Virus record (IMG/VR): IMGVR_UViG_3300037119_007256
Reading direction: 5' to 3' (one strand)
Source: an uncultured virus (IMG/VR IMGVR_UViG_3300037119_007256)
Lineage: Duplodnaviria; Heunggongvirae; Uroviricota; Caudoviricetes
DNA length: 64,000 bases
Shown here: positions 1 to 64,000 of the stretch, one piece after another
Layout: every line of letters begins with the position of its first letter
How positions within the stretch are numbered: position 1 is the first letter of the stretch
Notes under the pieces: generated by a model
Seen by the model: only the letters and a program-made list of their open reading frames with translations
The model's database searches: none
Told to the model about the DNA's origin: nothing
Program-made: the position numbers and the translations under genes

Positions 1-1
1 C

Positions 2-1114
2 TGGGAGGCGGGCGCGGGCGCGGCGGGCGCGGCGAGCGGCGCGGCCGGTGGCGCAGCCGGCGGGGTCGGTGCCGCCGCGGCTGGGCTGGCTGCACTGGCC
101 GGACCCATCCTGATCGTGGTGGCCGTCCTGGCCGTCCTGGCGCTGGCCTTGAAGGCGCTGTGGGACGTGACCAACGAGGCCGCCAAGTCGCTAGACGAGC
201 TGCGGCAGGCCGCCACGGTGACAGGGGGTACAGTCGCCAACACAACGTTTCTCAAGGCCCTTGGCGTGTCCCCGGAGGCACAGGCGGGGGCCGCCGGTTC
301 GCTGCGCGGCCGGCTCGCCTCCGACCCCATGGCCCAGATGGCCGCCGGCCGGCTTGGCATTGGCGTTCAGGTCAGCCGCGGGCTCGGCGGCGCGTCGAAC
401 GAGGCCCAGCTTCTCCAGGACGTGCTGGTCGGCCTCTCCAAGCTGCCCACGGCTGAGCAGCGGCTCATCGAGGCCCGTCGGCTGGGCGTTGATTCGCTGA
501 TGCCTCAGATTGAAATCTACAGGCGCCACGCGGCTACCGTGGCCGCGGACTCGGCTGTCATGGCCAAGGTCGGGGATAAGGAGGCGCAGACGGCCGCCGG
601 TGACATGCAGTACCAGGCGGGGCGGGTCGCGAAGGCGTGGGAGGTCCTCACCCAGGCCATCGGCAAGCCATTCATGCCGCTGGTGAGCAAGCTGCTGGAG
701 AACTTCGCCAACAACATCTTCATGGTGGCCGAGGTGATAGACAATATGACGGGGCCGATCGAGCAGTGGGTGTCGGTCGCCACCACTGTCTTCACTGTGT
801 TCGACGCCCTGAGCGAGGTGTTCGGCCGGTTCCTGATCCTGATATCGATGCTGGTGGACACGTTGTACCATCCGGAGAACCTCGGGGCAAACCTGGAGCG
901 GGGGAAGGAGCTCATGACGAAGCCGCTGCGGGCATTCAGTAAGGAAGACGCGACGAATGAGAACACGAAGGCCATGAAGGATAACACCCGCGCCCTGCGC
1001 GAGGGCCAGCACGGCGGCGGCGAGCGGGTGGCCGGGGCGCTGCCGTCGGGCCTGTCCGGCGACGCCCTCCGGCAGCGCCTGCGGACCCACGAGATAGCCT
1101 TGGGGGCCTGGTAG
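2..1114 (+). CDS. Tail tape-measure-like protein, C-terminal part (5' truncated)
   Basis: Frame is open from base 2 (WEAGAGAAGAASGAAGG...). Ala/Gly-rich helical sequence with hydrophobic stretches, directly upstream of tail-like genes. Confidence 0.6.
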   Translation, partial: WEAGAGAAGAASGAAGGAAGGVGAAAAGLAALAGPILIVVAVLAVLALALKALWDVTNEAAKSLDELRQAATVTGGTVANTTFLKALGVSPEAQAGAAGSLRGRLASDPMAQMAAGRLGIGVQVSRGLGGASNEAQLLQDVLVGLSKLPTAEQRLIEARRLGVDSLMPQIEIYRRHAATVAADSAVMAKVGDKEAQTAAGDMQYQAGRVAKAWEVLTQAIGKPFMPLVSKLLENFANNIFMVAEVIDNMTGPIEQWVSVATTVFTVFDALSEVFGRFLILISMLVDTLYHPENLGANLERGKELMTKPLRAFSKEDATNENTKAMKDNTRALREGQHGGGERVAGALPSGLSGDALRQRLRTHEIALGAW

Positions 1115-1118
1115 CCCT

Positions 1119-3866
1119 ATGCCGACGCTGGGACCGACCCCGCCTGTCAACTCCCCAACCACGGGCCGCACGGCCTTGCGGCTGAACATCCTCGACTCCG
1201 GGTTGGGGCGGAAGTCGCTCGTCATCCGCCGGCGCGCCAATGAGATCGCGATTGGCACGTCGAAGGGGAACCTGGGGACCACGAGCAAGTGTCTGCTCCT
1301 GCCCGGCGGAGCCTGGTCCCTGACACCGTTCGGCGGCTCGCAGTTTAAGATAGTCGATGAGGACTATGGCGGCGCCATAATGGAGCCGGGGGTGGACTAC
1401 ACGCCGGCGCCGGGCATGACGCCGGGCCTCCTGTTCGCGGCCCCGACCGAGGCCCAGCAGCCCGGCGTCGCGATCGGCCCGACCATCATACCCAGCGGCG
1501 TGCCCGGCATCTTCAAAACGGTGCCGCAGGGGCCTGGCTCGCCGTGGGGCGTGTCTGTCCTGGCCTCGGACGCCGCGGCATGGCCGTCGCCGGTACCAGT
1601 CGACCCGGATGCGGTGCCGATGGACAGGATCGTAGTTAGCAATACGGCCCACCGTCCCAATATGGGGTGGTTCATCAACTTCGAGTCGCTGGGCGGTGGG
1701 TTCAGTTCCTTCGACAGGTTCCTCAGTGTCCTGTTCGGCGGGTCAACCGAGGTAATGCCAGGCGGAAACCCGCATGCCGGCGCTTGGTGCATTACATTCC
1801 GCTCCAGCGGTACCGCGACCCTGTGGGAGATGGTCAAGCCGCCGTCCGAGGAGTCTCCTTGGGACCAGCGGCACGTGTTCGAGTGGGGCAACCCCCAATT
1901 GGTGGAGGGGCGGGAAAACGCCGTCTTCATCGTCCCGTATGCCAGCGATAGGCTGGCCATTATGGCGCCGAACAAGATAGTGGACACCATCACCGCCGGC
2001 TCACTGATAGAGGCGATTAACGCCGCATATCACCCCAAGCTCGCGGCCAATCGCGATTTAAGGAGCTATTATCGCGAACACAAGAAGGACGGCGGGCACG
2101 TCCATAAGCACGCTATGTCGGGGCAGGGGTTCTTCAGGGTGGACAGCCGGCGCGACATCCGCAAGATGTACGCGTTTGGGCGGATCAAGTACCCGGCGAC
2201 CGGGTTCATCGTAGACGAGCCGTTCTCCGTCAAGGGGCCGCTGCCGGCGGGCACGCCGCTAGTGGCGATGGTTGACCATTACTTTACGGCGGTCGGTGGC
2301 CTGTCCGGGGCGTTGCAGCCGGCCTGGACCGGGGCCGGGCATGCCGACGTCCGTGGGTCCATCGGCATCCAGCTGTATGACGCCGATACGCATGCTCTAC
2401 TGAGTAACGTGCTGGGCAACCCGTCAGCATACCTCAGCGTGGCTGGTCAGACCCGGTACTACGCCAAGATAACGATCAACGCGTCCGAGGACCGTTACAC
2501 CTGTCCGATCTTCTACGGCTATACTATCACCGTCGGGGGTACCCTGACGCCCCGCGTGGGTCCGGGGTTCGTCGAGATGTTCGGCCTACGGAGCAAACGG
2601 GTGACCGGCACGTTCGGCGACCCTGGTGTCGAGAACGCTGTCGTGGAGTTCAACGACGTGCGCGACGTCGCTGCTGTCGCCCGGGTGCGGGATTGTATCA
2701 GGTCGGACCTGGTCGTGGTCGACAGTACCAACACGCTGTACTCCCGTCTATTCGAAGGTGTCACGTCGCGCCCTGATATCGCCCAGCGTAGCACCGCCGA
2801 TGCGCACTTTCAGGACTGGTACAAGTACCCTGGGCTGCGGCTAGCTGGTATGTGGCACCGCTTCGGCGAACAAGTGCCACTAGACATGAAGGAGTTCATC
2901 CAGGACCCATCCGGCGCCGTAGACGCTGAGGGGAGGCCGGTGCCGTGGAAGGTGGTCGACATCATCCGCCTCTTGATGAACGACTGCGGGGTGCCGAACG
3001 ACGAGATAATGATCCCGACGTACTTTGACGACATCAGGCTGTTCCCGTCGCCCAAACTCGGCGAAGACGTCTATGTGATGCAGCCTGGCGGAATGCAGCC
3101 GTACCTCAAGCTGCTGAACCACCTCATCAAGGATTACCTTGGGACCCAGTGGTGCCGGGACCCGAACGCCGGTGTTCACGGGGCCTGGCGCATCCTCCTG
3201 CCGCCTACCTCGACGACTACCCCGGTCCTGTGCATGTTCCTTCAGCGACGGCCCGCAGGTCAACCTTCGTCCCACCCGGGCTTTGGCGGGACGACGACGG
3301 GGACGATACGGCCGATGGTCCATCCGTCGACCTGGGGCGCCGCGGCAACATTCATCGACAACCCCGAGGAGAACTTTACGGAGTGGGTTGAGCGACCAGA
3401 GGTCAACTACATCAACGTGGTGGGGGTGGGCGACTTTGGGCCGGACGGCAAGGCGGTCACCAACGTGGAGGTCGACGCATACAATTACGTCAGTCACGAC
3501 TTTATGCCAGGCAGTCCCACGTCGGCCCTGGTGAACCCGCTTCACCGGGACTACCTCGGGCGAGCGGTGCCGGTCTATATCGTCGACCCAGCGATCATCG
3601 GGCTCGATTCGGCAATATTTGTGGCCAAGCGCACGTACGACTTTGCGGCGCACGGCCGGAGCGGCGCACGCTGGAGAGCTCCTTGTGTATTCGTGTCGGG
3701 GGTAGACGTCGGCCAGACCCTACCGCGCCCGCTCCGCACGTGGGACCGGGTAACAGTGCAGGACAAGGACGGGGTGATGCACGACACGCTCCTCAAGTCC
3801 GTCGACCTGGCGTATGAATCCGACAGGGCGCGGTGGGCGGAATACGAAGGGATGTACATGACATGA
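1119..3866 (+). CDS. Large minor tail/baseplate-hub-like virion protein (915 aa)
   Basis: Long beta-rich ORF directly after the tape-measure-like gene; call is from position only. Confidence 0.5.
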   Translation: MPTLGPTPPVNSPTTGRTALRLNILDSGLGRKSLVIRRRANEIAIGTSKGNLGTTSKCLLLPGGAWSLTPFGGSQFKIVDEDYGGAIMEPGVDYTPAPGMTPGLLFAAPTEAQQPGVAIGPTIIPSGVPGIFKTVPQGPGSPWGVSVLASDAAAWPSPVPVDPDAVPMDRIVVSNTAHRPNMGWFINFESLGGGFSSFDRFLSVLFGGSTEVMPGGNPHAGAWCITFRSSGTATLWEMVKPPSEESPWDQRHVFEWGNPQLVEGRENAVFIVPYASDRLAIMAPNKIVDTITAGSLIEAINAAYHPKLAANRDLRSYYREHKKDGGHVHKHAMSGQGFFRVDSRRDIRKMYAFGRIKYPATGFIVDEPFSVKGPLPAGTPLVAMVDHYFTAVGGLSGALQPAWTGAGHADVRGSIGIQLYDADTHALLSNVLGNPSAYLSVAGQTRYYAKITINASEDRYTCPIFYGYTITVGGTLTPRVGPGFVEMFGLRSKRVTGTFGDPGVENAVVEFNDVRDVAAVARVRDCIRSDLVVVDSTNTLYSRLFEGVTSRPDIAQRSTADAHFQDWYKYPGLRLAGMWHRFGEQVPLDMKEFIQDPSGAVDAEGRPVPWKVVDIIRLLMNDCGVPNDEIMIPTYFDDIRLFPSPKLGEDVYVMQPGGMQPYLKLLNHLIKDYLGTQWCRDPNAGVHGAWRILLPPTSTTTPVLCMFLQRRPAGQPSSHPGFGGTTTGTIRPMVHPSTWGAAATFIDNPEENFTEWVERPEVNYINVVGVGDFGPDGKAVTNVEVDAYNYVSHDFMPGSPTSALVNPLHRDYLGRAVPVYIVDPAIIGLDSAIFVAKRTYDFAAHGRSGARWRAPCVFVSGVDVGQTLPRPLRTWDRVTVQDKDGVMHDTLLKSVDLAYESDRARWAEYEGMYMT

Positions 3867-4102
3867 CAGCGGACCAGATTGCCAGGATCAGGGCACTGAG
3901 TGGACATGTGGCTGGTGGTGTTGTCGGTGTTGACTCCAGGCACCTCAGAGTCTGGACATCGCAGGTTGTTTCCCCTGCTACACAATATGCGCTTCAACAA
4001 CTCCCAACTCAAGCCTCGTATACGATAACCGACCCGAATACCGGGCTGACTTACTTTGTGCCCGGCGCCAGCAACGTCGACGGCCCGGACCCGATCAAGT
4101 GA
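3863..4102 (+). CDS. Small hypothetical tail-module protein (79 aa)
   Basis: ATGA overlap with the upstream stop at 3863-3866; MTADQIARIR... Confidence 0.6.
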   Translation: MTADQIARIRALSGHVAGGVVGVDSRHLRVWTSQVVSPATQYALQQLPTQASYTITDPNTGLTYFVPGASNVDGPDPIK

Positions 4103-4105
4103 CAC

Positions 4106-5542
4106 ATGCCTGTCATCCCTCCATCCTCCCTCGGTATCTGCGCACAGACCCCGGACGGAACCTCGTTCCCCTATCCGCCGACCGGCAACGCTACCGCCAC
4201 CATCTACTTCGACTTCGCTCCTCGCTATTCGGCTGCCGACCAACTGCGGATCGTCGTCTTCTCCTTCGATGGGGAATCGGTCAGCGACACGGCGGGCAAT
4301 ACCTATAATCTTGACCTGGCTGCCGACTTCATCAACGTCTGGTCGGCGCTCGTCGAGTACATGCCAGTGGCCGGGGTGGACAGTATCACCGTCACGGAGG
4401 GTTGGGGCTTCACCGCATTTGTGATTGACTCGACAGACCCCGAGAACTACCTCGGCCCCGGCGCCTTCACCTCCGGGGTGACGTACCCGATGTACCCAGA
4501 TGATAATACGACGGAGGCGAATACTGCGTATATCACGCTCCCCGAACAAGAGGACCTGATCCTCGGTGGGTTTTCCTCCTGGATTCAGGGTATCATCATC
4601 GGTGGGACGTTCGGTGTTCCGACCATCGAGTTCTACCCAGCAGAAGGAGGATCTGGATGGGGATTCGGGGGCTGGATGGGGGACTCGGAGTCCGTCAACG
4701 AGGATGATCCGCCGGAGGCCTATCTGGATGCCAGGGAATGGCGCGGGGAGGTCTACGGGATCGACAACTTCGGGCTCGATGAGGCGCCCCTCAGTCCTTA
4801 CCGGTTCGGCTGCACCTTTTGGAACGGGATCATCGGAAGCTTTCTTGACCCGACCGCTACCTACGAAGTCCATTACTCGTCATGGATCATCGTCTATCGA
4901 GGCAAGGGTGCCACGGCACCGCCGGATCCCTATGATACAGACGACCCGCTTGGGAGGAACCCATGGGTCGCGATCGATACTGCCGCCCGCATACACCAGG
5001 CCTATTCTCAGGAAGAGTCTAACAAAGTGCGGTACCGGGTGTGGACTCACTTCACCCGGACCACCACGGAGGTGGACAACGAGGACGGGCCGGTCGGCCG
5101 CCGGCCGCGTATGGAGGTGGTCCCCGGCCACCCCATCGGGCGGGTGGAGATGGTCCTGGAGGTGGGCGGCGGCGTGTCTGTTACCCATACTGACGATGAC
5201 GGGAGGACGTGGAGCGCAATGGCCGAACTGTTTCCATCGCCGGCCAATAGGCCGACGATCGCCGTGCAGGACAATGGTATAGTGGTCACGGCGGCATACT
5301 CCGGCGGCAAGTTGGTCGGCCGCTGGCGGGCGCCGGGCGAAACGGCGTTCAGGCCCCAGTACACGTTCAAGCTGTGGAACGGGGACAACCTGGCCGACCT
5401 GGCGGTCTCAGAGAATGGCTTCCACCTGCAGCCCGTGCCTGGGGCGTCGGGGACGTGGGTCCTTACGTGCGTGACATCCGCCGGCGTCAAGAACTTCTAC
5501 TCGTTCGACATGGAGACCTGGTCCAACGCCCCGGCGTCGTGA
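4106..5542 (+). CDS. Hypothetical virion/tail protein, C-terminal propeller-like part
   Basis: 478-aa ORF in the tail operon; Asp-box-like TDDDGRTWS and SFDMETW motifs. Confidence 0.5.
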   Translation: MPVIPPSSLGICAQTPDGTSFPYPPTGNATATIYFDFAPRYSAADQLRIVVFSFDGESVSDTAGNTYNLDLAADFINVWSALVEYMPVAGVDSITVTEGWGFTAFVIDSTDPENYLGPGAFTSGVTYPMYPDDNTTEANTAYITLPEQEDLILGGFSSWIQGIIIGGTFGVPTIEFYPAEGGSGWGFGGWMGDSESVNEDDPPEAYLDAREWRGEVYGIDNFGLDEAPLSPYRFGCTFWNGIIGSFLDPTATYEVHYSSWIIVYRGKGATAPPDPYDTDDPLGRNPWVAIDTAARIHQAYSQEESNKVRYRVWTHFTRTTTEVDNEDGPVGRRPRMEVVPGHPIGRVEMVLEVGGGVSVTHTDDDGRTWSAMAELFPSPANRPTIAVQDNGIVVTAAYSGGKLVGRWRAPGETAFRPQYTFKLWNGDNLADLAVSENGFHLQPVPGASGTWVLTCVTSAGVKNFYSFDMETWSNAPAS

Positions 5543-5555
5543 CTGGAGGATAGCG

Positions 5556-6971
5556 ATGCCGACCTACGCCGTGCCCGCGGACAAGTGCCCAGCGTTAACC
5601 TACAGGCAGACCAGGATACCGGCCACACCTGGGGTGCCGACGCTCGCGCCCACGCTGCCGGAAGGCGCGGTCGGCCAGCTTCGCCCCATGTTCAACCAAT
5701 TGGGCTGCTTCGCAGAGGGCGTGGCGGGGTATGGCGCCGGCGGATGGGGTGTTGTGGCGAATGTGGGCGGCGGCCTGCACCTCTACGACGGGGCCGTGGC
5801 CGGCAGTGTTAGCCTGTATGACGGGGATGCAATGATCGACGGCCCGGTGCGCCCGGTTTCGCTCGTTGCGCCGCTGGTCGACAACACATACAACTACCTC
5901 TGGCTCAACAAGAACGGGGCCTATATCGGTGACGCCTCGGCCGACCCCGACACCCCGCCCGCCCCGCCGGACGAGGACTGCGCTTACCTGGGGCGGGTGC
6001 ACATGACGGCTGGTGTGATCGCCGGGGTGGACGAGTCCGGGCGCATGGAGTTCCACGGCGGCCTCTCGGTCCGTCGCACCGGCGACGTTGGCATGCCCGC
6101 AGATTTCCCGCCGGCGCCCCTCGTGTTCTTCGCCCAGACGGCCGGCGGGTGGTACCTCTGGAACGGGGAGGAGTACCTGGCGGTCATCGACGACAAGACG
6201 GTCCGGGCCGACGCCGTGGATACCGGCGGCGGCGCCCTGGTCGACAAGCTGCTAACCGAAGGGGCCACCCTGACTGTTGTCGTGGACGGCGGCGTGCGCA
6301 AGGTGAGGGTTGCCGTGGCGCCTGTAGTACACTCTCTGCCGCCGTTCGACGTCACCCTGCCGCCCAATTCGGACAAGGTCGTCGAGGTCGACTTCTCGGC
6401 TACCGGGGCCTTCCCCACCCCGCACTATGCGGTGTCGGCCGCCATTGACCAGGGGCTGGATTCGACCATAGTCCACGAGGTGCCCGCCGGTAAGACGGGG
6501 TCCAAGGTGGTCCTCCACCTGGCGAACGTGGCGGTCCCGGCGGCCGGGGCTGTGGGCACCGGGACCGACGTCCGGGTGACGCTGACCCTGTACGGGTTCG
6601 GCTGGGTGCCAGCCAGTGGCGGCGGGGCCCACATCGTCACCGAACATGAGTTCTCCTACGCCGAGGAGTCGATCCACCTACCCGGAGCCATGACGGCAGA
6701 CTTCGCGGTGGACCCCGACACCAGAACCTACCTCCTGGACAACACCGCGGCGGACTGCATCGGGACACTGCCGGCGTCGGGGGTCGTCGGCGACTCGTAT
6801 CTATTCGTGGCCATCGGTTACTCCGGGTCCCACGTCATGGGGGTCGACCCTGCCGGGTCGGACACAATCGACGGGGTGGCCGCCGGGACGCCAATGACGT
6901 CGGCCCTGGACGTCGTCGAGGTCATGCGCGTCGGTGCCGCCGCCTGGCGCGTCGTGAGGAGGTTGCCGTGA
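5556..6971 (+). CDS. Putative tail fibre/baseplate protein
   Basis: GGAGG RBS before ATG; Gly/Val/Pro-rich beta sequence with a C-terminal TLPA...GSDTIDG fibre-type motif. Confidence 0.5.
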   Translation: MPTYAVPADKCPALTYRQTRIPATPGVPTLAPTLPEGAVGQLRPMFNQLGCFAEGVAGYGAGGWGVVANVGGGLHLYDGAVAGSVSLYDGDAMIDGPVRPVSLVAPLVDNTYNYLWLNKNGAYIGDASADPDTPPAPPDEDCAYLGRVHMTAGVIAGVDESGRMEFHGGLSVRRTGDVGMPADFPPAPLVFFAQTAGGWYLWNGEEYLAVIDDKTVRADAVDTGGGALVDKLLTEGATLTVVVDGGVRKVRVAVAPVVHSLPPFDVTLPPNSDKVVEVDFSATGAFPTPHYAVSAAIDQGLDSTIVHEVPAGKTGSKVVLHLANVAVPAAGAVGTGTDVRVTLTLYGFGWVPASGGGAHIVTEHEFSYAEESIHLPGAMTADFAVDPDTRTYLLDNTAADCIGTLPASGVVGDSYLFVAIGYSGSHVMGVDPAGSDTIDGVAAGTPMTSALDVVEVMRVGAAAWRVVRRLP

Positions 6972-8077
6972 GGAGGTTGGTCCACGTCGCCCCAAAGCCG
7001 CCGCCCGCCCCGCCCCGGGCGTCGGTCCCAGCGTTAGTAGTCGACGTCCTGGCGGCGTCGACCCTGCCCCACCTCGGCTACGGCCACTACGCCTTTGCCG
7101 TGGCCAGGGCCCTGCGCGCCGCCGGCGCCGACGTGCGCCTGCGCCACCTGCAGGACGGCGGGTCTGGAGCGCCATGGGCCATCCTCGTCGGGCCGCCAGG
7201 GGCGAGGGGCTACCCGCCTGGAGCCGTTGTCGCCCACTGTACCATGTGGGAGTCGGGGCGGCTGAGCCGGGAGCGGGTCGACGGCATGGCCGGAGCGAGC
7301 TTGGTGGTCGTGCCTTGCGAGTGGTGTGCGATCGTGTTCGACGCCTGTGGGGTGGCCCCGCCGATCGAGGTGGTCCCGATGGGGTACGACCAGGCGGTAT
7401 TTAGTCCACCCCGGCGGCGGGCGCCGCGGCCGCCAGGTCGGCCGTTCAAGGTCGGGTCCGCGGCGCGGGCGGCGCACGGGGGCCTGCGCAAGGGGCTGGA
7501 CGACGCCGTGGCCGCGTTCCAGGCCGCGTTTCCGGACGGCCGGGGCGCCGCGATGGAGGTCAAGGTATTCCCCGACGACCCGGCGCCGGAGCCGGGCGGC
7601 GGCGTGCAAGTTCTGCGTGGCGTGTGGCCCGAGCGGCACCTGGCCACCTGGTACCGGTCGCTGGACGTGTTCCTGTCTATGAGCCGCGGCGAGGGATTCG
7701 GGCTAATGCCGCTCCAGGCCATGGCTTGCGGGACGCCGGTTGTGGCGGTAGTGGCCGGTGGCCACGCCGAATACATGCGAGAGGGTGGGGCGGTCCCAGT
7801 TCCGTATACCCTGGAGCGGTCGGAGGAGGCCATGCCGGGCAACGGGTACTATGAGGGATTCTGGTTCCGCCCGGACGTCGACGCCGCGGCGCAGATACTC
7901 CGTATGTTGGCTGCCGAGGATGGCCTTAGGGCCGCCCTCGGGGAGGCGGCGGTGCGGGCGGCAGCGGCGTTTCAGTGGGCAGTTCACGACTCGCGACTGG
8001 CCGAGGTGCTGGCTCGGCATGGCTGGCCGGTGACGCCGCCACCGCCGGACCCGTATAGTTCCCCATACGGCCCCTAG
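6968..8077 (+). CDS. Glycosyltransferase, GT-B fold (GT4-like)
   Basis: RKGLD motif and EGFGLMPLQAMACGTPVV, a variant of the E-x7-E motif; GTGA overlap with the upstream gene. Confidence 0.85.
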   Translation: MRRLVHVAPKPPPAPPRASVPALVVDVLAASTLPHLGYGHYAFAVARALRAAGADVRLRHLQDGGSGAPWAILVGPPGARGYPPGAVVAHCTMWESGRLSRERVDGMAGASLVVVPCEWCAIVFDACGVAPPIEVVPMGYDQAVFSPPRRRAPRPPGRPFKVGSAARAAHGGLRKGLDDAVAAFQAAFPDGRGAAMEVKVFPDDPAPEPGGGVQVLRGVWPERHLATWYRSLDVFLSMSRGEGFGLMPLQAMACGTPVVAVVAGGHAEYMREGGAVPVPYTLERSEEAMPGNGYYEGFWFRPDVDAAAQILRMLAAEDGLRAALGEAAVRAAAAFQWAVHDSRLAEVLARHGWPVTPPPPDPYSSPYGP

Positions 8078-8628
8078 GACTTCGGCGGTCGTCGACCCGA
8101 CGCTGGGCGCCATCCAGAGTCCCTAGCCATCTTGCGGCCGCGGTAGAGCCTCTGGCGTACAGTGTTGACAGACAGGCCCCTGGCGGCGGCAATCTCCGAG
8201 TCGCGCATGCCGGCCACATAGAAGTCCAACATGACGGAGAGGTAGGGCTCGCGAAGGACGGCCAGGATGGCGACCGCCTCGACGGCGACTTCACGCCGCT
8301 CGAGCTCCGCGTCCGGCCCCAGGCATGGGTCCGCTGGGCCGTCCTCCCAGCCGTCCTCGAGCCGGACCTCCGGCGCCAGCGCCGCGCGGCGGGCCCGCCT
8401 GGCCGACCACTTGCCCAGCGTGGCGTAGGCGATCCTGAGGACCCAGGGCGTGGGGTCCGGGTAGGCGTCGTCGAACGAGCCGCGCGACAGCCAGACTCGG
8501 GTCATGGCGGCCTGCGCCACGTCCTCGGCGTCGTCGCGGGACAGCCTGGCGGTGCCGACCAGCCAGGTCATGATGCGGCGGCGCCACTGGGCCCACTCGG
8601 CCGGCGGCGCCGCCTCGATCCTATTCAC
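8074..8628 (-). CDS. ECF-type sigma-70 family RNA polymerase sigma factor
   Basis: Region 2 DAEDVAQAAMTRVW...WVLRIA and region 4 EIAAARGLSVNTVRQRLYRGR. Likely GTG start at 8628 overlaps the upstream TGA. Confidence 0.85.
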   Translation of the reverse strand: MNRIEAAPPAEWAQWRRRIMTWLVGTARLSRDDAEDVAQAAMTRVWLSRGSFDDAYPDPTPWVLRIAYATLGKWSARRARRAALAPEVRLEDGWEDGPADPCLGPDAELERREVAVEAVAILAVLREPYLSVMLDFYVAGMRDSEIAAARGLSVNTVRQRLYRGRKMARDSGWRPASGRRPPKS

Positions 8629-8897
8629 CGCCGGGGAACTCCCTCTCCATCCCCGACCTCCTCCCCGGCGGCCGCCCACTCGGCGACCGCCTCTTCGGCC
8701 TTCTGCTCGGCGCCGGCCGCCACCTGCCGCAGCTCCTCGAGGTGGCGAGAGCGCGCCCGCTGGAGCCGGAGGTTCAGGTCTGCGGCCTCGGCAGCCTCCT
8801 TCCCCTGGAGCCGCCTGGCCAGGCCCAGGCCCAGGAGCCTGAACTCCTGGGCCGTCACCTCCAGCACCAGCGTCGGGACCAGTCTCACGCCGGCCAT
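8625..8897 (-). CDS. Hypothetical helical protein (90 aa)
   Basis: TGATG coupling at 8895-8899; MAGVRLVPTL... Confidence 0.55.
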   Translation of the reverse strand: MAGVRLVPTLVLEVTAQEFRLLGLGLARRLQGKEAAEAADLNLRLQRARSRHLEELRQVAAGAEQKAEEAVAEWAAAGEEVGDGEGVPRR

Positions 8898-9487
8898 CAG
8901 CTTGCCGCCCTTCTGGCAGCCAGCCCGCGGGCCACCGTGTCCTGCACGTAGGTCAGGCGGCACCCGAACGCCGCCGCCATGTCCTTGCGACCAAGCCCCG
9001 CGTCGTGCCCCGCCATGATCGCCGCCCGCTTCTCGGCGGGCGTCAGGGCCGCGAACTCGGTCTTGTCCGGGTCTATCGCGACCAATGCGATCGCCGGCAC
9101 GATCGCCGGCACGATCGCCGGCTTGGCGGGCTTGGCCGCCTCAACTGCCGCGGCCATCTCCTCGACCGCCGCCGGCACGGACTTCTTGGCGGCCTTGGCC
9201 TTGGACTTCGCCACGTGCCTCATGAAAAGGGCCACGGCCGTGGGCCCAATCGGGTCCGCCGCGGCCAGCGCTTGGAGTGCCTCCACCACGCCATCGGCCG
9301 TGGGCTTCAGCTCGTCCGCCCCTTCGAAGGGCAGCCCGAGCTCCTCGCCCCACTTACTGCGGACGAAGAACTGGACGCCGTCGGGGTCGGGCTCGTCCTC
9401 CATCTGGAGGGAGAGGGCGGCCGCGTGGGCCGTTACGAAGGCCGCGATCTTCTCAGCGGCCAAACCATCAATTCTCACCACGCTCAT
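8897..9487 (-). CDS. Hypothetical protein with C-terminal HTH
   Basis: AGGAGA RBS then MSVVRIDG; C-terminal GLGRKDMAAAFGCRLTYVQDTV resembles an HTH. Confidence 0.55.
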   Translation of the reverse strand: MSVVRIDGLAAEKIAAFVTAHAAALSLQMEDEPDPDGVQFFVRSKWGEELGLPFEGADELKPTADGVVEALQALAAADPIGPTAVALFMRHVAKSKAKAAKKSVPAAVEEMAAAVEAAKPAKPAIVPAIVPAIALVAIDPDKTEFAALTPAEKRAAIMAGHDAGLGRKDMAAAFGCRLTYVQDTVARGLAARRAAS

Positions 9488-9494
9488 CTGGCTG

Positions 9495-9565
9495 TCTCCT
9501 GCCCGCGCTCGCGCGTCGGGCGGTCCTGGAGGGCGACCTTCTCGCCGCCCTCCATACTGATTATA
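9495..9565 (-). promoter_or_regulatory. -10 box (TATAAT) plus two-hairpin 5' leader and RBS
   Basis: Minus strand reads TATAAT-N6-hairpin-GGACC-hairpin-AGGAGA-N7-ATG. Confidence 0.55.
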
Positions 9566-9570
9566 CCCCG

Positions 9571-10080
9571 TCACCGCTGGGCTGCGTCATTTTCTTTCGG
9601 CGGCGCGACCACGGCACCCACCTGGATCTTCCAGGGCTTGCCATCGACCTTCACCACCAGGTTGTACCGTGTCCCGCGCTCCATCACGCGGACTAGCTCG
9701 GCGTTCCGCACGAGGCCGCGAAACCGCACCCTTAGCATATCGCCGACCTTGGCGCCGGCGAGGACCGTCCACCCCTCGGCGTCCGCGCCGCCCTTCCGCG
9801 CCATGTTCGTGGCCCAGAAGGCGTGCGTCGCCCGGCCGTTGACCGTCGGCGCCTGGGGCTTGCCGTCCTCCAACAGGCGTGCCAGTGCCGCCGGGTCTAC
9901 CTCCCCCAGCACGTAGGCCACCTTGTCGGCAGGGAAAATGTAGCGGGTGCACGCGCCCGTCAGCGGGGCGCCCGTGAACCGGTTCACCGGCTTGTGCGGA
10001 TTGTCCTCAATGACGACGAGGACGCCGGGGCTGATGCCGCGAGCCATCTTCACGATCGAGTGCAGTCTGGGTCCGTCCAT
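9571..10080 (-). CDS. Hypothetical protein
   Basis: AGGAGA RBS before MDGPRLHSIV; C-terminal SH3-like beta pattern. Confidence 0.6.
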   Translation of the reverse strand: MDGPRLHSIVKMARGISPGVLVVIEDNPHKPVNRFTGAPLTGACTRYIFPADKVAYVLGEVDPAALARLLEDGKPQAPTVNGRATHAFWATNMARKGGADAEGWTVLAGAKVGDMLRVRFRGLVRNAELVRVMERGTRYNLVVKVDGKPWKIQVGAVVAPPKENDAAQR

Positions 10081-10085
10081 CTCGT

Positions 10086-10157
10086 TCTCCTGCCCCGCGG
10101 CACTTTGTCCGCGGGGCGGTCCGGGGGCGGCCTGTCGCCGCCCCACACCTTATTATA
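10086..10157 (-). promoter_or_regulatory. -10 box (TATAAT) plus two-hairpin 5' leader and RBS (second copy)
   Basis: Same architecture as 9495-9565. Confidence 0.55.
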
Positions 10158-10590
10158 TCGCATCCAAGCGGGTGGTGGTCGCGATTATACGCTCGATCTT
10201 TGCCTCGAGCATGTCCGCCATCGTCTCCGCGCCCAAGGCCATTGCCTCGTCGACACTGACGGCGCGGGTGCGGAGGGCGTGCACCGCCGTGCGGGCGAGC
10301 GCCTCAAGCAGCAGCCCCTCACCCCGCAGCCACTCTTGCAGTGCCGCCTCTGTGCCTTCGAACAACACCATGGAGTAGGTGCCGTCCTTGTCGTATTCGA
10401 CGACACTGAAGCGGACATCGTCTTCCGCGGGCTCGTCCACCCACAGCAGCAGCCGCGGCGTCGCGCGGTCGTTGTGGAACCGCACTACGAACGAGGGGCA
10501 GGCGTCGTTGTGCCACGACACGTCCACATACCCCAGTTCGACCCACTTCGGCACCGCCCACTCGTCGCCGAACTCTGCAACCCAGCTCAT
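10153..10590 (-). CDS. Hypothetical protein
   Basis: GAGGTG RBS before MSWVAEFG; contains DVSWHNDACPSF. Confidence 0.6.
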   Translation of the reverse strand: MSWVAEFGDEWAVPKWVELGYVDVSWHNDACPSFVVRFHNDRATPRLLLWVDEPAEDDVRFSVVEYDKDGTYSMVLFEGTEAALQEWLRGEGLLLEALARTAVHALRTRAVSVDEAMALGAETMADMLEAKIERIIATTTRLDAI

Positions 10591-10641
10591 AGCATCACCT
10601 CTTTTAGGGACAGCCCTTGTGCCGCCCCTCATTTTATTTTA

Positions 10642-11064
10642 CTACCCTTCTGCGGGAATGGGTCCACTTTTCAAGAGTGGTTCCCAACCGCGGAAGTGGG
10701 TGTCCAGGTCAACCTGGACCAGGTCGCTGGACGGGGTCGACTCCCAGCGGCCCGCCGGGACAACATATACTGCGGCACCGTTCGGGTGGACCAGGGCCAC
10801 CAGGGCCAGTCCACCCTTGTTGGCCAGGGCCCAGAGCCAGGCCCGCTGATGCTGGGCGAATAGGCGCCAGGGTATCGGAGCGGAAGGATGCGGTGGCGGG
10901 GCGGCCTTGACCTCCAGGCCGACAGCCCGGCCGTCTGGGGCCGCCCCGCCGATGTCCCAGGGCCGCTTGCCGCCGTACGGCCCATCGGGGATGCGGTGCA
11001 GCAGCCAGCCCTCGGAGTTGGCCCCGTCGACCAGGGATAGGTATCGCGCTCGCTCGCCCCTCAC
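10642..11064 (-). CDS. RecU-like Holliday junction resolvase (PD-(D/E)xK)
   Basis: PWD...GLEVKA...HQRAWL...GGLALV; likely GTG start overlapping the upstream stop. Confidence 0.7.
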   Translation of the reverse strand: MRGERARYLSLVDGANSEGWLLHRIPDGPYGGKRPWDIGGAAPDGRAVGLEVKAAPPPHPSAPIPWRLFAQHQRAWLWALANKGGLALVALVHPNGAAVYVVPAGRWESTPSSDLVQVDLDTHFRGWEPLLKSGPIPAEG

Positions 11065-11972
11065 CTCTGGAGCCTCACCAGGTCCACCCATTGGCTCCAG
11101 TACTTAAAAAATGTTCCGCCGCGTTCCAACCGTGGCCAGAAGTACTTCCACGACATGCCGGATCGTGTATGCAACAGCATCGATTGGCAGAATATGTCAG
11201 CCTCGGCTGCAACTTCCTCCCACAGTGTATTGGCCGCTGGCCCCAAGCGGGGCAGCCTCAGCCCCACGACGAACTCCTCCTTGGGCAACGGGGCGATTAC
11301 CGGCTGCGTGGCCTCGTATACGTGGAGGCTACTAGCGTAGTGGTGGTACCGCCCCGGCTCCATCCCGAGGAGGTCGGCCGCCAGGCACTGGATCGCGCAG
11401 AACGCCGCCACATCGTATGGAGTGCCCCAGTTGAGGTCGTTGGACCGCATGACGGCGGTCATGGATAGGACAGCCACGCCGTCCGCCTCATCAGCATAGA
11501 GGTGAAGTGCCACCGTGCAGGGGACGTCGAGCGACGCGGTGAACCCCCCGGCGGTTTCGGGCCCCCAGATAGGGACGACCGCTCGCCTGGTGTCCGGGTC
11601 CGCCCTGAGCGCTGTGATGGCCGCCGGCATGGACCTGGCGAGGAGCGGGCCATAGGCCCCGTCAAAAGAGCGGGTCGCGGGGTTCACAAATGGCGCCATC
11701 TTGGAGTTGACTGCGGTCAATAGTTCGGCGTGGTCTGGCCCACCCCATCCGGCGATGTAGGATATGGCTTCCGCCACCCAGAACCGGTAGTTAAGGCGCC
11801 GCGAGGCACCCGTGTACAGACCGGCGGCGGCATTGGCGATTGTGAACGACCCAGGCCTTAGCTCAAGGCAGGGCAGCCCGCGCGGCCGGCGATGCTGGCC
11901 GTTGGCCATGACGTCGGCCACTAATGCGAAGTACAGCTCGTCCATCGACTCGGCGATCATTTCACCAGCCAC
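11061..11972 (-). CDS. Thymidylate synthase-fold pyrimidine nucleotide (hydroxy)methylase
   Basis: DTRRAV, catalytic PC (DVPCT), MRSNDLNWGTPYD and SLHVY motifs. Confidence 0.85.
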   Translation of the reverse strand: MAGEMIAESMDELYFALVADVMANGQHRRPRGLPCLELRPGSFTIANAAAGLYTGASRRLNYRFWVAEAISYIAGWGGPDHAELLTAVNSKMAPFVNPATRSFDGAYGPLLARSMPAAITALRADPDTRRAVVPIWGPETAGGFTASLDVPCTVALHLYADEADGVAVLSMTAVMRSNDLNWGTPYDVAAFCAIQCLAADLLGMEPGRYHHYASSLHVYEATQPVIAPLPKEEFVVGLRLPRLGPAANTLWEEVAAEADIFCQSMLLHTRSGMSWKYFWPRLERGGTFFKYWSQWVDLVRLQR

Positions 11973-12478
11973 AACGGCCCCTCCTCTTCCTCGTAGTTGT
12001 CATGTGATTGCCCAGCGGCGTCCGCGATCGCGAGTGCTGTGGCGTCCGGCGTGTACTCCACGGCTTCGAGTCCGACATGGTCGACGATGTAGGACCACAG
12101 GCCGGTATCGTTGCCGGCGAACGGCGGGTTGTCCGAGTAGAACACGATCCGCCGCACGCCGGCATTGGCCACAGGGCCGAGGCACCGGTGGCACGGCCTT
12201 ACGACACAGTAGAGGGTACCCCCACGTGGGTCGAACGGGCAATTCACCACGGCGTTGACCTCGGCATGCACGACCAGGTCGTACTTCCGCGGTCGCGCCC
12301 AATTCTCCGCCGTGTCCGGCACCCCGGTCGGCAGCCCGTTGTAGCCGACAGCCGACTGCCGGCCGTCGACCGACACGAGGACTGCCCCGACGCCGCGCTG
12401 CGGGTCCTTGGACATGTCCAGCCCCCGCACCAGGGCGACGTGCAGCCAGCTCCTATCCTGGGCCTCTACGCTGGGCAA
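11957..12478 (-). CDS. dCMP deaminase family protein
   Basis: SKDP..VGA, GYNG, HAEVNA and PCHRC zinc motifs; TTG start with AAGGAGG RBS. Confidence 0.9.
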   Translation of the reverse strand: MPSVEAQDRSWLHVALVRGLDMSKDPQRGVGAVLVSVDGRQSAVGYNGLPTGVPDTAENWARPRKYDLVVHAEVNAVVNCPFDPRGGTLYCVVRPCHRCLGPVANAGVRRIVFYSDNPPFAGNDTGLWSYIVDHVGLEAVEYTPDATALAIADAAGQSHDNYEEEEGPLWLVK

Positions 12479-13461
12479 GGTACGGCCTCCTTGGCGGCAT
12501 AGGTGCCGAGCGCCGCGCCGACCTCGGTGCACCAGTCGTCCTCGAGGTGGGGGCGAAACTGGCGGATATACATCGGGTGGTGAGCGTCGACGACCTGCAC
12601 GTCCGGCTCAAGCAGGCCTTCCCGCTGGGCGCGGGCGACCAGGTCCTGGGCCGGGTCCCCGAGCGCCAGGAGGAGGTGCGGCCGGATGTGCACGTTCACA
12701 TACCCGGCAAACTCCAGGGGCGACCTGAAGACGCTGGGCGACGTGTAGTAGCCGTTCCACCACTTGATCCCGGCCTGGTCGAGTGCCCTCCAGAAGAGCT
12801 TGGCGGCGGGTCCGCGGTCCATCGGCAACTGGGGGTCAAGGGACGGCCCGTGGAAGTCCGACGGTGCCTCCGCCAGGACCATGAACCCGCGGCCACCAGT
12901 CCAACCTGTGCCCAGCGAGGCCGGTAACAGCATGGCAGCGGCGTCGGCGTGCGCCTGCGCATGGGCCAGCAGGCCGAGCAGCGCCGGGGTCGGCCCGCCG
13001 TCCGGGTCCACCAGGTACGGCAGGGTGACGCGGATGGACGGCAGTCGGCTGGGCGGGTCGGCCCGCCCGTCGTGCAGCTCGTCGAACCGCTCGCACAAGG
13101 CAGCCAGCGGCTCCGGGCGGAACATCTCAGTGTCCGCCCACCTGGCGGCAATAGCGTCCGGGTCGTCGGTCATGAGGACAACCTGGGTCTTACGGCTCAG
13201 GGCCGCCAACTCGATCGCCCTCCACTCGTGCGCCGTCAGGTCAGGCTGGGACCGGTACGTACGCCCGTAGGCCGCCCCCGACCAGTGCAGGCGATCGACG
13301 ATCACTCGCGGGTGGGTGTCAGCCAGGAACCAGGTAAAGTACGGGTAGGCCGGGCATGGCGGTCGTGTGTGGTGCCTGTACGACCACCCCGGCGACAGGC
13401 GCCTCGCGAGTGCCGCCACGGTCGACTTGCCGCAGCGGTCGGGGCCCTCAATCAGTAGCAT
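12466..13461 (-). CDS. Thymidylate-kinase-like P-loop NMP kinase fused to a uracil-DNA-glycosylase-fold domain
   Basis: N-terminal IEGPDRCGKST and DR motif; C-terminal LAEAPS, LLALG..A and HHP motifs. Confidence 0.7.
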   Translation of the reverse strand: MLLIEGPDRCGKSTVAALARRLSPGWSYRHHTRPPCPAYPYFTWFLADTHPRVIVDRLHWSGAAYGRTYRSQPDLTAHEWRAIELAALSRKTQVVLMTDDPDAIAARWADTEMFRPEPLAALCERFDELHDGRADPPSRLPSIRVTLPYLVDPDGGPTPALLGLLAHAQAHADAAAMLLPASLGTGWTGGRGFMVLAEAPSDFHGPSLDPQLPMDRGPAAKLFWRALDQAGIKWWNGYYTSPSVFRSPLEFAGYVNVHIRPHLLLALGDPAQDLVARAQREGLLEPDVQVVDAHHPMYIRQFRPHLEDDWCTEVGAALGTYAAKEAVPCPA

Positions 13462-13464
13462 GGC

Positions 13465-13911
13465 TCAGTATTTCCCTTCGTCCTGTCTTGCATGGTTCAC
13501 ACCGACCTTTTCGGTGTGATACGCGTTCAACTCCGCCGCACCCATGCCGAGCCACATGGCCGTATTGACCAGGAAGCACAGCAGGTCCGCCACCTCAACG
13601 CGCATTTCGTAGAGGTGCTCCTCGGTCCACGGCTCGATACCCTCTGGCCCTTTGTCCGCCTTGTTGCCGAGCGACTGGGACCAGTGCTTCCATGGCACCC
13701 AGTCTCGCAGTTCGGCCGCCTCCTGTGTGATACAGGTGGCGTAAGTGTCGATCGCCTGCGTGATACGGGCAGCATCCTCCTCGCTCAGCGACCCGTCTGT
13801 CGCCAGGCGATCCCAGTCGGTGCCGATCGGGTGCCCTAACCCGGCGCCGCCGATCCGCGCCGCGAACTCCGCCTGCCGGCGGAATACCGCCTCCAGCATG
13901 TCCTCTGCCAT
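13465..13911 (-). CDS. All-alpha NTP pyrophosphatase (dimeric dUTPase/dCTPase family)
   Basis: EAAEL..WVPWKHW, EVADLLCF and KVGVNHARQ motifs; start MAEDML after GGAGG. Confidence 0.8.
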   Translation of the reverse strand: MAEDMLEAVFRRQAEFAARIGGAGLGHPIGTDWDRLATDGSLSEEDAARITQAIDTYATCITQEAAELRDWVPWKHWSQSLGNKADKGPEGIEPWTEEHLYEMRVEVADLLCFLVNTAMWLGMGAAELNAYHTEKVGVNHARQDEGKY

Positions 13912-13922
13912 ATATCCCTCCG

Positions 13923-13948
13923 CAGGCGGGGCCGCTGGGCCCCGCCTG
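13923..13948. other. 11-bp perfect hairpin in an intergenic gap
   Basis: CAGGCGGGGCC-gctg-GGCCCCGCCTG with no U-tract. Confidence 0.5.
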
Positions 13949-13958
13949 TCGCCGCACC

Positions 13959-15023
13959 CTACTCGATGATGTGCGCTCCGCACGCGGTGGCCAGCGGCCG
14001 CGGGAGGCGGGCCGTCACCAGGTCGAAGTCCTCCACCCACGAGCCGCCCGCCCTCTGCAGGCGGCGGCCCAGCCTCGCGTCGGGCCCGTGGGTGCCGAAC
14101 CGCGTGATGGCGTTCAGCAGGTCCCACTCCGTGTCGCCGCCGCCCTCCTGCTCGAAGGCCTCGACCAGGGCGGGCATGTAGCGCTCGTGGATCCGCAGCG
14201 CCCGCGCCCGCTCGCGCAGGGCTTCGCGCCAGTCGCCCTCGAACCTGGCGCTCGCCATCTCCCGTGCCTTGGTGACCAGGTCGTCGTACGCCGTCAGCGC
14301 CTCGGCCACCCCGAGCCGCACCCAGTGGAGCTGGTCTTCGCGGCTGCCGTAGAGCTGGCGGCTCCACTCGAACTGGCGGCTCGAGGACACCATGCCGTTG
14401 GTGCAGACGAGCCGCTGGGCATAGAGGGACACGTCCAGCTCGACGCCGTAGCGGTGGACCACTTCGACGCCCATGCGGAGGACGTCGCCGACTTTGGGGG
14501 TGACGGGGTCCTGCCGCATCGTCAGGAGGCGGACGCGCATGCCGCCGGGCTCCGTGGCCGCCATGTCGACCTCGGGGGTGCCGCCGACGCCCTCGGCGAC
14601 CGCGTTGTCCACGACCTGTGCCACCAGCCTGTGGGGCAACACGCCCCGCCAGGAGGGCATGATGTTGGACACTGCGCCCGACTCCACGGCGAACCCGAAT
14701 TCCTGATCGCGAGCAGCGCGGACGCGGTCGTTGATAACCCGCGCCTGGAGCTCGGGGTCCGACAGCTTCATGACAAAGTCCACGGGGAAGCCGACCCTCG
14801 TCGACAGCTCCCGCAGGCAGTGGGAGTTCGCGCGGCCGATCGTCTCATGTCCACCCTCGCCGTCCTCGCGCCTTAGCTCGAGGTGATGGCCGCCGCCGGC
14901 GACCGCCAGGTCGACCGCTTGTAGCCGTGCAGTGAAGAGGTTGCACTCGTCCCAGCCTGCCCATGGTCTGGTGGGGTCTATCGCGGTCTCGAGAATGCTG
15001 TTCTGCTCTTGCATTTGTTCCAT
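13959..15023 (-). CDS. DUF932-like protein
   Basis: RLVCTNG motif and C-terminal WDLLNAIT; AAGGAGG RBS before MEQMQEQ. Confidence 0.7.
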   Translation of the reverse strand: MEQMQEQNSILETAIDPTRPWAGWDECNLFTARLQAVDLAVAGGGHHLELRREDGEGGHETIGRANSHCLRELSTRVGFPVDFVMKLSDPELQARVINDRVRAARDQEFGFAVESGAVSNIMPSWRGVLPHRLVAQVVDNAVAEGVGGTPEVDMAATEPGGMRVRLLTMRQDPVTPKVGDVLRMGVEVVHRYGVELDVSLYAQRLVCTNGMVSSSRQFEWSRQLYGSREDQLHWVRLGVAEALTAYDDLVTKAREMASARFEGDWREALRERARALRIHERYMPALVEAFEQEGGGDTEWDLLNAITRFGTHGPDARLGRRLQRAGGSWVEDFDLVTARLPRPLATACGAHIIE

Positions 15024-15074
15024 CGCGGACCTCCTTGGTCCCGTCGGCGGGGAGTATGTTTTCCCTGCCACCTA

Positions 15075-15116
15075 ATGATACCACGTCGGGGCCCCAGGTG
15101 TAAACTTAATTCCCGC
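15075..15116 (-). promoter_or_regulatory. Promoter of the recurring early class
   Basis: GCGGGAATTAAGTTTACA-N18-TATCAT with an extended -10 TG. Confidence 0.6.
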
Positions 15117-15123
15117 GATCTCC

Positions 15124-15957
15124 TCACGGGGTCATCCCGGACGTAGGTCCCGTTAGGGCCGCCAGGAGCCCCTCACCCTCGGCTCGGCCCACCTCGCAGC
15201 CTTTCCGCATCGGGCAGAACCGGCAGCCGGCGCCGGCGGTCCGCGGCCAATGGCCAGCCGCCCGGTGAGCCTGGACTGCCCCATCGGCGGCCCGGACCCG
15301 AGCCACAAACTCGGTCTCGGCGCTGGGCGGGACCTCCCACTCGACGAGGATTCCCATGTTAACGTAGCCCACGCGGTACCACACCCGCGCGCCCGGCCAC
15401 CGCCGGCGGGCCCACCAGGAGTATCCCAGCGGCTGGATGTCCCGGGACCACTCGGCCACCCCCTTCGGGTCTCGCCTGTCCGTCTTGTGGTCGACCAGTA
15501 GGATAGTTCCGCTTCGGTCAAATGCACAGTCGACGTGGCCGACTATCTCCGGGCCGCCCGGCCACGTTTCCTCGCGGAACTCGGCCTCGACGGCCAGCGG
15601 CGGGCCGAGCGGCGCCAGGGTATCCACATAGTAGTCGACGGCCGCGGCCGCCTCCCGCGGCGGCACGCCGGCCCTGACCATGGCGACCGCCTCCGCCGCC
15701 AGGTCGGGAGAGGTGGCTCGTAGCATCCGCTCCAGCGAGGCGTGGACGGCGTCGCCGATGCGTGATGCCCGACTCGTGGTCCGCGGGGCACCACGCTCGT
15801 AGGAGTGCGCCCACAGGTCGGGGCACTGCTCCAGCATCCGGAGGGCCGTCACCCGGAACCCGTACCGCTCCTCCTGGGGGCGAGGCGGGGTGGGGGGAAT
15901 GGCCGCGTCCCGAGCCGGTCCCGGCTCCATCGTGCCGCGCGCCAGCCTGGCCATCAT
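15124..15957 (-). CDS. PD-(D/E)xK RecB/Cas4-like exonuclease
   Basis: CP..., IGDAVH, GHVD, VDHKT and C-terminal CRFCP...C cluster; ATGA overlap at 15954-15957. Confidence 0.8.
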   Translation of the reverse strand: MMARLARGTMEPGPARDAAIPPTPPRPQEERYGFRVTALRMLEQCPDLWAHSYERGAPRTTSRASRIGDAVHASLERMLRATSPDLAAEAVAMVRAGVPPREAAAAVDYYVDTLAPLGPPLAVEAEFREETWPGGPEIVGHVDCAFDRSGTILLVDHKTDRRDPKGVAEWSRDIQPLGYSWWARRRWPGARVWYRVGYVNMGILVEWEVPPSAETEFVARVRAADGAVQAHRAAGHWPRTAGAGCRFCPMRKGCEVGRAEGEGLLAALTGPTSGMTP

Positions 15958-17051
15958 GACAACCCCGCCACAACGGCCAGCCGGGCGGCGGCCCAGGACG
16001 CATTCTGCACTGGTACGCCCTGCCCGACGAACAGTGGGTTGGGCTTCGAGAAGGCCCAGTCCAGCGGGTAGCCCATCAGTGACGCCATCTCTCTCATGGT
16101 CAGCATCCTGTCCTCGTAGGGGTGCACGAAAATGTACTCCCCAATCATTGTGGGCCCGGCCCGGTCTGGGGCTATCACCTTCGGTCGCTTGAACTCCTGC
16201 CCGAAGTCCAGCACCGGCGGGCAGTTCGGCCACAGCCGCTCCCTGGCCCGCTCTATGGCGCCGACAGACCTCTGGTTCAAAGCTACCATCCCTTCGAGCT
16301 GGGCCATGAGCTTGGGTGGGACGTAACGCTGGGCGATTCTCCATCGATTCCCGCGCAGGGCCTCGTTCACCCGGTCTATCCGCGGGGAGTTGTAGCAGTG
16401 CATGCCGACCTCCGTTCCATCCGCAATAGTCACCGGGTGGCGCGACGGCGCTATGCCGAATGTTGGGGCCAGCCAGGGCCAGGACGGAGCGTTGTCTTTG
16501 CCCAGCCCCTCCAGGTCCCCGAGTCCGATCAGGTCCGGCTCGGCGGGCGGGTCGAGGGTGGCACAAACAAAGCACCGGCGTCGGTTCTGGGGGGTGCCAA
16601 CCTGGTAGGAATAGAACTCCCAAGTCCACCTGGCGGCGTACCCGGCGGCGTCCAGGACATTGTAGACGTCCGCCAGTAGCCGCGTCATGAGCGGCCTGGC
16701 CAGCTGGTAGCCGGACTCCATCAGGACAACCCTGGGGCGGGCACGAGCCACCATCCGCACCCAGTGCCGCATCTGGTCGTTCGTGTCGCTGTCCAGCTTG
16801 GAGCCGGTCATGGCCGATACGCCGCCGCACGGCGGGTTGCCGTATACCATGTCCGCTCCGGCCGGGATGGCGGCGGAGGCGGAGTCCAGCTCCACGACCT
16901 TATGCCGGGTGCCGGGGCGGTTGAGGTCCCAACAGAAGGCGTTGACCGCGTACGGCGGCGTTTCCCACACCTGCGCTACCCTGAACCCGGCTCGCTCCAC
17001 CCCGACCGACATGGAGCCGGCCCCGACGAGGAAACCCACAGCGTCCATCAA
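15954..17051 (-). CDS. DNA cytosine-C5 methyltransferase (divergent)
   Basis: Motif I GAG, catalytic PPC, motif VIII PQNRRR and motif IX/X RMLTMRE...GQGVP. Confidence 0.8.
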   Translation of the reverse strand: MMDAVGFLVGAGSMSVGVERAGFRVAQVWETPPYAVNAFCWDLNRPGTRHKVVELDSASAAIPAGADMVYGNPPCGGVSAMTGSKLDSDTNDQMRHWVRMVARARPRVVLMESGYQLARPLMTRLLADVYNVLDAAGYAARWTWEFYSYQVGTPQNRRRCFVCATLDPPAEPDLIGLGDLEGLGKDNAPSWPWLAPTFGIAPSRHPVTIADGTEVGMHCYNSPRIDRVNEALRGNRWRIAQRYVPPKLMAQLEGMVALNQRSVGAIERARERLWPNCPPVLDFGQEFKRPKVIAPDRAGPTMIGEYIFVHPYEDRMLTMREMASLMGYPLDWAFSKPNPLFVGQGVPVQNASWAAARLAVVAGLS

Positions 17052-17287
17052 TGCAGTTCCTTGGGCATGTCAATTACGTTGTCAGCAGCAAACTCGGGCG
17101 TCCCTGGCATGTACAACTCTATGCCACCGTGGTGGTTGTACCAGTTGGAGGTGTCGACGATGGCATCGTCGCGGAGTACCCAACAGTGAGCCCATTCTTT
17201 GTTGTCCTTGGGATTGGTAGCTTGTCCAGAGATGAGCTTACCGCCTCGTCGCTTGATCTCTTGGACTGACCGTTGGTAACAGTTCAT
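17048..17287 (-). CDS. Small protein with a possible Cys-His-Asp (transglutaminase-like) triad
   Basis: NCY...HCWV...IVDTS; visibly AT-richer than its flanks; upstream TACAAT -10-like box. Confidence 0.5.
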   Translation of the reverse strand: MNCYQRSVQEIKRRGGKLISGQATNPKDNKEWAHCWVLRDDAIVDTSNWYNHHGGIELYMPGTPEFAADNVIDMPKELH

Positions 17288-17330
17288 GGTGATAATGCCC
17301 CGCATATATTGTACGGTAGCTCATTGACTT

Positions 17331-20300
17331 TCACACTCGCCGGCAGCATATTTCCTGCGCCTCCTCCTCCGTTGGCAGCGGTGGTAGTGGATTGGCCGTC
17401 GCGGCGATCGCCCGTCGGCGGCCCGGTGGTCGGCCGGCCCCCTCACGCCGCTTCACGACGACCACGTCCTTCGCGTATAAAACGTCGCCCGCCCACCAGC
17501 CGCGGGCCGCCACGTAGTCCGACAGGGCCAGGGCCCGGAACTTGGCACCAACCTCGGCCACGAGCCGATACGGCACTCGCATCGATACAGCCCCGCCCTC
17601 GTCCTCCAGGATGAACAGCAGCCTGTCGCCCTCCCGCTTCTCCCAGGTGACGTACCCGCCGATTACGGCATCGTCGCCTTGAGACGGGGTAGGCGGCAGG
17701 TCGGCGATCCTGGCCAGTCCCCAGGCGTCACGGATCGCCGCCTCCTCCGGGCCGGTCCGGTCAACCGGGTACCACGGGGCGAGCTGAGCCAGCGCCTGTG
17801 GGTCCCAGTTGTCGGTTCCGGCACCGGCCTCAGCCAGCCTGGACGCCGGCGCCCCGCCGAGGGCGCACAGCAGGTCGTCCCAGGACCGGTACGGAGCATG
17901 GATAGCGACGCGGGCGGACATGGCCGGCCCCACGCCCTTGAGGTTGGAGTAGCCCCCAACCAGTGTCCATGGCTCAGGCGACCGGAACCCCCCACGGCTG
18001 TGCTCAGGGTCGAGGACACGGACCTCACCGCCCATCGCCTGGAACTCGCGGACGAGCTTCTTGACCGTGTCGTCCGGCGGCCCAGTGCCGAGGTAGGCCT
18101 CGTAGAACTCCGCCGGGTGGTGCGCCTTGAGGTAGAGCATCCAGTAGCCGACCAGGCCGTACGTAACGCAGTGGGATTTATTAAAGCTGTACCCGCCGTG
18201 AGTTTTAATGGAAGACCACCAGAACTCGGCCTCACCTGGGGCAGACACCCCATTGGCCACACATCCGTCGATGAATCGACCCGCCCACTCGGCCTCCCAT
18301 GCTGGGCCGGTCTGCGGGTCCAGGCCGGCCTTGACCTGGATGCCTTTCCGGAGAGCGTGGACATCGGGCCAGTCGAGCCCGGCCAGCTCATGGGCGAGGC
18401 GCATCACCTGCTCCTGGTAGATCAGCACGCCGTGGGTCGCCTCGACCACCGCGGCGGCGGCCGGGTGGATAGTGGTGAGCCAGCGGTGGAACGACTTGGG
18501 GTCCGCCTTGTTGGCCCGGTAGGTGTCGACCCAATCCGCCGGGCCGGGGCGGCACAGGGCGCCGGCGGCGTAGACGTCGCCGAACGAGTCAACGCCGATC
18601 GCGGCGGAGGTCCGGGCCGCGGCGGCCCCGTCGAGCTGGAACACGCCGGCCAGCAGTCCACGCTGGGCTACATTGAGGGCGGCTTTGTCGTCCAGGGGCA
18701 GGTCCTCGAGCCACGACATGGGGCGTCCGATCCGACGCACAGTGGCGGCCACCACGTCCAGCCCGCGGACGCTGAGGAAGTCCATCTTCAGGAACCCAAG
18801 GGCCGCCGCACCCTTCTTGTCGACGGCGGCGACGGGCCGCCGGTCCTTGTCGAGGACCACCCCGATAGTCCTCCGAAGGGGCTCAGGAGACACCAGGACG
18901 CCGCAGGCGTGCGTTGAGGATTGTCGGTATTGACCAATCAAGCGTTCGAACATCCTGAGCCTTGGGTGCCGGCGCAGGACCTCCAGGGCACCACTATCGG
19001 TGACGTGCGACAACTGCCGTTCCACGTCCATGTCGCCCGGGTCCAGGGCCGCAGCCAGCGCAGCGAACTCAGCCCGCGGCACCCCGAGCGCCCGGGCCGT
19101 GTCCTGGAGGGCGGCCTTGGCCTTGAGCTGGGACAGGGCGGCTATCTGGGAGCAGTGGTCCCGCCCATAACGGTCGTAGACATACTCGACGGCGCTGTCG
19201 CGGGCAGACTGCTCGAAGTCTATGTCCACGTCGGGCGGGTCGTGCCGGCTGTCGTCGTAGAACCGCTCGAAGGACAGGCCGTGTCGGACTGGGTCCGTGA
19301 CGGAGGCGCCCAGCAGCCACAACAGCAGGCAGCCACCGGCCGAGCCGCGCAGCACGACCAGCCCGCCCCGGTCCCGGACCCAGCGGACCACATCGGCGAC
19401 GGCGAGGAGATAGTCGCAGAACCCCTTCTCCCGCAGCACGCGGTACTCACGCTCGGCCCGGGCTCGGTAGATGGGGTCGGTGCCAACGCCGCGGGCCGCG
19501 GCACCGGCTACGACGTCGCGCCACAGGACCGACGGGGCATCCTCACCCGGGGCCAGCCCGGCGAACGATACGCCGCCTACCCGCGGTATCTCTACGCCGC
19601 CGCATGCAGCGGCGATCTCGTCGCTGGCGGCGATGGCCGTGGCCCAGTCCACGCCGGGGGCGACGGCGACGCCGCGGGCGAGCAGCTCCGCCTCATTGCA
19701 ATAGTACTGATAGCGGGGGAGTTGGAGTTTGCGCTTCGCGGCGTCAACCCGGTCACCGGTGCCGACGGCTAGCAGGAAGTCTTCCGCCTCCCAGTCCTCG
19801 GGGCGCGGGAAGTGGGCGTCAGCCGTGGCCACCGTGCAAAGACCGAGTTCAGCGGCCGCGGCGGCGAGGGCTGGGACGGCTCGGTGGGACAGGTCCAGCC
19901 CCGGCTGTGGGACCAGCTCAACCCAGAAGTGTTCGATACGCTCGGCGGCCCACCGCAGCCAGTCTCGGACGACGTCTGTCCCGCCCTCGCCCAGCGCGAT
20001 CCTGGACGGGTAACCCCCGACGCAGCCGCTGAGGACAACCAGGCCGTCCTGGTGACAGAACAGCGTCGGCCAGTCGATACGGGGCTTGTAGTAGAAGCCC
20101 TCGGAGTAGGACAGATTGTGGAGTGCCAGCAAGTTCTCGTAGCCGGCCTGGGTGGCGGCGAGGACCGTAACATGCGGGTAGGACGAGGCCCCGGCGCCGG
20201 GGGCACCCTTCACCCGTGCCCGCATGTCGTCGCAAATGTAGAACTCCACCCCGTAGATCGGCGTGAGCCCAGCGTCCCTGGCCGCCTTCTGGATAGGGAC

Positions 20301-20435
20301 GTGGGCGTATACATTGCCGTGGTCGGTCACGGCGAAGCGGGTGTGGCCCAACTCGGCGATCCTGGCGGTCACCTGGCTGGGGGTGCCCCAGCCATCCAAA
20401 AAGCTGAAGGTGGTGTGGCCGTGAAGGTGAACCAT
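17331..20435 (-). CDS. dnaE: DNA polymerase III alpha subunit (family C)
   Basis: PHP HLHGHTTFSFLDG, TDHG, RGSAGG, PDVDID, HACGV, KMDFL, IYQEQVM and FNKSH motifs. Confidence 0.95.
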   Translation of the reverse strand: MVHLHGHTTFSFLDGWGTPSQVTARIAELGHTRFAVTDHGNVYAHVPIQKAARDAGLTPIYGVEFYICDDMRARVKGAPGAGASSYPHVTVLAATQAGYENLLALHNLSYSEGFYYKPRIDWPTLFCHQDGLVVLSGCVGGYPSRIALGEGGTDVVRDWLRWAAERIEHFWVELVPQPGLDLSHRAVPALAAAAAELGLCTVATADAHFPRPEDWEAEDFLLAVGTGDRVDAAKRKLQLPRYQYYCNEAELLARGVAVAPGVDWATAIAASDEIAAACGGVEIPRVGGVSFAGLAPGEDAPSVLWRDVVAGAAARGVGTDPIYRARAEREYRVLREKGFCDYLLAVADVVRWVRDRGGLVVLRGSAGGCLLLWLLGASVTDPVRHGLSFERFYDDSRHDPPDVDIDFEQSARDSAVEYVYDRYGRDHCSQIAALSQLKAKAALQDTARALGVPRAEFAALAAALDPGDMDVERQLSHVTDSGALEVLRRHPRLRMFERLIGQYRQSSTHACGVLVSPEPLRRTIGVVLDKDRRPVAAVDKKGAAALGFLKMDFLSVRGLDVVAATVRRIGRPMSWLEDLPLDDKAALNVAQRGLLAGVFQLDGAAAARTSAAIGVDSFGDVYAAGALCRPGPADWVDTYRANKADPKSFHRWLTTIHPAAAAVVEATHGVLIYQEQVMRLAHELAGLDWPDVHALRKGIQVKAGLDPQTGPAWEAEWAGRFIDGCVANGVSAPGEAEFWWSSIKTHGGYSFNKSHCVTYGLVGYWMLYLKAHHPAEFYEAYLGTGPPDDTVKKLVREFQAMGGEVRVLDPEHSRGGFRSPEPWTLVGGYSNLKGVGPAMSARVAIHAPYRSWDDLLCALGGAPASRLAEAGAGTDNWDPQALAQLAPWYPVDRTGPEEAAIRDAWGLARIADLPPTPSQGDDAVIGGYVTWEKREGDRLLFILEDEGGAVSMRVPYRLVAEVGAKFRALALSDYVAARGWWAGDVLYAKDVVVVKRREGAGRPPGRRRAIAATANPLPPLPTEEEAQEICCRRV

Positions 20436-21028
20436 CACCCCTCCTTGGAGAACTTTGTAGTCCAGACCACCCCACGCTGGGCACACTTGGCCACAGCCGC
20501 GACCATCTTGCCATAACGCTCAGCCGTGGCCCGGTCGGAGGCCACCCTGGCTTCGGACCGGCGCCGCCACAGAGGACAGGCAGTTTCTGTGGCTTGAACG
20601 CCAACTCTACCAGAACTTGAGAATAAGGCACACTCGCCGCAAGCGAGCGTCACCTGCCCGGCCCCGCCGAACTCGATGTGGGCGCACCCCCCGCATGTCT
20701 GGTTGGCCAGGGACTCTGGCGGAGCCTTCCGTCGACGTGCGACCTTGTCGGGGTTGCGATTCGCCCGGGGAGGTGCCATCGTTGCCGGGTCGACCGCTAT
20801 CTCCTGCCCGGCAAGAGCGAACACCCCCTTGCCCAGGAGGACGAAAGGTGACTGGTCGCCCCTGGTGCGGATATCCTTGTGGAGCTGGAAGTAGACCATT
20901 GCCCCGGGCTCGGTCCGTCCGCGGGGCACCCAGTACTTTCCTTCGATCATCACGCCGGCGAGCGTTTTATAGTGCAGTGGTCCCAACTGCTGGAGCACCT
21001 GCCTGGCCGCCTCAGCGCACTCATGCAC
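20435..21028 (-). CDS. HARE-HTH-like winged-helix protein with Cys-rich C-terminus
   Basis: EAARQVL...PLHY...GRT.P...F...GKGVFAL followed by CGGC...CGEC...C. Confidence 0.65.
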   Translation of the reverse strand: MHECAEAARQVLQQLGPLHYKTLAGVMIEGKYWVPRGRTEPGAMVYFQLHKDIRTRGDQSPFVLLGKGVFALAGQEIAVDPATMAPPRANRNPDKVARRRKAPPESLANQTCGGCAHIEFGGAGQVTLACGECALFSSSGRVGVQATETACPLWRRRSEARVASDRATAERYGKMVAAVAKCAQRGVVWTTKFSKEG

Positions 21029-21269
21029 CTTTGACCTCCTCTTCGATCATCCCTTCGTAGTGCTGCAGCGTCACGGGGAGGACGAGCCCCTCGGCGCCGT
21101 CGCCGCCGCCGATGCCGCGGGGATCCACCTGGATCAGGGTCCCTGTCTTGCGGTCTTCGACGAAGACCGGGCGCCCGTACACGTTCGCCAGGGACGCCGC
21201 CGCCGGCGCGGCCCTCTCGACCGTGTCCGCCCTGTAAGGGGCCATCCCCATTATCTTGAAGCGTTTCAC
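21021..21269 (-). CDS. Hypothetical protein
   Basis: GTG start coupled to the upstream TAG, GGAGG RBS. Confidence 0.5.
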   Translation of the reverse strand: MKRFKIMGMAPYRADTVERAAPAAASLANVYGRPVFVEDRKTGTLIQVDPRGIGGGDGAEGLVLPVTLQHYEGMIEEEVKGA

Positions 21270-21421
21270 TACTCTTCCTCCTCGCCGTCTCGCAAGGCTT
21301 CTCGGCGGCGTTCGTCGCACATGGGGCACGTTTCCTCACAATAGTGAAACTCATACCCGCACTCGCAGCACACCAACATGTCGCTCTGTGTGCTTTCGGT
21401 CTCGGTCTCGCGTTCGTCCAT
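21269..21421 (-). CDS. 50-aa zinc-ribbon protein (not in ORF track)
   Basis: MDERETETESTQSDMLVCCECGYEFHYCEETCPMCDERRREALRDGEEEE; TATAAT at 21441-21446 and GGAGG RBS upstream. Confidence 0.65.
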   Translation of the reverse strand: MDERETETESTQSDMLVCCECGYEFHYCEETCPMCDERRREALRDGEEEE

Positions 21422-21488
21422 GTCATCAACCTCCATCATCATTATACCGCGCCGTGTCGTCGTTGCACACTATCTCATACCACAGCCA

Positions 21489-21911
21489 TCACTGGTCGGT
21501 GGTCGCGGCCACCGTGGCCCGCAGCCCGTCGAGTAGCCGGCGGGACTCTCCCAGAGCCATGCCGGCCGCCTCAGGGTCCGTCGACCGGGAAGCCCATTCC
21601 TCGCCCTCCAGTTCCGCCAGGAGGGCGCCCAGCCAGTCGAGGGCACTCACGTCCGGGTCGGACCCCCGGCAGGCCGCGACGAAGGCTGCGGCTGGATCGG
21701 CGGGCATGGCGGCCGGCGACTCGGCGTCGGCCATCGACCTCAGCTCCCGGGCCCATACCCGGCCCAACCCGCGGCGGCCGGCCTCGTCCTCGGTCACCTG
21801 CGAGCCCACCCACCCGGCGGCGGCCGCGACGGCCGCCGCTTCGGAGGGCGCCAGGTGCCCGGCGCGGGTCGCCTCCACGAGGACATTGGTGAGGCGGTTC
21901 GCCAGTTTCAT
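21489..21911 (-). CDS. Hypothetical protein
   Basis: MKLANRLTN..., co-oriented in the early arm. Confidence 0.5.
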   Translation of the reverse strand: MKLANRLTNVLVEATRAGHLAPSEAAAVAAAAGWVGSQVTEDEAGRRGLGRVWARELRSMADAESPAAMPADPAAAFVAACRGSDPDVSALDWLGALLAELEGEEWASRSTDPEAAGMALGESRRLLDGLRATVAATTDQ

Positions 21912-21936
21912 CTCACACTTTCCTGCGTCTCTACGT

Positions 21937-22206
21937 TCATCTCGGTTGCTCCTCCTCGGCCAGTGCTCGGAGCGCGGCGGAGATTTCATCCCCGGCTCGA
22001 CGGCCATCCCCCTTCCCCCACACGAACCTTCCTGCGTGGTTGTTCAGGGCAATCTCGGCCGCTTCCAGCCAGACCGCCCGGCGCTCCGCGGCGAGGAGGG
22101 CGGCGAGTTCGCGCTGCATCATCCCGGAGGGGTAGTGCAGGTCCAAGTGCCAGCGGGCGGCGAACGCCTCGGCCTCCGGGGAGAGGGCAGGTTTCGGGTC
22201 AGCCAT
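21937..22206 (-). CDS. Hypothetical protein
   Basis: TGATG coupling; MADPKPALSP... Confidence 0.5.
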   Translation of the reverse strand: MADPKPALSPEAEAFAARWHLDLHYPSGMMQRELAALLAAERRAVWLEAAEIALNNHAGRFVWGKGDGRRAGDEISAALRALAEEEQPR

Positions 22207-22472
22207 CAGGGCTTTCCTCCCCGCGCGATCCGGGCCGCGCGAGTCACGCTGTGGATGCAGCCGGCACCCAGTGCGCAGTAGAGGCACCCGGGCGCGAGGT
22301 CGGGGAATTCGGTGCGGATCTCGGCCTCGCTGGCCTCCCGGCCGTCGAGCGTCCAGCCGGACCGGCGGCCGAGGTATTCCAACCGCACCCGCCCGCCGGT
22401 TCGCCGCTCCGGGAGCGAGAGGTGGATGAGGCTCTCGTTGCCGCTGTCGATCAGGGTATCTCGAGGGTTCAT
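22206..22472 (-). CDS. Hypothetical protein
   Basis: AAGGAGG RBS and TAATG coupling. Confidence 0.55.
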   Translation of the reverse strand: MNPRDTLIDSGNESLIHLSLPERRTGGRVRLEYLGRRSGWTLDGREASEAEIRTEFPDLAPGCLYCALGAGCIHSVTRAARIARGGKP

Positions 22473-22864
22473 TATCGCCTCCTTAGTCCCTTGCCCCTGG
22501 ACTTCATGCTGAGGTTGATGCGATCGAGGCGGGTCAACCCCGCGGCCTCCGCGAAGGGGCTCCCCTCGAGGGCGGCCACCACGCGGTCCCTAACGGAGGG
22601 TGCCGCGGGCTCACGGTTGAGGAGAGCCTCGACCTCAGCCCACTCCTCGGCGGCGGTCGTCCGGCGGACCGGCTCGTCGCGGCTCGTCACATAGGCGGTC
22701 GGCTCAGTCGCCGGCTCCGGGCACTCGGGCCAGTGGGCCGCGTAGCCGGGGGCGTAAATGATGGTGTCGCCCACCGCGTAGCGGCCGCGGCACTCGCGGC
22801 ACTCGCCGGCGTACCGGCAGCCGTCGAGCACTTTGGCGTCGATCGGCAGAAACTCGTAGTTCAC
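22472..22864 (-). CDS. Hypothetical protein with CxxC...H..C zinc-finger-like N-terminus
   Basis: RYAGECRECRGRYAVGDTIIY...HWPEC; GTG start downstream of a promoter. Confidence 0.55.
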   Translation of the reverse strand: MNYEFLPIDAKVLDGCRYAGECRECRGRYAVGDTIIYAPGYAAHWPECPEPATEPTAYVTSRDEPVRRTTAAEEWAEVEALLNREPAAPSVRDRVVAALEGSPFAEAAGLTRLDRINLSMKSRGKGLRRR

Positions 22865-22928
22865 TTCGGTCTCCGCGCTCCGCTCTACGGACCCGCCTAT
22901 CGCGGGCCCTCTGAAGCGCTCCGTGGTA

Positions 22929-22968
22929 ATTATACGCCGCCTGGCTCCTCCTGTAAACCTTATTCCCG
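22929..22968 (-). promoter_or_regulatory. Promoter of the recurring early class
   Basis: CGGGAATAAGGTTTACA-N17-TATAAT. Confidence 0.7.
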
Positions 22969-23349
22969 AGTTTTTTCTGCGGGTTCCCCGCGGGTGGCGG
23001 CCGGGGTTTCGAGGGCCATCGTGAGCTCCCACCAAATGTTGAAGAGCATATGTGCGGCGGGCGACCCGCGGTCCAGGCCTCTCCAGGTTTCACCGTGCCA
23101 GTCCCTGTCGGCGCCTGGCGGGAGGGGGCGGAGGCGGGTCAGGATGGTCGGGCGGGCCACCGCCACGGCCGCGAGGGCGACCACATCCAGGCCACCCCAG
23201 GTCCAGTTGGCCTCAAGTGCCAGGCGGGCCGCCTCAGGTGCGGTGGCGCCGGTCTCGGCGGCTACCCGCCGGGCGCCCTCGACCAGGCCCTCGAATATGC
23301 AGTCGCCCAGCGAAATGCTAGGGCCGGGGTTGGTCCCGTTGCTATTCAT
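22960..23349 (-). CDS. Hypothetical protein
   Basis: Start overlaps the end of the primase-helicase gene. Confidence 0.45.
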   Translation of the reverse strand: MNSNGTNPGPSISLGDCIFEGLVEGARRVAAETGATAPEAARLALEANWTWGGLDVVALAAVAVARPTILTRLRPLPPGADRDWHGETWRGLDRGSPAAHMLFNIWWELTMALETPAATRGEPAEKTRE

Positions 23350-26254
23350 CACTGGCCATCCATTGTCGCAATAGTTGGCGAAGGGCGGGCGTGGGGCGGT
23401 AGCCATCTCTCCCGTTACGCTGGACGAGTCTTATAGCCCGGTTAGCCTGAAGGGACTGGATCGCCTCCTGAGAGGCCAGGGACAGGGCGGCGGACGGAAC
23501 CATCGCCGCCAGGTTGCGGATGGTAAGCAAGTCGGCCCGCATGACCTCCTCCGCTAACCGGCGGCCATGCGGCGCCGCCAGCTCGGTGAATATCCTCAGG
23601 ACCGTCTCAGGGTCCACCAGGGACCGGTCTTCGGCCGCCCGCTGAGAGTAGGCGTTATACCCCATGGCTGGCTTGTCGTAGCCCCACTCCAACAGCCTGC
23701 GGGCCGCCTCGACGTGCTCTGCCCCGGCCTCGAGGATGTTTGGGTCGCCGGGGGCATGGGCAAAGGTAGCGGCGGCCATGGATATGGCCAGCTTGGCGAT
23801 TCGTGTCCGCTGGTCAGCTGGCTCGACCAGTGGCACCGAGCGGTCGTACTTCTCGGCCATCGCCATCGCGGCCGTGGTGACGGCTGCCGCACCCTCTGGG
23901 GTGAACCGGGCCTGGTGGGGCTGCCTGGAATATGCCCAGCGTAGGAGTGCCCTGGCGCCTTCCTGGGGGTAGACCGGGGTGGCGGGAGCGACGACGGCCG
24001 CGACCACTTCTATGGGGACGTCCGTCATAGCCACGGCAACGGCCATATCGAACCTGGCGATGTCCTCGGGCTGCGGTATCAGCCGCTGTATCATTTCCAC
24101 ACCGGTGAGGCCGGCTTCCGACATGAGTTCCCCCAGGCCGGGATTGGCCAGCCAGATGGCCCGGACCCTGGCGCGGAACACGGCCGAGGCCGCTTTGCTG
24201 ATGCGGACCACCCCCTCGGATCGGGTGGAGGACAGCGCTTCGATCAGGTTGCGGGTGCCTGTCCGCTCGGTATGGAACTCGTCGAAGCAGACCACGCGGC
24301 CGTCCTGTTGTGGGAGGATGCCGGCGACGACATAACGCTCGCCAGTTTGTGGCGACTGCACGACGGAGCCGAGCACCCCGGCGACGGACTGCATTTTGCA
24401 GTCGATGTGTGCACCCACCCCGTACCACTCTGCCAGGCGCCGGAAAGCGACGGACTTGCCGCAGCGGGTGTCGCCGATGACCAGGCATTCGACCCAGCCA
24501 CGCTCTACCGGCTCACCGCCGAGGTCGAAGGCGAGGAGAGAGTGCCACACCGCCAGATAGGCGGCGTGTAGGTCAGGGCGGCCCCGGATGAGGGTGACCG
24601 ATGCCGCCAGGTCCTCGGCCACATGCATGATTTTGGATAAGACGTCCTGCCCGGGCGAGGGGCGGTAGGCGGCCAGGAGGTGGAGGTGGTCAGCCGGGTC
24701 GAACTCGTCCCACTCCGTGGCGATCGGGTCGGCGTGGTTGACGATGAACACAGCCGCTTGGGACTTGGGGGTGGGCCACGGATAACCCACCATCTGGTAG
24801 TCCCGCGCCTCCTCAACCCTAATGCCCGGCGGCAGTACCAGGTAAGCTTCGCGCCGGTGACGTTCGGCTTGCCCAGCGTCCGTGGTTCCGACGGTCAGCG
24901 ACTCGTTGATGATGACCGGCTCGACGTCGACAGTACCAAGGATCGTCATATTAGGGTCTGGGCATTGCTGGGGGATATGCTGATCCCGCTTGGCCTGGTC
25001 GAGTTGTTCCCTGTCCGAGACCTGCACTAACCCGAGGGTGCCGCGGGAGCGTGGATCATGGACGAACTCGCCGGCGCCATGAAACTCGTTCCGCATTGGG
25101 CAGCGGGCGCAATAGGTGTGTCCCGTTGCCGGGCATGTCAGCCGGTAGCGGACCGGCAGCATGTATCGTTGCTCGGAGCGGGCGGTTACCCGCGCTGGGA
25201 ACGACACACGGCGACCGAGGTTGGCCGATGATAGAGCATCGACGAATGTGGTATCTATAGCCTCCATGTCCAGGTCGGAGTGTGCCGCCAGGACGGGCAC
25301 GGCGTCCCGTATCAGCTCGGCTATGGCCCTGGTGGCGTCCTCGCGTGAGGACCCGGACGACAGCAGCCATGCGACGAAGTCGGACACGTCGCCGTTGTCG
25401 GGCGCTCCATCCCAGCGCGGGAGGTTTATCCACGAAACCTCAGAGGCGCCCGAACCGGCCAGGGTCTCGGCGGCGGCCCGCATTGCCTGGTCGCCGACTT
25501 CGTCCAGGTCGGGCAGGCAATAGACCCGCCGGCCGCGCCACCACATGCCCTCCGGCAAGATGGCGGAGGCGCCCATGTGGCCGGACACGCCGGGGAAGCC
25601 GAGGCTGCGGAGGGTGAGGGCGTCCGGCTCGCCCTCCACCAGGATCAGGACGTCGTCGAGCCAGGCCTGGTGCGGCCACGGCGTGTTCGCCGCCGCGCCC
25701 TCGATATACCACAGGAACTTGGGTTGTCCGCCGGGCATGTAGAGCCGGCAGTTGAGCACCCGGCCGCGGCGGTCCTGGACGGGAAATACAAGCCGGTTGG
25801 AGTCCTGGTCGTAGCCGACGTTGAGGTCCCGAAGCGTGGCGGCTGTCCACGGCTTGCGGGCCTGGACTTGGAGTAGGGCGGCGGGATGCTGAAGGGCGTC
25901 GCGGCACTGGACGAGCCAATGCGGGTCGACCGGTACGGCCAGGCCGACCTCCTCGAGGATGGTCTGCTCGGCCTCGCGGTAGTCCGGTATGACGTGCCCG
26001 GTGTCGTCGAATTCGGTGGCGTCCACCAGTGCGCGGAACATGACGTAGTTGCCGCTGCGGCCGCTGGAAAAGCAGCTCCAGGCGCCGGTGACCGTGTTGA
26101 CGCTGAAGGAGGGGTGTGTGTCGTGTGTGTCGGGGAAGGGCGACCGCCCGTGCCGCTCGCCCTGTTGGTTGGGCTGGGCTAGCCCGTCGATGTGCCGCTC
26201 GTAGAGGCTATCCCACCCCACACGCTCCAGCGCGTTTCGCAACTGTTGATTCAT
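23342..26254 (-). CDS. DnaG-type (TOPRIM) primase fused to an MCM-like AAA+ helicase
   Basis: PSFSVN...WSCF zinc-binding-domain remnant, VEGEPD/DLD TOPRIM, CxxC zinc finger, IGDTRCGKS Walker A, CFDEF Walker B, LANP sensor 1 and ARFD Arg finger. Confidence 0.85.
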   Translation of the reverse strand: MNQQLRNALERVGWDSLYERHIDGLAQPNQQGERHGRSPFPDTHDTHPSFSVNTVTGAWSCFSSGRSGNYVMFRALVDATEFDDTGHVIPDYREAEQTILEEVGLAVPVDPHWLVQCRDALQHPAALLQVQARKPWTAATLRDLNVGYDQDSNRLVFPVQDRRGRVLNCRLYMPGGQPKFLWYIEGAAANTPWPHQAWLDDVLILVEGEPDALTLRSLGFPGVSGHMGASAILPEGMWWRGRRVYCLPDLDEVGDQAMRAAAETLAGSGASEVSWINLPRWDGAPDNGDVSDFVAWLLSSGSSREDATRAIAELIRDAVPVLAAHSDLDMEAIDTTFVDALSSANLGRRVSFPARVTARSEQRYMLPVRYRLTCPATGHTYCARCPMRNEFHGAGEFVHDPRSRGTLGLVQVSDREQLDQAKRDQHIPQQCPDPNMTILGTVDVEPVIINESLTVGTTDAGQAERHRREAYLVLPPGIRVEEARDYQMVGYPWPTPKSQAAVFIVNHADPIATEWDEFDPADHLHLLAAYRPSPGQDVLSKIMHVAEDLAASVTLIRGRPDLHAAYLAVWHSLLAFDLGGEPVERGWVECLVIGDTRCGKSVAFRRLAEWYGVGAHIDCKMQSVAGVLGSVVQSPQTGERYVVAGILPQQDGRVVCFDEFHTERTGTRNLIEALSSTRSEGVVRISKAASAVFRARVRAIWLANPGLGELMSEAGLTGVEMIQRLIPQPEDIARFDMAVAVAMTDVPIEVVAAVVAPATPVYPQEGARALLRWAYSRQPHQARFTPEGAAAVTTAAMAMAEKYDRSVPLVEPADQRTRIAKLAISMAAATFAHAPGDPNILEAGAEHVEAARRLLEWGYDKPAMGYNAYSQRAAEDRSLVDPETVLRIFTELAAPHGRRLAEEVMRADLLTIRNLAAMVPSAALSLASQEAIQSLQANRAIRLVQRNGRDGYRPTPALRQLLRQWMASDE

Positions 26255-26269
26255 GGCCCCTCCCCAGAC

Positions 26270-26306
26270 AAAAAAGTAGGGGTAGGGACCGGTGGGTCCC
26301 TACCCC
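26270..26306 (-). terminator. Rho-independent terminator
   Basis: 12-bp stem GGGGTAGGGACC/GGTCCCTACCCC followed by TACTTTTTT on the minus strand. Confidence 0.75.
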
Positions 26307-26320
26307 GTAGACCGTCGACC

Positions 26321-27031
26321 CTAGGTGGTCGGCTGCGGCCAGTCGGGCTGAGTAGGTGTCTCAGCGGGGGTGGGCTGGGTGAGCTGGGCGGGCGGGGCGA
26401 CCCACGTCGGGGCGCCGGTCGTGGTCGGGGCAGGAGTCGGGGCGGCGACATCCAGGCCGGGGGTCTCCCAGGCTTCTTCGTAACCGCCGGCGATCTTGTT
26501 CTTGGTCCGGCCCTGGTAGTTGTCGTGGAACACGGTCGCCCGCACCACGTTGCCCTGGAGGTCGGCATAGGAGCGACCAGTGAAGCGGCCGTTCTCGAGG
26601 AGCCCGCACGCTGCGAGGACGGACTTGACCTTCCACAGCGACGTCGGCTCGAACGAGCACTGGTCCCATACCTTCACGCCCTCATAGCCCTGCGGGAAGG
26701 TCGACACCATCTCCAGCACGATCATTTGGGACCGTGCTCCGGTCTTGGCCTGCTGAAGCTGGACATTCTTGATCTCGAACTCGCACTGCACGTCCGTCGG
26801 CAGGAGGATCGTCCTGCCGGCATCCGGCACCGCGTTGAAGTCGATACTCCCTAGCGGGTTGCCAGCCCCTTGCGCCGGCCCGGGGGCGGCGCCGCCCATG
26901 AGAGCGGCCATCTGGCCGCCGAGCGCGTTGGCGACGGGCGGCGGTGGGGTCGGGGCGGTCGTGCTAGCCGGAGGCGGGCTCCAGGTTTGCCCGCCCTGTG
27001 TCGGCGCGACTGAGGTCTCTCTCTTAGCCAT
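26321..27031 (-). CDS. DUF669-like single-stranded DNA-binding protein
   Basis: OB-like core (EIKNVQ...WKVKSVLAACG...DLQG...NKI) flanked by Pro/Thr-rich tails; next to a Sak4-like gene. Confidence 0.65.
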   Translation of the reverse strand: MAKRETSVAPTQGGQTWSPPPASTTAPTPPPPVANALGGQMAALMGGAAPGPAQGAGNPLGSIDFNAVPDAGRTILLPTDVQCEFEIKNVQLQQAKTGARSQMIVLEMVSTFPQGYEGVKVWDQCSFEPTSLWKVKSVLAACGLLENGRFTGRSYADLQGNVVRATVFHDNYQGRTKNKIAGGYEEAWETPGLDVAAPTPAPTTTGAPTWVAPPAQLTQPTPAETPTQPDWPQPTT

Positions 27032-27791
27032 TCTTGTCCTCCGTTGTAGCGATCATTTCCATCTTTGCCCGCACCTTAGCGAGCATCCCATCGAGGACGG
27101 GCTGCTCCCACATGTCCAGGGCCGAGAACCGGTCCTTTGTGTGAGACCATCCGTCCGGCTGCGTCAGGATCGCCCTGACGACGGCTGTCTTGGGTCCGTC
27201 GGGAGTGGCGGTTTGCACCGCCCGAGCCACATACCGCCCGACAACGTCGAAGTGCTTGCCGTACTCCGTCTTGAACGCACCCAGGAACGCCGGTCGGTAC
27301 ATCAGTCGCTTTTCCACCTCGTCCTCGCGCTCCATCTGGTGCGCCAGGTAGATGACGTGCTTACCGAGCTCGCGGAACGATGTGGTAAGCGCCTCCATCA
27401 TGCCCAGGGCTATGCCCCAGATACGCTGGTCGGGTACGGGCTCGCGCCCCTGCGCCGTCAGGTGCCGCACCACGATCGCCTGGAGCTCGGTCGCCGTGTC
27501 GACCACCACCAGGTCGTACGGCCCGTTTCGCGCCATCTCATACCCCGCCAGGATGTCCTCGTATGACGACACCTCGGCGACCGTTACCAGGTCCCGCCTG
27601 GTTGGCGGGGCGCCGGTGGCCTCGTCGCCCAGGAAGCAGTTCGCCGACACCGGGCCCCTGTCGACGTCCAGCAGCAGGGTCCTCAGGGACTGGCTGCCGC
27701 ACGCCCACACCGTCTTGCCCACACCCGTGGGCCCGTACACTATCGCCGCGAACCGCGGCGACGTAGCCTTGGATAGCGGGTAAACCCGCAA
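27024..27791 (-). CDS. Sak4-like (AAA_24) ATPase / ssDNA annealing protein
   Basis: YGPTGVGKT, LDVDRG, VVVDTATE and LAH motifs. Confidence 0.8.
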   Translation of the reverse strand: MRVYPLSKATSPRFAAIVYGPTGVGKTVWACGSQSLRTLLLDVDRGPVSANCFLGDEATGAPPTRRDLVTVAEVSSYEDILAGYEMARNGPYDLVVVDTATELQAIVVRHLTAQGREPVPDQRIWGIALGMMEALTTSFRELGKHVIYLAHQMEREDEVEKRLMYRPAFLGAFKTEYGKHFDVVGRYVARAVQTATPDGPKTAVVRAILTQPDGWSHTKDRFSALDMWEQPVLDGMLAKVRAKMEMIATTEDKNG

Positions 27792-27859
27792 CTCCCCCTC
27801 CTCTTCTGTCCGGGCTGGAAGGACCCAGCCCGAGCCCCCTTGGGTAGGGGCGCCTCCTT

Positions 27860-27905
27860 ATTATGGCGCACGGGGGGTGAGGGCGTAACTTTATTTTCCC
27901 GCTTT
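27860..27905 (-). promoter_or_regulatory. Promoter of the recurring early class
   Basis: AAAGCGGGAAAATAAAGTTACG-N18-CATAAT. Confidence 0.65.
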
Positions 27906-27929
27906 CTCAGCGGGGGTATCGCGGGCGGA

Positions 27930-29648
27930 TCAGAGGATCCGCGGAGAGGCCCGCTGGGCGAAATTCTCCTTGCGGGCGGTGGCTTCAAGGACGTCCGCGT
28001 CGATCGTACCCGGCATCACAAGGTCCCAATAGACGACCGGCTCGTCGCGGCCCTGCCTGTGCGAGCGGTCCTCCGACTGCGACCGCTGGACGTGCGACCA
28101 CGTGTGAGAGACTCGCACGTGCTCGTCGGCAGCCTGCATGTTGTGGCCATAGGCCATCTTTTCCCACTGGCAGATGAACGCCCGCACCCCGTCCGGGTCG
28201 CGCGAGTTGAACGACTCTTTGGCCGCGGCGAGGTCGTCGGGAGTGGCTCGGCCGTCAGCCACGAACACGGACATGTGTGGCCGGAGGGTGGCTGCGATCA
28301 GGTCGAGCTCGGCCCGCTCGTTCGCCCACAGCATTACGCGAGTAGTCGGGTTTCCGTCCCATACATCAGCCGCACGCTGGGCGATCCACAGGTACTTGGG
28401 CCCGCCCCACGGTTCTTTTGTCCACGTGTAGGCTGGGGAGTCGGGGGCGATGGGGGTGGCCACGGGCAAGAGCCCGCCGGCTAGCTGGCGGCGCCGGATC
28501 AGGGCCACTCGTTCGTCGTTCAGTGACAAGACGGCGCCCAGCGCGGCCTCACCTTCCTCCTGTATCCGCCGGTCGAGGTTGGTGACCCAGGCAGGGGCAG
28601 GGAGGATGGCTCGGCGGTGGACCTTCGGTGGGAGAGTGAGGCAGGCGCCTTTCGTCGCCCTCCACCAGTACGGCTCGATGACGGCCATCAGCCCGCCCGG
28701 GTCCAACATGCCGACGGGACGTTGGATTGTCCGACGCCCGCGGTCGACCGGGACGGGCACGGTCCTGGCGTAGCGGGCGGCGAACCGCATAGCGGCCCTG
28801 GTCCGGGTCTCGTCCCACCCCTGCCAGGATGGATCGAGGAACCGCAACTGCGCCCACAGGTCGCCGACATGGTTACCGACAGGGGTGCCGGTGAGGGCCA
28901 GGACATGGGCGGCGCCGTCGGCCGCCGCGGCGGCGGCCCGTGACACGGCGGTGCCTGGCGTTTTGATCTTCCACGACTCGTCGAATACCACGGCGTCAGG
29001 GGCAAAGGTCGCGACGGCCTCAGGAATGCGGCGTAGGGCCTCACAGTTGAGCACGGCGGCCACCGGGCGGGGGTGGTTGGCGAGAGCGGCGAGGGCGGCC
29101 CCCTTGTCGGCGGACCCGGCTGCATCGATAGAGACGCAGTCTATCCATCCCGCGGCGATCGTGGCCCGGTGCTCGGCCACCCACTCTCCGACCAGTGACT
29201 TTGGGCAGAGGATGAGGGTGCGGTGCGGGGACCAAACATGCAGCAGCACCCAGGCCGCGGCCGTCTTGCCCGTGCCTTGCTCCGACGCATTGATGACCCC
29301 GCGGCGTGGGGCGGCCCATGCCACGAATTCCTCCTGGTGCGGCAGCAGCGGGCGGGCCAGGCGAGGGCCGTGGGCGGCAAGCCACGCCCTGAACTGGGCC
29401 GTGTCCGTCGCCATGACCGCTGCGCGGGCCCCTACGTAGCCCCTACTGGTAGCCGTTGGGGCCCCTACTGCGTCGGCCGCCATAAATGAGGCCCTGGTGG
29501 GGGGTAGGCGGACCCAGGCGCCAGGCCCTCGGCCGTACACCTCGGCGCCGGGGCAGGCCGCAAGGTCCGCCAGGGTGTTCGGCGGCCCGCCCCTGGCGCA
29601 GGGGTTCCCAGCCTCATCGATGGCCAGCTCATAGGGCAGCGGGGTCAC
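27930..29648 (-). CDS. SNF2-family helicase
   Basis: PHQ, EQGTGKT, CPKSL, FDES, LTGTP and QSEDRSHRQG motifs. Confidence 0.9.
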   Translation of the reverse strand: MTPLPYELAIDEAGNPCARGGPPNTLADLAACPGAEVYGRGPGAWVRLPPTRASFMAADAVGAPTATSRGYVGARAAVMATDTAQFRAWLAAHGPRLARPLLPHQEEFVAWAAPRRGVINASEQGTGKTAAAWVLLHVWSPHRTLILCPKSLVGEWVAEHRATIAAGWIDCVSIDAAGSADKGAALAALANHPRPVAAVLNCEALRRIPEAVATFAPDAVVFDESWKIKTPGTAVSRAAAAAADGAAHVLALTGTPVGNHVGDLWAQLRFLDPSWQGWDETRTRAAMRFAARYARTVPVPVDRGRRTIQRPVGMLDPGGLMAVIEPYWWRATKGACLTLPPKVHRRAILPAPAWVTNLDRRIQEEGEAALGAVLSLNDERVALIRRRQLAGGLLPVATPIAPDSPAYTWTKEPWGGPKYLWIAQRAADVWDGNPTTRVMLWANERAELDLIAATLRPHMSVFVADGRATPDDLAAAKESFNSRDPDGVRAFICQWEKMAYGHNMQAADEHVRVSHTWSHVQRSQSEDRSHRQGRDEPVVYWDLVMPGTIDADVLEATARKENFAQRASPRIL

Positions 29649-29959
29649 AGTTGGGTCCGCTTTAGTCGCTCGGCCTCACGGGCGGCGGCCTCAGCCTGGT
29701 CGTCGTCCGGGGTCCGGACCCGGCGAGCCCGTGGGGTATAGTCGAACCGGCCCGAAGCTACCCAGCGGCGGAATTCCTCGGCGGCCACGATCCACACTTT
29801 TCCCACTTTGCGGCCGCACAGCCCGGACGCCGGGTCCCGTACAGCGTCGATCACCTGGTAGGCCGGTACCCCCAGCGCGAGCCCCAACTGATGTGCAGTG
29901 TAATAGGCATAGTCGCCGATAACGATTGTCGGCTTCGGCAACATGTCCTCGGTTATCAT
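29645..29959 (-). CDS. Excisionase-like HTH DNA-binding protein
   Basis: YTAHQLGLALGV...GRKVGKVWIV; GGAGG RBS. Confidence 0.6.
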   Translation of the reverse strand: MITEDMLPKPTIVIGDYAYYTAHQLGLALGVPAYQVIDAVRDPASGLCGRKVGKVWIVAAEEFRRWVASGRFDYTPRARRVRTPDDDQAEAAAREAERLKRTQL

Positions 29960-29963
29960 CTCG

Positions 29964-30266
29964 TCACCTCCTTCCCGTTGTGTTTTGCCAGACCCAGTCC
30001 GCCCACTGGAGGAAGGCGGGTGTGGCCGCCATCGCCACCAGGACCGCGACCCCGAACAAGACCCAGGCGCACAGGAAGATGGTCCAATGCTCCCGCGTCT
30101 TTTTGCGGTATTCCGTTGCCAGCAGCACGGCTTCGGCGCGGAGTTCGGCCTCCCGTTTGTCGAGTTCGGCCTCACGCTGGGCAAGCTCGTCCTGCTTCCT
30201 TAGTAGGTGCCGCGGCCACGAGCCCTGGAGGTTGTCCGCGGCTTCATCTATCCTCTGCCTTACCAT
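29964..30266 (-). CDS. Coiled-coil protein with a C-terminal TM helix
   Basis: REAEL repeats then IFLCAWVLFGVAVLVAMAA; TATAAT and AGGAG upstream. Confidence 0.55.
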   Translation of the reverse strand: MVRQRIDEAADNLQGSWPRHLLRKQDELAQREAELDKREAELRAEAVLLATEYRKKTREHWTIFLCAWVLFGVAVLVAMAATPAFLQWADWVWQNTTGRR

Positions 30267-30501
30267 AGTCTACTCCTATTATATCGTCAACCGGCACTGA
30301 GCGCCCAGCGCCGAAGTGGACGTACCAGACGACATGTTTGGTTGGGTCCGTCAAGGCGCCGGTCAAGGCGGTTACCTGGCGAATAGACCCGTCCGCCAGC
30401 CTCACTGTCGTCCCAGGCCAGAACGGCGGTATCCGTGTTACGAGCTGAGCGTAGTCCGGCTCGCCATACTTGGGGCGCCGCTTTCGTCGCCTTATTGCCA
30501 C
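30244..30501 (-). CDS. Hypothetical protein
   Basis: Tiles between its neighbours with short overlaps. Confidence 0.45.
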   Translation of the reverse strand: MAIRRRKRRPKYGEPDYAQLVTRIPPFWPGTTVRLADGSIRQVTALTGALTDPTKHVVWYVHFGAGRSVPVDDIIGVDYGKAEDR

Positions 30502-30896
30502 CGGCCCTCCCGCCTGGCGGCGTCGACAGCCGCCTGGAATTCGGCCTCGTCACGGGGCGGCGGCAGAATGGCGACCTTGCCGCCGCGGACGGCGTCCGCC
30601 ACCGCCGCCCTGGCGTCGCGGCTATGCTTTGCCAGGACAAGATTGCCCAGGTGTTGGCAGTCAGGATGGTCGACCCGGTATCGCGTCACGGCGTAGGACT
30701 CCTCTTCCATCCGACGCTGGGCGTCAGTTGGTGTGGTCGCGATCCATAGGCCTGCCATGCACGCTCCACACCACAGCACCAGATGGGGCGGGCCTTCCTG
30801 CGTCCACCCGAGGTGGAACTGGGTCAGCTCGGCCCACGCCCTGGTCTCTGGCGCCAGTCGCGGCAGGAGGACCCGCCAGAACTCCCCTCTATTCAA
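30492..30896 (-). CDS. Hypothetical protein
   Basis: Tiles in the operon; CxxC...HxxC. Confidence 0.5.
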   Translation of the reverse strand: MNRGEFWRVLLPRLAPETRAWAELTQFHLGWTQEGPPHLVLWCGACMAGLWIATTPTDAQRRMEEESYAVTRYRVDHPDCQHLGNLVLAKHSRDARAAVADAVRGGKVAILPPPRDEAEFQAAVDAARREGRWQ

Positions 30897-31554
30897 TGTA
30901 GAGCCCTACGGGCCTCTCCCCGACCGCAAGGCCGTTCGGCAGTTCGCCGTAGGCGTCCACGACGGCCGCCTTGGCGGCGGTCTGCGACAGCTCGAGGTCC
31001 TCGAGGTTGACGCCCAGCGCCGTCAGGATTTCGTGGTCGTCGGGCTCGCCGCCGAGCGCCTTGAGCACGGCATAGCCGGCCAGCAAGTCCGCCGGCTTGA
31101 CCCGGACCGATCCGCACAGCCGTGGGTCGAGCGGGGTGGTCTGGTCCCACACGAGGGGCGCCGCTCCAACCGACTGAGTTCGCAGGCGCCAGGCCGGCCC
31201 AGTCAGCCGGCCGCCGAGTTTCTCGACCACCTCCCTGACCATGGCCCTGGCTCGGTCAAACCGACCGCGGCGGGCTTTGGCGGCACGCTGGACGCGAGCC
31301 TTCTCCACGTCCGCTGCGTCGGCATTGGCCCGGAGGGCGCACAACCAGGCGTGGACCCCGGGGCCGAGCTCCTGTACCCGGTCCGCGACAGCCGCGAACC
31401 GTTCGTCGACCGCCCGGAGAAGGGCGCCGCGGGCGGCCTCGTCGGCGGGGTCGTCAGACGGTATCCACGCCTCCGCCTCCAGCATCAGGTCGGACAGCTC
31501 CTCGAGCTCGGCGGGCAAGTCGTGGAGCCTCATAACAGCCACGTCTCTTGGCAT
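30889..31554 (-). CDS. Siphovirus Gp157-like protein
   Basis: MRLHDL..EL..L N-terminus and long coiled coil (EKARVQRAAKA...FDRAR) in a recombination module. Confidence 0.55.
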   Translation of the reverse strand: MPRDVAVMRLHDLPAELEELSDLMLEAEAWIPSDDPADEAARGALLRAVDERFAAVADRVQELGPGVHAWLCALRANADAADVEKARVQRAAKARRGRFDRARAMVREVVEKLGGRLTGPAWRLRTQSVGAAPLVWDQTTPLDPRLCGSVRVKPADLLAGYAVLKALGGEPDDHEILTALGVNLEDLELSQTAAKAAVVDAYGELPNGLAVGERPVGLYIE

Positions 31555-31556
31555 GG

Positions 31557-31841
31557 TTAGTCCACAATCCATCCGTCGGCGATCAGGTCGTCGACGGTAT
31601 CGTACCAATAAACCTCTTTGGCGGCGATCGCCTTGCGGGCGGCCTCGGGCCCAGCCCACAGGTTCGCCTTGACCAGCATGAACCCGCCGCCGCTTATCTC
31701 CACCTGGCAGGCACACTCCACGTTGGGGGTATACCGCTTAAGCGGCAGCAAAGGCCAATGGGGCCAACTGTCCGGGTCGGCGACCATGCGCCGGGTCACG
31801 TCTTCGATGGTCTCGGCCTTGGCCTTAATAGTTGTCGCCAT
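31557..31841 (-). CDS. Hypothetical protein
   Basis: MATTIKAK...WPHWPLLPLKR...DGWIVD. Confidence 0.55.
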   Translation of the reverse strand: MATTIKAKAETIEDVTRRMVADPDSWPHWPLLPLKRYTPNVECACQVEISGGGFMLVKANLWAGPEAARKAIAAKEVYWYDTVDDLIADGWIVD

Positions 31842-32067
31842 AGCGGGCCCCCTTGTCGATGCAGTCGGGGCAGCGGACTTTGCCGTCGCACGGGCCGAGG
31901 ACGGTGTGGCTTCCGCAGCCATCGTGGACGACCTTGAAGTTGTCGCCGGTCGCGTCGTAGATCTTCCGCGAGGCCTCGGCCTCCGCCGCGGTCTCGAAGG
32001 ATGCGTAGCGGATCGGCTCGACGGCGAACCCGTGGACCGAGGTGCGGGTCAGGTGGAACGTAGTCAC
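31825..32067 (-). CDS. Hypothetical protein
   Basis: AAGGAGG RBS before a GTG start; first gene after a promoter. Confidence 0.5.
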   Translation of the reverse strand: MTTFHLTRTSVHGFAVEPIRYASFETAAEAEASRKIYDATGDNFKVVHDGCGSHTVLGPCDGKVRCPDCIDKGARYGDNY

Positions 32068-32116
32068 GATGGTCTCCTCCTTGTATGGAGCGGCCCCTTT
32101 GGCCACCCCTCACGTA

Positions 32117-32161
32117 ATGATATCACGCGGGGGAGGATTCGTAACTTTATTTTCCCGCTTT
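32117..32161 (-). promoter_or_regulatory. Promoter of the recurring early class
   Basis: AAAGCGGGAAAATAAAGTTACG-N17-TATCAT; 22 nt identical to 27884-27905. Confidence 0.7.
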
Positions 32162-32163
32162 TT

Positions 32164-33276
32164 CTACGGGGAGGCTGTGGGGAGCTCCCAGGCCTCGGCT
32201 CCGTCGTAGGCGGGGATGGTTGGCCCGCGGGGCTCCCAGGAGCGAGGGGCGGCCGATGGGGCGTACCTGCCTTTGGTTGCTCCGCCCGCCTTTGCCCGGA
32301 CATACTTTTGCATTTCGCACAAAGCGTGCTCCACATCGACCACGCTCATGTGGACCCGCCCTCCGTCGCGACGGGTGATGGCCGGCGGCTCCACCCCGGC
32401 TGCGGCGCACTGCTCGGGGCCCAACTCAGCTAGGGCCACCATCGCGGCGGGGACGTCCCGTCTGGGGACGCCGAGCAGGGCCGCGCCTTTGTAGGCCCCT
32501 GGCCCGGGGAGGGCCCAGTTGCTCCGAAGCAGCGCTCGGCCGTCGATCAGCGTCGGGTGCGTCCAGTCTGCCGCCATCTGCCACGCCAGGAAGTCGCCGA
32601 TGCCGGGCAGGCGCTTGAGCCGGACGACCACGACCTGCGGTCGGACCTCGGCGATGAGGGCGGCGACGCCCGGGGCCGCGGCGACGAGGCTCTCGACCAC
32701 CAGCGCCGCGTCACGCTCTTTGTCGCCGCCTGTGCCCATGTCCGGGCAGTAGGTGGCGATATATGCTCCAGTGTAGAGCTTTTCGCCTTGGTAGCGGCGG
32801 TCCTTGAGGACGGCGTAGACCAGGTCCGCGATGTTTGGGCGGCCTGGGGTAAAGGCGCCGGCGGACCGTAAGTGCTGATGGGTTGGGATGTTGTTGAACC
32901 ACCTGTAGACCAGCTGCTCCGCCACCCGGGACTGGAGCGAGGCAGGTGTCTCCATCACTTCGGCCACAACGAACTGCGTACCGCGATCCAGCGCCCGGAA
33001 CACGTTGGTGAACTTGACATTGGCCAGGACCGGATCATTGGTCCAGGGAGGAGGGCCTGCTTGCTTGGCCTGTCGTAGGGCATCCCTGGCGGCGCAGAAA
33101 GTCCAGAAGGGGCTAGGGTCTCCCCAGGCCCATTTCTGGAGCGTGGGCGAGCCCGTGGTCATCCTGGGGGTGTTTTCTGCCCCGGGCAGGGATAGTTGAA
33201 TCGCCGGCGCGCGAGGGGCCAATTCGGCGGGGGAGGGCCGGGTCGGTGCCCCGGCCCTCCACAGCGGGTTGGCCAC
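32164..33276 (-). CDS. aGPT-Pplase1 / 5-hydroxymethyluracil-DNA-kinase-like protein (HhH fold)
   Basis: PPWTNDPVL...FTNVFRALDR, YRWFN, HhH-like LPGIGDFLAWQ, PGPGA..G and EHALCEMQKY motifs. Confidence 0.8.
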   Translation of the reverse strand: MANPLWRAGAPTRPSPAELAPRAPAIQLSLPGAENTPRMTTGSPTLQKWAWGDPSPFWTFCAARDALRQAKQAGPPPWTNDPVLANVKFTNVFRALDRGTQFVVAEVMETPASLQSRVAEQLVYRWFNNIPTHQHLRSAGAFTPGRPNIADLVYAVLKDRRYQGEKLYTGAYIATYCPDMGTGGDKERDAALVVESLVAAAPGVAALIAEVRPQVVVVRLKRLPGIGDFLAWQMAADWTHPTLIDGRALLRSNWALPGPGAYKGAALLGVPRRDVPAAMVALAELGPEQCAAAGVEPPAITRRDGGRVHMSVVDVEHALCEMQKYVRAKAGGATKGRYAPSAAPRSWEPRGPTIPAYDGAEAWELPTASP

Positions 33277-33704
33277 TATGCCGCCGCTCCCGCCGTCGCG
33301 TTGGCCTGTGCCGCCGTCGCGGCACGCTGGGCGAGCTTCTCCTGGGCCGCCTGGAGCCGGGCCATCGCCGCGTCTGCCCGGGCCTTCAGCTTCTCCGCCA
33401 GCGCCTCGTCCTTGGCGGCCCTCTTGGCCTCGCGGGCCGCGGCTGCCTCAGTCTTGTTCTTGCGGGTCTCGGTGCCGGCCGCCTCGCGAGCCTCGCGCCC
33501 CGCTTCCCACTCCTGGAGCATCGGCGCCAGAGCCTCCTTGAGGGTGTTCTCGAACAGGTCCCGGCGGTTGACGCCCATCCCGTCGGCCATGTCGCTGATC
33601 GCCTCGGCCTCCGCGGGCTCGAAGTAGAACTCGCCCCACAGGCGAATGACTTCGACCTGTTCACCGTCGCGCTCGATCGTCCTCGTCCTCATGCTACCGG
33701 CCAT
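33276..33704 (-). CDS. Hypothetical protein, possible RHH plus coiled coil
   Basis: GGAGG RBS before MAGSMRT; Ala/Lys-rich helical tail. Confidence 0.55.
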   Translation of the reverse strand: MAGSMRTRTIERDGEQVEVIRLWGEFYFEPAEAEAISDMADGMGVNRRDLFENTLKEALAPMLQEWEAGREAREAAGTETRKNKTEAAAAREAKRAAKDEALAEKLKARADAAMARLQAAQEKLAQRAATAAQANATAGAAA

Positions 33705-34428
33705 TGGTGTTTTCCTCCGCTTGGTCGTCTGGGGTCTGTTCCCCCATCGCAATCATATCGCGTTGGGCCGGCGCTGCGTCGGGGGAGTCGGGATTATTTT
33801 CCGCGAGCGCTCGCTCCATCCGGTTCGCCAGAGAGTCCGGCTTCTCGGCACCTGGTAGGCGCCAGGCCTCCTCAAGGGTCAGGGGACGCTGGGGGAGATT
33901 GGTCTGGGGTTGGGCACCTCTATCCCACCATCTCGGGTCCGACGCCGACATACCGAACGGCGGTTCCTCCGGTTTTGGCGGCTCCAATAGCAGCTGTGCT
34001 TCCTGGTTAGCCTTAGCAGGGCCGCCCCACGGCCGCTCTTTCGGCGGGGTGTAGATTGCCGCCCACTCCTGGTCGCGGTCGAACTTGGCGGCACGGGCCG
34101 CCCCGAATAGGTTGTTCGCGGTCCACGGGCGCCCGTTGATGGTGCTAGACCCGCACTGATTTAGCCCGGCCGCCAAGACGGCCCACGATGGGGGGCTGTC
34201 ATACTCAAGGGCCACCGCCTTCTCGAGGGCCTTCCTCAACCAGGACGTGAGGCGAGCTGCCGCCATCTCTGCTGGGCTCATTGGCCTTGCAATGGCGACT
34301 GCCGCCGCGCAGTCCCGGCATAGCGGTATTGAGGGCAACGCTGGGTTGATCGGCACCGGGACGATATCATTCGTTGCCCCGCATTTGAAGCATGTTGGCT
34401 CGTTCACTGAGTTCCACCTTTCTGTCAC
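33694..34428 (-). CDS. Zinc finger + recombinase-domain-like HTH protein (paralog 1)
   Basis: CFKC...CRDC and LAAGLNQCGSSTINGRPWT. Confidence 0.55.
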   Translation of the reverse strand: MTERWNSVNEPTCFKCGATNDIVPVPINPALPSIPLCRDCAAAVAIARPMSPAEMAAARLTSWLRKALEKAVALEYDSPPSWAVLAAGLNQCGSSTINGRPWTANNLFGAARAAKFDRDQEWAAIYTPPKERPWGGPAKANQEAQLLLEPPKPEEPPFGMSASDPRWWDRGAQPQTNLPQRPLTLEEAWRLPGAEKPDSLANRMERALAENNPDSPDAAPAQRDMIAMGEQTPDDQAEENTNGR

Positions 34429-34786
34429 GATAGCACCGCCACCATTCCTTGTTATAGTCGAAGCCTATCACTTCAGTCACCCTACGTAAGTTGAAATAAG
34501 TCCACATCCGTCCCTGTGTGGTTCGACTACCCCTGGCATTAAGCCAGGCCGCCAGGCTGTCGTATGTTGGCGGACTGCTCCACCCGTTTATAATGGTCTC
34601 GTCAATTGTCTCCCACAGATATTCGATTATCGACCTTGCCGTGGACTCAGTCGGACTCGGTGTAGCGGGTGGACGGCCGAATTTTCTGCACTCCGCACAC
34701 ATTGCCGCGGCGCCGGTTAATCCATAGAATGAGGTTTCTATTGTGTCATCAAGTTTGCCGCAAGATCGGCACGCTATCATTGTCAT
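34367..34786 (-). CDS. Zinc finger + recombinase-domain-like HTH protein (paralog 2)
   Basis: CRSC...CAEC and LAAWLNARGSRTTQGRMWT. Confidence 0.55.
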   Translation of the reverse strand: MTMIACRSCGKLDDTIETSFYGLTGAAAMCAECRKFGRPPATPSPTESTARSIIEYLWETIDETIINGWSSPPTYDSLAAWLNARGSRTTQGRMWTYFNLRRVTEVIGFDYNKEWWRCYRDRKVELSERANMLQMRGNE

Positions 34787-34937
34787 AATTCCTTTAGTGC
34801 GTGGGACTGGCAGCTTGCCAGGCCACCGTGATAATATCGTATCGGGGCGTCCGTTACCGAACTTTTTCCCGCGGCGGGTTGTGGGCCTGAGCTTGTCATA
34901 CTTTGTGGTCCAGGTTGTTCCTTTCCCCGCTTAAAGG

Positions 34938-35259
34938 ACGCGCGCGAACAATCAACGCGCGCGTGGGCGCACCGGACATAGTCCCGTGGGCGGGTACATG
35001 CCGGACTTAGTCCTGTGTGTGGGTGTGGGTGTGTGTGAGTGGGTGTGACGTGACGGGCTTCGTTTCGCGCGCGGGGACGGCATCCTCAATCATAATCATC
35101 GTAATGGTGGTACTGGTGACTGAGGGTCCCTGTCCCAACGCGCGAAACGTGTGCCGCGCCGGGGCACGCGAGGGCCCAGGTTCAGGAAGGTACTTAGCCA
35201 GGGTTTGGTGGGACATCGGGCTCCAGATGGTCGATCTTTGTCACGGTCTTCGCGCGAAG
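34938..35259. repeat. Cluster of CGCGCGAA motifs and inverted repeats in the divergent intergenic region
   Basis: 9-bp IR at 34938/34956, 11-bp IR at 35061/35139, and the 12-bp palindrome CTTCGCGCGAAG at 35248-35259. Confidence 0.55.
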
Positions 35260-35302
35260 GGGTCGACCTTTTCCGTGGGGTATCACTTGTGGGAGGAAGG
35301 CC

Positions 35303-36142
35303 TTGGATGAAGGGATGAATTTGGAGCCCCGAGCGGTTGATCCGGCGGGTGATTGGATTGCCGAAGCTCGAAGGGCTGCGGCGCCGATTGAAGCGGCAGC
35401 TGGTCGAATGGAGCGGGATCGAGCTGCTGCCGAGGCGGCCGAGATAACGGCCAGGACGGCCCTTGTCGCGGCTCGGGAAGCTACCGAAGAGCGGGACGGG
35501 GTGGTGTGGGAGCTGCGGACTCGGCGAAATATGACGGTCCCACAGATTCGGGCTGAAATGGCCGCGAGTCATTGGGGGCCGATGAGCCGGGCCGAGGTTC
35601 GCGATTCTATTAATCGCACACGGGAGTTGTTGAGAGAAGAGCTGGTCGACCAGGAGCTGGCCATGCGGGTCGAGCAAACTGAGGCCCTGACCGTGGTGGC
35701 TAACGAGGCGATGGAAGCCTGGCGGGCGTCGCAGGAAGATGTCGTATCGGTTGAGGTTGAGGTGGGCCGGGCTATCGTCGTGCCGCGGCGTGACGGGACT
35801 CTTGAAGCGGTGCCTATCCCCGACAGAACGACGACGCGGAGGACGGGCCAGACCGGGAACCCAGCTCACCTCCAGCGTGCCATGGAGGCCCATAGTCGGA
35901 TCGCGGCTCTGTGGGGCCTGGATGCTCCGCGCCGGACTGATGTAACGACGGCCGGGCGGCCTGTCGGGGCGGTGGGGTATGTTATCGTGCCACCTGTCGG
36001 TGCGGACCTCTCGGACTGGGAGGGAGCGATGAACCGCTCATGGGGGCCCGGCGGGGAAATTGAAGAGTCGTCGAACGGCCACCATCTGACCGCGTTGGAG
36101 TCGGGCGGGGACGGCGAGGTCGGCGAGGTCGGCGGGGACTGA
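35303..36142 (+). CDS. Terminase small subunit (putative)
   Basis: Directly upstream of TerL with TGATG coupling; HTH-like segment and RIAALWGLDAP motif. Confidence 0.7.
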   Translation: MDEGMNLEPRAVDPAGDWIAEARRAAAPIEAAAGRMERDRAAAEAAEITARTALVAAREATEERDGVVWELRTRRNMTVPQIRAEMAASHWGPMSRAEVRDSINRTRELLREELVDQELAMRVEQTEALTVVANEAMEAWRASQEDVVSVEVEVGRAIVVPRRDGTLEAVPIPDRTTTRRTGQTGNPAHLQRAMEAHSRIAALWGLDAPRRTDVTTAGRPVGAVGYVIVPPVGADLSDWEGAMNRSWGPGGEIEESSNGHHLTALESGGDGEVGEVGGD

Positions 36143-38649
36143 TGGCCGTACACGGCAACACAGTAGAACGTGCCCAGCGTAACCAACGCGGCCAGGTGGC
36201 TTTGTCGGACGGGGCGCCGCAGGATCTGGCGTGGCTCGATGGGGACGGGGTTATGCGAATGGCCCCTCACCCGGGGCAGTGGCGGGCCTGGTGTTCGACC
36301 CGGCGGGTGGTTTGCGTTCTGGCGGGGACTCAAGGGGGGAAGGCGTTGGCCCTGGACACGCTGATACCGACCGCCGACCGCGGTATGGTGGCGATGGGTG
36401 ACCTGGCGGTGGGGGACATAGTGTTCACACCGGACGGGCTGCCGACCCGGATATCGTACGCGTCGCCCGTATTCATCGATAACGATTGCTATCGGGTGAC
36501 ATTCGACGACGGGGCGTTTGTGGTGGCCGACGCCGGGCATTTGTGGGTGGTCCAGAGCCGGCAGCAGCGGATAAAGGACAAACCACCCAGCGTGGTGACG
36601 ACGGAGCAGATGGCCGTGTCGGTCAACGTCAACGGAGGCAAGTACCGCAACTGGTCGGTGGATGTCCCGGCGCCGTTCCAAGGGGGGCCGGTCGACCTGC
36701 CGGTGCCGCCATACACGCTGGGTGCCTGGCTCGGGGATGGTTGCAGCTCGGCGGCCTGGCTGGCCACGGCGGATCGGGAGGTATTGGCCGGGATGGTTGC
36801 CGAGGGGGTGTCGGTCGGGCCGCCGCGGGAGTGCAACGGCGGCGAGGCCCGCAAATATTTATTGGGAGGTGGTCCGCGCGGTGGGGTAATGGTGGGTCGG
36901 TTGCAAACCAGGTTGCGAGAAGTCGGCGTGCTCGGCGACAAGCACATCCCGGAGGTATATCAGTTTGCGCCGGTGGCCGATCGCTGGGCACTGCTGAAGG
37001 GGCTGATGGACACTGACGGATCGTGTGGGACTGATGGGTCTTGTGACCTGACGTTCAAGTCCAGGCGGCTGGCCGACGGAGCGCTCAGGCTGATTCGCGG
37101 GCTTGGTATCAAGGCCAGGATGAGGCCGCGGACGGCCAGGATCGATGGGCGAGACTGTGGGGTGGTATGGCGGATTGGCTTTACCTCTACGGCACGGGTG
37201 TTCACCGTCAAGCGGAAGTTGGACAGGGTCAAGGACTCGGTCCGGGCCGACGCCGTCCGGCGATATGTGGTGTCGGTGGAGCCCGTGCCCAGCGTCCCGA
37301 CCCGGTGTATCGCGGTGGAGTCGCTGACGGCTCAGTTCCTGTGCGGCGAAGGGATGATACCGACGCACAACACCTCGTTCGGGCCACATTGGCTGTACCG
37401 CGAGGTGGCGGCCCGGGGGCCGGGCGATTACATGATCGTCACACCGACGTACCCGCTGCTTGAGAAGAAGGCACTTCCGGAATTTCGCAAGCTGTTCGAA
37501 CGGTGGCTGCGGCTCGGGTCGTATGTATCGAGTCCCGTGCGCACATTTCGATTTTCATTGGCGGGGGCCAGTCGGACCTTTCCGCGGGAAAGGTGGGCCC
37601 CAGGGGTTAGCGACCGGGCTTGGGAGGCGTGGCTTGAGGAACGGCCGACCACGGTGCAGTTCGGGTACGCCGAGGACCCGGAGAGCCTGGAGAGTGCGAC
37701 GGCCAAGGCCGCGTGGCTGGATGAGGCCGGACAGCGTAAGTTTCGGCTGGCGGCCTGGGAGGCGATCCGGCGCCGGCTGTCGATTCACCAGGGGCGGGTC
37801 CTGATAACGACGACGCCCTACGACCTGGGGTGGTTGAAGCAGACCATCCACGACAGGTGGGCGGCAGGCGACCCGGACATTGACGTGGTGCGGTTCGACT
37901 CGACCGAGAATCCAGTGTTCCCACGGGAGGAGTTTGAGCGGGCCAGGGCTACGATGCCGGGCTGGAAGTTCGACCTGTTCTACCGCGGGATATTCACTCG
38001 GCCGGCAGGACAGGTGTACGGCTGCTTCCGGGACTGGGTCGGGGATGAAGGCGGAGTGCGAGGTCACCTGGTGAAGCGGTTTGTGGTGCCCGTTAGTTGG
38101 CCTCGGTATGCGGGGATCGATTTCGGCGGCGCCAACACTGCCGCGGTGCTGTATGCTGGTGAGTTGGATAGCCGCGGCCGGCGGACAGGCCGGTTGGTGG
38201 CTTTCGCCGAGTACCACGCCGGCGGGGTGCCCTGTGCCGGCCATGCTCAGGCCATTCGCCGCCTGGCGGGGGCCCCGATTCGGGCCGCGGTCGGCGGATC
38301 GAAGTCGGAGGGACAGTGGCGACTGGAGTTTAAGCGGGCAGGGTTGCCGGTCCTCGAGCCGCCGGTGTCGGATGTAGAGGTCGGCATAGGCCGAGTGTGG
38401 GCGGCTCATGTAGAGGACCAGGTGCTGGTGTTCGACGACCTGGCGCGGTATCGGGACCAGAAGGCGTCGTACGCCAGAGTGCTCGACGAGTTGGGCGAGC
38501 CGACTGAGCCGATCGAAGATAAGCACTCGTACCATCTGATGGACGCGGAGCGCTACGTGTTGGCCTGGCTGCGGCACCCGAGGACGACAGGGTCGGCGGG
38601 TGACACTGCCCGGCCCGGCGTGGAGGCCGTCCTGGCGAGGCTCAGATAA
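36142..38649 (+). CDS. Terminase large subunit, intein-containing
   Basis: Walker A AGTQGGK|T, Walker B WLDEA, ITTTP, nuclease GIDFG and HLMDAERY. Confidence 0.9.
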   Translation: MAVHGNTVERAQRNQRGQVALSDGAPQDLAWLDGDGVMRMAPHPGQWRAWCSTRRVVCVLAGTQGGKALALDTLIPTADRGMVAMGDLAVGDIVFTPDGLPTRISYASPVFIDNDCYRVTFDDGAFVVADAGHLWVVQSRQQRIKDKPPSVVTTEQMAVSVNVNGGKYRNWSVDVPAPFQGGPVDLPVPPYTLGAWLGDGCSSAAWLATADREVLAGMVAEGVSVGPPRECNGGEARKYLLGGGPRGGVMVGRLQTRLREVGVLGDKHIPEVYQFAPVADRWALLKGLMDTDGSCGTDGSCDLTFKSRRLADGALRLIRGLGIKARMRPRTARIDGRDCGVVWRIGFTSTARVFTVKRKLDRVKDSVRADAVRRYVVSVEPVPSVPTRCIAVESLTAQFLCGEGMIPTHNTSFGPHWLYREVAARGPGDYMIVTPTYPLLEKKALPEFRKLFERWLRLGSYVSSPVRTFRFSLAGASRTFPRERWAPGVSDRAWEAWLEERPTTVQFGYAEDPESLESATAKAAWLDEAGQRKFRLAAWEAIRRRLSIHQGRVLITTTPYDLGWLKQTIHDRWAAGDPDIDVVRFDSTENPVFPREEFERARATMPGWKFDLFYRGIFTRPAGQVYGCFRDWVGDEGGVRGHLVKRFVVPVSWPRYAGIDFGGANTAAVLYAGELDSRGRRTGRLVAFAEYHAGGVPCAGHAQAIRRLAGAPIRAAVGGSKSEGQWRLEFKRAGLPVLEPPVSDVEVGIGRVWAAHVEDQVLVFDDLARYRDQKASYARVLDELGEPTEPIEDKHSYHLMDAERYVLAWLRHPRTTGSAGDTARPGVEAVLARLR
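36343..37371 (+). mobile_element. Class-3 intein (343 aa) with LAGLIDADG homing endonuclease
   Basis: Begins ALALDT and ends PTHN|T; LGAWLGDG and LKGLMDTDG motifs; W(B12)-C(F4)-T(G5) triplet. Confidence 0.9.
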
Positions 38650-38751
38650 GGGCTTTCTGAGGGGGGTCCCGGCGAAGGCCTTTGGGAGGTCTCCTGAGGC
38701 TGTGGCGAGGCCCGTGGGGCCGTATGGATCATTCCAGGAGGGAGGGGGCGC

Positions 38752-39171
38752 ATGGAAGAGGTAGGGAACGGGAGGTCGGTCGGTCCCCAAGCAACCGAGG
38801 CCGGCGGGGCGTTCGAAGCCCGGCACCTGGCAGACGCCGAGATGCGGGTGGCCTGGGAGCAAGTCTTGTCCAGCGTGGAGAAGCAGCGGTTTCAGAAACA
38901 CCTTGAGCTTACGATCGCCAGGTCGGTGAGCCCTCAGGTCCTCGAGGCGGCCCGGCGCGAGTACCGGGTCGTGGAGGCTCAGCAGCGGATCCTTGAGGCG
39001 AAGCATGCCCAGTGGGCCGCGGCCCACCCCGAACCGGACCCCGTTGAGGAACGGGAATACGAAACTCGCCCAGCGTTGCACCCTGCCGTCGCCGAGGAGT
39101 ACCTTAAGGCTGTGGCCCGTCCTGAGCCATTAGCCGCCGGCGCTCGGATAGCCTTGCCGGGGGACAGGTAG
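38752..39171 (+). CDS. Hypothetical protein
   Basis: GGAGG RBS; 139-aa ORF. Confidence 0.55.
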   Translation: MEEVGNGRSVGPQATEAGGAFEARHLADAEMRVAWEQVLSSVEKQRFQKHLELTIARSVSPQVLEAARREYRVVEAQQRILEAKHAQWAAAHPEPDPVEEREYETRPALHPAVAEEYLKAVARPEPLAAGARIALPGDR

Positions 39172-39173
39172 CC

Positions 39174-41864
39174 GTGCCCGGCGCCGTCATACCGCCCATC
39201 ACCAGGTTGGCCTTTCTTCGTGACGTAGAGGGGCCATTTGTTGACGGCGACCTGGTGCAGGCCCAGAATGATGGGGCGGGTGGCGTTCAGTTCGTGCCGG
39301 GAGCCGGCAACTTTCTGCCCTCTAGCGGTGGGACCGTTACCGGTCCCGTTGTGTTCGATTGGGGGGCTGCGGGCTATCCCGGGGGCGGCGTTGAGCTGGT
39401 GTTTCGGGACTGCCCAGCGCTGGATCCTACAAAGTCGTTGATCCAGTTAAACGGCCCCCTCGCGGGCGGGCATACGGGCGGTACATTTATAGGTGGGGTT
39501 CTTGACCCGACATTTACTGGGTCTTTGATTGACGTGTGGGGCGGCTCCCCGGCGGCGCAGAAGTTTCAGGTCACCGGGGACGGTCGGGTCTACGCCGGAA
39601 GGCTTGAACTGAACGGCTCGGCCACCCAACTGACGGTAAGCTCTACATTAGGCCCTGCTCGCATCTATCTCAGCGGTGGGACAGGGAAGGACCCGGAGAT
39701 TTACTTCTACGGCAACGCACAGCACATCCTGAAGCAGGAGGTGGCAACCGGTCAATTCCAGGTACTCAACTACAACGGTATTGTGACCTCTCTGGAGTTG
39801 ACTTCTTCCCGCTGGCAGTTGCGGCAGAACGCGACGATCTACACGGACTTCAACCCGCAGACGGTGGATGGGGCGGCAACTGCGGCTTACTACTTCGACA
39901 CGGCGAACACCCTCGGCGGGGCAGGAACGCTGCTGGCGTTGTGGAGGAACGGGGGCACGGAACGCGCTCACCTCACCGGCGACGGCAGCTTGAAACTCAC
40001 CGGGACCCTGGGAGCCGGGGCGATACCGGACCCGCTCTACACCGGGTTCTTTGTGGGGACTCCCACCGCACGGCTCCGCTTGTCGTCTGCTACAGCGGGC
40101 AACCATTCCTACCTTGAAATAGGCGATACAGCTTTCACGCACCGGCTGATCGTTGGCCGGGAGAACAGCGTGGGAGCCAGTCTCGCTACCGGCGGTCAGC
40201 CTTATGCCGGGGTGGTGATGACTATCTCCGCCGACCCGATCCACCTCGCGCCGGGCGGCTATACCACCCTGACGGCCTTCCCGGCAGTGGGGCCGGGCCG
40301 GGTGCTGATCGGAGACGGGTCGGTGGACGCCGCGGCAGCCCTCCAGGTCAACAGCACGACGCGGGGCTTCTTGCCGCCCCGGATGACGACGGTGCAGCGG
40401 GACGCCATCTCCACCCCTCCTGACGGCCTGATCCTCTACGACGCAACGACAGGCAAGTTCCAGGGGCGGCAGGCGGGCGCGTGGGCTGATCTGGGTGGCG
40501 GCGGCGGTGCCCTCCCACTGACCGGCGGAACGATGACCGGCGCGATCCTGACTTCCAACACCTCGAACCTGGGGAACGCGACCACCGGCCGCTTCGGGGC
40601 CATCTACGGCAATACCCTCGACATCTTGGGGTCGGTATCCAGCAGTGTCGCGGCGGCGATAGCCAACACCAACGCCAATTCCTGGGGCCTGCACCTCTCC
40701 ACGGGCGGCTTTGACGCGGGGCGAGCCGTGCTCATCGCGGAGCGGGGCAACGCCACCGGTGCATTCCTGGCTGGGACCAGGGTGTTCGGGGTATGGGACG
40801 ATGGGACCACGCGCTTCGGCGCGACGGAGAAGGGCCGCTTCAACCCGGACGTGGTGGATGGGGCCTCGGCAGTCGCCTACACCTTCGACACGAAGAACGC
40901 CCTCGGAACGGCGGGCGCGAAGCTGGCGTCGTGGGCGAACGCTGGCACCGAGAAGGCGTACTTCGACCACGAGGGTCGCCTCTACCTGAAGGGTCCCTAC
41001 GGTGGCATCGGGCAGGTGCATATCGCTCCCACGGGTGGCTCCGAGGCGACGATCTACCTGAACGCCTCCGGCGGCAGCGCCGGAGCCCAACTCCTGATGC
41101 AGTCATCGTATGGGCTGTGGTATCAGTATACGGACCCCGCCAGCAATGGCGATATGAACTGGTATTCCGGTGGGCTGCGAATGTCGCTCTCCCAGACGGG
41201 TGAGTGGCGGAATTATGCCCAGCGGAGCAGTGACGGCTACACGGGGATTACCTCGGCCGGGAGCGGGGCACACTCGGGCTACATTTATACTCGCAGCGAG
41301 TCCGAGGGCTTCGGGCAGTATTACGACGTGCATAAGGCCGCCAACATCGCCGCCGCGACGGGCTTCTACAACGCCGCGCATATGTTTAATGTCGCATTTA
41401 CCTGTACAAGCGGCAACATCCTCTCTGTCTGGAATAACTCGGAGTATCGCTTCAACATCGCGGCCCGGGGCGGGACGACGATCCGCAACGACGGGCCGAA
41501 TACCGGCGACATCCTTACGCTGCAACAGGGCGATGGGACGGTGGCGGCCCTGTTCCCCAAGACGGGTGGCCTTATTCTGGACAGCACGACTTGGGGTCTC
41601 CTGCCGCCGCGAATGACGACCACGCAGCGGAACGCGATCAGTGCTCCGACGGACGGCCTGATTCTCTACAATGCGACGGATGGCAAGCTTCAAGGGCGGC
41701 ATGCAGGAGTCTGGGAAGACCTTGGCGGCGGGGGAGGTGGCCTGCCGAGCTTTGTGGACGAAATTGTTTTCAAGGACGACGCGGCGACTCCACACTACTG
41801 GCAGGTGCGAGTGAACAGTAGCGGATCATTGGTGACGGCGGACCTGGGGACGACGCCTCCCTAA
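39174..41864 (+). CDS. Long tail-fibre-like protein with an internal duplication
   Basis: Two copies of LPPRMTT.QR.AIS.P.DGLILY.AT.GK.QGR.AG.W.DLGGGGG and of AY.FDT.N.LG.AG..LA.W.N.GTE. Confidence 0.7.
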   Translation: MPGAVIPPITRLAFLRDVEGPFVDGDLVQAQNDGAGGVQFVPGAGNFLPSSGGTVTGPVVFDWGAAGYPGGGVELVFRDCPALDPTKSLIQLNGPLAGGHTGGTFIGGVLDPTFTGSLIDVWGGSPAAQKFQVTGDGRVYAGRLELNGSATQLTVSSTLGPARIYLSGGTGKDPEIYFYGNAQHILKQEVATGQFQVLNYNGIVTSLELTSSRWQLRQNATIYTDFNPQTVDGAATAAYYFDTANTLGGAGTLLALWRNGGTERAHLTGDGSLKLTGTLGAGAIPDPLYTGFFVGTPTARLRLSSATAGNHSYLEIGDTAFTHRLIVGRENSVGASLATGGQPYAGVVMTISADPIHLAPGGYTTLTAFPAVGPGRVLIGDGSVDAAAALQVNSTTRGFLPPRMTTVQRDAISTPPDGLILYDATTGKFQGRQAGAWADLGGGGGALPLTGGTMTGAILTSNTSNLGNATTGRFGAIYGNTLDILGSVSSSVAAAIANTNANSWGLHLSTGGFDAGRAVLIAERGNATGAFLAGTRVFGVWDDGTTRFGATEKGRFNPDVVDGASAVAYTFDTKNALGTAGAKLASWANAGTEKAYFDHEGRLYLKGPYGGIGQVHIAPTGGSEATIYLNASGGSAGAQLLMQSSYGLWYQYTDPASNGDMNWYSGGLRMSLSQTGEWRNYAQRSSDGYTGITSAGSGAHSGYIYTRSESEGFGQYYDVHKAANIAAATGFYNAAHMFNVAFTCTSGNILSVWNNSEYRFNIAARGGTTIRNDGPNTGDILTLQQGDGTVAALFPKTGGLILDSTTWGLLPPRMTTTQRNAISAPTDGLILYNATDGKLQGRHAGVWEDLGGGGGGLPSFVDEIVFKDDAATPHYWQVRVNSSGSLVTADLGTTPP

Positions 41865-41879
41865 GGACAGGAGAAACAA

Positions 41880-42218
41880 ATGCCACTGACCCCCGAAGAA
41901 GAAGCGGTAGTCCAGCAGCAGCGGGCGAACAGCTACGTGACCCGCACCCGTACGCTCATCACCCAGCTACTGGGGAACTTCCAGCTATCGGACGCCTTGC
42001 TGGACGAGTACAACTCGGGCGGCTTCTCCGATCCGACCTTCCTGCCCGAGGAGATTTTCGCAGGCGGAACACCGGCTACGAGTCCTATGATGTTCGGCGG
42101 GGGCAACACGGATATGACGCGGGACGAGTTCATTGCCTGCATCGTGTCCCTCCAGGCGGTCCAGTCGCTCCTCGCGGCGGGGCACCTCACGAACCTGCTC
42201 AAAGGCCGGAAAGGATGA
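41880..42218 (+). CDS. Hypothetical protein (possible fibre chaperone)
   Basis: AGGAG RBS; follows the fibre gene. Confidence 0.5.
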   Translation: MPLTPEEEAVVQQQRANSYVTRTRTLITQLLGNFQLSDALLDEYNSGGFSDPTFLPEEIFAGGTPATSPMMFGGGNTDMTRDEFIACIVSLQAVQSLLAAGHLTNLLKGRKG

Positions 42219-42724
42219 CCGAGGAGCAGCGGGTCGAGATTCAAGAACGCATTGTTGCCGGGTCCTACGTCCATGCAGCGGTCGAAGACGTGCCGATCCT
42301 GTTCGCGGCCCTGGTGAACGAGGAGCAGAAGCTGGAGGCGGCCATTCGCACGATCCGGTCCCAGGGCGACTACGTGGACCGGCTCCAGGCCGAGGTGGCG
42401 GTTCTGAAGGTAGAGGGGCCGGGGGCCGAAGTGGCGCGACTGCGGGGGGCGTTACAGGGGATTGCCGCGATCCTCGCTACGGCCTCTACTATGCCCCGGA
42501 TCAACTCCAGTGAGTTCACGGCGGCCGAGCTGGAAGCGATGACGGTGCGGACGCCGGAGCTGACGCCCGCGGAGAGGCGGCTCCGAGATATCCTTCAACT
42601 ACGCGAGGTGACTGGCGCGGGGATGCGGGACTGTAAACGGGCGCTGGAGGAGGCTAAAGGCGACATTAACGTAGCGCACCGGTTCCTCCGGGAAAAGCCT
42701 TGTGCCGCGGGGACAGTGAAATGA
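42215..42724 (+). CDS. Coiled-coil protein ending in an EF-Ts N-terminal (UBA-like) domain
   Basis: ILQLREVTGAGMRDCKRALEEAKGDINVAHRFLREK. Confidence 0.7.
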   Translation: MTEEQRVEIQERIVAGSYVHAAVEDVPILFAALVNEEQKLEAAIRTIRSQGDYVDRLQAEVAVLKVEGPGAEVARLRGALQGIAAILATASTMPRINSSEFTAAELEAMTVRTPELTPAERRLRDILQLREVTGAGMRDCKRALEEAKGDINVAHRFLREKPCAAGTVK

Positions 42725-45411
42725 TTCTGCCTTATTGCCCACCCGGTCCGCTACCGTCACACATCCGTCACAACACGCACAGCGGCGGACGGTTGGATGT
42801 TAAGACCTATGGGGCCATTGGTGATGGCGGAATGCACTACATTACCAGCGGGGACATTGCCGATAACCCGCAGTGGTTCGACGAAGGGGTCTGCCGCTAC
42901 ACGACCGCCGACACCTGGGACTTCGTGGGCATCCAGGAGGCCATTTTTTCGGCTTATGGCACACCGGGGAACCTGCACGGCCTGGGCGGCGTTGCCAATA
43001 ACCGCGAGGTCTACGCCCCCGCCGGAGACTACCGAGTTAACAGGACGCTGTTTCTCACCAAAGCCGCTGGTGTTATATTCTACGGAGCCGGGCGGTTCTC
43101 CACCCGGATTTATATCACGGCCCCCGACAAGCCGATACTCGAAACCAACATGGCCTATTCGGTCATTCGGGACATTTATTTCGGAAATGCGGGCGGGACT
43201 TCTACGGTGCCTACTGCTCTCGTGGAGTGGGTCTGGGGTAGTCAGCCCAACGAGTCCGGGATGGCCCACCTTTCCATCTCTGACTGCATGTTTCACGGCA
43301 GCGCCAGCCCCACTGCAATCGGCTTCCGGGTGGCACGGGACCTTTATCAAGGTGATAACGTAATTTTTTACAATTGTTTTTTCGCCGACTGTGATTATGC
43401 TGGGTTCGCCACTGGGGACGGCGCGTTCAACGCGTTGCAGTTAGCTTTCATCGCTTGTAACTTCCAGGCGTGTAACGGTAACGGTATCCTGGCCTACGGC
43501 GGGAACGTCGTTGTAGAAGATTGTAGTTTCCAAAACGGTGCTTTGGACGCGGCTATTCAGCAGACCGGCTTTGACATCTGCCTGATCTCCAATTCAGGCA
43601 GTGTCGCCAGCATCATTCACGGTTGCCGGACAGAGAGCAAACGGTTCCTCCACGCTGACAGTCACCACTTCGTGGACATTCGGGCCTGCTCTACGCTTAC
43701 CGGCCCCAGCAACTGGCTGCCGAGCACTGCCTATGTGGTGGGCAACATCGTAGGTCCGGCGACCGGCAAGGACGGACGGCCCTATATCTGCGTGCAGGCA
43801 GGCACCAGTAGTGGCACAGAGCCGACCTGGACGGGGATCGACGGCATCGTGGACGGTGGCGTGATCTGGGATGTCTACAACTACAACATCGTCGAGTTTG
43901 ACAATGGGACGATGGAGGGCTGTAACTTCCCGTGGGGCCGGATCAAGATCGGGGAGGCCGGTTCTCACTGTCGGCTCATCGGGAACTACTTCAGCCGTGA
44001 TGACTGGCTGTATAAGGCGGCCGGTCAATCGGAGACAGTGCTCTACCTGGCAGCGCAGAACAACCTGATGTGCGGCAATCAGGTCACCCACGCGGGCGGC
44101 ATCAATCAGGGGGCGGCGGCTCCCTACCGGCTACCGTCCTACGGGTATCCCAACCAGGATTACAACGAAGACCACATCGAAGCCTATACACACTACTATC
44201 TCCCAGGGAAGATGCCCCTCCTCTGGGCCAGGCAATGTATCCTGGCTTCTTTCCAGCATCGGGTCGCTCGGGACGTGGGACTCTGGCCGTCCTACGGGCA
44301 CATCGCAGACGGATCGAATAACGACATCTCCCTGAATGTTCTGGGGCCTATCGGGACGTTTGGACCTAGACACGTTGAAGGTGCGAATGCAGCAGGCAAT
44401 CCCCTGATTGTCCAGGGTGGGCTCAGTCGGGGCTTGGGCGCAGGCGGCGATATCCGGTTCCGGGTCAATGTCCCTGGCACGGCGGGCAGCGACCTAAACT
44501 TGCCACACGCCACGCAGGACAGCCTGCGGGTTCGTTACAACCGGGTCAAAGCCGGCGTGCCGCTCCAGGTGCTCAAGGTCTCAATGAGCCAGCGGGACGC
44601 CCTGACCGACAAGGAGCCGGGCGACCAGATCTACAACATCACCCTCTCGCGCCTTCAGGTCTGGAACGGCTGGATCTGGGACGACCTATCGGCGGGCACG
44701 ATGCTCTGGAACCCGCTCGACTACTTCGGAGTGGACCTCCAGGCGTGGTGGCAGATTAGGGACCCAGCGACTCGGTTTCAGGACAGCGCCATGACGACGC
44801 TGGCGGTCGCGGACAATGCCTTCCTTGGCGGGATCGGCGATAAGACGGGCAATGGGAGGCATTTACTTGCTCCGTCTACCGGGGCACGTTCAATCCTGAA
44901 ACTGAACATCACGGCGGGGCACCCGGTAGCGCGGCACGACGGAATAAGCCAGTATCTCCTGTCAACGGGCTGGGATCGCTATCCAGGGCCGAACACGTTG
45001 GTGATGATCTGCCGCTCCACCGGCGGTTACATAATTGGCTCGGGCAACAATCTGGCCGGGTTGATGTATGTTACGCCTCCGGGAAGCGTAATTTACTGGG
45101 CCTACAATACCAATCTGGGGGTGGTCCAGGACATCGGGACGCGGTTCGGGTGTGCCATCGGCACTTACGATGGACCGAACTCAAAGTTCTGGGTCAACGG
45201 GGTGCGGAACCACATAGGCGATACCGCGCATGCAGCAGGAGGAAATCCGGTGGGGGTGACGGTGGGTGCTCGCTACGACGGATCCAGTCCGGCGACGATG
45301 GACTGGTGCGAGGCGTTTGTGATCTCGCGGGAGCCGACTCCACTGGAGGTAGACTACATCGGACTCTACGCCCAGCAGTATGACACCCCGGAACCCATCT
45401 TCATTGCCTGA
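42721..45411 (+). CDS. Tailspike/depolymerase: pectate-lyase-like beta-helix, carbohydrate-binding-like insert, LamG-like C-terminus
   Basis: DVKTYGAIGDG...VYAPAGDYRV start, Cys/Asn-ladder repeats, WLPSTAYVVG...GTSSGTEPTW and FWVNG motifs. Confidence 0.75.
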   Translation: MILPYCPPGPLPSHIRHNTHSGGRLDVKTYGAIGDGGMHYITSGDIADNPQWFDEGVCRYTTADTWDFVGIQEAIFSAYGTPGNLHGLGGVANNREVYAPAGDYRVNRTLFLTKAAGVIFYGAGRFSTRIYITAPDKPILETNMAYSVIRDIYFGNAGGTSTVPTALVEWVWGSQPNESGMAHLSISDCMFHGSASPTAIGFRVARDLYQGDNVIFYNCFFADCDYAGFATGDGAFNALQLAFIACNFQACNGNGILAYGGNVVVEDCSFQNGALDAAIQQTGFDICLISNSGSVASIIHGCRTESKRFLHADSHHFVDIRACSTLTGPSNWLPSTAYVVGNIVGPATGKDGRPYICVQAGTSSGTEPTWTGIDGIVDGGVIWDVYNYNIVEFDNGTMEGCNFPWGRIKIGEAGSHCRLIGNYFSRDDWLYKAAGQSETVLYLAAQNNLMCGNQVTHAGGINQGAAAPYRLPSYGYPNQDYNEDHIEAYTHYYLPGKMPLLWARQCILASFQHRVARDVGLWPSYGHIADGSNNDISLNVLGPIGTFGPRHVEGANAAGNPLIVQGGLSRGLGAGGDIRFRVNVPGTAGSDLNLPHATQDSLRVRYNRVKAGVPLQVLKVSMSQRDALTDKEPGDQIYNITLSRLQVWNGWIWDDLSAGTMLWNPLDYFGVDLQAWWQIRDPATRFQDSAMTTLAVADNAFLGGIGDKTGNGRHLLAPSTGARSILKLNITAGHPVARHDGISQYLLSTGWDRYPGPNTLVMICRSTGGYIIGSGNNLAGLMYVTPPGSVIYWAYNTNLGVVQDIGTRFGCAIGTYDGPNSKFWVNGVRNHIGDTAHAAGGNPVGVTVGARYDGSSPATMDWCEAFVISREPTPLEVDYIGLYAQQYDTPEPIFIA

Positions 45412-45417
45412 CAACCA

Positions 45418-46275
45418 ATGTACACTTATACGGCAGATGTGCAACTGGCCGACGACGAGGTAGGCCTCGTTGCTATTGGGTACGACCTTGTCAACGCGGA
45501 CGATGAGGACGACGTTGTCGCGGTGCTGACCACGATCGGCGTTCGTGAGTCCGCCGTGCCCGGGCGGTATTACTCTCCTATCCAGCTGCCGGATGGGCGC
45601 CGAATCCGCATCAGGTGGCACGATGGGGCCGGCTATCGCTCGGCCGAAGTGGTCGACCCACGGGTGTTGGCTGCAACGGGGTCCGGGCGCTACATAGTCG
45701 AGGTAACCGTGATGACGGACCCGGGCCCGGGCCCTTACCCGGTCGCCAGCGCCTCTGTGACAATTCAGCAGGCCGGGATGAACGTGGCCTGGGGCTACAC
45801 GGGCCATGCCGGGGAGCCCCTGGCCCTCTCGCTGGTCCCGGGGACCTACCAGGCGCTGGTGGCCGGCCCGGGGCCGGGGTGGGCGCCTTTGCCGCCCCAG
45901 GCGCTCGTAGTGGCGGCGAACATGGCTGTGGAGTACGAGCTCGTCCAGCAGGCGCCGGCGCCGCCTACAGCCCTTCCCGGCTACTGCAATGTGTTGGTGG
46001 ACACGCTGGACCTGGCAGATGTGGTCGTGGTCGGGGCGATGGTGACGGCCCGGGCGCTAACCCTGCCGATGCGGACCGGTACGGTCCTGGTGGGGCGAGC
46101 TCCGCTGACGGCCTCTACCGACGTGTTCGGTCGGGCTACGCTGGCCGTACCAGCTTCACCACAGTTCGCCAGAGAAGCCCGGCGCTGGCTATTCGAGTGC
46201 CCCGAGCTGGGGCTGTCGGCGGCGGTCGAAGTGCCCGACGAGGGCGAGGTCTGGCTGGCCGCGCTGATGGGGTGA
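45418..46275 (+). CDS. Hypothetical beta-sandwich virion protein
   Basis: ASVTI...LVPGTY and GAMVTA...TDVFGRA prealbumin-like repeats. Confidence 0.5.
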   Translation: MYTYTADVQLADDEVGLVAIGYDLVNADDEDDVVAVLTTIGVRESAVPGRYYSPIQLPDGRRIRIRWHDGAGYRSAEVVDPRVLAATGSGRYIVEVTVMTDPGPGPYPVASASVTIQQAGMNVAWGYTGHAGEPLALSLVPGTYQALVAGPGPGWAPLPPQALVVAANMAVEYELVQQAPAPPTALPGYCNVLVDTLDLADVVVVGAMVTARALTLPMRTGTVLVGRAPLTASTDVFGRATLAVPASPQFAREARRWLFECPELGLSAAVEVPDEGEVWLAALMG

Positions 46276-46279
46276 CGTA

Positions 46280-47869
46280 ATGGCGACGACGGACCCGAAA
46301 CCGAAGGCCCTGAAGCCTGGAGGCAGCATAACGGTGGCTGCACCGCCGGCGCGTATCGTCGGCGACGTCGGCCCCGGCGGAAAGGCGGCCGAGCTCCTCC
46401 GCGAGTACGTCTCAGCGGAGGAGTTCCGCTGGTCCGACTACCTGCGCTCACTCCCGCCCTGGATAGACGACACCACTCGCGACTTTGGCGAGGACCTGTA
46501 TGAGCGGATGCAGCTCGACCCGCAGGTCGCCAAATGCGTGAACATCATCAAGATGGGCGTGCTGTCGCAGGGGGTACACATCACGCCCACGGTCGACGAG
46601 GAGGACCCGAAGTATCCCGCCGCGAAGGAGGTGGCGGACTTCTGCAAGCGCAATCTGGCGGGCCTTGAGGCGCCGTTCGGCCCGCAGACCACGGTGTCGC
46701 TTTACTGGCAGTTGTGGGACCTATTGGACGCCGTGGCGCTGGGGAGTAAAGTCGCCGAGCAGGTGTACGAGGTCCCGCCGGCTGGGCAGGACAAGGGTCG
46801 CCTCTGCCTCAAGGCCTTGAAGACGAGGCCGCGGCGGTCCACTGCGTTTGTCGTGGACGTCCACATGAACGTCGTAGGCCTGCTGGGTATTATTCCGGGG
46901 GTCGCGGCCAGTGTCCTGACTGGGACCATGGTGGCGGAGAACGCGCCGAATATCCTGCCGCGGCGCAAGTTCGCCATTATGTCCGTCAGGCCGAAGGACG
47001 GCGACCCGCGGGGCCAGTCTATGTGTCGCCCAGCGTATAACGCATGGTGGCTCAAGCAGCAAGCGTGGCCCGAGTACCTCAAGTACCTGGCGCAGTTCGC
47101 GACACCCTCCTTGATCGGGTATACGGCCCCGGAGGCCGCCGAGGTGGAGGAGCTGGATGCGACGGGGAGCCCGGTCTATGACGAGGATACGGGGTTCATT
47201 GCGACGGTGAAGCCGGAGCAGGTGATGTTGGCGGCGTTGGTCAAGCTCCGCAACGGGTCGGCGGCGGCGTTCCCCAATGGGTCCAAAGTCGATCCGCTTC
47301 AGGTTGGCCAGTCGACCACGAGTGAGTTTACGCAGTTCTTCAAGCTGGCCAACGACGAGATCGCCAACGCTATCCTCTGCCAGACGCTGGCCACGGAGGA
47401 GGGCAAGTACCAGACCAGGGCGGCCAGTGGCGACCACCAGGATATCCTGAGCCTTACGATAGACCACGTGCGGCAAGCCCTGGTCAGCGTTCTGCGCTGC
47501 GATGTCCTGCGGAATCTGGTAGAGTGGAACTACGGCCCCGACGCCTTGGACCTGGTACCTGAGATAACGCTGGCCGGCTCAGAAAAGCATGACTTCAAGG
47601 AATTCGCGAGCGCCGTGGCGGCCCTGATGACTGCCGGGTACCTCGACCCCAGCCAGTACAAGCGGATCGACTCCTACATAGGCTTGCCGGAGCGCACCGA
47701 CGAGTCGGTCGAGATGGCCATAGAGGGCAAAAAAATGGCCCACGACCAGGCGAAGGCCGCGGCGGCGGCCGGTACAGCGGCGGGGGTGCCGCCGGGCGAA
47801 CCTCCGCCGCCCGGTGGGCCCCCGTCGGCCAAGGCAAGCGGGAAAAAGGCCCCAGCGGGGGGAGGGTAA
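46280..47869 (+). CDS. Portal protein (DUF935 / Mu gp29-like)
   Basis: YERMQLDPQV, LDAVALG, PRGQS..RPAY..WW.K, EIANAILCQTL and LVEWNYG motifs. Confidence 0.85.
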   Translation: MATTDPKPKALKPGGSITVAAPPARIVGDVGPGGKAAELLREYVSAEEFRWSDYLRSLPPWIDDTTRDFGEDLYERMQLDPQVAKCVNIIKMGVLSQGVHITPTVDEEDPKYPAAKEVADFCKRNLAGLEAPFGPQTTVSLYWQLWDLLDAVALGSKVAEQVYEVPPAGQDKGRLCLKALKTRPRRSTAFVVDVHMNVVGLLGIIPGVAASVLTGTMVAENAPNILPRRKFAIMSVRPKDGDPRGQSMCRPAYNAWWLKQQAWPEYLKYLAQFATPSLIGYTAPEAAEVEELDATGSPVYDEDTGFIATVKPEQVMLAALVKLRNGSAAAFPNGSKVDPLQVGQSTTSEFTQFFKLANDEIANAILCQTLATEEGKYQTRAASGDHQDILSLTIDHVRQALVSVLRCDVLRNLVEWNYGPDALDLVPEITLAGSEKHDFKEFASAVAALMTAGYLDPSQYKRIDSYIGLPERTDESVEMAIEGKKMAHDQAKAAAAAGTAAGVPPGEPPPPGGPPSAKASGKKAPAGGG

Positions 47870-47873
47870 GGCC

Positions 47874-48239
47874 GTGTCGGCGGACAAACTAGTATTGAAG
47901 ACCCTACTTCGTCACGAAAGGAAGCTGGCCAGAATGTCGCAAGAGGTGGTGGACCTGCAGAAAGCGGTCGCGGAGCAGGCGGAGGCCGTCGCAGAGGAGC
48001 ATGAGCAGATTAACGCCGAGCTCGACGCAATGTCGGCGCGGATCGAGGAGCTTGAGGAGCAGCTTGTCGCCGAGAACCCCGACATGGAGCTGATCGCGGC
48101 GGCCACCGCGGACATCAGGAAGCACACGGAGACTATCCAAGGTTACGTGGAGGGCGAGGAGCCCGAAGTGCCGGTCGTGCCGGTCGTTGACAACACGTTG
48201 CCGGGCGGGCCGCCAACGGCGACTCAGTTGCCGGCTTGA
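47874..48239 (+). CDS. Acidic coiled-coil protein
   Basis: Heptad-rich Glu/Ala sequence; start is GTG 47874 or ATG 47934. Confidence 0.55.
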   Translation: MSADKLVLKTLLRHERKLARMSQEVVDLQKAVAEQAEAVAEEHEQINAELDAMSARIEELEEQLVAENPDMELIAAATADIRKHTETIQGYVEGEEPEVPVVPVVDNTLPGGPPTATQLPA

Positions 48240-48254
48240 CGAGGAGGTGATACT

Positions 48255-48437
48255 GTGCCCATCTCAGCATGGTTCTGGGTTATCGCGGTGTTCGCCCTGG
48301 TGGCGTCGTTTGTGGGCGTCTACGGTTCAATGGAGCCACGCAATTGGGGTTGGCGCGGTTATTTCCTCGCTCTCCTGTTTCTATGGAGCGAAGTGTTGAT
48401 CCTGGGGTGGGCACAGTTCGGAGGGGTGGTGAAGTAA
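48255..48437 (+). CDS. Small two-TM membrane protein (holin candidate)
   Basis: GGAGG RBS; two hydrophobic segments; upstream of the lysin candidate. Confidence 0.5.
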   Translation: MPISAWFWVIAVFALVASFVGVYGSMEPRNWGWRGYFLALLFLWSEVLILGWAQFGGVVK

Positions 48438-48462
48438 ATAGCGGAGGAACGGAGGTCGTGGT

Positions 48463-48555
48463 ATGGACCCGTTCCTGCATTTCGTTGGACAGTTCAACGT
48501 ATGGTTGTGGCTCGCGAAGTTCCCAAGTGCGTTCGGCAACCTGCCGTCGTTCTGA
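48463..48555 (+). CDS. 30-aa amphipathic peptide (not in ORF track)
   Basis: GGAGG RBS; MDPFLHFVGQFNVWLWLAKFPSAFGNLPSF. Confidence 0.45.
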   Translation: MDPFLHFVGQFNVWLWLAKFPSAFGNLPSF

Positions 48556-48564
48556 GGTAAGCCT

Positions 48565-49203
48565 ATGGCTATAACTCTCACAAACTCGATAATCCGCGAG
48601 TACGTCGAGTACTGCGGCCATCCCCGTCCTGGGGATGGCCGTTTACACCTCGGCGGCTTCCGGGGCAGTCGCCGTTACCCGGCCGACGGGGTGGTACTTA
48701 GCCTCGTCGAGCCTATCCCGAACAGTTACGACGATCAAGTCATTGCGTTCGGCTTAGATCTGCTTAGCTACACGGGTACGCTCGACCCAGGCCGGTTCTA
48801 CAGCCAGCATCCGATGCGGCCGAAGGAGGGGTGTGCCCACATTGTTTGCATCGACGAGCCGTCGGGCAAGCCGTGCAACTACAAGCGTGGCCTGCACCGT
48901 GGCAAGAGCCCAGCGTTCGTGCAGGACGGGGCCATCGTGGTCTGGCGGGACAGGGACCGGGACATGGGCCAGGACCCGAACGAAGTGGCGCGGACGGAGG
49001 GCCACATCGGGCTGAACGGGCATCGTATGGGCACGATCCGCGCTGACATCGGCAAGTGGTCGGCCGGCTGTTGGGGGACCATGGACAAGTATTGGCAAGA
49101 GTTCTGGAAGCGCACGGCCCTTACCTTCCCGCAGGAGTCGTATTCCTTCTACCCGATGGACTTCGCGCTGTTCGCCAAGTGGTACGACACGGAGAGAGGT
49201 TGA
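48565..49203 (+). CDS. Putative endolysin with an L,D-transpeptidase-like His/Cys motif
   Basis: GLHRG...VWRDRDRD...GLNGH...WSAGC. Confidence 0.55.
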   Translation: MAITLTNSIIREYVEYCGHPRPGDGRLHLGGFRGSRRYPADGVVLSLVEPIPNSYDDQVIAFGLDLLSYTGTLDPGRFYSQHPMRPKEGCAHIVCIDEPSGKPCNYKRGLHRGKSPAFVQDGAIVVWRDRDRDMGQDPNEVARTEGHIGLNGHRMGTIRADIGKWSAGCWGTMDKYWQEFWKRTALTFPQESYSFYPMDFALFAKWYDTERG

Positions 49204-49430
49204 TGGCCCTTTACCCTGACCCCGATCGGCAACCGTTCGACTATCAGCGCCCGACCGAGGACAGCGTCGGGAAGATCACCGCCGTGCGTGGCGCCCTCAG
49301 GGACGCCTATGCGGTGCTCCTGGTCGCGGTCCCGGAGTGCGCCGAGCGCACCCTGGCGATCCGTAAGCTGGAGGAGTGCTCGATGTGGGCGAACAAGGCG
49401 ATTGTGTTTACTCAGGATGGTGAGAGCTGA
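49203..49430 (+). CDS. Acb2/Tad1-like hairpin protein (putative cyclic-nucleotide sponge)
   Basis: FDYQRPT...R...PECAERTLAIRKLEECSMWANKAI; TGATG-coupled at both ends. Confidence 0.7.
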   Translation: MALYPDPDRQPFDYQRPTEDSVGKITAVRGALRDAYAVLLVAVPECAERTLAIRKLEECSMWANKAIVFTQDGES

Positions 49431-49615
49431 TGCCCCGCCGCCCGACGACGGAACCGGAATCGGAAGACGAGCCCCTTTGTCCCGAGTGCGGCGAAGATGC
49501 CCGGGCTCCGAAGTGCCTCTGGGAACTGGGCCGGGACTACCCGCGTCATCCGGTGCGGAAAGCCTGGGTGGCGAAGCGAGCAGCGGTGTTGCCTCGGCAG
49601 GAGGAGAGGCCCTGA
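49430..49615 (+). CDS. Micro-ORF MPRRPTTEPESEDE..., with CPxCG
   Basis: Repeat-headed and TGATG-coupled. Confidence 0.55.
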   Translation: MPRRPTTEPESEDEPLCPECGEDARAPKCLWELGRDYPRHPVRKAWVAKRAAVLPRQEERP

Positions 49616-49821
49616 TGCCCCGCCGCCCGCTGCCGGAACCGATCTTCCGAGAGTTCCGCTGGGACGGCTGGCCGCTCTGCCCCCGCTGCGGCGAAGACGA
49701 GCTGTACTCGGTGGTGCTGAAGGGGTGGAGGAACGGCCAACCGGTGCCGCCGCGGGCGCAGTGCTTCGCGGGTGCCTTCGAGTGCTACGCATGCGGATCG
49801 TTCTTTGAGGGGGTTGCCTGA
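49615..49821 (+). CDS. Zinc-ribbon micro-ORF MPRRPLPEP... (CPRC...CYAC)
   Basis: Repeat-headed, GGAG RBS, TGATG-coupled. Confidence 0.6.
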   Translation: MPRRPLPEPIFREFRWDGWPLCPRCGEDELYSVVLKGWRNGQPVPPRAQCFAGAFECYACGSFFEGVA

Positions 49822-49855
49822 TGTCCCGCCGCCCACCGCCGGAAAGGAAGCCACG

Positions 49856-50085
49856 ATGAAAGTCAAGTGGGTCGGACGCTGGGACCCCTGTTCCCGGCTG
49901 CTGCGCCTCGCCCGCCTGATGTGGACGCGCGGCACTGTGGGTGACGGGCGGGGGTACAGCGCGAAGCTGACCCTCGCCCTCCGGCCGGCGCTGTTCGCCG
50001 TGCGCCGGGAGTGGCAGAGCGTGGCGGTTACCCTCCTGGGAGTGCAGGTCCATTATCAGCGGGCCTACGGGGGATCTTCGGCTGA
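49856..50085 (+). pseudogene. Small ORF MKVKWVGRW..., apparently frameshifted at the G5 run 50069-50073
   Basis: AAGGA RBS; one extra G would give YGGIFG-stop in a TGATG overlap with the next repeat. Confidence 0.4.
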
Positions 50086-50399
50086 TGGCCCGCCGCCCGC
50101 CCACCGGACCCCTGGGCTCGCCCTTGCGTCGCCTGCCGCCGGAACCGGAAGATGGGTCCACCCCCTGGCCCGCCTGCCCATTCTGCGGCGGCGCGGTCGA
50201 GCGCAGCGTGCTGGCGGCGTTCCTGACCTGTCAGGGCTGTCAGTGGGAGTTCCACCCGCCGCGACGGCCGGGACCGTGGCGGCCGGAAACGGTTGATGCA
50301 GCATGGCAGAACCCCGGGGGGCATCTCTTACTCTCTGGCACGGAGTCGGACGCGGAGTCCCCGCCCGCCCCCAGCCCCACCCCGCTCGAATATTGGTAG
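50085..50399 (+). CDS. Zinc-ribbon ORF MARRPPTG... (CPFC...CQGC)
   Basis: Repeat-headed; second internal RRLPPEPED copy. Confidence 0.55.
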   Translation: MARRPPTGPLGSPLRRLPPEPEDGSTPWPACPFCGGAVERSVLAAFLTCQGCQWEFHPPRRPGPWRPETVDAAWQNPGGHLLLSGTESDAESPPAPSPTPLEYW

Positions 50400-50408
50400 G
50401 AGAGCCTG

Positions 50409-51440
50409 ATGGCCCGCCGCCTGCCGCCGGAATCGGAAGACGACGAGTTGCTGAGATTGGACCCGCAGGCGGTGGGCGCGATGATCGCCGGCTTTATTGT
50501 TGCCGGGATCGCTGAGGGAGAAAATACGATGAGCGACTTCAAGACTGAGCCCCCGGCTGAGCCGCCCGCGACCACGGATGCAACTGATGACGCGACGGCG
50601 CGGCGACCCGGTACTTCCTGGCGGCCCGGCGGCATACGTCCGCCGGCCGAGCCGGTCCGCCCTAGCCCGCCGACCGGGGTGGGCCCCATCGTCGAGGTGC
50701 GGAGCAAAAACGACCTTCGCGACATGAAGTCGGGGTATACTTACCAGTGGGTCGGCGGGTTCAAACTGCGCGAGCAGTTGGCGATGGAGGGGCTGAAGGG
50801 CGTCACCCTTGTGGACCCTTGGATTGAGCAGGCATATGAGTCCAACATCTATGCCCGTAACTTCACGGACCTCACCATCCTTAACGGTAACCTGCATCGG
50901 TCGAAGACGAAGAGTGGGCTTCTTACAGACGGCGACTGCCAGGGCCTCCGGGTCTACGGCACCCAGGCCGACGAGAACGAGGAGCATGGCTTCTACTACG
51001 GGGCGCACAAGAAGAACGGGACCCCGTTTATCTTCGAGGACTGCATTGGGCGGCGCAACCATAGGTGTGGCATCCAGATCAACCTTGAAGGTCGCAACTG
51101 GTGGGTCGTCGGCGGACATATTCTCCGCTGCACCTGGGATGGGAACGCCTCCGAGCAGGGCTCCCAGTGTAACCTCGGCGGGTGGGACCGCGGCCTCTTT
51201 AAGGACTGCACCGTCATCAACGGCCAGGACGACGGGGTGATCCTTTGCGCGGTGGACGGCAAGGCGTCGAAGACTTGCCGGGTCGAAAGCACCTTCTTCA
51301 AGAACAACCGGGACGCACCCCTGAAGACGGCCGACGGCTCGAAGGGCCACACGCTGAGCAAGTGTACCTTTGACGAAATGCCGACGATGGCGGGTATTCG
51401 CAGTGACAAGACCAACCTGTGTAACGGTAAGAAGTTCTAG
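50409..51440 (+). CDS. Right-handed beta-helix protein with MARRLPPESED leader
   Basis: AGGAG RBS; beta-helix repeats (NEEHGFY, NHRCGIQIN, QDDGVIL). An alternative start at 50529 is possible. Confidence 0.65.
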   Translation: MARRLPPESEDDELLRLDPQAVGAMIAGFIVAGIAEGENTMSDFKTEPPAEPPATTDATDDATARRPGTSWRPGGIRPPAEPVRPSPPTGVGPIVEVRSKNDLRDMKSGYTYQWVGGFKLREQLAMEGLKGVTLVDPWIEQAYESNIYARNFTDLTILNGNLHRSKTKSGLLTDGDCQGLRVYGTQADENEEHGFYYGAHKKNGTPFIFEDCIGRRNHRCGIQINLEGRNWWVVGGHILRCTWDGNASEQGSQCNLGGWDRGLFKDCTVINGQDDGVILCAVDGKASKTCRVESTFFKNNRDAPLKTADGSKGHTLSKCTFDEMPTMAGIRSDKTNLCNGKKF

Positions 51441-51449
51441 GAAAGTAGT

Positions 51450-51683
51450 ATGAAGCCCCGGCGCACGGATCGCCAGGCAGCCCAGGAACGAATGACGCTG
51501 GCCCTGGTAGAGGCGTTTCTCGCCTCGGGCCGGCCGGCGGTTTACGTCACTGCCGATGCTACTCCGTCCCGGCGCCTCGCCATGGTGATGAATAACCTCG
51601 CCGCGGCTTGGGACCTGCCGGCAAGGGCGTCCGCGGAGGGGCCCAGGGTCTTGCTGAGGCGGATAGGGGAGGGCGGCCAATGA
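51450..51683 (+). CDS. Hypothetical protein
   Basis: Tiles in the operon with an ATGA overlap downstream. Confidence 0.45.
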   Translation: MKPRRTDRQAAQERMTLALVEAFLASGRPAVYVTADATPSRRLAMVMNNLAAAWDLPARASAEGPRVLLRRIGEGGQ

Positions 51684-52564
51684 CCACGGTCTCGTTCACG
51701 GTCGATATGGACCGGCATACGACGATACGCCCCAAATCTTGCCCAGCGTCGTCTGACGGCGACCTGGATGCCCTACGACCTGATCCAGCGTGGGAGGGCG
51801 AGCTAGGGGAGTCGCCGCTGGTCAGGTTCTGGGACCCGGACCAGCCCCGCGATGCTAGCGGGCGGTGGACGAGGGGCGGGTCGACTGCTACGGCCATTAA
51901 GAAGCCGGCCATCCAGGCGGCCAGGACCGAGAAGGGCGTCCAGACCGTGCCGGACGAGGTCCTTGACGCCCAGCTCGATGCCCTCTACCCTGTGGCGGAG
52001 TCGGCTAAAGCGGAAGTTGACGCTGAGGCCCACCGCATTGCCGTTACCGTGAACATGGGGTCGCGGGTGGCCAAGGCACCGCTAAAGGGCAAGGTCCGGG
52101 CCAAGCAAAAGGCGGTCGACTGGTTTGACAGCGATGTGACGAAGCTCGACGACATTGCGCGGAATACAATTGTCGCGAACCCTGTCGTTCACGATAAAAT
52201 AGTAGGGGAGCTTACGGCGAAGGGGGCGGCGGTCCGCCACTTCAAGGCAGAGGAGAACCCGATGGGCTACTCCGGGGTTAACCTCAAGCTCCCAACGTCG
52301 GCCGGCATGGTCGCAGAGGTTCAGCTCAATAGCCCGGCGATGATCTATGCCAAGGAGCCAGAGAAGACGGCCAGGGGTATCCTGGGGGACGCCCTTTACG
52401 ATAAGCTCAGGGCGGCGTCGGGGGTCGAGGGCGGCAAAGGGCATGCGCTGTATGAGGAGTACCGGGCGCTGCCGGAGAAGCACCCACGAAGGGCTGAGAT
52501 AGAGGCCGAGAGCCGGGCGTATTATGACCACATGCGGGGGTTCACACATGGGCGTATCGAGTAA
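51680..52564 (+). CDS. RelA/SpoT-like nucleotidyltransferase (small alarmone synthetase-like) with PRD leader
   Basis: LKGKVRAKQK, DIARNTI, GYSG, EVQL and GHALYE motifs. Confidence 0.75.
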   Translation: MTTVSFTVDMDRHTTIRPKSCPASSDGDLDALRPDPAWEGELGESPLVRFWDPDQPRDASGRWTRGGSTATAIKKPAIQAARTEKGVQTVPDEVLDAQLDALYPVAESAKAEVDAEAHRIAVTVNMGSRVAKAPLKGKVRAKQKAVDWFDSDVTKLDDIARNTIVANPVVHDKIVGELTAKGAAVRHFKAEENPMGYSGVNLKLPTSAGMVAEVQLNSPAMIYAKEPEKTARGILGDALYDKLRAASGVEGGKGHALYEEYRALPEKHPRRAEIEAESRAYYDHMRGFTHGRIE

Positions 52565-54398
52565 GCGGTTCCAGGAGGGCGACGTCTATCTGCGCGAGGA
52601 CTACTTCAAGGTATTCTTCCGTTACGATAGCGCGGCCGAGAAGTTCTACCGCAAGTTCATGGACAACCCCGGGGTCGAGAAAGAAGTCCACTATAGTAAC
52701 GGTTTGCTCAACGAGGCGCTCCAGACCGGTGAGGAGGTCACGGCGGAGGAGTACCAGGCTGGGCGGCCGGGGGCGCCGCCGGGCAAGTCACCAAATACCG
52801 AGGGTGACCTGGATTTTAGTGTGGCCACCGGCACGGACCTCGACGTGTGGGTGGCCAGGTTCGCCTTCGAGGAGGGGCAGCACCCACGGGACGCCGGCGG
52901 CAGGTTCGCGCCGGCGGGTGGTGGAGCGGATGCCCTGTCCCATGAGTTGTTCAGCAATGGCGACTATATATTTCATCGCATAACGGATCAGAACGAATTG
53001 GACGGGGCCACTACAGACCTATTCGGCAGGCCACTTACGAACAAAGAGATTAGCAACTTGGTGGGGGCAATAGACGGGGCCACGCTGAGGGTGTATGCCG
53101 CTCATATGAGGGTCCCTATCGCGGGTGTCGCCTCGTCTATCACTGTCGAAGTGGAGCACCCGCTGTATCGGCAGCGCCGGGAGATTATCAAGGATAGGGA
53201 CGGGAAGACCATCATCAGGAACAAGTCGTTCACCGCCGTCCCTAATGCTCCATATGGGATGGGTACACGAATTACAGCAAAACAAGTTCAAACAGCCAGG
53301 GCATTGGGGGTGGATCGTATTGAAACATGGGCGGCTGGTGGGCCGGCGGAGTCTGCCAACAATGGGTACTACACCTGGCCGCGGCTTGGGTATGAAATGC
53401 CGCTGATCGGCGGCACCCTAGACGCGGCATGGGCTGCCGGGTTCGAAGGCGCTAAGACAACGATTGACCTCATGCGGGCGCCAGGCGGAGCTAAATGGTG
53501 GGAAAAACACGGTACTGGTGGATTGGCGAAATTCGACCTGGACCCGGATAGTGCGTCTTCCCAGGTACTGGACAATTATCTCGAGGAACGGGGTGTGCGG
53601 CTAGGCGGATCAGCGGCGTTCAGGTCCGACATGGAAACGTGGCAAGAGGAAGCGGCGTTCGCCTTTGACGAAGCCGAGCACCCGCGGGACGCGGCTGGCA
53701 AGTTCGCCACAGCCGCCGGCGGCGGGGCAGATGCTTTATCGGCGGCCATGTTCGGCAGCCATAAACGGGAGTTCAAGGTCGAGGACGAGGAGGAGTTGCT
53801 CGCGGCTCAGGAGCACCTGTTCGGTAAGGCCATAACTAACGACGAGATCGCCGACCTGGTTGGCGCGGCGGATGGGGCCACCTTAGGGATAGAGGCCTAC
53901 TACAATTACCATGCCTCCACTGAGTCACACATCACGGTGGAGGTAGACCACCCGTGGTATACTCAAAACCGGGTGATATGCAAGTCGCCTGCCGGGGAGC
54001 TGGTCATCTACAACAAGTCGTTCGAGGCCGAGAAGGACGCCCCGGCGGGCATGGGGACGCGGATCATAGCCAGGCAGGTTCAGGCAGCCCGGGCCATGGG
54101 CGTCAAGCGGCTCGAGACATGGGGCGCCGGTAGTTTCAATGGGAGCATGAATGGGTATTACACGTGGCCGCGGCTAGGATATGTGGCGGAGCTGGACTAC
54201 ACCCAGAGGGAGATGGCGCGGGAGGCCGGGCTTGGGGAGGTTGAGACCACGGCGGACGTCATGCGGGCGCCGGGCGGGCCGGCCTGGTGGAAGAGGAACG
54301 GGTCCGCTGGAGTGATGAAGTTTGACCTGGACCCGGACAGTGTGTCCTCCCAGGCGCTGGAATACTACCTCGAGGAAAAGGGGGTGAAATTGTCATGA
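52548..54398 (+). CDS. Polyprotein: small immunity-like domain + two leader-tagged GNAT-like domains
   Basis: N-terminal ~70 aa ending GEEVTAEEY; two copies of GMGTRI...ARA.GV..ETW...NGYYTWPRLGY. Confidence 0.7.
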   Translation: MGVSSKRFQEGDVYLREDYFKVFFRYDSAAEKFYRKFMDNPGVEKEVHYSNGLLNEALQTGEEVTAEEYQAGRPGAPPGKSPNTEGDLDFSVATGTDLDVWVARFAFEEGQHPRDAGGRFAPAGGGADALSHELFSNGDYIFHRITDQNELDGATTDLFGRPLTNKEISNLVGAIDGATLRVYAAHMRVPIAGVASSITVEVEHPLYRQRREIIKDRDGKTIIRNKSFTAVPNAPYGMGTRITAKQVQTARALGVDRIETWAAGGPAESANNGYYTWPRLGYEMPLIGGTLDAAWAAGFEGAKTTIDLMRAPGGAKWWEKHGTGGLAKFDLDPDSASSQVLDNYLEERGVRLGGSAAFRSDMETWQEEAAFAFDEAEHPRDAAGKFATAAGGGADALSAAMFGSHKREFKVEDEEELLAAQEHLFGKAITNDEIADLVGAADGATLGIEAYYNYHASTESHITVEVDHPWYTQNRVICKSPAGELVIYNKSFEAEKDAPAGMGTRIIARQVQAARAMGVKRLETWGAGSFNGSMNGYYTWPRLGYVAELDYTQREMAREAGLGEVETTADVMRAPGGPAWWKRNGSAGVMKFDLDPDSVSSQALEYYLEEKGVKLS

Positions 54399-54529
54399 CG
54401 GAACCGAACAAGGACAAGGGGGTCGAGGAGCCGCCCAAGCTGACGCCGGCGGATGAGCGGGCGCTGGACAGGGCATGGGCCAAGGTCCGCGACAAGCCCA
54501 AGGCGCCGCCACCGCCTAAGGAGAAGTAA
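54395..54529 (+). CDS. 44-aa peptide (not in ORF track), possible GNAT partner
   Basis: ATGA overlap; MTEPNKDKGVEEPPKLTPADERALDRAWAKVRDKPKAPPPPKEK. Confidence 0.6.
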   Translation: MTEPNKDKGVEEPPKLTPADERALDRAWAKVRDKPKAPPPPKEK

Positions 54530-54530
54530 C

Positions 54531-55355
54531 GTGTCGTACGACGGCGACCTGGACGACGCTGGTGTCGCGGCGCCGGCGCATATCGACATGTCGGGGTGGG
54601 CTATGTTCTCGTTCGACGAGAACGAGGCCCGTGACAAAGCGGGGAAGTGGACCAAGGCTGGCGGTGAGGGCGCCGGTGACGCCCTCTCGCAGCAGTTGTT
54701 CGGCAAGGGCGAGCGGGCGTTCAAGGCGCCCGGCGATAAGAGGCTGGCCACGGCCACGGAGGAGCTCTTCGGCAAAGCCGTGACCAAGGACCAGATCGCG
54801 GACCTGGCCGGCGCGACGAACGGGGCCATCGTGAAGATAACCTTGGGCCAGTCCGGTGTTGGCGGCGTGTGGAGGACCATCGTCAAGGTGGACGTGAAGC
54901 ACGCGCTGTATACGCAGAAGCGCGAGATCGTCAAGGGCAAGGACGGCAAGCTCGTCGTCAAGAACAAGTCGTTCTACTCCACCGAAGAGGCGCCGCCGGG
55001 CATGGGAACGCGAATGATGGCGAAGCAGGTGGAGACCGCCAGAGAGTTAGGCGTCGCGCAGCTCGAGACGTGGGCCGACGGCAACAAGCACTCGCACAAC
55101 AACGGGTACTACACGTGGCCGCGGCTGGGGTACGACATGCCATTGCCTGATTATTTCACGCTCATGGCGGAAAAGAACGGGTTCAAAAGTCCTAAAACGG
55201 TGACTGATCTTATGTGTCAACCAGGCGGGGCTGAATGGTGGAAGGAATGGGGCCGTGGCGGGGCCGCGACGTTCGACCTGGACCCCGACAGTGTGTCCTC
55301 ACAGGTGCATGCCGCCTACCTCGAGGAGAAGGGGGTGAGGCTTGGCACTGCTTGA
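54531..55355 (+). CDS. Third leader-tagged GNAT-like paralog
   Basis: AAGGAG RBS, GTG start; GMGTRM...NGYYTWPRLGY...FDLDPDS. Confidence 0.7.
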   Translation: MSYDGDLDDAGVAAPAHIDMSGWAMFSFDENEARDKAGKWTKAGGEGAGDALSQQLFGKGERAFKAPGDKRLATATEELFGKAVTKDQIADLAGATNGAIVKITLGQSGVGGVWRTIVKVDVKHALYTQKREIVKGKDGKLVVKNKSFYSTEEAPPGMGTRMMAKQVETARELGVAQLETWADGNKHSHNNGYYTWPRLGYDMPLPDYFTLMAEKNGFKSPKTVTDLMCQPGGAEWWKEWGRGGAATFDLDPDSVSSQVHAAYLEEKGVRLGTA

Positions 55356-58300
55356 CAAACCAGGCCTGGTGTGGACCAGCGTGGTCGACGACCATGACGC
55401 GGATCTTGATGGGTGGGCGGCCTTCGCCTTTGAGGCCGAGAAGCACCCGCGTGGCCCTGACGGCAAGTTTATATCGCGTGAGAATATCACCGAGCAGCTG
55501 ATCGCCAAGGGCTCGGAGCTCGGCGCGTCTGGTGCGGCCAAGGTGGCGGCCGTCAATATGGCCGAGGCGGCCATCGCCGAGGGTACTGCAACGGCCATTG
55601 CCTGGAACCAGGCCGTGGCGCACCTGGAGAGCTTGACACCGGCGAAGGCCGACTTTGCCACCCCTGCTGACTATGCCGCCCATGCCGCACTCAAGGCTAA
55701 GGGTACGGCGGAGGCCATGGACCCATCCTGGGCCCTGACGGCGGGTGAGGCGGGCAAGAAGCAGTCCTTCGGCGCGGTGTTAGTTGATGATACCGGACGC
55801 TTCCTCCTTCGCGAGCCGTCCGGCCACTACGGCGGTTATGCGTGGACTTTCGCTAAAGGCGGGGGCCACGCTGGGGAGAACCCGGTCGACGTGGCCGTTC
55901 GTGAGGTAGAGGAAGAAACGGGCCATACTCCGGTCCTAATCGGCACGGTCCCGGGCAAGTTCGCCGGCGACACCACGCTGAATCGGTTCTTCCTCGCCAA
56001 GTCCGGCGGCCACGACCCGTCCAAGATGGACGAAGAGACGGCCAGCGTTAAGTGGGCGACCCCCGAGGAGGCCGCGGCCCTGATCGGCCAGACCACCTCC
56101 GCCAAAGGCAAGGCGCGGGACCTGGCACTCCTGGCGGCTGCGCAGGAGGCTCTGGCCACTCAGGGGCAGCCAAAGGCCCAGTCGGAACCCCCTGAGACCG
56201 TAGCAGGGCCCGTGGTGACCCCAGGCGGCGTCCAGCTGCACGTCGTCGGCGGCCCCAAGTGGGCGGCACGGGCCGCGGCAGGTTGGACGACCTCGGAGAC
56301 CGGCACAACCGGAAAGCTGAACCTGGTAGCCCCCGATGGTGAAGTCGCCGGTCAGATATATCCGGACAATAAGGGCGGCTATAAGGCGGTGCAGGCCGGC
56401 GGGATGCACCTAGGCGGGTCCAAGAAGTCACAGGATGCGGCATTGGAGGCGGTGGCGGCGGCACATGTGTCCAGCGGCAAAAAGCCGGGTGCCCAGCTAG
56501 GCAATCAGAATGCCTACAAGGGTGGACCGACTGTGGCGGAGCCTGGTGGCAAGATCAGTATCGAAGAGGCCGCCGCCGAGCAGCAGGCCCTGACCGATGC
56601 CATGACGCCGGAGGACTGGGCTGAGATTATTGCGGAAGACCTGGGTGAGGATGAGGATGAAAAAGACCTGATATATCAGGTAGAATCGGTTCACAAAGAA
56701 TTTGCGAAATGGGAGGTGAACCAGGCTGCTGGATGGACATTAAGCGGCTTCGGCACTATGGAGCTCAAAAACCCATCCGGGGCCGTTGTCGGCGTTATAT
56801 CCAGCGCCAGCGGCAAATGGCTAATAGTGTCGGGGCCAGGCCAAGGGCCTAAGTCGTACCCAAGCTGGTCGGCCACCACTAACGCTATGATAGCGGCCTA
56901 CAAGGCTGCCGGGCCCGTGGCAACCCAAGGGGGCGACCTGGGAGAGGGCCCGTATGGCACATGGCCGACGGCAGAGAACGTGCCAGTCGCAGAGTCCGTC
57001 GCCGAGGCCGGTCTTTCCGACCCTGAGGACGGGACCCACCTTCACCCGGACGCCAAGCCTTCTGCCGCGGTCGGGCCGGCCTCCAATCCGTACGGCTGGG
57101 TGTTCAAGAAGGGGTCGCAGTGGGCAGCCCTGGCGCCTGACGGGTCGTCGAAGAACTTCTCCAGTGCCAAGAAGGCCGGGGCCTATCTCGGGACCAAGGC
57201 GGGCGCGGACGCCGCGGCAGAGGTGTCGAGCGGGAAGGCGCCCGGGGGCCAACCCGGGAATCAGAATGCTTACAAAGGCGGTAGTGCCCAGCAGGAGAAG
57301 GATAGGTGGGCCGCCCGTAATGACGCCGGGTGGACGGCGGTCAAGCACCCCGGCAACTCCAATCGGCATGATGTTAAGGCCCCCGGTGGTGAGCTGGTCG
57401 GCCGTGCGGAGTACAACGACGATACCGGCTACTTCCAGGCCTATGACTCTAATGGCACACTCCTTGGGGACGACTATGCTACCAGGGCCACGGCTTTAAA
57501 CGCAGTGGCGACGGTCTATAGTAACAAGAAGCCCGGGGCGCAACCAGGGAATCAGAACGCCTACAAGGGTGGGGCCGCGTGGCAGGAGAACGACAAGTGG
57601 AATGGCCTTGAGGCCACGGGGTGGGACTCGGTTCAGGACACGAGTAACACCCACCGGTATAATATCAAAGCCCCTGGCGGTCAGCCGGTCGGTCGTATAG
57701 AGTACCGCGACGCTGACGGCCACTACTCGGCCTATGACGTCAACAGCGTTTTCCTTGGCAACTACGACATTAGGGCGAGGGCCCAGAACGCCGTCGTGGC
57801 AGCCCACAACAGTAAGAATGCCCTTGAGGGAGCGCTGGGTGCCGCCGGCTGGACGAAGGGCGAGGGAATACTCGGCGGGTCGAAAGTGGTAGCCCCTAAC
57901 GGCGAAGTCGCCGGCTCCGTGTGGCTGGACGGCAACGGGAATTGGGCGGCGGTCGACGCCGCCGGGAAGGAGATCGGCGGTCACAAGAAGTCGCAGGAGG
58001 CGGCTCTAAAGGCAGTGGCGGATGCGTCGGGGTATGCCGCGGCGCTGAAGAGCGGGAAGAAGCCAGGGGCTCAACCTGGCAATAAGAACGCGTACAAGGG
58101 GGGCCCGACCGCCCTCGAATCGGACAAGTGGTGGTCAGCGGTCAGCGCCGGTTGGTCCCTTGAGGGCGAGGGCACCATGACGGTCAAGGACCCGACCGGG
58201 GCTACCGTCGGGCTCGTGTCGAACGCCGATGGCCGCTGGAAGGGGTACTACACCGCCACGGCCGGGCCGATCCAGGACCTTGGGGTCCAGCCGCACTGGT

Positions 58301-61300
58301 CCACCGCTGCGAACGCCGTCAAGGCCGCCCACGAGGAGCAGGGCGGTACGATGGGGGTTGCCCACGGGGCCGAGGCCGACCCGGATGCCAAGGAGGCGGC
58401 GATCGCCCAGTGGGGCGTGCTGAAGGACCAGGGGTGGTCCCTCGAGGCGACCATCGGCGGCATTGTCGCCGGCATGGCCACTGTCACGGCCCCGAACGGC
58501 TCCGCCGCCGGCTACGTGAAGCCGTCCGCCAGCGTCGGGGCCTGGGACGCTGTCAACACGATGAACCAGCCGATCTCCACCCACACCAAGAAGGGGTGGG
58601 CGGTGTTGGCCGTCGTTAAGGACTGGCAGGAGAACAAGGCCGCCGCGGATCAACTGGCCGAAGAGGTGAGCATATCGCACCCGGCCCACCCGCCGCTGAT
58701 GGCCCCGGTGCAGGCGACGGGGGCCATCGCCGACGCGTGGGCCGCCCATAGGGCCGCCCTGGTGGCCAAGGGCCTTCCGCCGGGCGAGCCGGGGCTGCCG
58801 GGGCTGCACAAGGCTGCGATTGACTCTGAGCTTGAGGCGGCGATCGGCCAGTCTGACATATCGGGCACCACTCCCACGACCCAGGGTGGGTCATGGGCTA
58901 ACCCCGCGGAGTGGCAGCCTGGTGGGACGTGGTCGAACCACCTCGTGCCCAAGCTGGTGGCGCTCGGCGTCGATCCAAATACGGCCACCGAGTCTGTTAC
59001 CAACTACCACAACCTCCACGGGGCAGGGACAGCCGCGGTCGGCGGCGACCCGGCCGTGGCGTGGGGCAAGCAGCTCGCCGCTGGGTGGTCGGCGCAGACT
59101 AATGGAATTGGCAGCAGTGCCGAGGTATACCCGCCCGGCGGCGGCATGTCCGTGGGTTACGCGGTCAAGCAGACGGATGGGACGTGGGCGGCTGTCGGCA
59201 CCACCACTGGGGTTGGGGTGGACCTCGGTAACCATGCGACCAAGGAGGGGGCCCTGGCGGCGATCGTGACGGGCAAGAAGCCCGGGGCCCAGCCAGGTAA
59301 CAAGAACGCCTACAAGGGCGAGTCCCTTGAGCGCGAGGGCAAGAAGTGGGCCAAGAACGAGGGTAAGGGGTTCTGGTTCGAGAACAGCCCGCTACCCGAC
59401 GGCACGCCGTCCAAGTCGGTGAAGGACCCTGGCGAGGCGGACATTGGTCGGATCGTGTCTGGCGACGGTGACAACTGGCACGCCCTAGGGCCAGACGGTG
59501 CCGCCCTCGGCACGTACGACAGTCGGTTCGGCGCCCTCAACGCTGTTGTCCACGCGGCCGCCCAGCCCGCCAGCGGCAAGGCGCCCGGGGCCCAGCCCGG
59601 TAATAAGAATGCGTGGAAGGGCGGGCCGCACGACATACCTGGTATGTCGGATCATGAGCACGCGGCGATCGAGGTACTTAAGGGCGGGCCACTTGCCTAT
59701 TCCGAGGTCCAGGCTGCCTGGCCATCGGATATGGACAAGACGTACGCGGCTCAGGCCCTTCACAGCCTCGAGGGCCGTGACCTGGCGGAGCAGAGCCAGG
59801 ATGGGACATGGCACCTGACTACGATACCAACGCCGGCGGCCAGTGGCGACCTGGACCAGCCGGCGCCTGTTACGACGGCCGGCGGTTACGTAGCGGAGCC
59901 ATCTGAATTTTATCCTGGCACGCATAACGTTAAGGACCCTGTTGGTCTCACTATCGGTTCCCTGACGATTGGCCCGTCCGGTTACAAGGCGATGACGGGC
60001 ACGAAGAGCCTCGGCTACTACGACTCGATGGACAAGGCGTTGGCTGCGGTTGAGACGGCACATAAGGGGGCATCGACCACATATCAGCCCGGCACCTACA
60101 ACGAGGAGGCGACCAAATGGCACGGGCTCACGGACAATGGGTGGGCGACCGAATTCGTAGACTCGAAGACTTTCAAGGTGTTGGCACCTGGCGGAGTCCA
60201 CGCTGGGACCAGCCTTGAGGACGACGACGGGAATTTCGCCGCCCATGGGCCCAATGGGGAGTCGCTCGGCACCTTCCTGTACCATGTGGATGCCGTTAAC
60301 GCCGTCGCAGAGGCCTACAGTGGGAAGAAGCCCGGGGCGCAGTTGGGCAACCAGAATGCCTACAAGGGGGGCCCGTCCGGAGACGAGCTGCACAAGTGGG
60401 TGCAGCAGCATGTAGCGGCTGGGTGGGACCATGCCTACTCCATGCTCAACGGCGAGGAGGTCGACAACGTCTACTCGCCGGCCGGCATCAAGGGCGGGTA
60501 CATCAAGGAGGAGACGGTCGACGGTAATAACATCCACACGGCGACCGCCCCCGACGGCACGGCGTTGGGCTCCTTCGACAACCACTATGCCGCCATGAAC
60601 GCCATCGTGCAGTACCACAAGGACGTGGGGTACGAGTCGCTATCTGACAAGGGCCCCATCGCCCTCGGCAGCGGTATGGAGGGTATGGTAGAGGAGGGGA
60701 GCGACGACATCCGGGTCATGCATGAGGACCATGGCCACGTCGGCTGGCTGTCACCGGGGGCGTCCGGCACATGGAAGGCGATCGGCAAAGATGGGATGTT
60801 GTTGGTAGCCGGCCTGGACAGGGAGGAGGCGGCCAAGGCGCTCCTGAACGACGCCGTCACTGGTGCAGGAACGGCAGAGGCCGACGCGGCGGAGGCGGCC
60901 GATGCGGCGGCTGATGCAGCGGCACCGCCGCACTACCAGGAGGCCAGCGAGGGCAATGGCCACATAGAGGCGGCCAAGTGGAAGGAGCGCGAGGACGCCG
61001 GGTGGACGACGGTTGTATCCGGCATGGGCTCCGAGGCTACCATCCAGGAACCGGGTGGGATGGTGGTCGGCTCGGCCGTCATGGACATCGAGGGTTACTG
61101 GACGGCCAAGGGCGCGGACGGCGGGACAATTGGTACCTACCTCTACCACACTGCCGCCCTCAATGCCGTGGCCCACGCCCACGATGGTGGGATAGGTAAG
61201 AAGCCTGGGGCTCAGCCTGGTAACCAGAACGCCGACGCCAAATGGGCTATCGCCACCGTCGACGGGTGGGGAACATCCGTCTTTGACGACGATGGCAATA

Positions 61301-63999
61301 TGGAGGTTTATGCGCCAAATGGGGAAACGGTTGGGAAGATCCAGCTCAGCGATACGGTAGATGCTACTGTACTTGGCGAAGATGGCCTTAGCCACGATAT
61401 TGGCCAGTTTGGCACTATCACGGATGCCAAGAATGCCATAGTCTCGTACCACAGCGGCAAGAAACCAGGCGCCCAGCCAGGGAACAAGAACGCATACAAG
61501 GGCGGGCCTGACCTGGAGGAACAGGCCAAGTGGGAGGCGCACGTCGACGAGGAGAATTGGCAGGAGTCGTACGGTGCCGGTGAGGAGCTACTACTCACCT
61601 CGCCGGAAGGTGATACCGCCGGGACCGTCCACGAGAACGAGGACACCGGCAACTTCGATGCTACCGCAGTCGACGGCGCGTATCTCGGCGAGTACATGAC
61701 CTCGGCGGCCGCCAAGAACGCCGTCGCGCACTACCACGAACAGACCCAGAGTGGGCCAGGGCCAGCGATTCACCCCGATGCCATATGGGGCGGCCACGTC
61801 TCTGCCGGGTGGGGGTACCACGCCGAGGGCGACGAGATACATATAACTTCGCCCACCGGCATCACGGTCGGCGTCCTCAGTGAAGGCCCGCATGGCCTCA
61901 TAATGGCGCAGGTGGTGAATGGTCCCGACCTTGGTGCGTTCGATAATAGCGCAGAGGCCAGAAACGCCATAGTCGCCCACCATAGTGGCAAGGCGCCCGG
62001 AGCCCAACCGGGGAACCAGAACGCATACAAGAACGGGCCAGCCGACGAGGAGGCCGTGAAGTGGCAAGCCGGACCCGGCGGATCCAGTTGGTACATTGAC
62101 AGTGAGGGTTCGGTGTACACCGGCGCCAATATGTTTGCCGGGCGTGTTGAGGAAACCGCTGATGGTTGGAAGGCATACAAGGCTCATGGCGGAGAGGTAG
62201 GGACATATGCAACCAAGTTAGGGGCGTACAATGCGGTCGCGTGGTCCGCCGGATACCCCTACCCGGGGCAGTATGAGGAGTCATACACCGAGGCCACGGC
62301 CGGAGACGTGGGCGACCTGGACGTCGCCGCGCCATCGGTTGCTGCGCCGGCCGCCGCAGACCTGACGGCGGCGATTGCGGCGATCGGCCCCACTGGGCCG
62401 GTCAAGCCGGCCGCCCCGTTGCCGTCGCTCGGGACACTGCCGAAGCCCGCGACCACCACCGAGCTCAAGGCCAAGGTGATGGAGCTCGTCGACCAGGGTT
62501 ACTCCTCGGCCGACGTCGCGACCGCTCTCGGGGTCAAGCAGACCTACGTCTCGGACCACGCCTCACGAACACGTGCCCAGCGTAAGAAGGACGTCGCCGC
62601 CCTCCAGGCCGGTGCGGCTGCGGCTCCGGCCGCTCCGGCCACTCCGGCCACTCCTGTCAAGCCCTACGTAGCGACTGGCCCCGTGCCCGCCGGCTTCCCG
62701 GCCGAGCCGCACAAGTTGGAGTTCGTCAAGGCCCTTGGCGGGTCGACCGGGGCCAAGCAGTATCGGGATGCCGAGGGCGGGCTGTGGGTGTTGAAGAAGG
62801 GTAAGTACGCGGACCACGTGAAGTCCGAGTCCGACGCCGATGCCGCCTACGCGGCCGCCGGCATCGACGTGCCGGAGCACCACCTCTACGACACCGCGGA
62901 GGGGCCGCTGAAGGTCGCCAGGTGGGTAGAGGGCGTGGAGCTCGGCAAGTGGGCGGCGAAGGCCACGCCGGCCCAGAAGGCCGAGCTGGTCGCCAGGCTG
63001 CAGCGCGGGTTCGCCATGGACGCGCTCATGGGCAACTGGGACGTCACCGGGGCGTCCGCCGACAATGTCAAGGTGGACGCCACGGGACGACCCTGGCGTA
63101 TCGACAACGGCGGGTCAATGGACCACCGGGCGCAGGGGGAAAAGAAGGAGCCCGAGCAGTGGAACGAACACCCGACCGAGCTGTGGACGCTGGACGACCC
63201 TAGTAAGAAGACGGCGGAGTGGCTTGGTGCTCCCAGCCATGATACCAAGGTCGCCCAGATGAAGGACCTGTTGACCAGGCGGGCCTCTATTCTGGCGTCG
63301 ATCCAGGACCCGGGGCGGCGCGGGGTCGTCGCCGGGCGGCTGGACTCCATGGCCAGAGTGGTCAAGGCGTCCGATGCGATGAAGGCCGACAATTTCTCGC
63401 AGAAGCACCGCGGGGAGTTCGCCCGCCACCAGGTCGGAATGGCGGCCCACGGGGCATTCGGGATGCTGCCGAAAAAGCTCGTGCCGCAAGGCGGGCCCAA
63501 GTCCGTCACCCTCATCAACCCGGAGAACGGCGTAGCGTTCGACGGCATGCGGGCGGCCGGATACACTCCCGTGAAGCACTACACAGTCAATCTGGTGGAG
63601 GGGTCGCACGGGCAGGGGCAGAAGTGGAAGGAACAGGTCCTGGTCAATGGGGCGGTTGTCGGCACCGTCGAGAAGGTGTCCAGCGGCGTGTACAAGGCCA
63701 CTGACTCTAAAGGGGAGGTCACGAGGTTTACCACGGGTTCGGCGGCAACCACGGCTATAGCGGAACCATACAAGGGGGCGGCAGCCGTGGCTGCCGGCGG
63801 CTCCAAGTTCAAGTCAATGACCGATGGCGTATACGACTACATCAAGCAGCAGGGCGGCAACCCGGAGATCATCAAGCAATGGACGGAGTCGCAGGGCGGC
63901 GGGTCGCAGTCCGGCCACTCGCTGGCGGTCAAGTACTACCTGGCCACGCAGAACTCCTCGGACTTGCAAGGTGACTACTATTGGACCAGCGGTTTGGCC
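55342..63999 (+). CDS. Giant polyvalent protein, >2886 aa, 3' truncated (Nudix + repeats + HTH + PI3K/HipA-like kinase)
   Basis: Frame +1 appears open from TTG 55342 to the window end, which would explain its absence from the ORF track. Nudix box GGGHAGENPVDVAVREVEEETG (~55858-55923); kinase LGGSTGA...DALMGNWDV...DN...RIDNGG (~62700-63300). Confidence 0.85.
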   Translation, partial: MALLDKPGLVWTSVVDDHDADLDGWAAFAFEAEKHPRGPDGKFISRENITEQLIAKGSELGASGAAKVAAVNMAEAAIAEGTATAIAWNQAVAHLESLTPAKADFATPADYAAHAALKAKGTAEAMDPSWALTAGEAGKKQSFGAVLVDDTGRFLLREPSGHYGGYAWTFAKGGGHAGENPVDVAVREVEEETGHTPVLIGTVPGKFAGDTTLNRFFLAKSGGHDPSKMDEETASVKWATPEEAAALIGQTTSAKGKARDLALLAAAQEALATQGQPKAQSEPPETVAGPVVTPGGVQLHVVGGPKWAARAAAGWTTSETGTTGKLNLVAPDGEVAGQIYPDNKGGYKAVQAGGMHLGGSKKSQDAALEAVAAAHVSSGKKPGAQLGNQNAYKGGPTVAEPGGKISIEEAAAEQQALTDAMTPEDWAEIIAEDLGEDEDEKDLIYQVESVHKEFAKWEVNQAAGWTLSGFGTMELKNPSGAVVGVISSASGKWLIVSGPGQGPKSYPSWSATTNAMIAAYKAAGPVATQGGDLGEGPYGTWPTAENVPVAESVAEAGLSDPEDGTHLHPDAKPSAAVGPASNPYGWVFKKGSQWAALAPDGSSKNFSSAKKAGAYLGTKAGADAAAEVSSGKAPGGQPGNQNAYKGGSAQQEKDRWAARNDAGWTAVKHPGNSNRHDVKAPGGELVGRAEYNDDTGYFQAYDSNGTLLGDDYATRATALNAVATVYSNKKPGAQPGNQNAYKGGAAWQENDKWNGLEATGWDSVQDTSNTHRYNIKAPGGQPVGRIEYRDADGHYSAYDVNSVFLGNYDIRARAQNAVVAAHNSKNALEGALGAAGWTKGEGILGGSKVVAPNGEVAGSVWLDGNGNWAAVDAAGKEIGGHKKSQEAALKAVADASGYAAALKSGKKPGAQPGNKNAYKGGPTALESDKWWSAVSAGWSLEGEGTMTVKDPTGATVGLVSNADGRWKGYYTATAGPIQDLGVQPHWSTAANAVKAAHEEQGGTMGVAHGAEADPDAKEAAIAQWGVLKDQGWSLEATIGGIVAGMATVTAPNGSAAGYVKPSASVGAWDAVNTMNQPISTHTKKGWAVLAVVKDWQENKAAADQLAEEVSISHPAHPPLMAPVQATGAIADAWAAHRAALVAKGLPPGEPGLPGLHKAAIDSELEAAIGQSDISGTTPTTQGGSWANPAEWQPGGTWSNHLVPKLVALGVDPNTATESVTNYHNLHGAGTAAVGGDPAVAWGKQLAAGWSAQTNGIGSSAEVYPPGGGMSVGYAVKQTDGTWAAVGTTTGVGVDLGNHATKEGALAAIVTGKKPGAQPGNKNAYKGESLEREGKKWAKNEGKGFWFENSPLPDGTPSKSVKDPGEADIGRIVSGDGDNWHALGPDGAALGTYDSRFGALNAVVHAAAQPASGKAPGAQPGNKNAWKGGPHDIPGMSDHEHAAIEVLKGGPLAYSEVQAAWPSDMDKTYAAQALHSLEGRDLAEQSQDGTWHLTTIPTPAASGDLDQPAPVTTAGGYVAEPSEFYPGTHNVKDPVGLTIGSLTIGPSGYKAMTGTKSLGYYDSMDKALAAVETAHKGASTTYQPGTYNEEATKWHGLTDNGWATEFVDSKTFKVLAPGGVHAGTSLEDDDGNFAAHGPNGESLGTFLYHVDAVNAVAEAYSGKKPGAQLGNQNAYKGGPSGDELHKWVQQHVAAGWDHAYSMLNGEEVDNVYSPAGIKGGYIKEETVDGNNIHTATAPDGTALGSFDNHYAAMNAIVQYHKDVGYESLSDKGPIALGSGMEGMVEEGSDDIRVMHEDHGHVGWLSPGASGTWKAIGKDGMLLVAGLDREEAAKALLNDAVTGAGTAEADAAEAADAAADAAAPPHYQEASEGNGHIEAAKWKEREDAGWTTVVSGMGSEATIQEPGGMVVGSAVMDIEGYWTAKGADGGTIGTYLYHTAALNAVAHAHDGGIGKKPGAQPGNQNADAKWAIATVDGWGTSVFDDDGNMEVYAPNGETVGKIQLSDTVDATVLGEDGLSHDIGQFGTITDAKNAIVSYHSGKKPGAQPGNKNAYKGGPDLEEQAKWEAHVDEENWQESYGAGEELLLTSPEGDTAGTVHENEDTGNFDATAVDGAYLGEYMTSAAAKNAVAHYHEQTQSGPGPAIHPDAIWGGHVSAGWGYHAEGDEIHITSPTGITVGVLSEGPHGLIMAQVVNGPDLGAFDNSAEARNAIVAHHSGKAPGAQPGNQNAYKNGPADEEAVKWQAGPGGSSWYIDSEGSVYTGANMFAGRVEETADGWKAYKAHGGEVGTYATKLGAYNAVAWSAGYPYPGQYEESYTEATAGDVGDLDVAAPSVAAPAAADLTAAIAAIGPTGPVKPAAPLPSLGTLPKPATTTELKAKVMELVDQGYSSADVATALGVKQTYVSDHASRTRAQRKKDVAALQAGAAAAPAAPATPATPVKPYVATGPVPAGFPAEPHKLEFVKALGGSTGAKQYRDAEGGLWVLKKGKYADHVKSESDADAAYAAAGIDVPEHHLYDTAEGPLKVARWVEGVELGKWAAKATPAQKAELVARLQRGFAMDALMGNWDVTGASADNVKVDATGRPWRIDNGGSMDHRAQGEKKEPEQWNEHPTELWTLDDPSKKTAEWLGAPSHDTKVAQMKDLLTRRASILASIQDPGRRGVVAGRLDSMARVVKASDAMKADNFSQKHRGEFARHQVGMAAHGAFGMLPKKLVPQGGPKSVTLINPENGVAFDGMRAAGYTPVKHYTVNLVEGSHGQGQKWKEQVLVNGAVVGTVEKVSSGVYKATDSKGEVTRFTTGSAATTAIAEPYKGAAAVAAGGSKFKSMTDGVYDYIKQQGGNPEIIKQWTESQGGGSQSGHSLAVKYYLATQNSSDLQGDYYWTSGLA
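56476..62040 (+). repeat. Ten in-frame K[KA]PG[AG]Q[PL]GN[QK]NA peptide repeats
   Basis: At about 56476, 57232, 57526, 58054, 59272, 59575, 60322, 61195, 61456 and 61987; synonymous codon variation between copies. Confidence 0.85.
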
Positions 64000-64000
64000 T

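Follow-up and report, generated by a model that had tools for sequence, protein, structure and literature searches.

Genes of the locus and its surroundings

The window, a stretch of 64,000 nucleotides from an uncultured virus (IMG/VR IMGVR_UViG_3300037119_007256), contains four genes that a sequence-only reading had described as coupled, encoding an all-alpha dNTPase (P0001), an NMP kinase fused to a UDG fold (P0002), a dCMP deaminase (P0003) and a ThyA-fold enzyme (P0004). Typing by Pfam, Foldseek and BLASTP bears this description out. All four genes are on the minus strand, where that reading had placed them (Table 1), with P0001 and P0002 separated by 3 nt and the junctions that follow overlapping by 67, 16 and 31 nt; P0003 overlaps both flanking genes, P0002 and P0004. 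GC3 in the called frames is 0.79-0.88, compared with 0.53 upstream of the P0001 start, and P0001 (GC3 0.80) has the ribosome-binding site GGAGGG.

The transcription unit is likely to be wider than these four genes, and a DUF932-like gene probably heads it. A promoter-like site precedes that gene, and downstream of it the minus strand showed no terminator-like site within the scanned interval 10000-15500, both searches being consensus matches only. Homologues of the RecU-like protein come after the module in the related loci L002 and L004; Pfam RecU matches the L004 homologue at 2.3e-4, below cut-off. In L002, the entire order DUF932, NTP-PPase, kinase-UDG, deaminase, ThyA-like, RecU-like is present at about 42% protein identity to the window genes and a GC content of 54%; the arrangement is therefore not a product of chance.

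The DnaE of its own that had been attributed to the genome is confirmed. The GT4 gene is located where the tail module ends, outside the operon, has weak PDB matches (6kih, 3c4q/3c4v) and has homologues in 46 Streptomyces phage records; its product is possibly a DNA or virion glycosyltransferase. The source of the window is a high-GC tailed phage, probably of actinobacteria.

Table 1. Features of the window discussed in the text
Feature	Position	Strand	Evidence or remark
GT4-family GT-B glycosyltransferase (candidate)	6968..8077	+	Pfam Glyco_trans_1_4 1e-12; GT4-conflict 1.5e-9
RecU-like PD-(D/E)XK protein	10642..11091	-	overlaps P0004 3' end
P0004, ThyA-fold enzyme, predicted dCMP 5-hydroxymethylase	11061..11972	-	Pfam Thymidylat_synt 4.5e-15
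P0003, dCMP-family zinc deaminase	11957..12532	-	start uncertain; GTG at 12532 gives a 67-nt overlap with P0002
P0002, YorR/TMPK-like P-loop nucleotide kinase (~1-150) and family-4-like UDG fold (~176-322)	12466..13461	-	AF2, Foldseek, profile
P0001, all-alpha NTP pyrophosphohydrolase, dimeric-dUTPase/T4 gp56 type, predicted dCTPase/dUTPase	13465..13911	-	Pfam, PHROGs, BLASTP
DUF932-like gene	13959..15071	-	Pfam DUF932 2.7e-4, below cut-off; 42% identical homologue, same position in L002
Promoter-like site	15104-15075	-	consensus match only
C5-cytosine DNA methyltransferase	15954..17051	-	Pfam DNA_methylase 1.3e-20
DnaE	17331-20486		confirmed
P0005, stand-alone PF18723 protein	32164..33276	-	Pfam 4.3e-47, 161.2 bits (cut-off 25)

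Predicted functions of the operon enzymes

The best PDB match of P0004 is the CMP hydroxymethylase MilA (2.4e-15). When aligned and numbered after E. coli ThyA, its residues 143, 146, 147, 165, 169 and 177 read D, C, T, M, D and D, identical to T4 gp42. Aspartate thus stands where E. coli ThyA has Asn177 (here within GTPYDVAAF) and Leu143, Cys146 and Asp169 are kept, and the catalytic core (C146, R166/S167, H207/Y209) is complete in alignment with both E. coli ThyA and T4 gp42. P0004 agrees with gp42 at 10 of the 12 active-site residues within 6 A of C5 (set of Lee 2026). It differs from gp42 at W80 and residue 142; SP10 and ZC01 share its Met at position 80. According to Lee 2026 (PMC13326640), N177D in ThyA homologues denotes dCMP, L143D/E hydroxymethyl and D169N 5-hydroxy. 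By these diagnostic residue rules, which are correlative, Asp177, Asp143 and the retained Asp169 predict a dCMP hydroxymethylase, and the earlier view of the synthase as cytosine-specific holds: P0004 is predicted to be a cytosine-type enzyme that makes 5hm-dCMP. As Asp169 is not replaced by Asn, the D169N signature of 5-hydroxy-dCMP synthases (RB69 gp48 type) is absent. The dUMP hydroxymethylases of SP10, Nachito and ZC01 have N147, N165 and N177.

P0001 matches Pfam dUTPase_2 (2.1e-5, 25.3 bits, cut-off 22.9), phrog_173 and phrog_18650, and T4 gp56 by BLASTP (1e-8 over 73 residues). P0003 matches dCMP_cyt_deam_1 (PF00383; 1.2e-14, 54.5 bits, cut-off 25), contains both zinc motifs, HAE (VHAEVNA) and PCxxC (RPCHRC), and finds human DCTD (9.1e-17), the PBCV-1 dCMP/dCTP deaminase 7fh4 (7.1e-16) and T4 Cd (4.9e-6) in the PDB. 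It is 49% identical to gp62 of Stenotrophomonas phage AXL1, the gene of which adjoins a ThyA homologue and DHFR. The operon is less atypical than had been claimed, as the combination of Asp-type ThyA homologue, in-cis dCMP-family deaminase and all-alpha NTP pyrophosphohydrolase is already reported as a hallmark of modified-cytosine phage contigs in a preprint (10.1101/2024.12.05.627091), where in-cis deaminases and NTP-PPases accompany Asp-type ThyA homologues (104/149 vs 17/277). Among those contigs, Xp12, PaMx74 and mSCD-B5 resemble the window in having an Asp177 ThyA homologue, such a deaminase and a pyrophosphohydrolase, which is a PRA-PH there; the window relatives L002 and L004 also have PRA-PH at the P0001 position, and the deaminase type is the same. 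However, the characterised contigs make 5mdCMP, and P0004 has the Asp143 hydroxymethylase signature.

The AF2 model of P0002 (pLDDT 87.9, pTM 0.88) has two domains, the first of which matches YorR (3kb2, 2.8e-7) and the second UdgX (6io9, 2e-4) in Foldseek; relatives of P0002 carry PF02223 and PF03167. Pfam Thymidylate_kin (PF02223) covers only residues 4-35, the P-loop region, with 20.5 bits against a cut-off of 27, and exceeds the cut-off in the L004 homologue (35.7 bits). Since this match is sub-threshold but the kinase family profile (A1) finds SPbeta YorR in the PDB at 9e-15, we class P0002 as YorR/TMPK-like and not as a bona fide Tmk. PF18748, the 5-hmdU DNA kinase, does not match P0002 at E<=0.1, and no sequence match to the SP10-type DNA base kinase emerged, hhalign of A1 with the Nachito kinase giving a probability of 9% over the P-loop only.

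Of 14 loci with relatives of the kinase, fused or stand-alone, nine have a ThyA-like gene next to the kinase gene. All eight classifiable neighbours have Asp177, with Asp143 in seven and Leu143 in one (L009), and a deaminase is present in cis in four of the eight. The uniform Asp177 type agrees better with a modified-dCMP kinase like T4 gp1 than with a DNA base kinase. In phage DLP3, too, a YorR-like 'nucleotide kinase' adjoins a cytosine-type ThyA homologue (Lee 2026, PMC13326640). Fusions of TMPK-like kinases to PF18723 do exist (P0022, P0024, P0025), with a kinase that aligns to A1 at an hhalign probability of 95.8%, so a DNA-kinase role is conceivable; a PF18723-like domain is absent from all 152 kinase relatives examined. 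In G003, a complete relative, the NTP-PPase, the kinase-UDG fusion and the deaminase are all retained, but no ThyA-like gene, PF18723 or Tet_JBP was found, which indicates that the fusion is not specific to hmC.

The second domain of P0002 is assigned to the UDG fold on matches to UdgX entries at E values of 2e-4 to 1e-3 and TM scores (target) of 0.44-0.51, and 73 of the 152 relatives share the fusion. Family 4 UDGs have motif A (GE.PG), a uracil-recognising Asn, motif B (HP) and a four-cysteine Fe-S cluster. The motif positions are well populated in the family (G 65/74, E/D 70/74, N 60/74, H 66/74, P 71/74). At these places the window copy has AEAPS, TS and HHP, departing at the motif-A Gly (G197A) and the conserved Asn (N241S), and its sequence has two Cys after residue 170 instead of the four of an Fe-S cluster. 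The attachment of the kinase to a DNA-directed fold was counted against a pathway of mononucleotide supply.

The PF18723 protein and known modification systems

P0005, 19 kb from the operon and on the same strand, was correctly recognised in the sequence-only reading as an aGPT-Pplase1 gene; it also matches phrog_2396 (1.7e-45). PF18723, the former aGPT-Pplase1, is now named "5-hmdU DNA kinase helical domain" (HMUDK_hel), and it is also matched, at 1.7e-49, by a phage record that bears the annotation 'aGPT-pyrophosphorylase clade 1'. The claim that this gene belongs to a DNA kinase family does not stand, and P0005 was rejected as a kinase: PF18723 is the helical domain, and the kinase domain is PF18748, to which it is fused in SP10 gp186 (our searches; Lee 2018, Table 3). 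The 52 larger window ORFs that were scanned contained neither PF18748 nor the PF18724 transferase, and they likewise gave no PLP enzyme, radical SAM enzyme or DHFR. An aGPT-Pplase1 lacking a detectable 5-HMUDK has been noted before (PMC13697223). Invariant residues of the PF18723 family include C320 and E321 (EHALCE-like motif), and Cys-Glu is reported as the catalytic pair of clade 2 transferases in Lee 2021.

PF18723 relatives adjoin uracil-type hydroxymethylases in 34 of the 39 loci that have a ThyA-like gene, so the presence of P0005 pulls toward hmU. The combination with a cytosine-type enzyme is seen again in L037, in L053 and in Carostasia, a Microbacterium phage; a deaminase is found in cis in both cytosine-type loci surveyed (L037, L053), compared with 4 of 34 uracil-type loci. 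Besides PF18723 and the deaminase, L053 encodes both a canonical ThyA and a DCTMDD-type enzyme, a set that follows the logic of T4 td, 42 and cd, with thymine kept and cytosine modified.

Of the known systems, the hmC precursor pathway of T4 (gp56, gp42, gp1, Cd) has all four functions predicted here, and the make-phosphorylate-purge logic proposed earlier for this operon fits it. P0004 shares the gp42 signature, and P0001 is similar in sequence to gp56. In contrast to T4, the genes form one compact four-gene operon, the kinase, which is joined to the UDG fold, resembles YorR/TMPK instead of gp1, the deaminase is DCTD/PBCV-1-like, and the polymerase is DnaE-type. No alpha- or beta-glucosyltransferase of T4 type was seen in the window, which has PF18723 and a C5 methyltransferase. 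The thymidine hypermodification systems of M6, PaMx11, ViI, PhiW-14 and SP10 comprise a dUMP hydroxymethylase, 5-HMUDK, aGPT-Pplase1/PF18723 and AADT/PF18724. The window has PF18723 in common with them, and its predicted ThyA-fold hydroxymethylase belongs to the same broad clade, but the enzyme is cytosine-type and PF18723 is distant from the operon; with Asp177 and neither PF18748 nor PF18724 among the scanned ORFs, the window falls outside these systems as defined by Lee (2018, 2021).

The 5-hydroxycytosine arabinosylation of DLP3 and RB69 offers a cytosine-type ThyA homologue (best solved match MilA), a YorR-like kinase, a dCTPase and GT4-like GT-B glycosyltransferases, which act on DNA (Lee 2026, PMC13326640). 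P0004, however, keeps Asp169, and the window's GT4 gene is not in the operon. SPO1- and SP15-like phages with modified pyrimidines also fuse a family-4-like UDG in cis (PMC13697223), there to a polymerase and here to a nucleotide kinase, and the window copy differs in its Ser and Ala at the conserved Asn and the motif-A Gly.

The proposed pathway and its alternatives

Taken together, our data moderately favour a model in which the operon provides 5-hydroxymethyl-dCTP much as T4 does. P0001 would hydrolyze dCTP (and dUTP) to the monophosphate in the manner of gp56, and P0004 would hydroxymethylate dCMP at C5 with methylene-tetrahydrofolate. The kinase domain of P0002 would then phosphorylate hm-dCMP, a step that host kinases perform poorly and for which T4 uses gp1, and hmC would then enter DNA through the NDP kinase of the host and the DnaE of the phage. 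P0003 would divert some of the dCMP/dCTP pool to dU and dT nucleotides, like T4 Cd, and the task of the fused UDG fold is most likely to excise uracil, or a related deaminated base, from DNA synthesised while the pools are skewed. We infer all substrates and products, and hmC in virion DNA, from family and fold assignments, diagnostic residues, conserved synteny and genomic associations, which are the direct basis of the pathway. Further observations count against it: P0004 differs from gp42 at W80 and residue 142, the C5 DNA methyltransferase would be without substrate if hmC fully replaced C, and P0003 is nearer to the DCTD/PBCV-1 enzyme than to T4 Cd, and such enzymes can deaminate 5-substituted dC nucleotides.

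The latter property would be used in a new route to hmU, in which P0003 deaminates the hm-dCMP made by P0004, or hm-dCTP, the product is phosphorylated and replaces some or all thymine, and PF18723 acts on hmU. We consider this unlikely, even though PF18723 relatives mostly sit by uracil-type hydroxymethylases, both surveyed cytosine-type PF18723 loci have the deaminase, P0003 overlaps both of its neighbours, and 7 of 90 deaminases from Asp-type contexts yielded 5hmdU from 5hmdC nucleotides in vivo (10.1101/2024.12.05.627091). All seven stem from 5mC-type contexts in that study, and the association of PF18723 with deaminases is confounded, since Asp-type ThyA homologues often have a deaminase in cis whether or not PF18723 is present, both there and in our kinase loci. 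Moreover, the canonical ThyA of L053 argues for thymine retention, no dTTP-excluding function was identified, and a one-residue switch to a dUMP hydroxymethylase would be more direct than this detour. Between the two outcomes offered in the sequence-only reading, deamination of hm-dCMP to hm-dUMP or a derivatised hmC, the evidence leans toward hmC. Somewhat less probable again is a cytosine analogue of thymidine hypermodification, in which the kinase-UDG protein flips and phosphorylates hmC in DNA, and PF18723 derivatises the product or phospho-hmC stays. A base-flipping fold with conserved pocket motifs fused to a kinase in nearly half of the relatives speaks for it, as do the verified SP10 DNA kinase, which also joins a kinase to a DNA-glycosylase-like domain, the TMPK-like kinase-PF18723 fusions, the resemblance of the invariant Cys-Glu to the clade 2 catalytic pair and the cytosine-type company of PF18723 in L037, L053 and Carostasia. 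However, it leaves the window without a candidate hm-dCMP kinase, and even stand-alone kinase relatives directly adjoin ThyA-like genes, as fits a mononucleotide kinase; it also has to accommodate the lack of PF18723-like domains among the 152 relatives, the gene content of G003 and the lack of PF18724 in the scanned ORFs.

In an XP12-like 5mC system, P0004 would methylate dCMP and P0003 would turn part of the 5-methyl-dC nucleotides into dT nucleotides. Five of seven tested Asp177-type enzymes with in-cis deaminase are verified 5mdCMP synthases (10.1101/2024.12.05.627091), and the AXL1 relative of P0003 has ThyA and DHFR neighbours; nevertheless, we regard this as very unlikely, since position 143 of P0004 is Asp and not bulky hydrophobic, the sole Leu143/Asp177 enzyme of our sample (L009) looks different, no DHFR was found in the scanned window ORFs, and the best solved relative of P0004 is a hydroxymethylase. 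We give least credence to pool management only, that is, dNTP rebalancing and uracil repair, with virion DNA canonical except for motif-specific 5mC from the methyltransferase. The encoded C5 methyltransferase and the three genes that G003 retains without a ThyA-like gene would agree with it, but canonical dNTP synthesis is not known to involve any ThyA-fold enzyme that has Asp177, Asp143 and an intact catalytic Cys, and PF18723 is present as well.

If the operon supplies 5-hydroxymethyl-dCTP, this need not be the end of the pathway. P0005, perhaps with the GT4 glycosyltransferase, probably acts later on the hydroxymethyl base in DNA, and the kinase-UDG fusion and the PF18723 protein hint at further DNA decoration. 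More speculatively, and with rather low confidence, we suggest that this phage, L037, L053 and the Microbacterium phages of Carostasia type may represent a previously undescribed branch of C5-hydroxymethylpyrimidine hypermodification that works on cytosine, where 5hmC from the operon would be derivatised in DNA by the Cys-Glu PF18723 protein, and the kinase-UDG protein may be a second, structurally new DNA base kinase that relies on base flipping by its UDG fold.

Operon layout and the ThyA-fold enzyme

The window belongs to a tailed phage of high GC content (60-71%), with large terminase, portal and tape measure genes on the plus strand and a long replication and nucleotide module on the minus strand, running from ~34.8 kb down to 8 kb. 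The operon lies inside this module. The four genes of the sequence-only reading are present at the coordinates it assigned, and their types are borne out by profile, fold and motif matches. Neighbouring genes are separated by a 3-nt gap or overlap by 16-67 nt, and the called frames are backed by codon-position GC. The DUF932 gene at 15071 has upstream of it a promoter-like site and, ahead of that, a terminator-like hairpin (both are consensus matches only); the transcription unit therefore probably also takes in this gene and the downstream RecU-like gene. A viral contig of 54% GC (L002) has the identical gene order at ~42% identity, so the arrangement is conserved and not a chance juxtaposition. 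The nearest virus record, G001, does not contain the operon part since it is a 50 kb fragment; this near-identical record was the only one returned when related loci were searched with P0005, the PF18723 protein of the window, alone.

Coordinates of features in the window and of loci in related records
Feature	Coordinates	Strand	Remarks
P0001, all-alpha dNTPase	13465-13911	-	above Pfam dUTPase_2 cut-off; T4 gp56 (dCTPase/dUTPase) aligned at 1e-8
P0002, kinase-UDG fusion	12466-13461	-	kinase and UDG-fold domains
P0003, deaminase	11957-12532	-	dCMP family, both zinc motifs present
P0004, ThyA-fold enzyme	11061-11972	-	best solved relative is CMP hydroxymethylase MilA
P0005, PF18723 protein	32164-33276	-	matches PF18723 at 4.3e-47
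C5-cytosine DNA methyltransferase	15954-17051	-	same module as operon
Cas4-like PD-(D/E)XK exonuclease	15124-16020	-	just upstream of operon
GT4 glycosyltransferase	6968-8077		end of tail module
Primase-helicase ORF	23342-26254	-	970 aa
Large terminase ORF	36142-38649	+	835 aa
Tis1-domain ORF	52524-54398	+	624 aa, structural region
Giant ORF	55342-63999	+	>2885 aa, runs off window end
L024 locus (Stenotrophomonas phage AXL1)	8291-11426
L037 locus (68% GC)	9956-16915		~7 kb
L017 locus (Brevibacterium phage LuckyBarnes)	4834-8849		overlapping genes
L036 ThyA-like gene	11485-12453		beside PF18723
L004/G003 locus	8379-13814		on a contig of 41% GC, CheckV 100% complete

For ThyA-fold enzymes (E. 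coli ThyA numbering), Lee et al. 2026 (PMC13326640) give N177D as diagnostic of a dCMP substrate, L143D/E as accompanying hydroxymethyl rather than methyl products, and D169N as the mark of flavin-dependent 5-hydroxy-dCMP synthases. In our alignment, P0004 carries D143, C146, T147, M165, D169 and D177, and it agrees with T4 gp42 at 10 of the 12 residues around C5 listed in the same source, differing at W80 and residue 142. The alignment gives L143, H147, Q165 and N177 for E. coli ThyA, N147, N165 and N177 for the dUMP hydroxymethylases of SP10, Nachito and ZC01, and N147, I165 and N177 for the LuckyBarnes enzyme. Because its signature matches both the residue rules and T4 gp42, P0004 is predicted to be a cytosine-type hydroxymethylase; with D177 and a gp42-like active site, the earlier description of the synthase as cytosine-specific is upheld. 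A 5hoC synthase (RB69-type hydroxylase) is not predicted, and was rejected on the alignment, as D169 is kept.

The nearest relatives of the deaminase P0003 are human DCTD and the dCMP/dCTP deaminase of PBCV-1, and P0003 shares 49% identity with the deaminase of phage AXL1, which sits in a cluster with a ThyA homologue, PRA-PH and DHFR. The AXL1 locus consists of an HhH-GPD (ENDO3c) gene, a PRA-PH pyrophosphohydrolase, the ThyA homologue (N143, D177), the deaminase and DHFR, and thus again has a DNA-glycosylase-fold gene alongside a cytosine-type nucleotide cluster. According to the preprint 10.1101/2024.12.05.627091, a dCMP-family deaminase and a thymidylate synthase homologue are co-located in 104 of 149 contigs with modified cytosine vs 17 of 277 unmodified ones; these homologues are mostly cytosine-type, and PRA-PH is a frequent neighbour. 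The operon had been called atypical, a label that is weakened, as the gene association is already described in that source.

Other ORFs of the window deserve brief mention. The large terminase ORF has a LAGLIDADG_3 match mid-protein (residues 283-345) and terminase similarity split into N- and C-terminal parts, which suggests a putative intein or homing-endonuclease insertion. In the primase-helicase ORF, a DnaG-type zinc ribbon and similarity to primases are joined to a P-loop helicase domain of the MCM type. The sole Pfam match of the giant ORF is NUDIX, near its N-terminus (residues 140-247), and the ORF in the structural region matches a Tis1 immunity protein domain N-terminally (3.8e-14).

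The kinase-UDG fusion

P0002 is confidently predicted to fold into two packed domains (pLDDT 87.9, pTM 0.88). Structure searches match the N-terminal domain to the SPbeta kinase-like protein YorR and to thymidylate/deoxynucleoside kinases, and the C-terminal domain to UdgX, a family-4-type UDG. A profile of nine family members finds YorR at 9e-15 and has weak matches (0.05) to UdgX-type chains. The P-loop region EGPDRCGKST and a DRxxWS motif match thymidylate-kinase models weakly; the homologue in L004 scores above the thymidylate-kinase cut-off. Likeness to the SP10-type 5-hmdU DNA kinase is confined to the P-loop, and a 5-HMUDK identity of P0002 was rejected.

Searching residues 1-150 against 1.84 billion representatives yielded 296 kinase relatives at E<=1e-3. 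The 152 examined with our own HMMs comprise 73 kinase-UDG fusions, 68 short stand-alone kinases and 11 longer proteins in which no UDG domain was detectable; none of the 152 has a PF18723-like domain. A tblastn search of phage records with P0002 gave no match. In 9 of the 14 viral loci found with the kinase profile, a number that includes near-duplicates (L003/L004/L005, L006/L007, L011/L012, L013/L015) and so exceeds the independent count, a ThyA-like gene adjoins the kinase, mostly overlapping it. All eight classifiable ThyA-like enzymes have Asp177, seven with Asp143 and one (L009) with Leu143. A YorR-like "nucleotide kinase" likewise adjoins a cytosine-type ThyA homologue in the characterised phage DLP3 (Lee 2026, PMC13326640). 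Since the kinase relatives adjoin Asp177-type homologues, this context is what would be expected of an enzyme that phosphorylates modified dCMP, the job of T4 gp1.

Over 74 fusion proteins, the UDG pocket motifs are largely kept (Gly 65/74, Glu/Asp 70/74, Asn 60/74, His 66/74, Pro 71/74); P0002 itself deviates at two positions, with Ala and Ser. It has only two cysteines beyond residue 170 and therefore lacks the four-Cys cluster. In phages with modified pyrimidines, UDG domains that are fused in cis to replication enzymes have been read as uracil repair (PMC13697223), and the default role of the P0002 domain would be the removal of uracil or a deaminated base. Carostasia gp43 was rejected as a split UDG half (hhalign probability 0.5%).

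G003, a complete related virus of 97.7 kb, has genes for a deaminase, a PRA-PH pyrophosphohydrolase and a kinase-UDG fusion that is degenerate, and its whole record is without a ThyA-like gene and without PF18723; the fusion is therefore not confined to hydroxymethylating phages. The UDG motifs of the kinase-UDG homologue at the L004/G003 locus are degenerate; after this gene come a DHH/DHHA1-like phosphoesterase and then the deaminase.

PF18723 and the company it keeps

The gene reported earlier as aGPT-Pplase1 is a PF18723 member, a family now named "5-hmdU DNA kinase, helical domain"; the model also recognises a phage record that carries the annotation "aGPT-pyrophosphorylase clade 1". That part of the sequence-only reading stands, but its assignment to a DNA kinase family does not. 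SP10 gp186, a verified 5-hmdU DNA kinase (Lee 2018 Table 3; Lee 2021 Table 1), is a fusion of PF18748 and PF18723, so PF18723 is the helical partner and not the kinase. Neither PF18748 nor PF18724 had a match in the 52 window ORFs scanned. The P0005 subfamily has an invariant Cys-Glu, reminiscent of the Cys and Glu that were shown to be catalytic in clade 2 transferases (Lee 2021). Between the PF18723 profile and the ZC01 ADDT, E..LC motifs align, a correspondence that is suggestive only (hhalign probability 4%, not significant). The database proteins P0022, P0024 and P0025 (538-579 aa) fuse a thymidylate-kinase-like domain (PF02223) to PF18723; this form occurs in no phage record, none covering at least 80% of P0024.

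Of 515 PF18723-relative loci confirmed in IMG/VR, the best 80 were surveyed, and 39 of these contain a ThyA-like gene: 34 encode uracil-type hydroxymethylases, two (L037, L053) cytosine-type enzymes with exactly the signature of the window, and one each a DCTMDN enzyme, a canonical enzyme only and a partial one. A deaminase is present in 2/2 cytosine-type vs 4/34 uracil-type loci of this sample, although the numbers are small and confounded. L037 brings PF18723 together with a YorR-like kinase and the DCTMDD enzyme, and also has genes for a deaminase and a family A polymerase. L053 has a canonical ThyA besides its DCTMDD-type enzyme, deaminase and PF18723; the set mirrors T4 td, 42 and cd, and the added canonical ThyA argues that thymine would be retained and cytosine would be the modified base. 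The ThyA-like gene of L036 has a mixed signature, cytosine-type at D143, T147 and M165 but with N177. Among cultured actinophages, Microbacterium phage Carostasia has PF18723 together with a D143/D177 enzyme, and also encodes a YorR-like kinase (hhalign probability 83%), a TAGT glycosyltransferase and a MazG-like enzyme; in LuckyBarnes, an N177 enzyme is accompanied by two TAGTs and by PF18723. The LuckyBarnes genes lie in that order, the first encoding a 517-aa uracil-type protein with a long C-terminal extension.

What the operon may do

Together, our data speak, on balance, for a T4-like supply of 5hm-dCTP, the best of the readings considered and one we hold to be somewhat more probable than its rivals combined. 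Complete replacement of cytosine is argued against by the C5-cytosine DNA methyltransferase in the same module. This gene overlaps the start of the Cas4-like exonuclease gene, and L007 has a weak methyltransferase match beside a T4-type ThyA homologue. The GT4 gene has, by weak matches, its nearest solved relatives in common with the DNA arabinosyltransferases of DLP3 and RB69.

A deaminative route, in which hm-dCMP would be converted to hm-dUMP and lead to hmU, has biochemical precedent, since 7 of 90 dCMP-family deaminases of the co-located kind turned 5hmdC nucleotides into 5hmdU in vivo; the contexts of all seven are predicted to be 5mC ones, and the proposal made there is that dTTP is synthesised from 5mdCTP (10.1101/2024.12.05.627091). 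We consider this route unlikely here. Hypermodification on the cytosine branch, with the fusion acting as a DNA kinase, is less likely again; a base-flipping fold fused to a kinase makes a DNA-directed role possible. An Xp12-like 5mC system is decidedly improbable, and the signature of P0004 does not predict an Xp12-type methylase. The least weight of all falls on pool management only.

For the preferred T4-like reading, T4 provides the precedent for the pathway logic and 10.1101/2024.12.05.627091 that for the gene association. New are the lineage, the architecture of the kinase-UDG fusion and the pairing of a cytosine-type enzyme with PF18723. A literature search, with most subscription journals outside its coverage, turned up no paper dealing with hmC in actinophages or with kinase-UDG fusions, nor a description of that pairing in work on aGPT-Pplases and cytosine hypermodification. 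The nucleotide-kinase-UDG fusions are now defined as a sizeable family, with at least 73 cluster representatives, and are tied to cytosine-type ThyA homologues by gene context. The recurrence of PF18723 with cytosine-type hydroxymethylases makes clade 1 aGPT-Pplase activity testable on hmC as well as hmU. If the prediction is true, a high-GC, DnaE-encoding actinophage lineage would have a hydroxymethylcytosine-type genome, and such modifications bear on restriction and CRISPR evasion, on sequencing bias and on enzyme sources for epigenetic sequencing.

Follow-up and report, generated by a model that had tools for sequence, protein, structure and literature searches.

To our knowledge, the choice of proteins that are packed and injected is known for only a few tailed-phage models (T4, giant phages and P1); polyvalent and MuF-linked effectors are presumed to travel in the head, and we know of no signal for those that are not fused to a head protein. 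Encapsulin cargo-loading peptides are short portable peptides for loading enzymes into an HK97-fold shell. In T4, according to the account in PMC9026906, the cut site of the prohead protease gp21 lies behind L/I-x-E, and the targeting peptide is lost on cleavage; IPI-III and Alt are anti-host proteins that are packed and injected, and the capsid-targeting tag can carry foreign proteins.

We analyzed a window of 64,000 nucleotides from an uncultured soil phage, together with downstream genes taken from the same phage's IMG/VR contig (locus label L014); all window features described here are on the plus strand. The genes are a cargo island inside the phage head module, placed between a Mu-type portal gene upstream (46280..47869; PF06074, E 1.7e-46) and, just past the window end, a protease-scaffold gene (L014:10225-11187) and the major capsid gene (L014:11667-12695; PF03864, E 4.9e-12) downstream. 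The island comprises a tagged Tas1/Apk1-like (p)ppApp synthetase of 294 aa (51680..52564), a polyprotein of 615 aa (52551..54398) in which a Tis1-like immunity domain (52560..52763; PF24154, E 9.5e-14) is followed by two units of leader and GNAT-like module, a 44-aa ORF between GNAT-like modules (54395..54529), a stand-alone tagged GNAT-like protein of 274 aa with a GTG start (54531..55355), and a giant ORF of about 3,046 aa (55342..64000, ending past the window at L014:9821) whose start is uncertain (TTG 55342 or GTG 55381). The giant ORF runs from the tag through a Nudix domain (55759..56082; PF00293, E 1.3e-13), a repeat region and an HTH to a kinase-like region and an ADP-ribosyltransferase-like C-terminus. 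The polyprotein region was found as a single, variant-free contig in two of four sequencing runs, both of which may be the source, and neither cassette shuffling nor variants were seen in the contigs examined.

The synthetase matches Tas1 (6OX6) over residues 91-286 with a phmmer E of 3.8e-43; by homology it is firmly Tas1/Apk1-like, with a predicted (p)ppApp product. We infer that the Tis1-like domain, which lies upstream of the predicted cut in the polyprotein, is the cognate immunity of the upstream synthetase. The Nudix domain is firmly assigned by its profile. The three paralogous modules are likely GNATs: they have no direct Pfam match and only weak fold matches to acetyltransferases (Z under 5), and a protein search returned 32 proteins, two of them from this phage, with one homologue (P0161) matching PF00583. 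The kinase-like and ADP-ribosyltransferase-like regions gave no Pfam or PDB match and are labelled putatively, by motif. Pfam and PHROG searches assigned no family to the 44-aa ORF, which, as a guess, could encode a small antitoxin. As in phage polyvalent proteins, single polypeptides of the head module join several unrelated enzyme domains: Immunity-GNAT-GNAT and Nudix-HTH-kinase-like ORFs lie between portal and protease.

Five leader motifs are present as the earlier note on this DNA had claimed, with the Phe codons just before the cores at 51827, 52860, 53658, 54606 and 55423. The units are laid out as [leader]-A-x-F/[SA]-core-linker-enzyme (the slash marks the predicted cut), and the leader consists of two separable parts, an upstream A-x-F-[SA] and a core of 14 residues, [FW]xExxHPRxxxG[KR][FW]. 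Copy 1 (51755..51868) has V-R-F at 51821-51829, without the P3 Ala, and its core at 51830-51868; it is the exception, and A-x-F-[SA] directly precedes the other four cores. These are copy 2 (52800..52907; A-R-F/A 52854-52865, core 52866-52907), copy 3 (53628..53705; A-A-F/A 53652-53663, core 53664-53705), copy 4 (54540..54650; A-M-F/S 54600-54611, core 54612-54650) and copy 5 (55402..55470; A-A-F/A 55417-55428, core 55429-55470). The [DE]GDLD said to lie upstream of three copies was found as DGDLD at 51755, EGDLD at 52800 and DGDLD at 54540, and copies 2 and 3 are indeed internal to the polyprotein. The statement that a leader stands before every enzyme module, the kinase included, was too wide: the kinase-like region is without a core of its own and lies ~2,400 aa past the only one in the giant ORF, and two further GDLD in this ORF (about 59845 and about 62311) are not followed by a core. 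A loose core regex gave nine matches in the six frames of the 64 kb, five being the leader copies, within 3.6 kb, and four lying in frames judged non-coding. The modules that carry copies 2-4 are paralogues (50-54% identical), so there are just three cargo kinds behind the five copies.

The structure model of the protease ORF (pLDDT 86.7) best matches T4 gp21 (Z 9.8, rmsd 2.9, 108 aligned), and also herpes assemblins (VZV protease, Z 9.5; HCMV protease, Z 7.2). On this model, the ORF is an assemblin/HK97-clan prohead protease fold, with predicted activity and specificity. Its gene is located between the portal and capsid genes, and His45 and Ser91 are invariant in the family (152/152 homologues). 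The Mu-like_Pro profile (PF10123) gave no match to the ORF above cut-off, Pfam and PHROG being both negative; the Atlas entries Mu-like_Pro and GPO serve as leads only, and a regex search for proteases gave no useful result. Pfam searches over 50 contigs returned one weak match each for S77 and ClpP and none for Mu-like_Pro, a result that did not bear out the protease-family predictions written beforehand for the E, A and F types. Within the protease-scaffold itself, A-x-F-[STA] occurs 8 times versus 0.5 expected (p 6e-8); over the 152 protease-family proteins it occurs 546 times versus 96.6 expected, and across the other 35 ORFs counted it is at chance level. The residue at the end of the protease domain is F in 129/152 homologues and Y in 18/152. 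These patterns support the cleavage after Phe proposed in the earlier note, and we have good confidence that this phage's protease would make that cut. The core is found in only 1/152 protease-family proteins and stands right behind the junction Phe in the homologue P0006; no core was found within up to 10 kb on each side at 25 loci whose proteases are related to this one.

A motif scan of other phages, suggested by the earlier note, showed that the core is widespread in unrelated phages. Polyvalent-type cargo follows it, and what precedes it is often a portal, MuF or protease domain, or directly the start Met; a Pfam cargo domain lies within about 150 aa past it in 25 of the 70 tag ORFs scanned (manual count). 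When the aromatic residue at -6 and the Glu at -4 were left free in a search for HPRD..GKF, 118 of the 125 distinct viral matches had the aromatic residue and 101 had the Glu. In cellular genomes only 34/83 raw matches had an aromatic residue at -6, so chance matches to the nine-residue part by itself do occur. No PDB chain matching the tag was found, an Atlas search with the tag gave only unnamed clusters below 0.9, and a predicted complex of the capsid protein with the tag gave no answer (score 0.00). A tblastn search of the short tags against cultured phages had no usable match, so that a cultured model phage was not identified. Literature searches limited to open-licence papers found neither a description of the core nor a report of the Phe, Asp, Asn and other prohead-protease specificities considered here.

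The residue that marks each phage's scaffold appears in positions -4 to -1 before the core in 0.57 of cases versus 0.34 ± 0.06 when shuffled (p = 0.0004; 37 phages, 71 tags), the phages being non-independent samples, their protease/scaffold ORFs being picked by us, partly by eye, and the P1 rule being devised after seeing the data. None of four control windows was significant, and the match also appears outside the D group (0.63 vs 0.29, p 0.0004; 19 phages). The predicted cut residue types among the phages are D, N, E, K, R, A and F/Y, as called automatically, with misses in about 4/10 cases, or, for single phages, as read by eye from the junctions. In two DUF2213 proteases (L044 and L079), N replaces D at the junction and N also stands before the core. 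Two phages (L020 and L034) are clear mismatches, and three others (L046, L048 and L081) have the matching Lys 9-11 residues upstream, as noticed post hoc. In a reverse test, 13 other contigs had Phe two residues before the core, 10 of them with a locatable protease/scaffold ORF; by eye, 5/10 were of aromatic type and 5/10 were not, and the automatic calls were weakly different (aromatic in 2-3/10 vs 1-3/36, p 0.11). Given this result, we no longer take Phe at -2 to be enough for predicting a Phe-type protease. The held-out set of 79 genome loci contained 41 with a tag, of which 5 had a detectable protease (4 DUF2213), too few for the comparison (p 0.80); at the four DUF2213 loci, Asp occurs in -4 to -1 in 0.94 of tags. 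The tracking of each phage's scaffold by the residue before the core also supports the earlier suggestion that the PRD..G[RK][FW] element is retained after cleavage.

Collectively, we lean towards a cut matched to the phage's own protease, combined with a retained loading or anchoring peptide. The precursors would enter the prohead, where the protease would cut them after Phe in the same way as its own scaffold; each enzyme would thereby be released carrying the 14-residue core as its new N-terminus, and the immunity domain would be separated from the polyprotein. Ejection would then carry the enzymes out alongside the DNA, to act on the next host. That the cargo travels in the head is quite probable; that the core is the loading or anchoring part is somewhat favored. 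The core would be a portable element common to unrelated phages, with the cut site ahead of it adjusted to each phage's protease, and the comparisons suggest that the tag is a portable label for head-packed, injected toxin-like enzymes. Counting against this reading are the near-absence of the core from the protease family and from the 25 loci of related proteases, the missing P3 Ala of copy 1 and the untagged kinase-like region.

Alternatively, a removable upstream leader (GDLD/DxxW, or a fused portal, MuF or scaffold) may do the loading, and the retained core may act only after the cut, escorting the protein out with DNA or docking at the portal for ejection; we give this less credence, as something possible. 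It agrees with T4, where the capsid-targeting sequences are cleaved propeptides as presented in PMC9026906, with the leader retained in all three stand-alone copies here, with the core's place at, or close to, the N-terminus predicted for the released unit, and with the 24/70 tag ORFs that are already head-protein fusions (15 portal, 6 protease and 3 MuF) yet keep the core. Such fusions also count against the preferred reading, since a loading signal is redundant where the cargo is already fused to portal or scaffold. However, many cores directly follow Met (13/170 viral, 14/32 in cellular genomes), including loci beside Phage_min_cap2 genes (L237, with an SPP1-type portal, and L270) and genes beside baseplate genes (L245 and L283), so a leader need not accompany the core. 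Among 184 proteins compared, GDLD occurs only in the window's own P0153. As a general part of the tag, the acidic-Trp docking element proposed in the earlier note is therefore not supported. The core is also often acidic, unlike a typical DNA binder.

We consider improbable a reading in which the cut sites are real and the core has no targeting role, being either a small folding cap or a leftover copied together with mobile cargo cassettes. In its favor, a single duplicated module accounts for three of the five copies, an Rhs-like protein (L268) contains a core, another 10 of the 21 loci scanned have no virion gene among the nearest neighbors tested, and the GNAT-like homologues are mostly without the core (a loose motif in 8/32, two of these being this phage's own); against it, the same 14 positions are kept before unrelated folds (ART, zeta toxin, TopIB, PBECR, LPD3/13, Nudix, RelA and SAM lyase), up to six times per protein and then followed by a Gly-rich linker. 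Very improbable is a scheme without prohead processing, in which internal starts or a host protease separate the units and the enzymes serve as toxin-antitoxin or anti-defence modules inside the infected cell rather than from the virion, for although an in-frame ATG with a weak SD is present in copy 3 (53631) and the immunity domain follows the synthetase as in toxin-immunity pairs, this scheme leaves the scaffold-matching residue and the portal and protease fusions unexplained, and MuF toxins, thought to be head-borne, have immunity genes too, as reported in PMC12226406.

Under the preferred reading of a protease-matched cut and a retained peptide, a short cross-phage motif would directly flag injected anti-host proteins, unannotated ones included, would allow prohead-protease specificities (Phe, Asp, Asn and others) to be predicted, and would open the loading question to a test by a single reporter fusion. 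More tentatively, and with some doubt, the core may be a universal, self-sufficient head-cargo peptide in unrelated tailed phages whose hosts span many phyla, the phages refitting acquired cassettes by changing the few preceding residues to their own cut residue. If true, injected proteins and protease specificities would be readable from sequence, and the core would serve as a minimal tag with which selected proteins could be loaded into the heads of many phages.

Compared with the known systems, the locus resembles T4 in its assemblin-fold prohead protease and in a three-residue cut motif, here predicted, common to scaffold and internal cargo. It differs in that the cut is predicted after A-x-F. 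The T4 signal lies in an N-terminal propeptide that is removed; here leaders with a predicted cut exist, but the part conserved among unrelated phages lies after that predicted cut, would be retained and can follow Met directly. With SPN3US gp245 and phiKZ gp175 it would share A-x-P1, a small P1', autocleavage after the protease domain and many head substrates, but theirs have Glu at P1, and the portion of PMC10052503 available to us describes no retained common peptide. The cargo classes (GNAT, Nudix, RelA/SpoT, ART, kinase, LPD and PBECR) and the fusions to portal, MuF and head peptidase, with predicted packaging and processing, are those of polyvalent proteins (Iyer et al. 2017, PMC5512222; 2022, PMC9503650), for which zincin autoproteolysis or a fused assemblin was proposed and no short leader is named in the text consulted. 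As with the MuF toxins Apk2-IapK (PMC5576092, PMC12226406) and Tas1/Apk1-Tis1, the head genes include a (p)ppApp-synthetase-like toxin with an immunity gene behind it. The MuF link suggested by the earlier note is not supported in this phage, however, with no PF04233 match in the window ORFs or in its contig from portal through capsid; in place of a MuF or PAAR domain there are the 14-residue core and the predicted cut site, and the next cargo precursor carries the immunity domain as a fused part. An analogy may also be drawn with encapsulins: the present candidate differs in sequence from their peptides, but it too is short and portable and might bring unrelated enzymes into an HK97-fold shell.

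All five leader motifs listed in the earlier note are present within 51680..55470, where the Phe codons at 51827, 52860, 53658, 54606 and 55423 each precede a copy of the 14-residue core [FW]xExxHPRxxxG[KR][FW]. The ORF of copy 1 encodes a Tas1/Apk1-like (p)ppApp synthetase (match to 6OX6, E 3.8e-43). Copies 2 and 3 lie, as claimed, inside one polyprotein, a stop-free ORF that opens with an N-terminal Tis1 immunity domain (PF24154) and carries a GNAT-like module after each copy. Copy 4 heads a third GNAT-like paralogue (50-54% identity among the paralogues), and copy 5 heads a giant ORF (~3,046 aa, starting near 55342) with a Nudix domain. The supposed tag before every enzyme module was found for the synthetase, the GNAT-like modules and the Nudix ORF; the kinase-like region itself carries no core. 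The tagged region is a single variant-free contig in two of four runs, both possibly its source.

The kinase-like and ART-like labels in the giant ORF are tentative, motif-based assignments, and neither region matched a profile or structure-database entry. On L014, the contig of the same phage that runs past the window end, the ADP-ribosyltransferase-like end of this ORF (no match in the profile search) and, behind it, a 132-aa ORF for what may be its immunity protein together span L014:8652-10228. Ten PG[AG]Q[PL]GN[KQ]NA repeats between small beta-rich units (window 56485-62020, +) resemble small-terminase N-termini and possibly bind DNA. Two core-less GDLD motifs lie at window 59845 and 62311; the latter, upstream of the HTH-kinase-like part, resembles the copy-4 leader at the DNA level and is perhaps a relic of a formerly separate gene. 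GDLD does not hold as a general part of the tag, being found among the collected proteins only in the window's own protein.

The window ends within the giant ORF, and downstream of it the IMG/VR record carries a 320-aa protein (L014:10225-11187), a probable decoration gene and a capsid gene of the Phage_cap_E type. Over its first 120 residues, the 320-aa protein has a fold like that of T4 gp21 (Z 9.8, rmsd 2.9, 108 aligned) and of herpes assemblins. Because this protein folds as a T4 gp21-type protease, the tagged genes are placed between the portal and the prohead protease-scaffold. Pfam and PHROG profiles gave no match to it; together with its homologues P0002-P0152, it belongs to a large prohead protease family (936 representatives at E 0.001). 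His45 and Ser91 occur in all 152 family proteins, and the protease domain closes with Phe in 129 and Tyr in 18. The suggested link to MuF has no counterpart in this phage, with no MuF domain detected across its contig. Armatimonadota appear among look-alike clusters, as a lead only. By inspection, the terminase large subunit (window 36064-38649) contains an apparent intein and homing endonuclease, and thymidylate-synthase-like, deaminase-like, kinase-like and methyltransferase-like genes (window 11061-17069, -) suggest modified DNA.

In the protease-scaffold, eight of nine Phe residues have Ala, Ser or Thr as the next residue, every one as A-x-F-[STA] (0.5 expected, p 6e-8); the motif was defined post hoc with these sites already seen, and the prediction of Phe itself predates that definition. 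It occurs 546 times over the 152 family proteins (96.6 expected), is at chance level in the other 35 ORFs counted, and immediately precedes four of the five cores, copy 1 having V-R-F. The family member P0006 carries a core directly behind its junction Phe. A-x-F is most likely the cut site of the phage's own prohead protease, by analogy with the L/I-x-E motif of T4 (PMC9026906) and the A-x-E motif of SPN3US, with autocleavage behind the protease (PMC10052503).

The residues preceding the core differ from phage to phage and repeat within one phage; cores of GNAT-like cargo homologues in other phages follow Lys or Arg. Searches of 50 contigs (the 49 longest tag contigs and this phage's own) found DUF2213 in 18, S78_2 in 5, S78 in 3, weak S77 and ClpP in one each, and Mu-like_Pro in none. 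Protease-family predictions written beforehand held for the D type and partly for K and R; those for E, A and F were not borne out. We then compared 37 phages in which a protease or scaffold ORF had been located by HMMs, PHROGs or eye, merging near-duplicates. With tags masked, a fixed rule selected, within the last 400 residues of that ORF, the amino acid with the strongest enrichment between a hydrophobic and a small neighbour. This residue fell within -4..-1 of the core at 0.57 vs 0.34+-0.06 shuffled (71 tags, p 0.0004), with rule and ORF choice not blind to the idea and the phages related. Control windows from -8..-5 to -20..-17 gave no excess in the same phages (p 0.46-0.88), and the signal persisted without the 18 D-group phages (0.63 vs 0.29, p 0.0004). 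Asp occupied the window at 0.92 in the D group vs 0.27 elsewhere, and two DUF2213 proteases with junction Asn have Asn before the core.

Other results count against such matching. The pre-core residue mismatches the scaffold at loci L020 and L034, and at L046, L048 and L081 the matching Lys lies 9-11 residues upstream. Of 13 further contigs in which Phe occupies position -2, 10 yielded a protease/scaffold ORF; by eye five were aromatic-marked, the others being of D, K, A, R and A type. Automatic top calls were aromatic in 2-3/10 vs 1-3/36 (p 0.11), an aromatic score gave p 0.06 with one rule and 0.003 with another, and a held-out genome set of just 5 usable loci gave p 0.80. Tyr/Phe-marked protease-scaffolds occur at L203, L204, L206, L199 and L207. 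No credible core was found near relatives of this protease at 25 loci (from 32, after removal of this phage's locus and of near-duplicates); cargo islands are therefore optional.

An HPRDxxGKF pattern search returned at least 132 stretches in viral contigs and at least 121 in cellular genomes. Among the 125 distinct viral matches listed, position -6 is aromatic in 118 and position -4 is Glu in 101, neither set by the pattern, and a Gly-rich linker lies downstream of the core; only 34 of the 83 raw cellular matches listed have the aromatic, the remainder being chance. Of the 87 viral ORFs that bear a tag, we scanned 70 (omitting 16 long ones and one near-duplicate) and found 15 portal fusions, with the core always downstream of the portal domain, six protease fusions and three MuF fusions. 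By manual count, 25 have a Pfam cargo domain within about 150 residues downstream of a core: LPD3, LPD13, ART, zeta toxin, TopIB, PBECR1, GNAT, Nudix, RelA/SpoT, SAM lyase and CCA-type polymerase, which are polyvalent-protein domains described by Iyer et al. (PMC5512222 and PMC9503650). A virion or packaging gene lies within or adjoining the tag ORF at 10 of 21 genomic loci scanned; at another, in a Desulfovibrio genome (L268:8564-10546), the core sits in an Rhs/YD-shell protein upstream of a glucosaminidase domain, which suggests that a tagged cassette has moved into a secreted toxin. The remaining loci of the 21 could be given no assignment. Other short Gly-turn peptides (NxNHDxxGRF, WxTIxG, PRVPAG, GGPGSG) occupy the core's slot behind predicted cut sites in proteins P0155, P0165, P0174, P0177 and P0180 and loci L057 and L072, possibly as interchangeable retained elements.

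Most likely, the precursors would enter the prohead, the prohead protease would cut after A-x-F, and each enzyme would retain the core at its N-terminus up to ejection. The immunity domain would be left on the removed side, so that the synthetase could reach the next cell unguarded. We lean towards the core being a loading or anchoring element because it can stand alone after Met, a common arrangement (13 of 170 viral and 14 of 32 genomic matches listed). Two such cores adjoin Phage_min_cap2 genes, in one case together with an SPP1-type portal; heads of this kind are not known to have a maturation protease. A role after the cut, in ejection, is less probable; it would account for a core kept even in portal and scaffold fusions, and the Met-adjacent cores speak for loading or anchoring. 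A passive relic is a poorer fit and improbable, and the absence of any virion role is the least probable.

Searches of the open-licence literature, which did not extend to supplements such as the FTP files of Iyer 2017, turned up no description of this core and none of a prohead protease specific for Phe. A MuF toxin identity was rejected, as the contig has no detectable MuF. The DarA-Hdf proteins of P1 are capsid-bound anti-defence proteins (PMC12810830). The cargo here is of the same kind as the polyvalent/MuF-type cargo described in PMC5576092, PMC12226406 and PMC12691689. As proposed, the system would work like the protease-plus-targeting system of T4, with the tag as only a candidate T4-type CTS.
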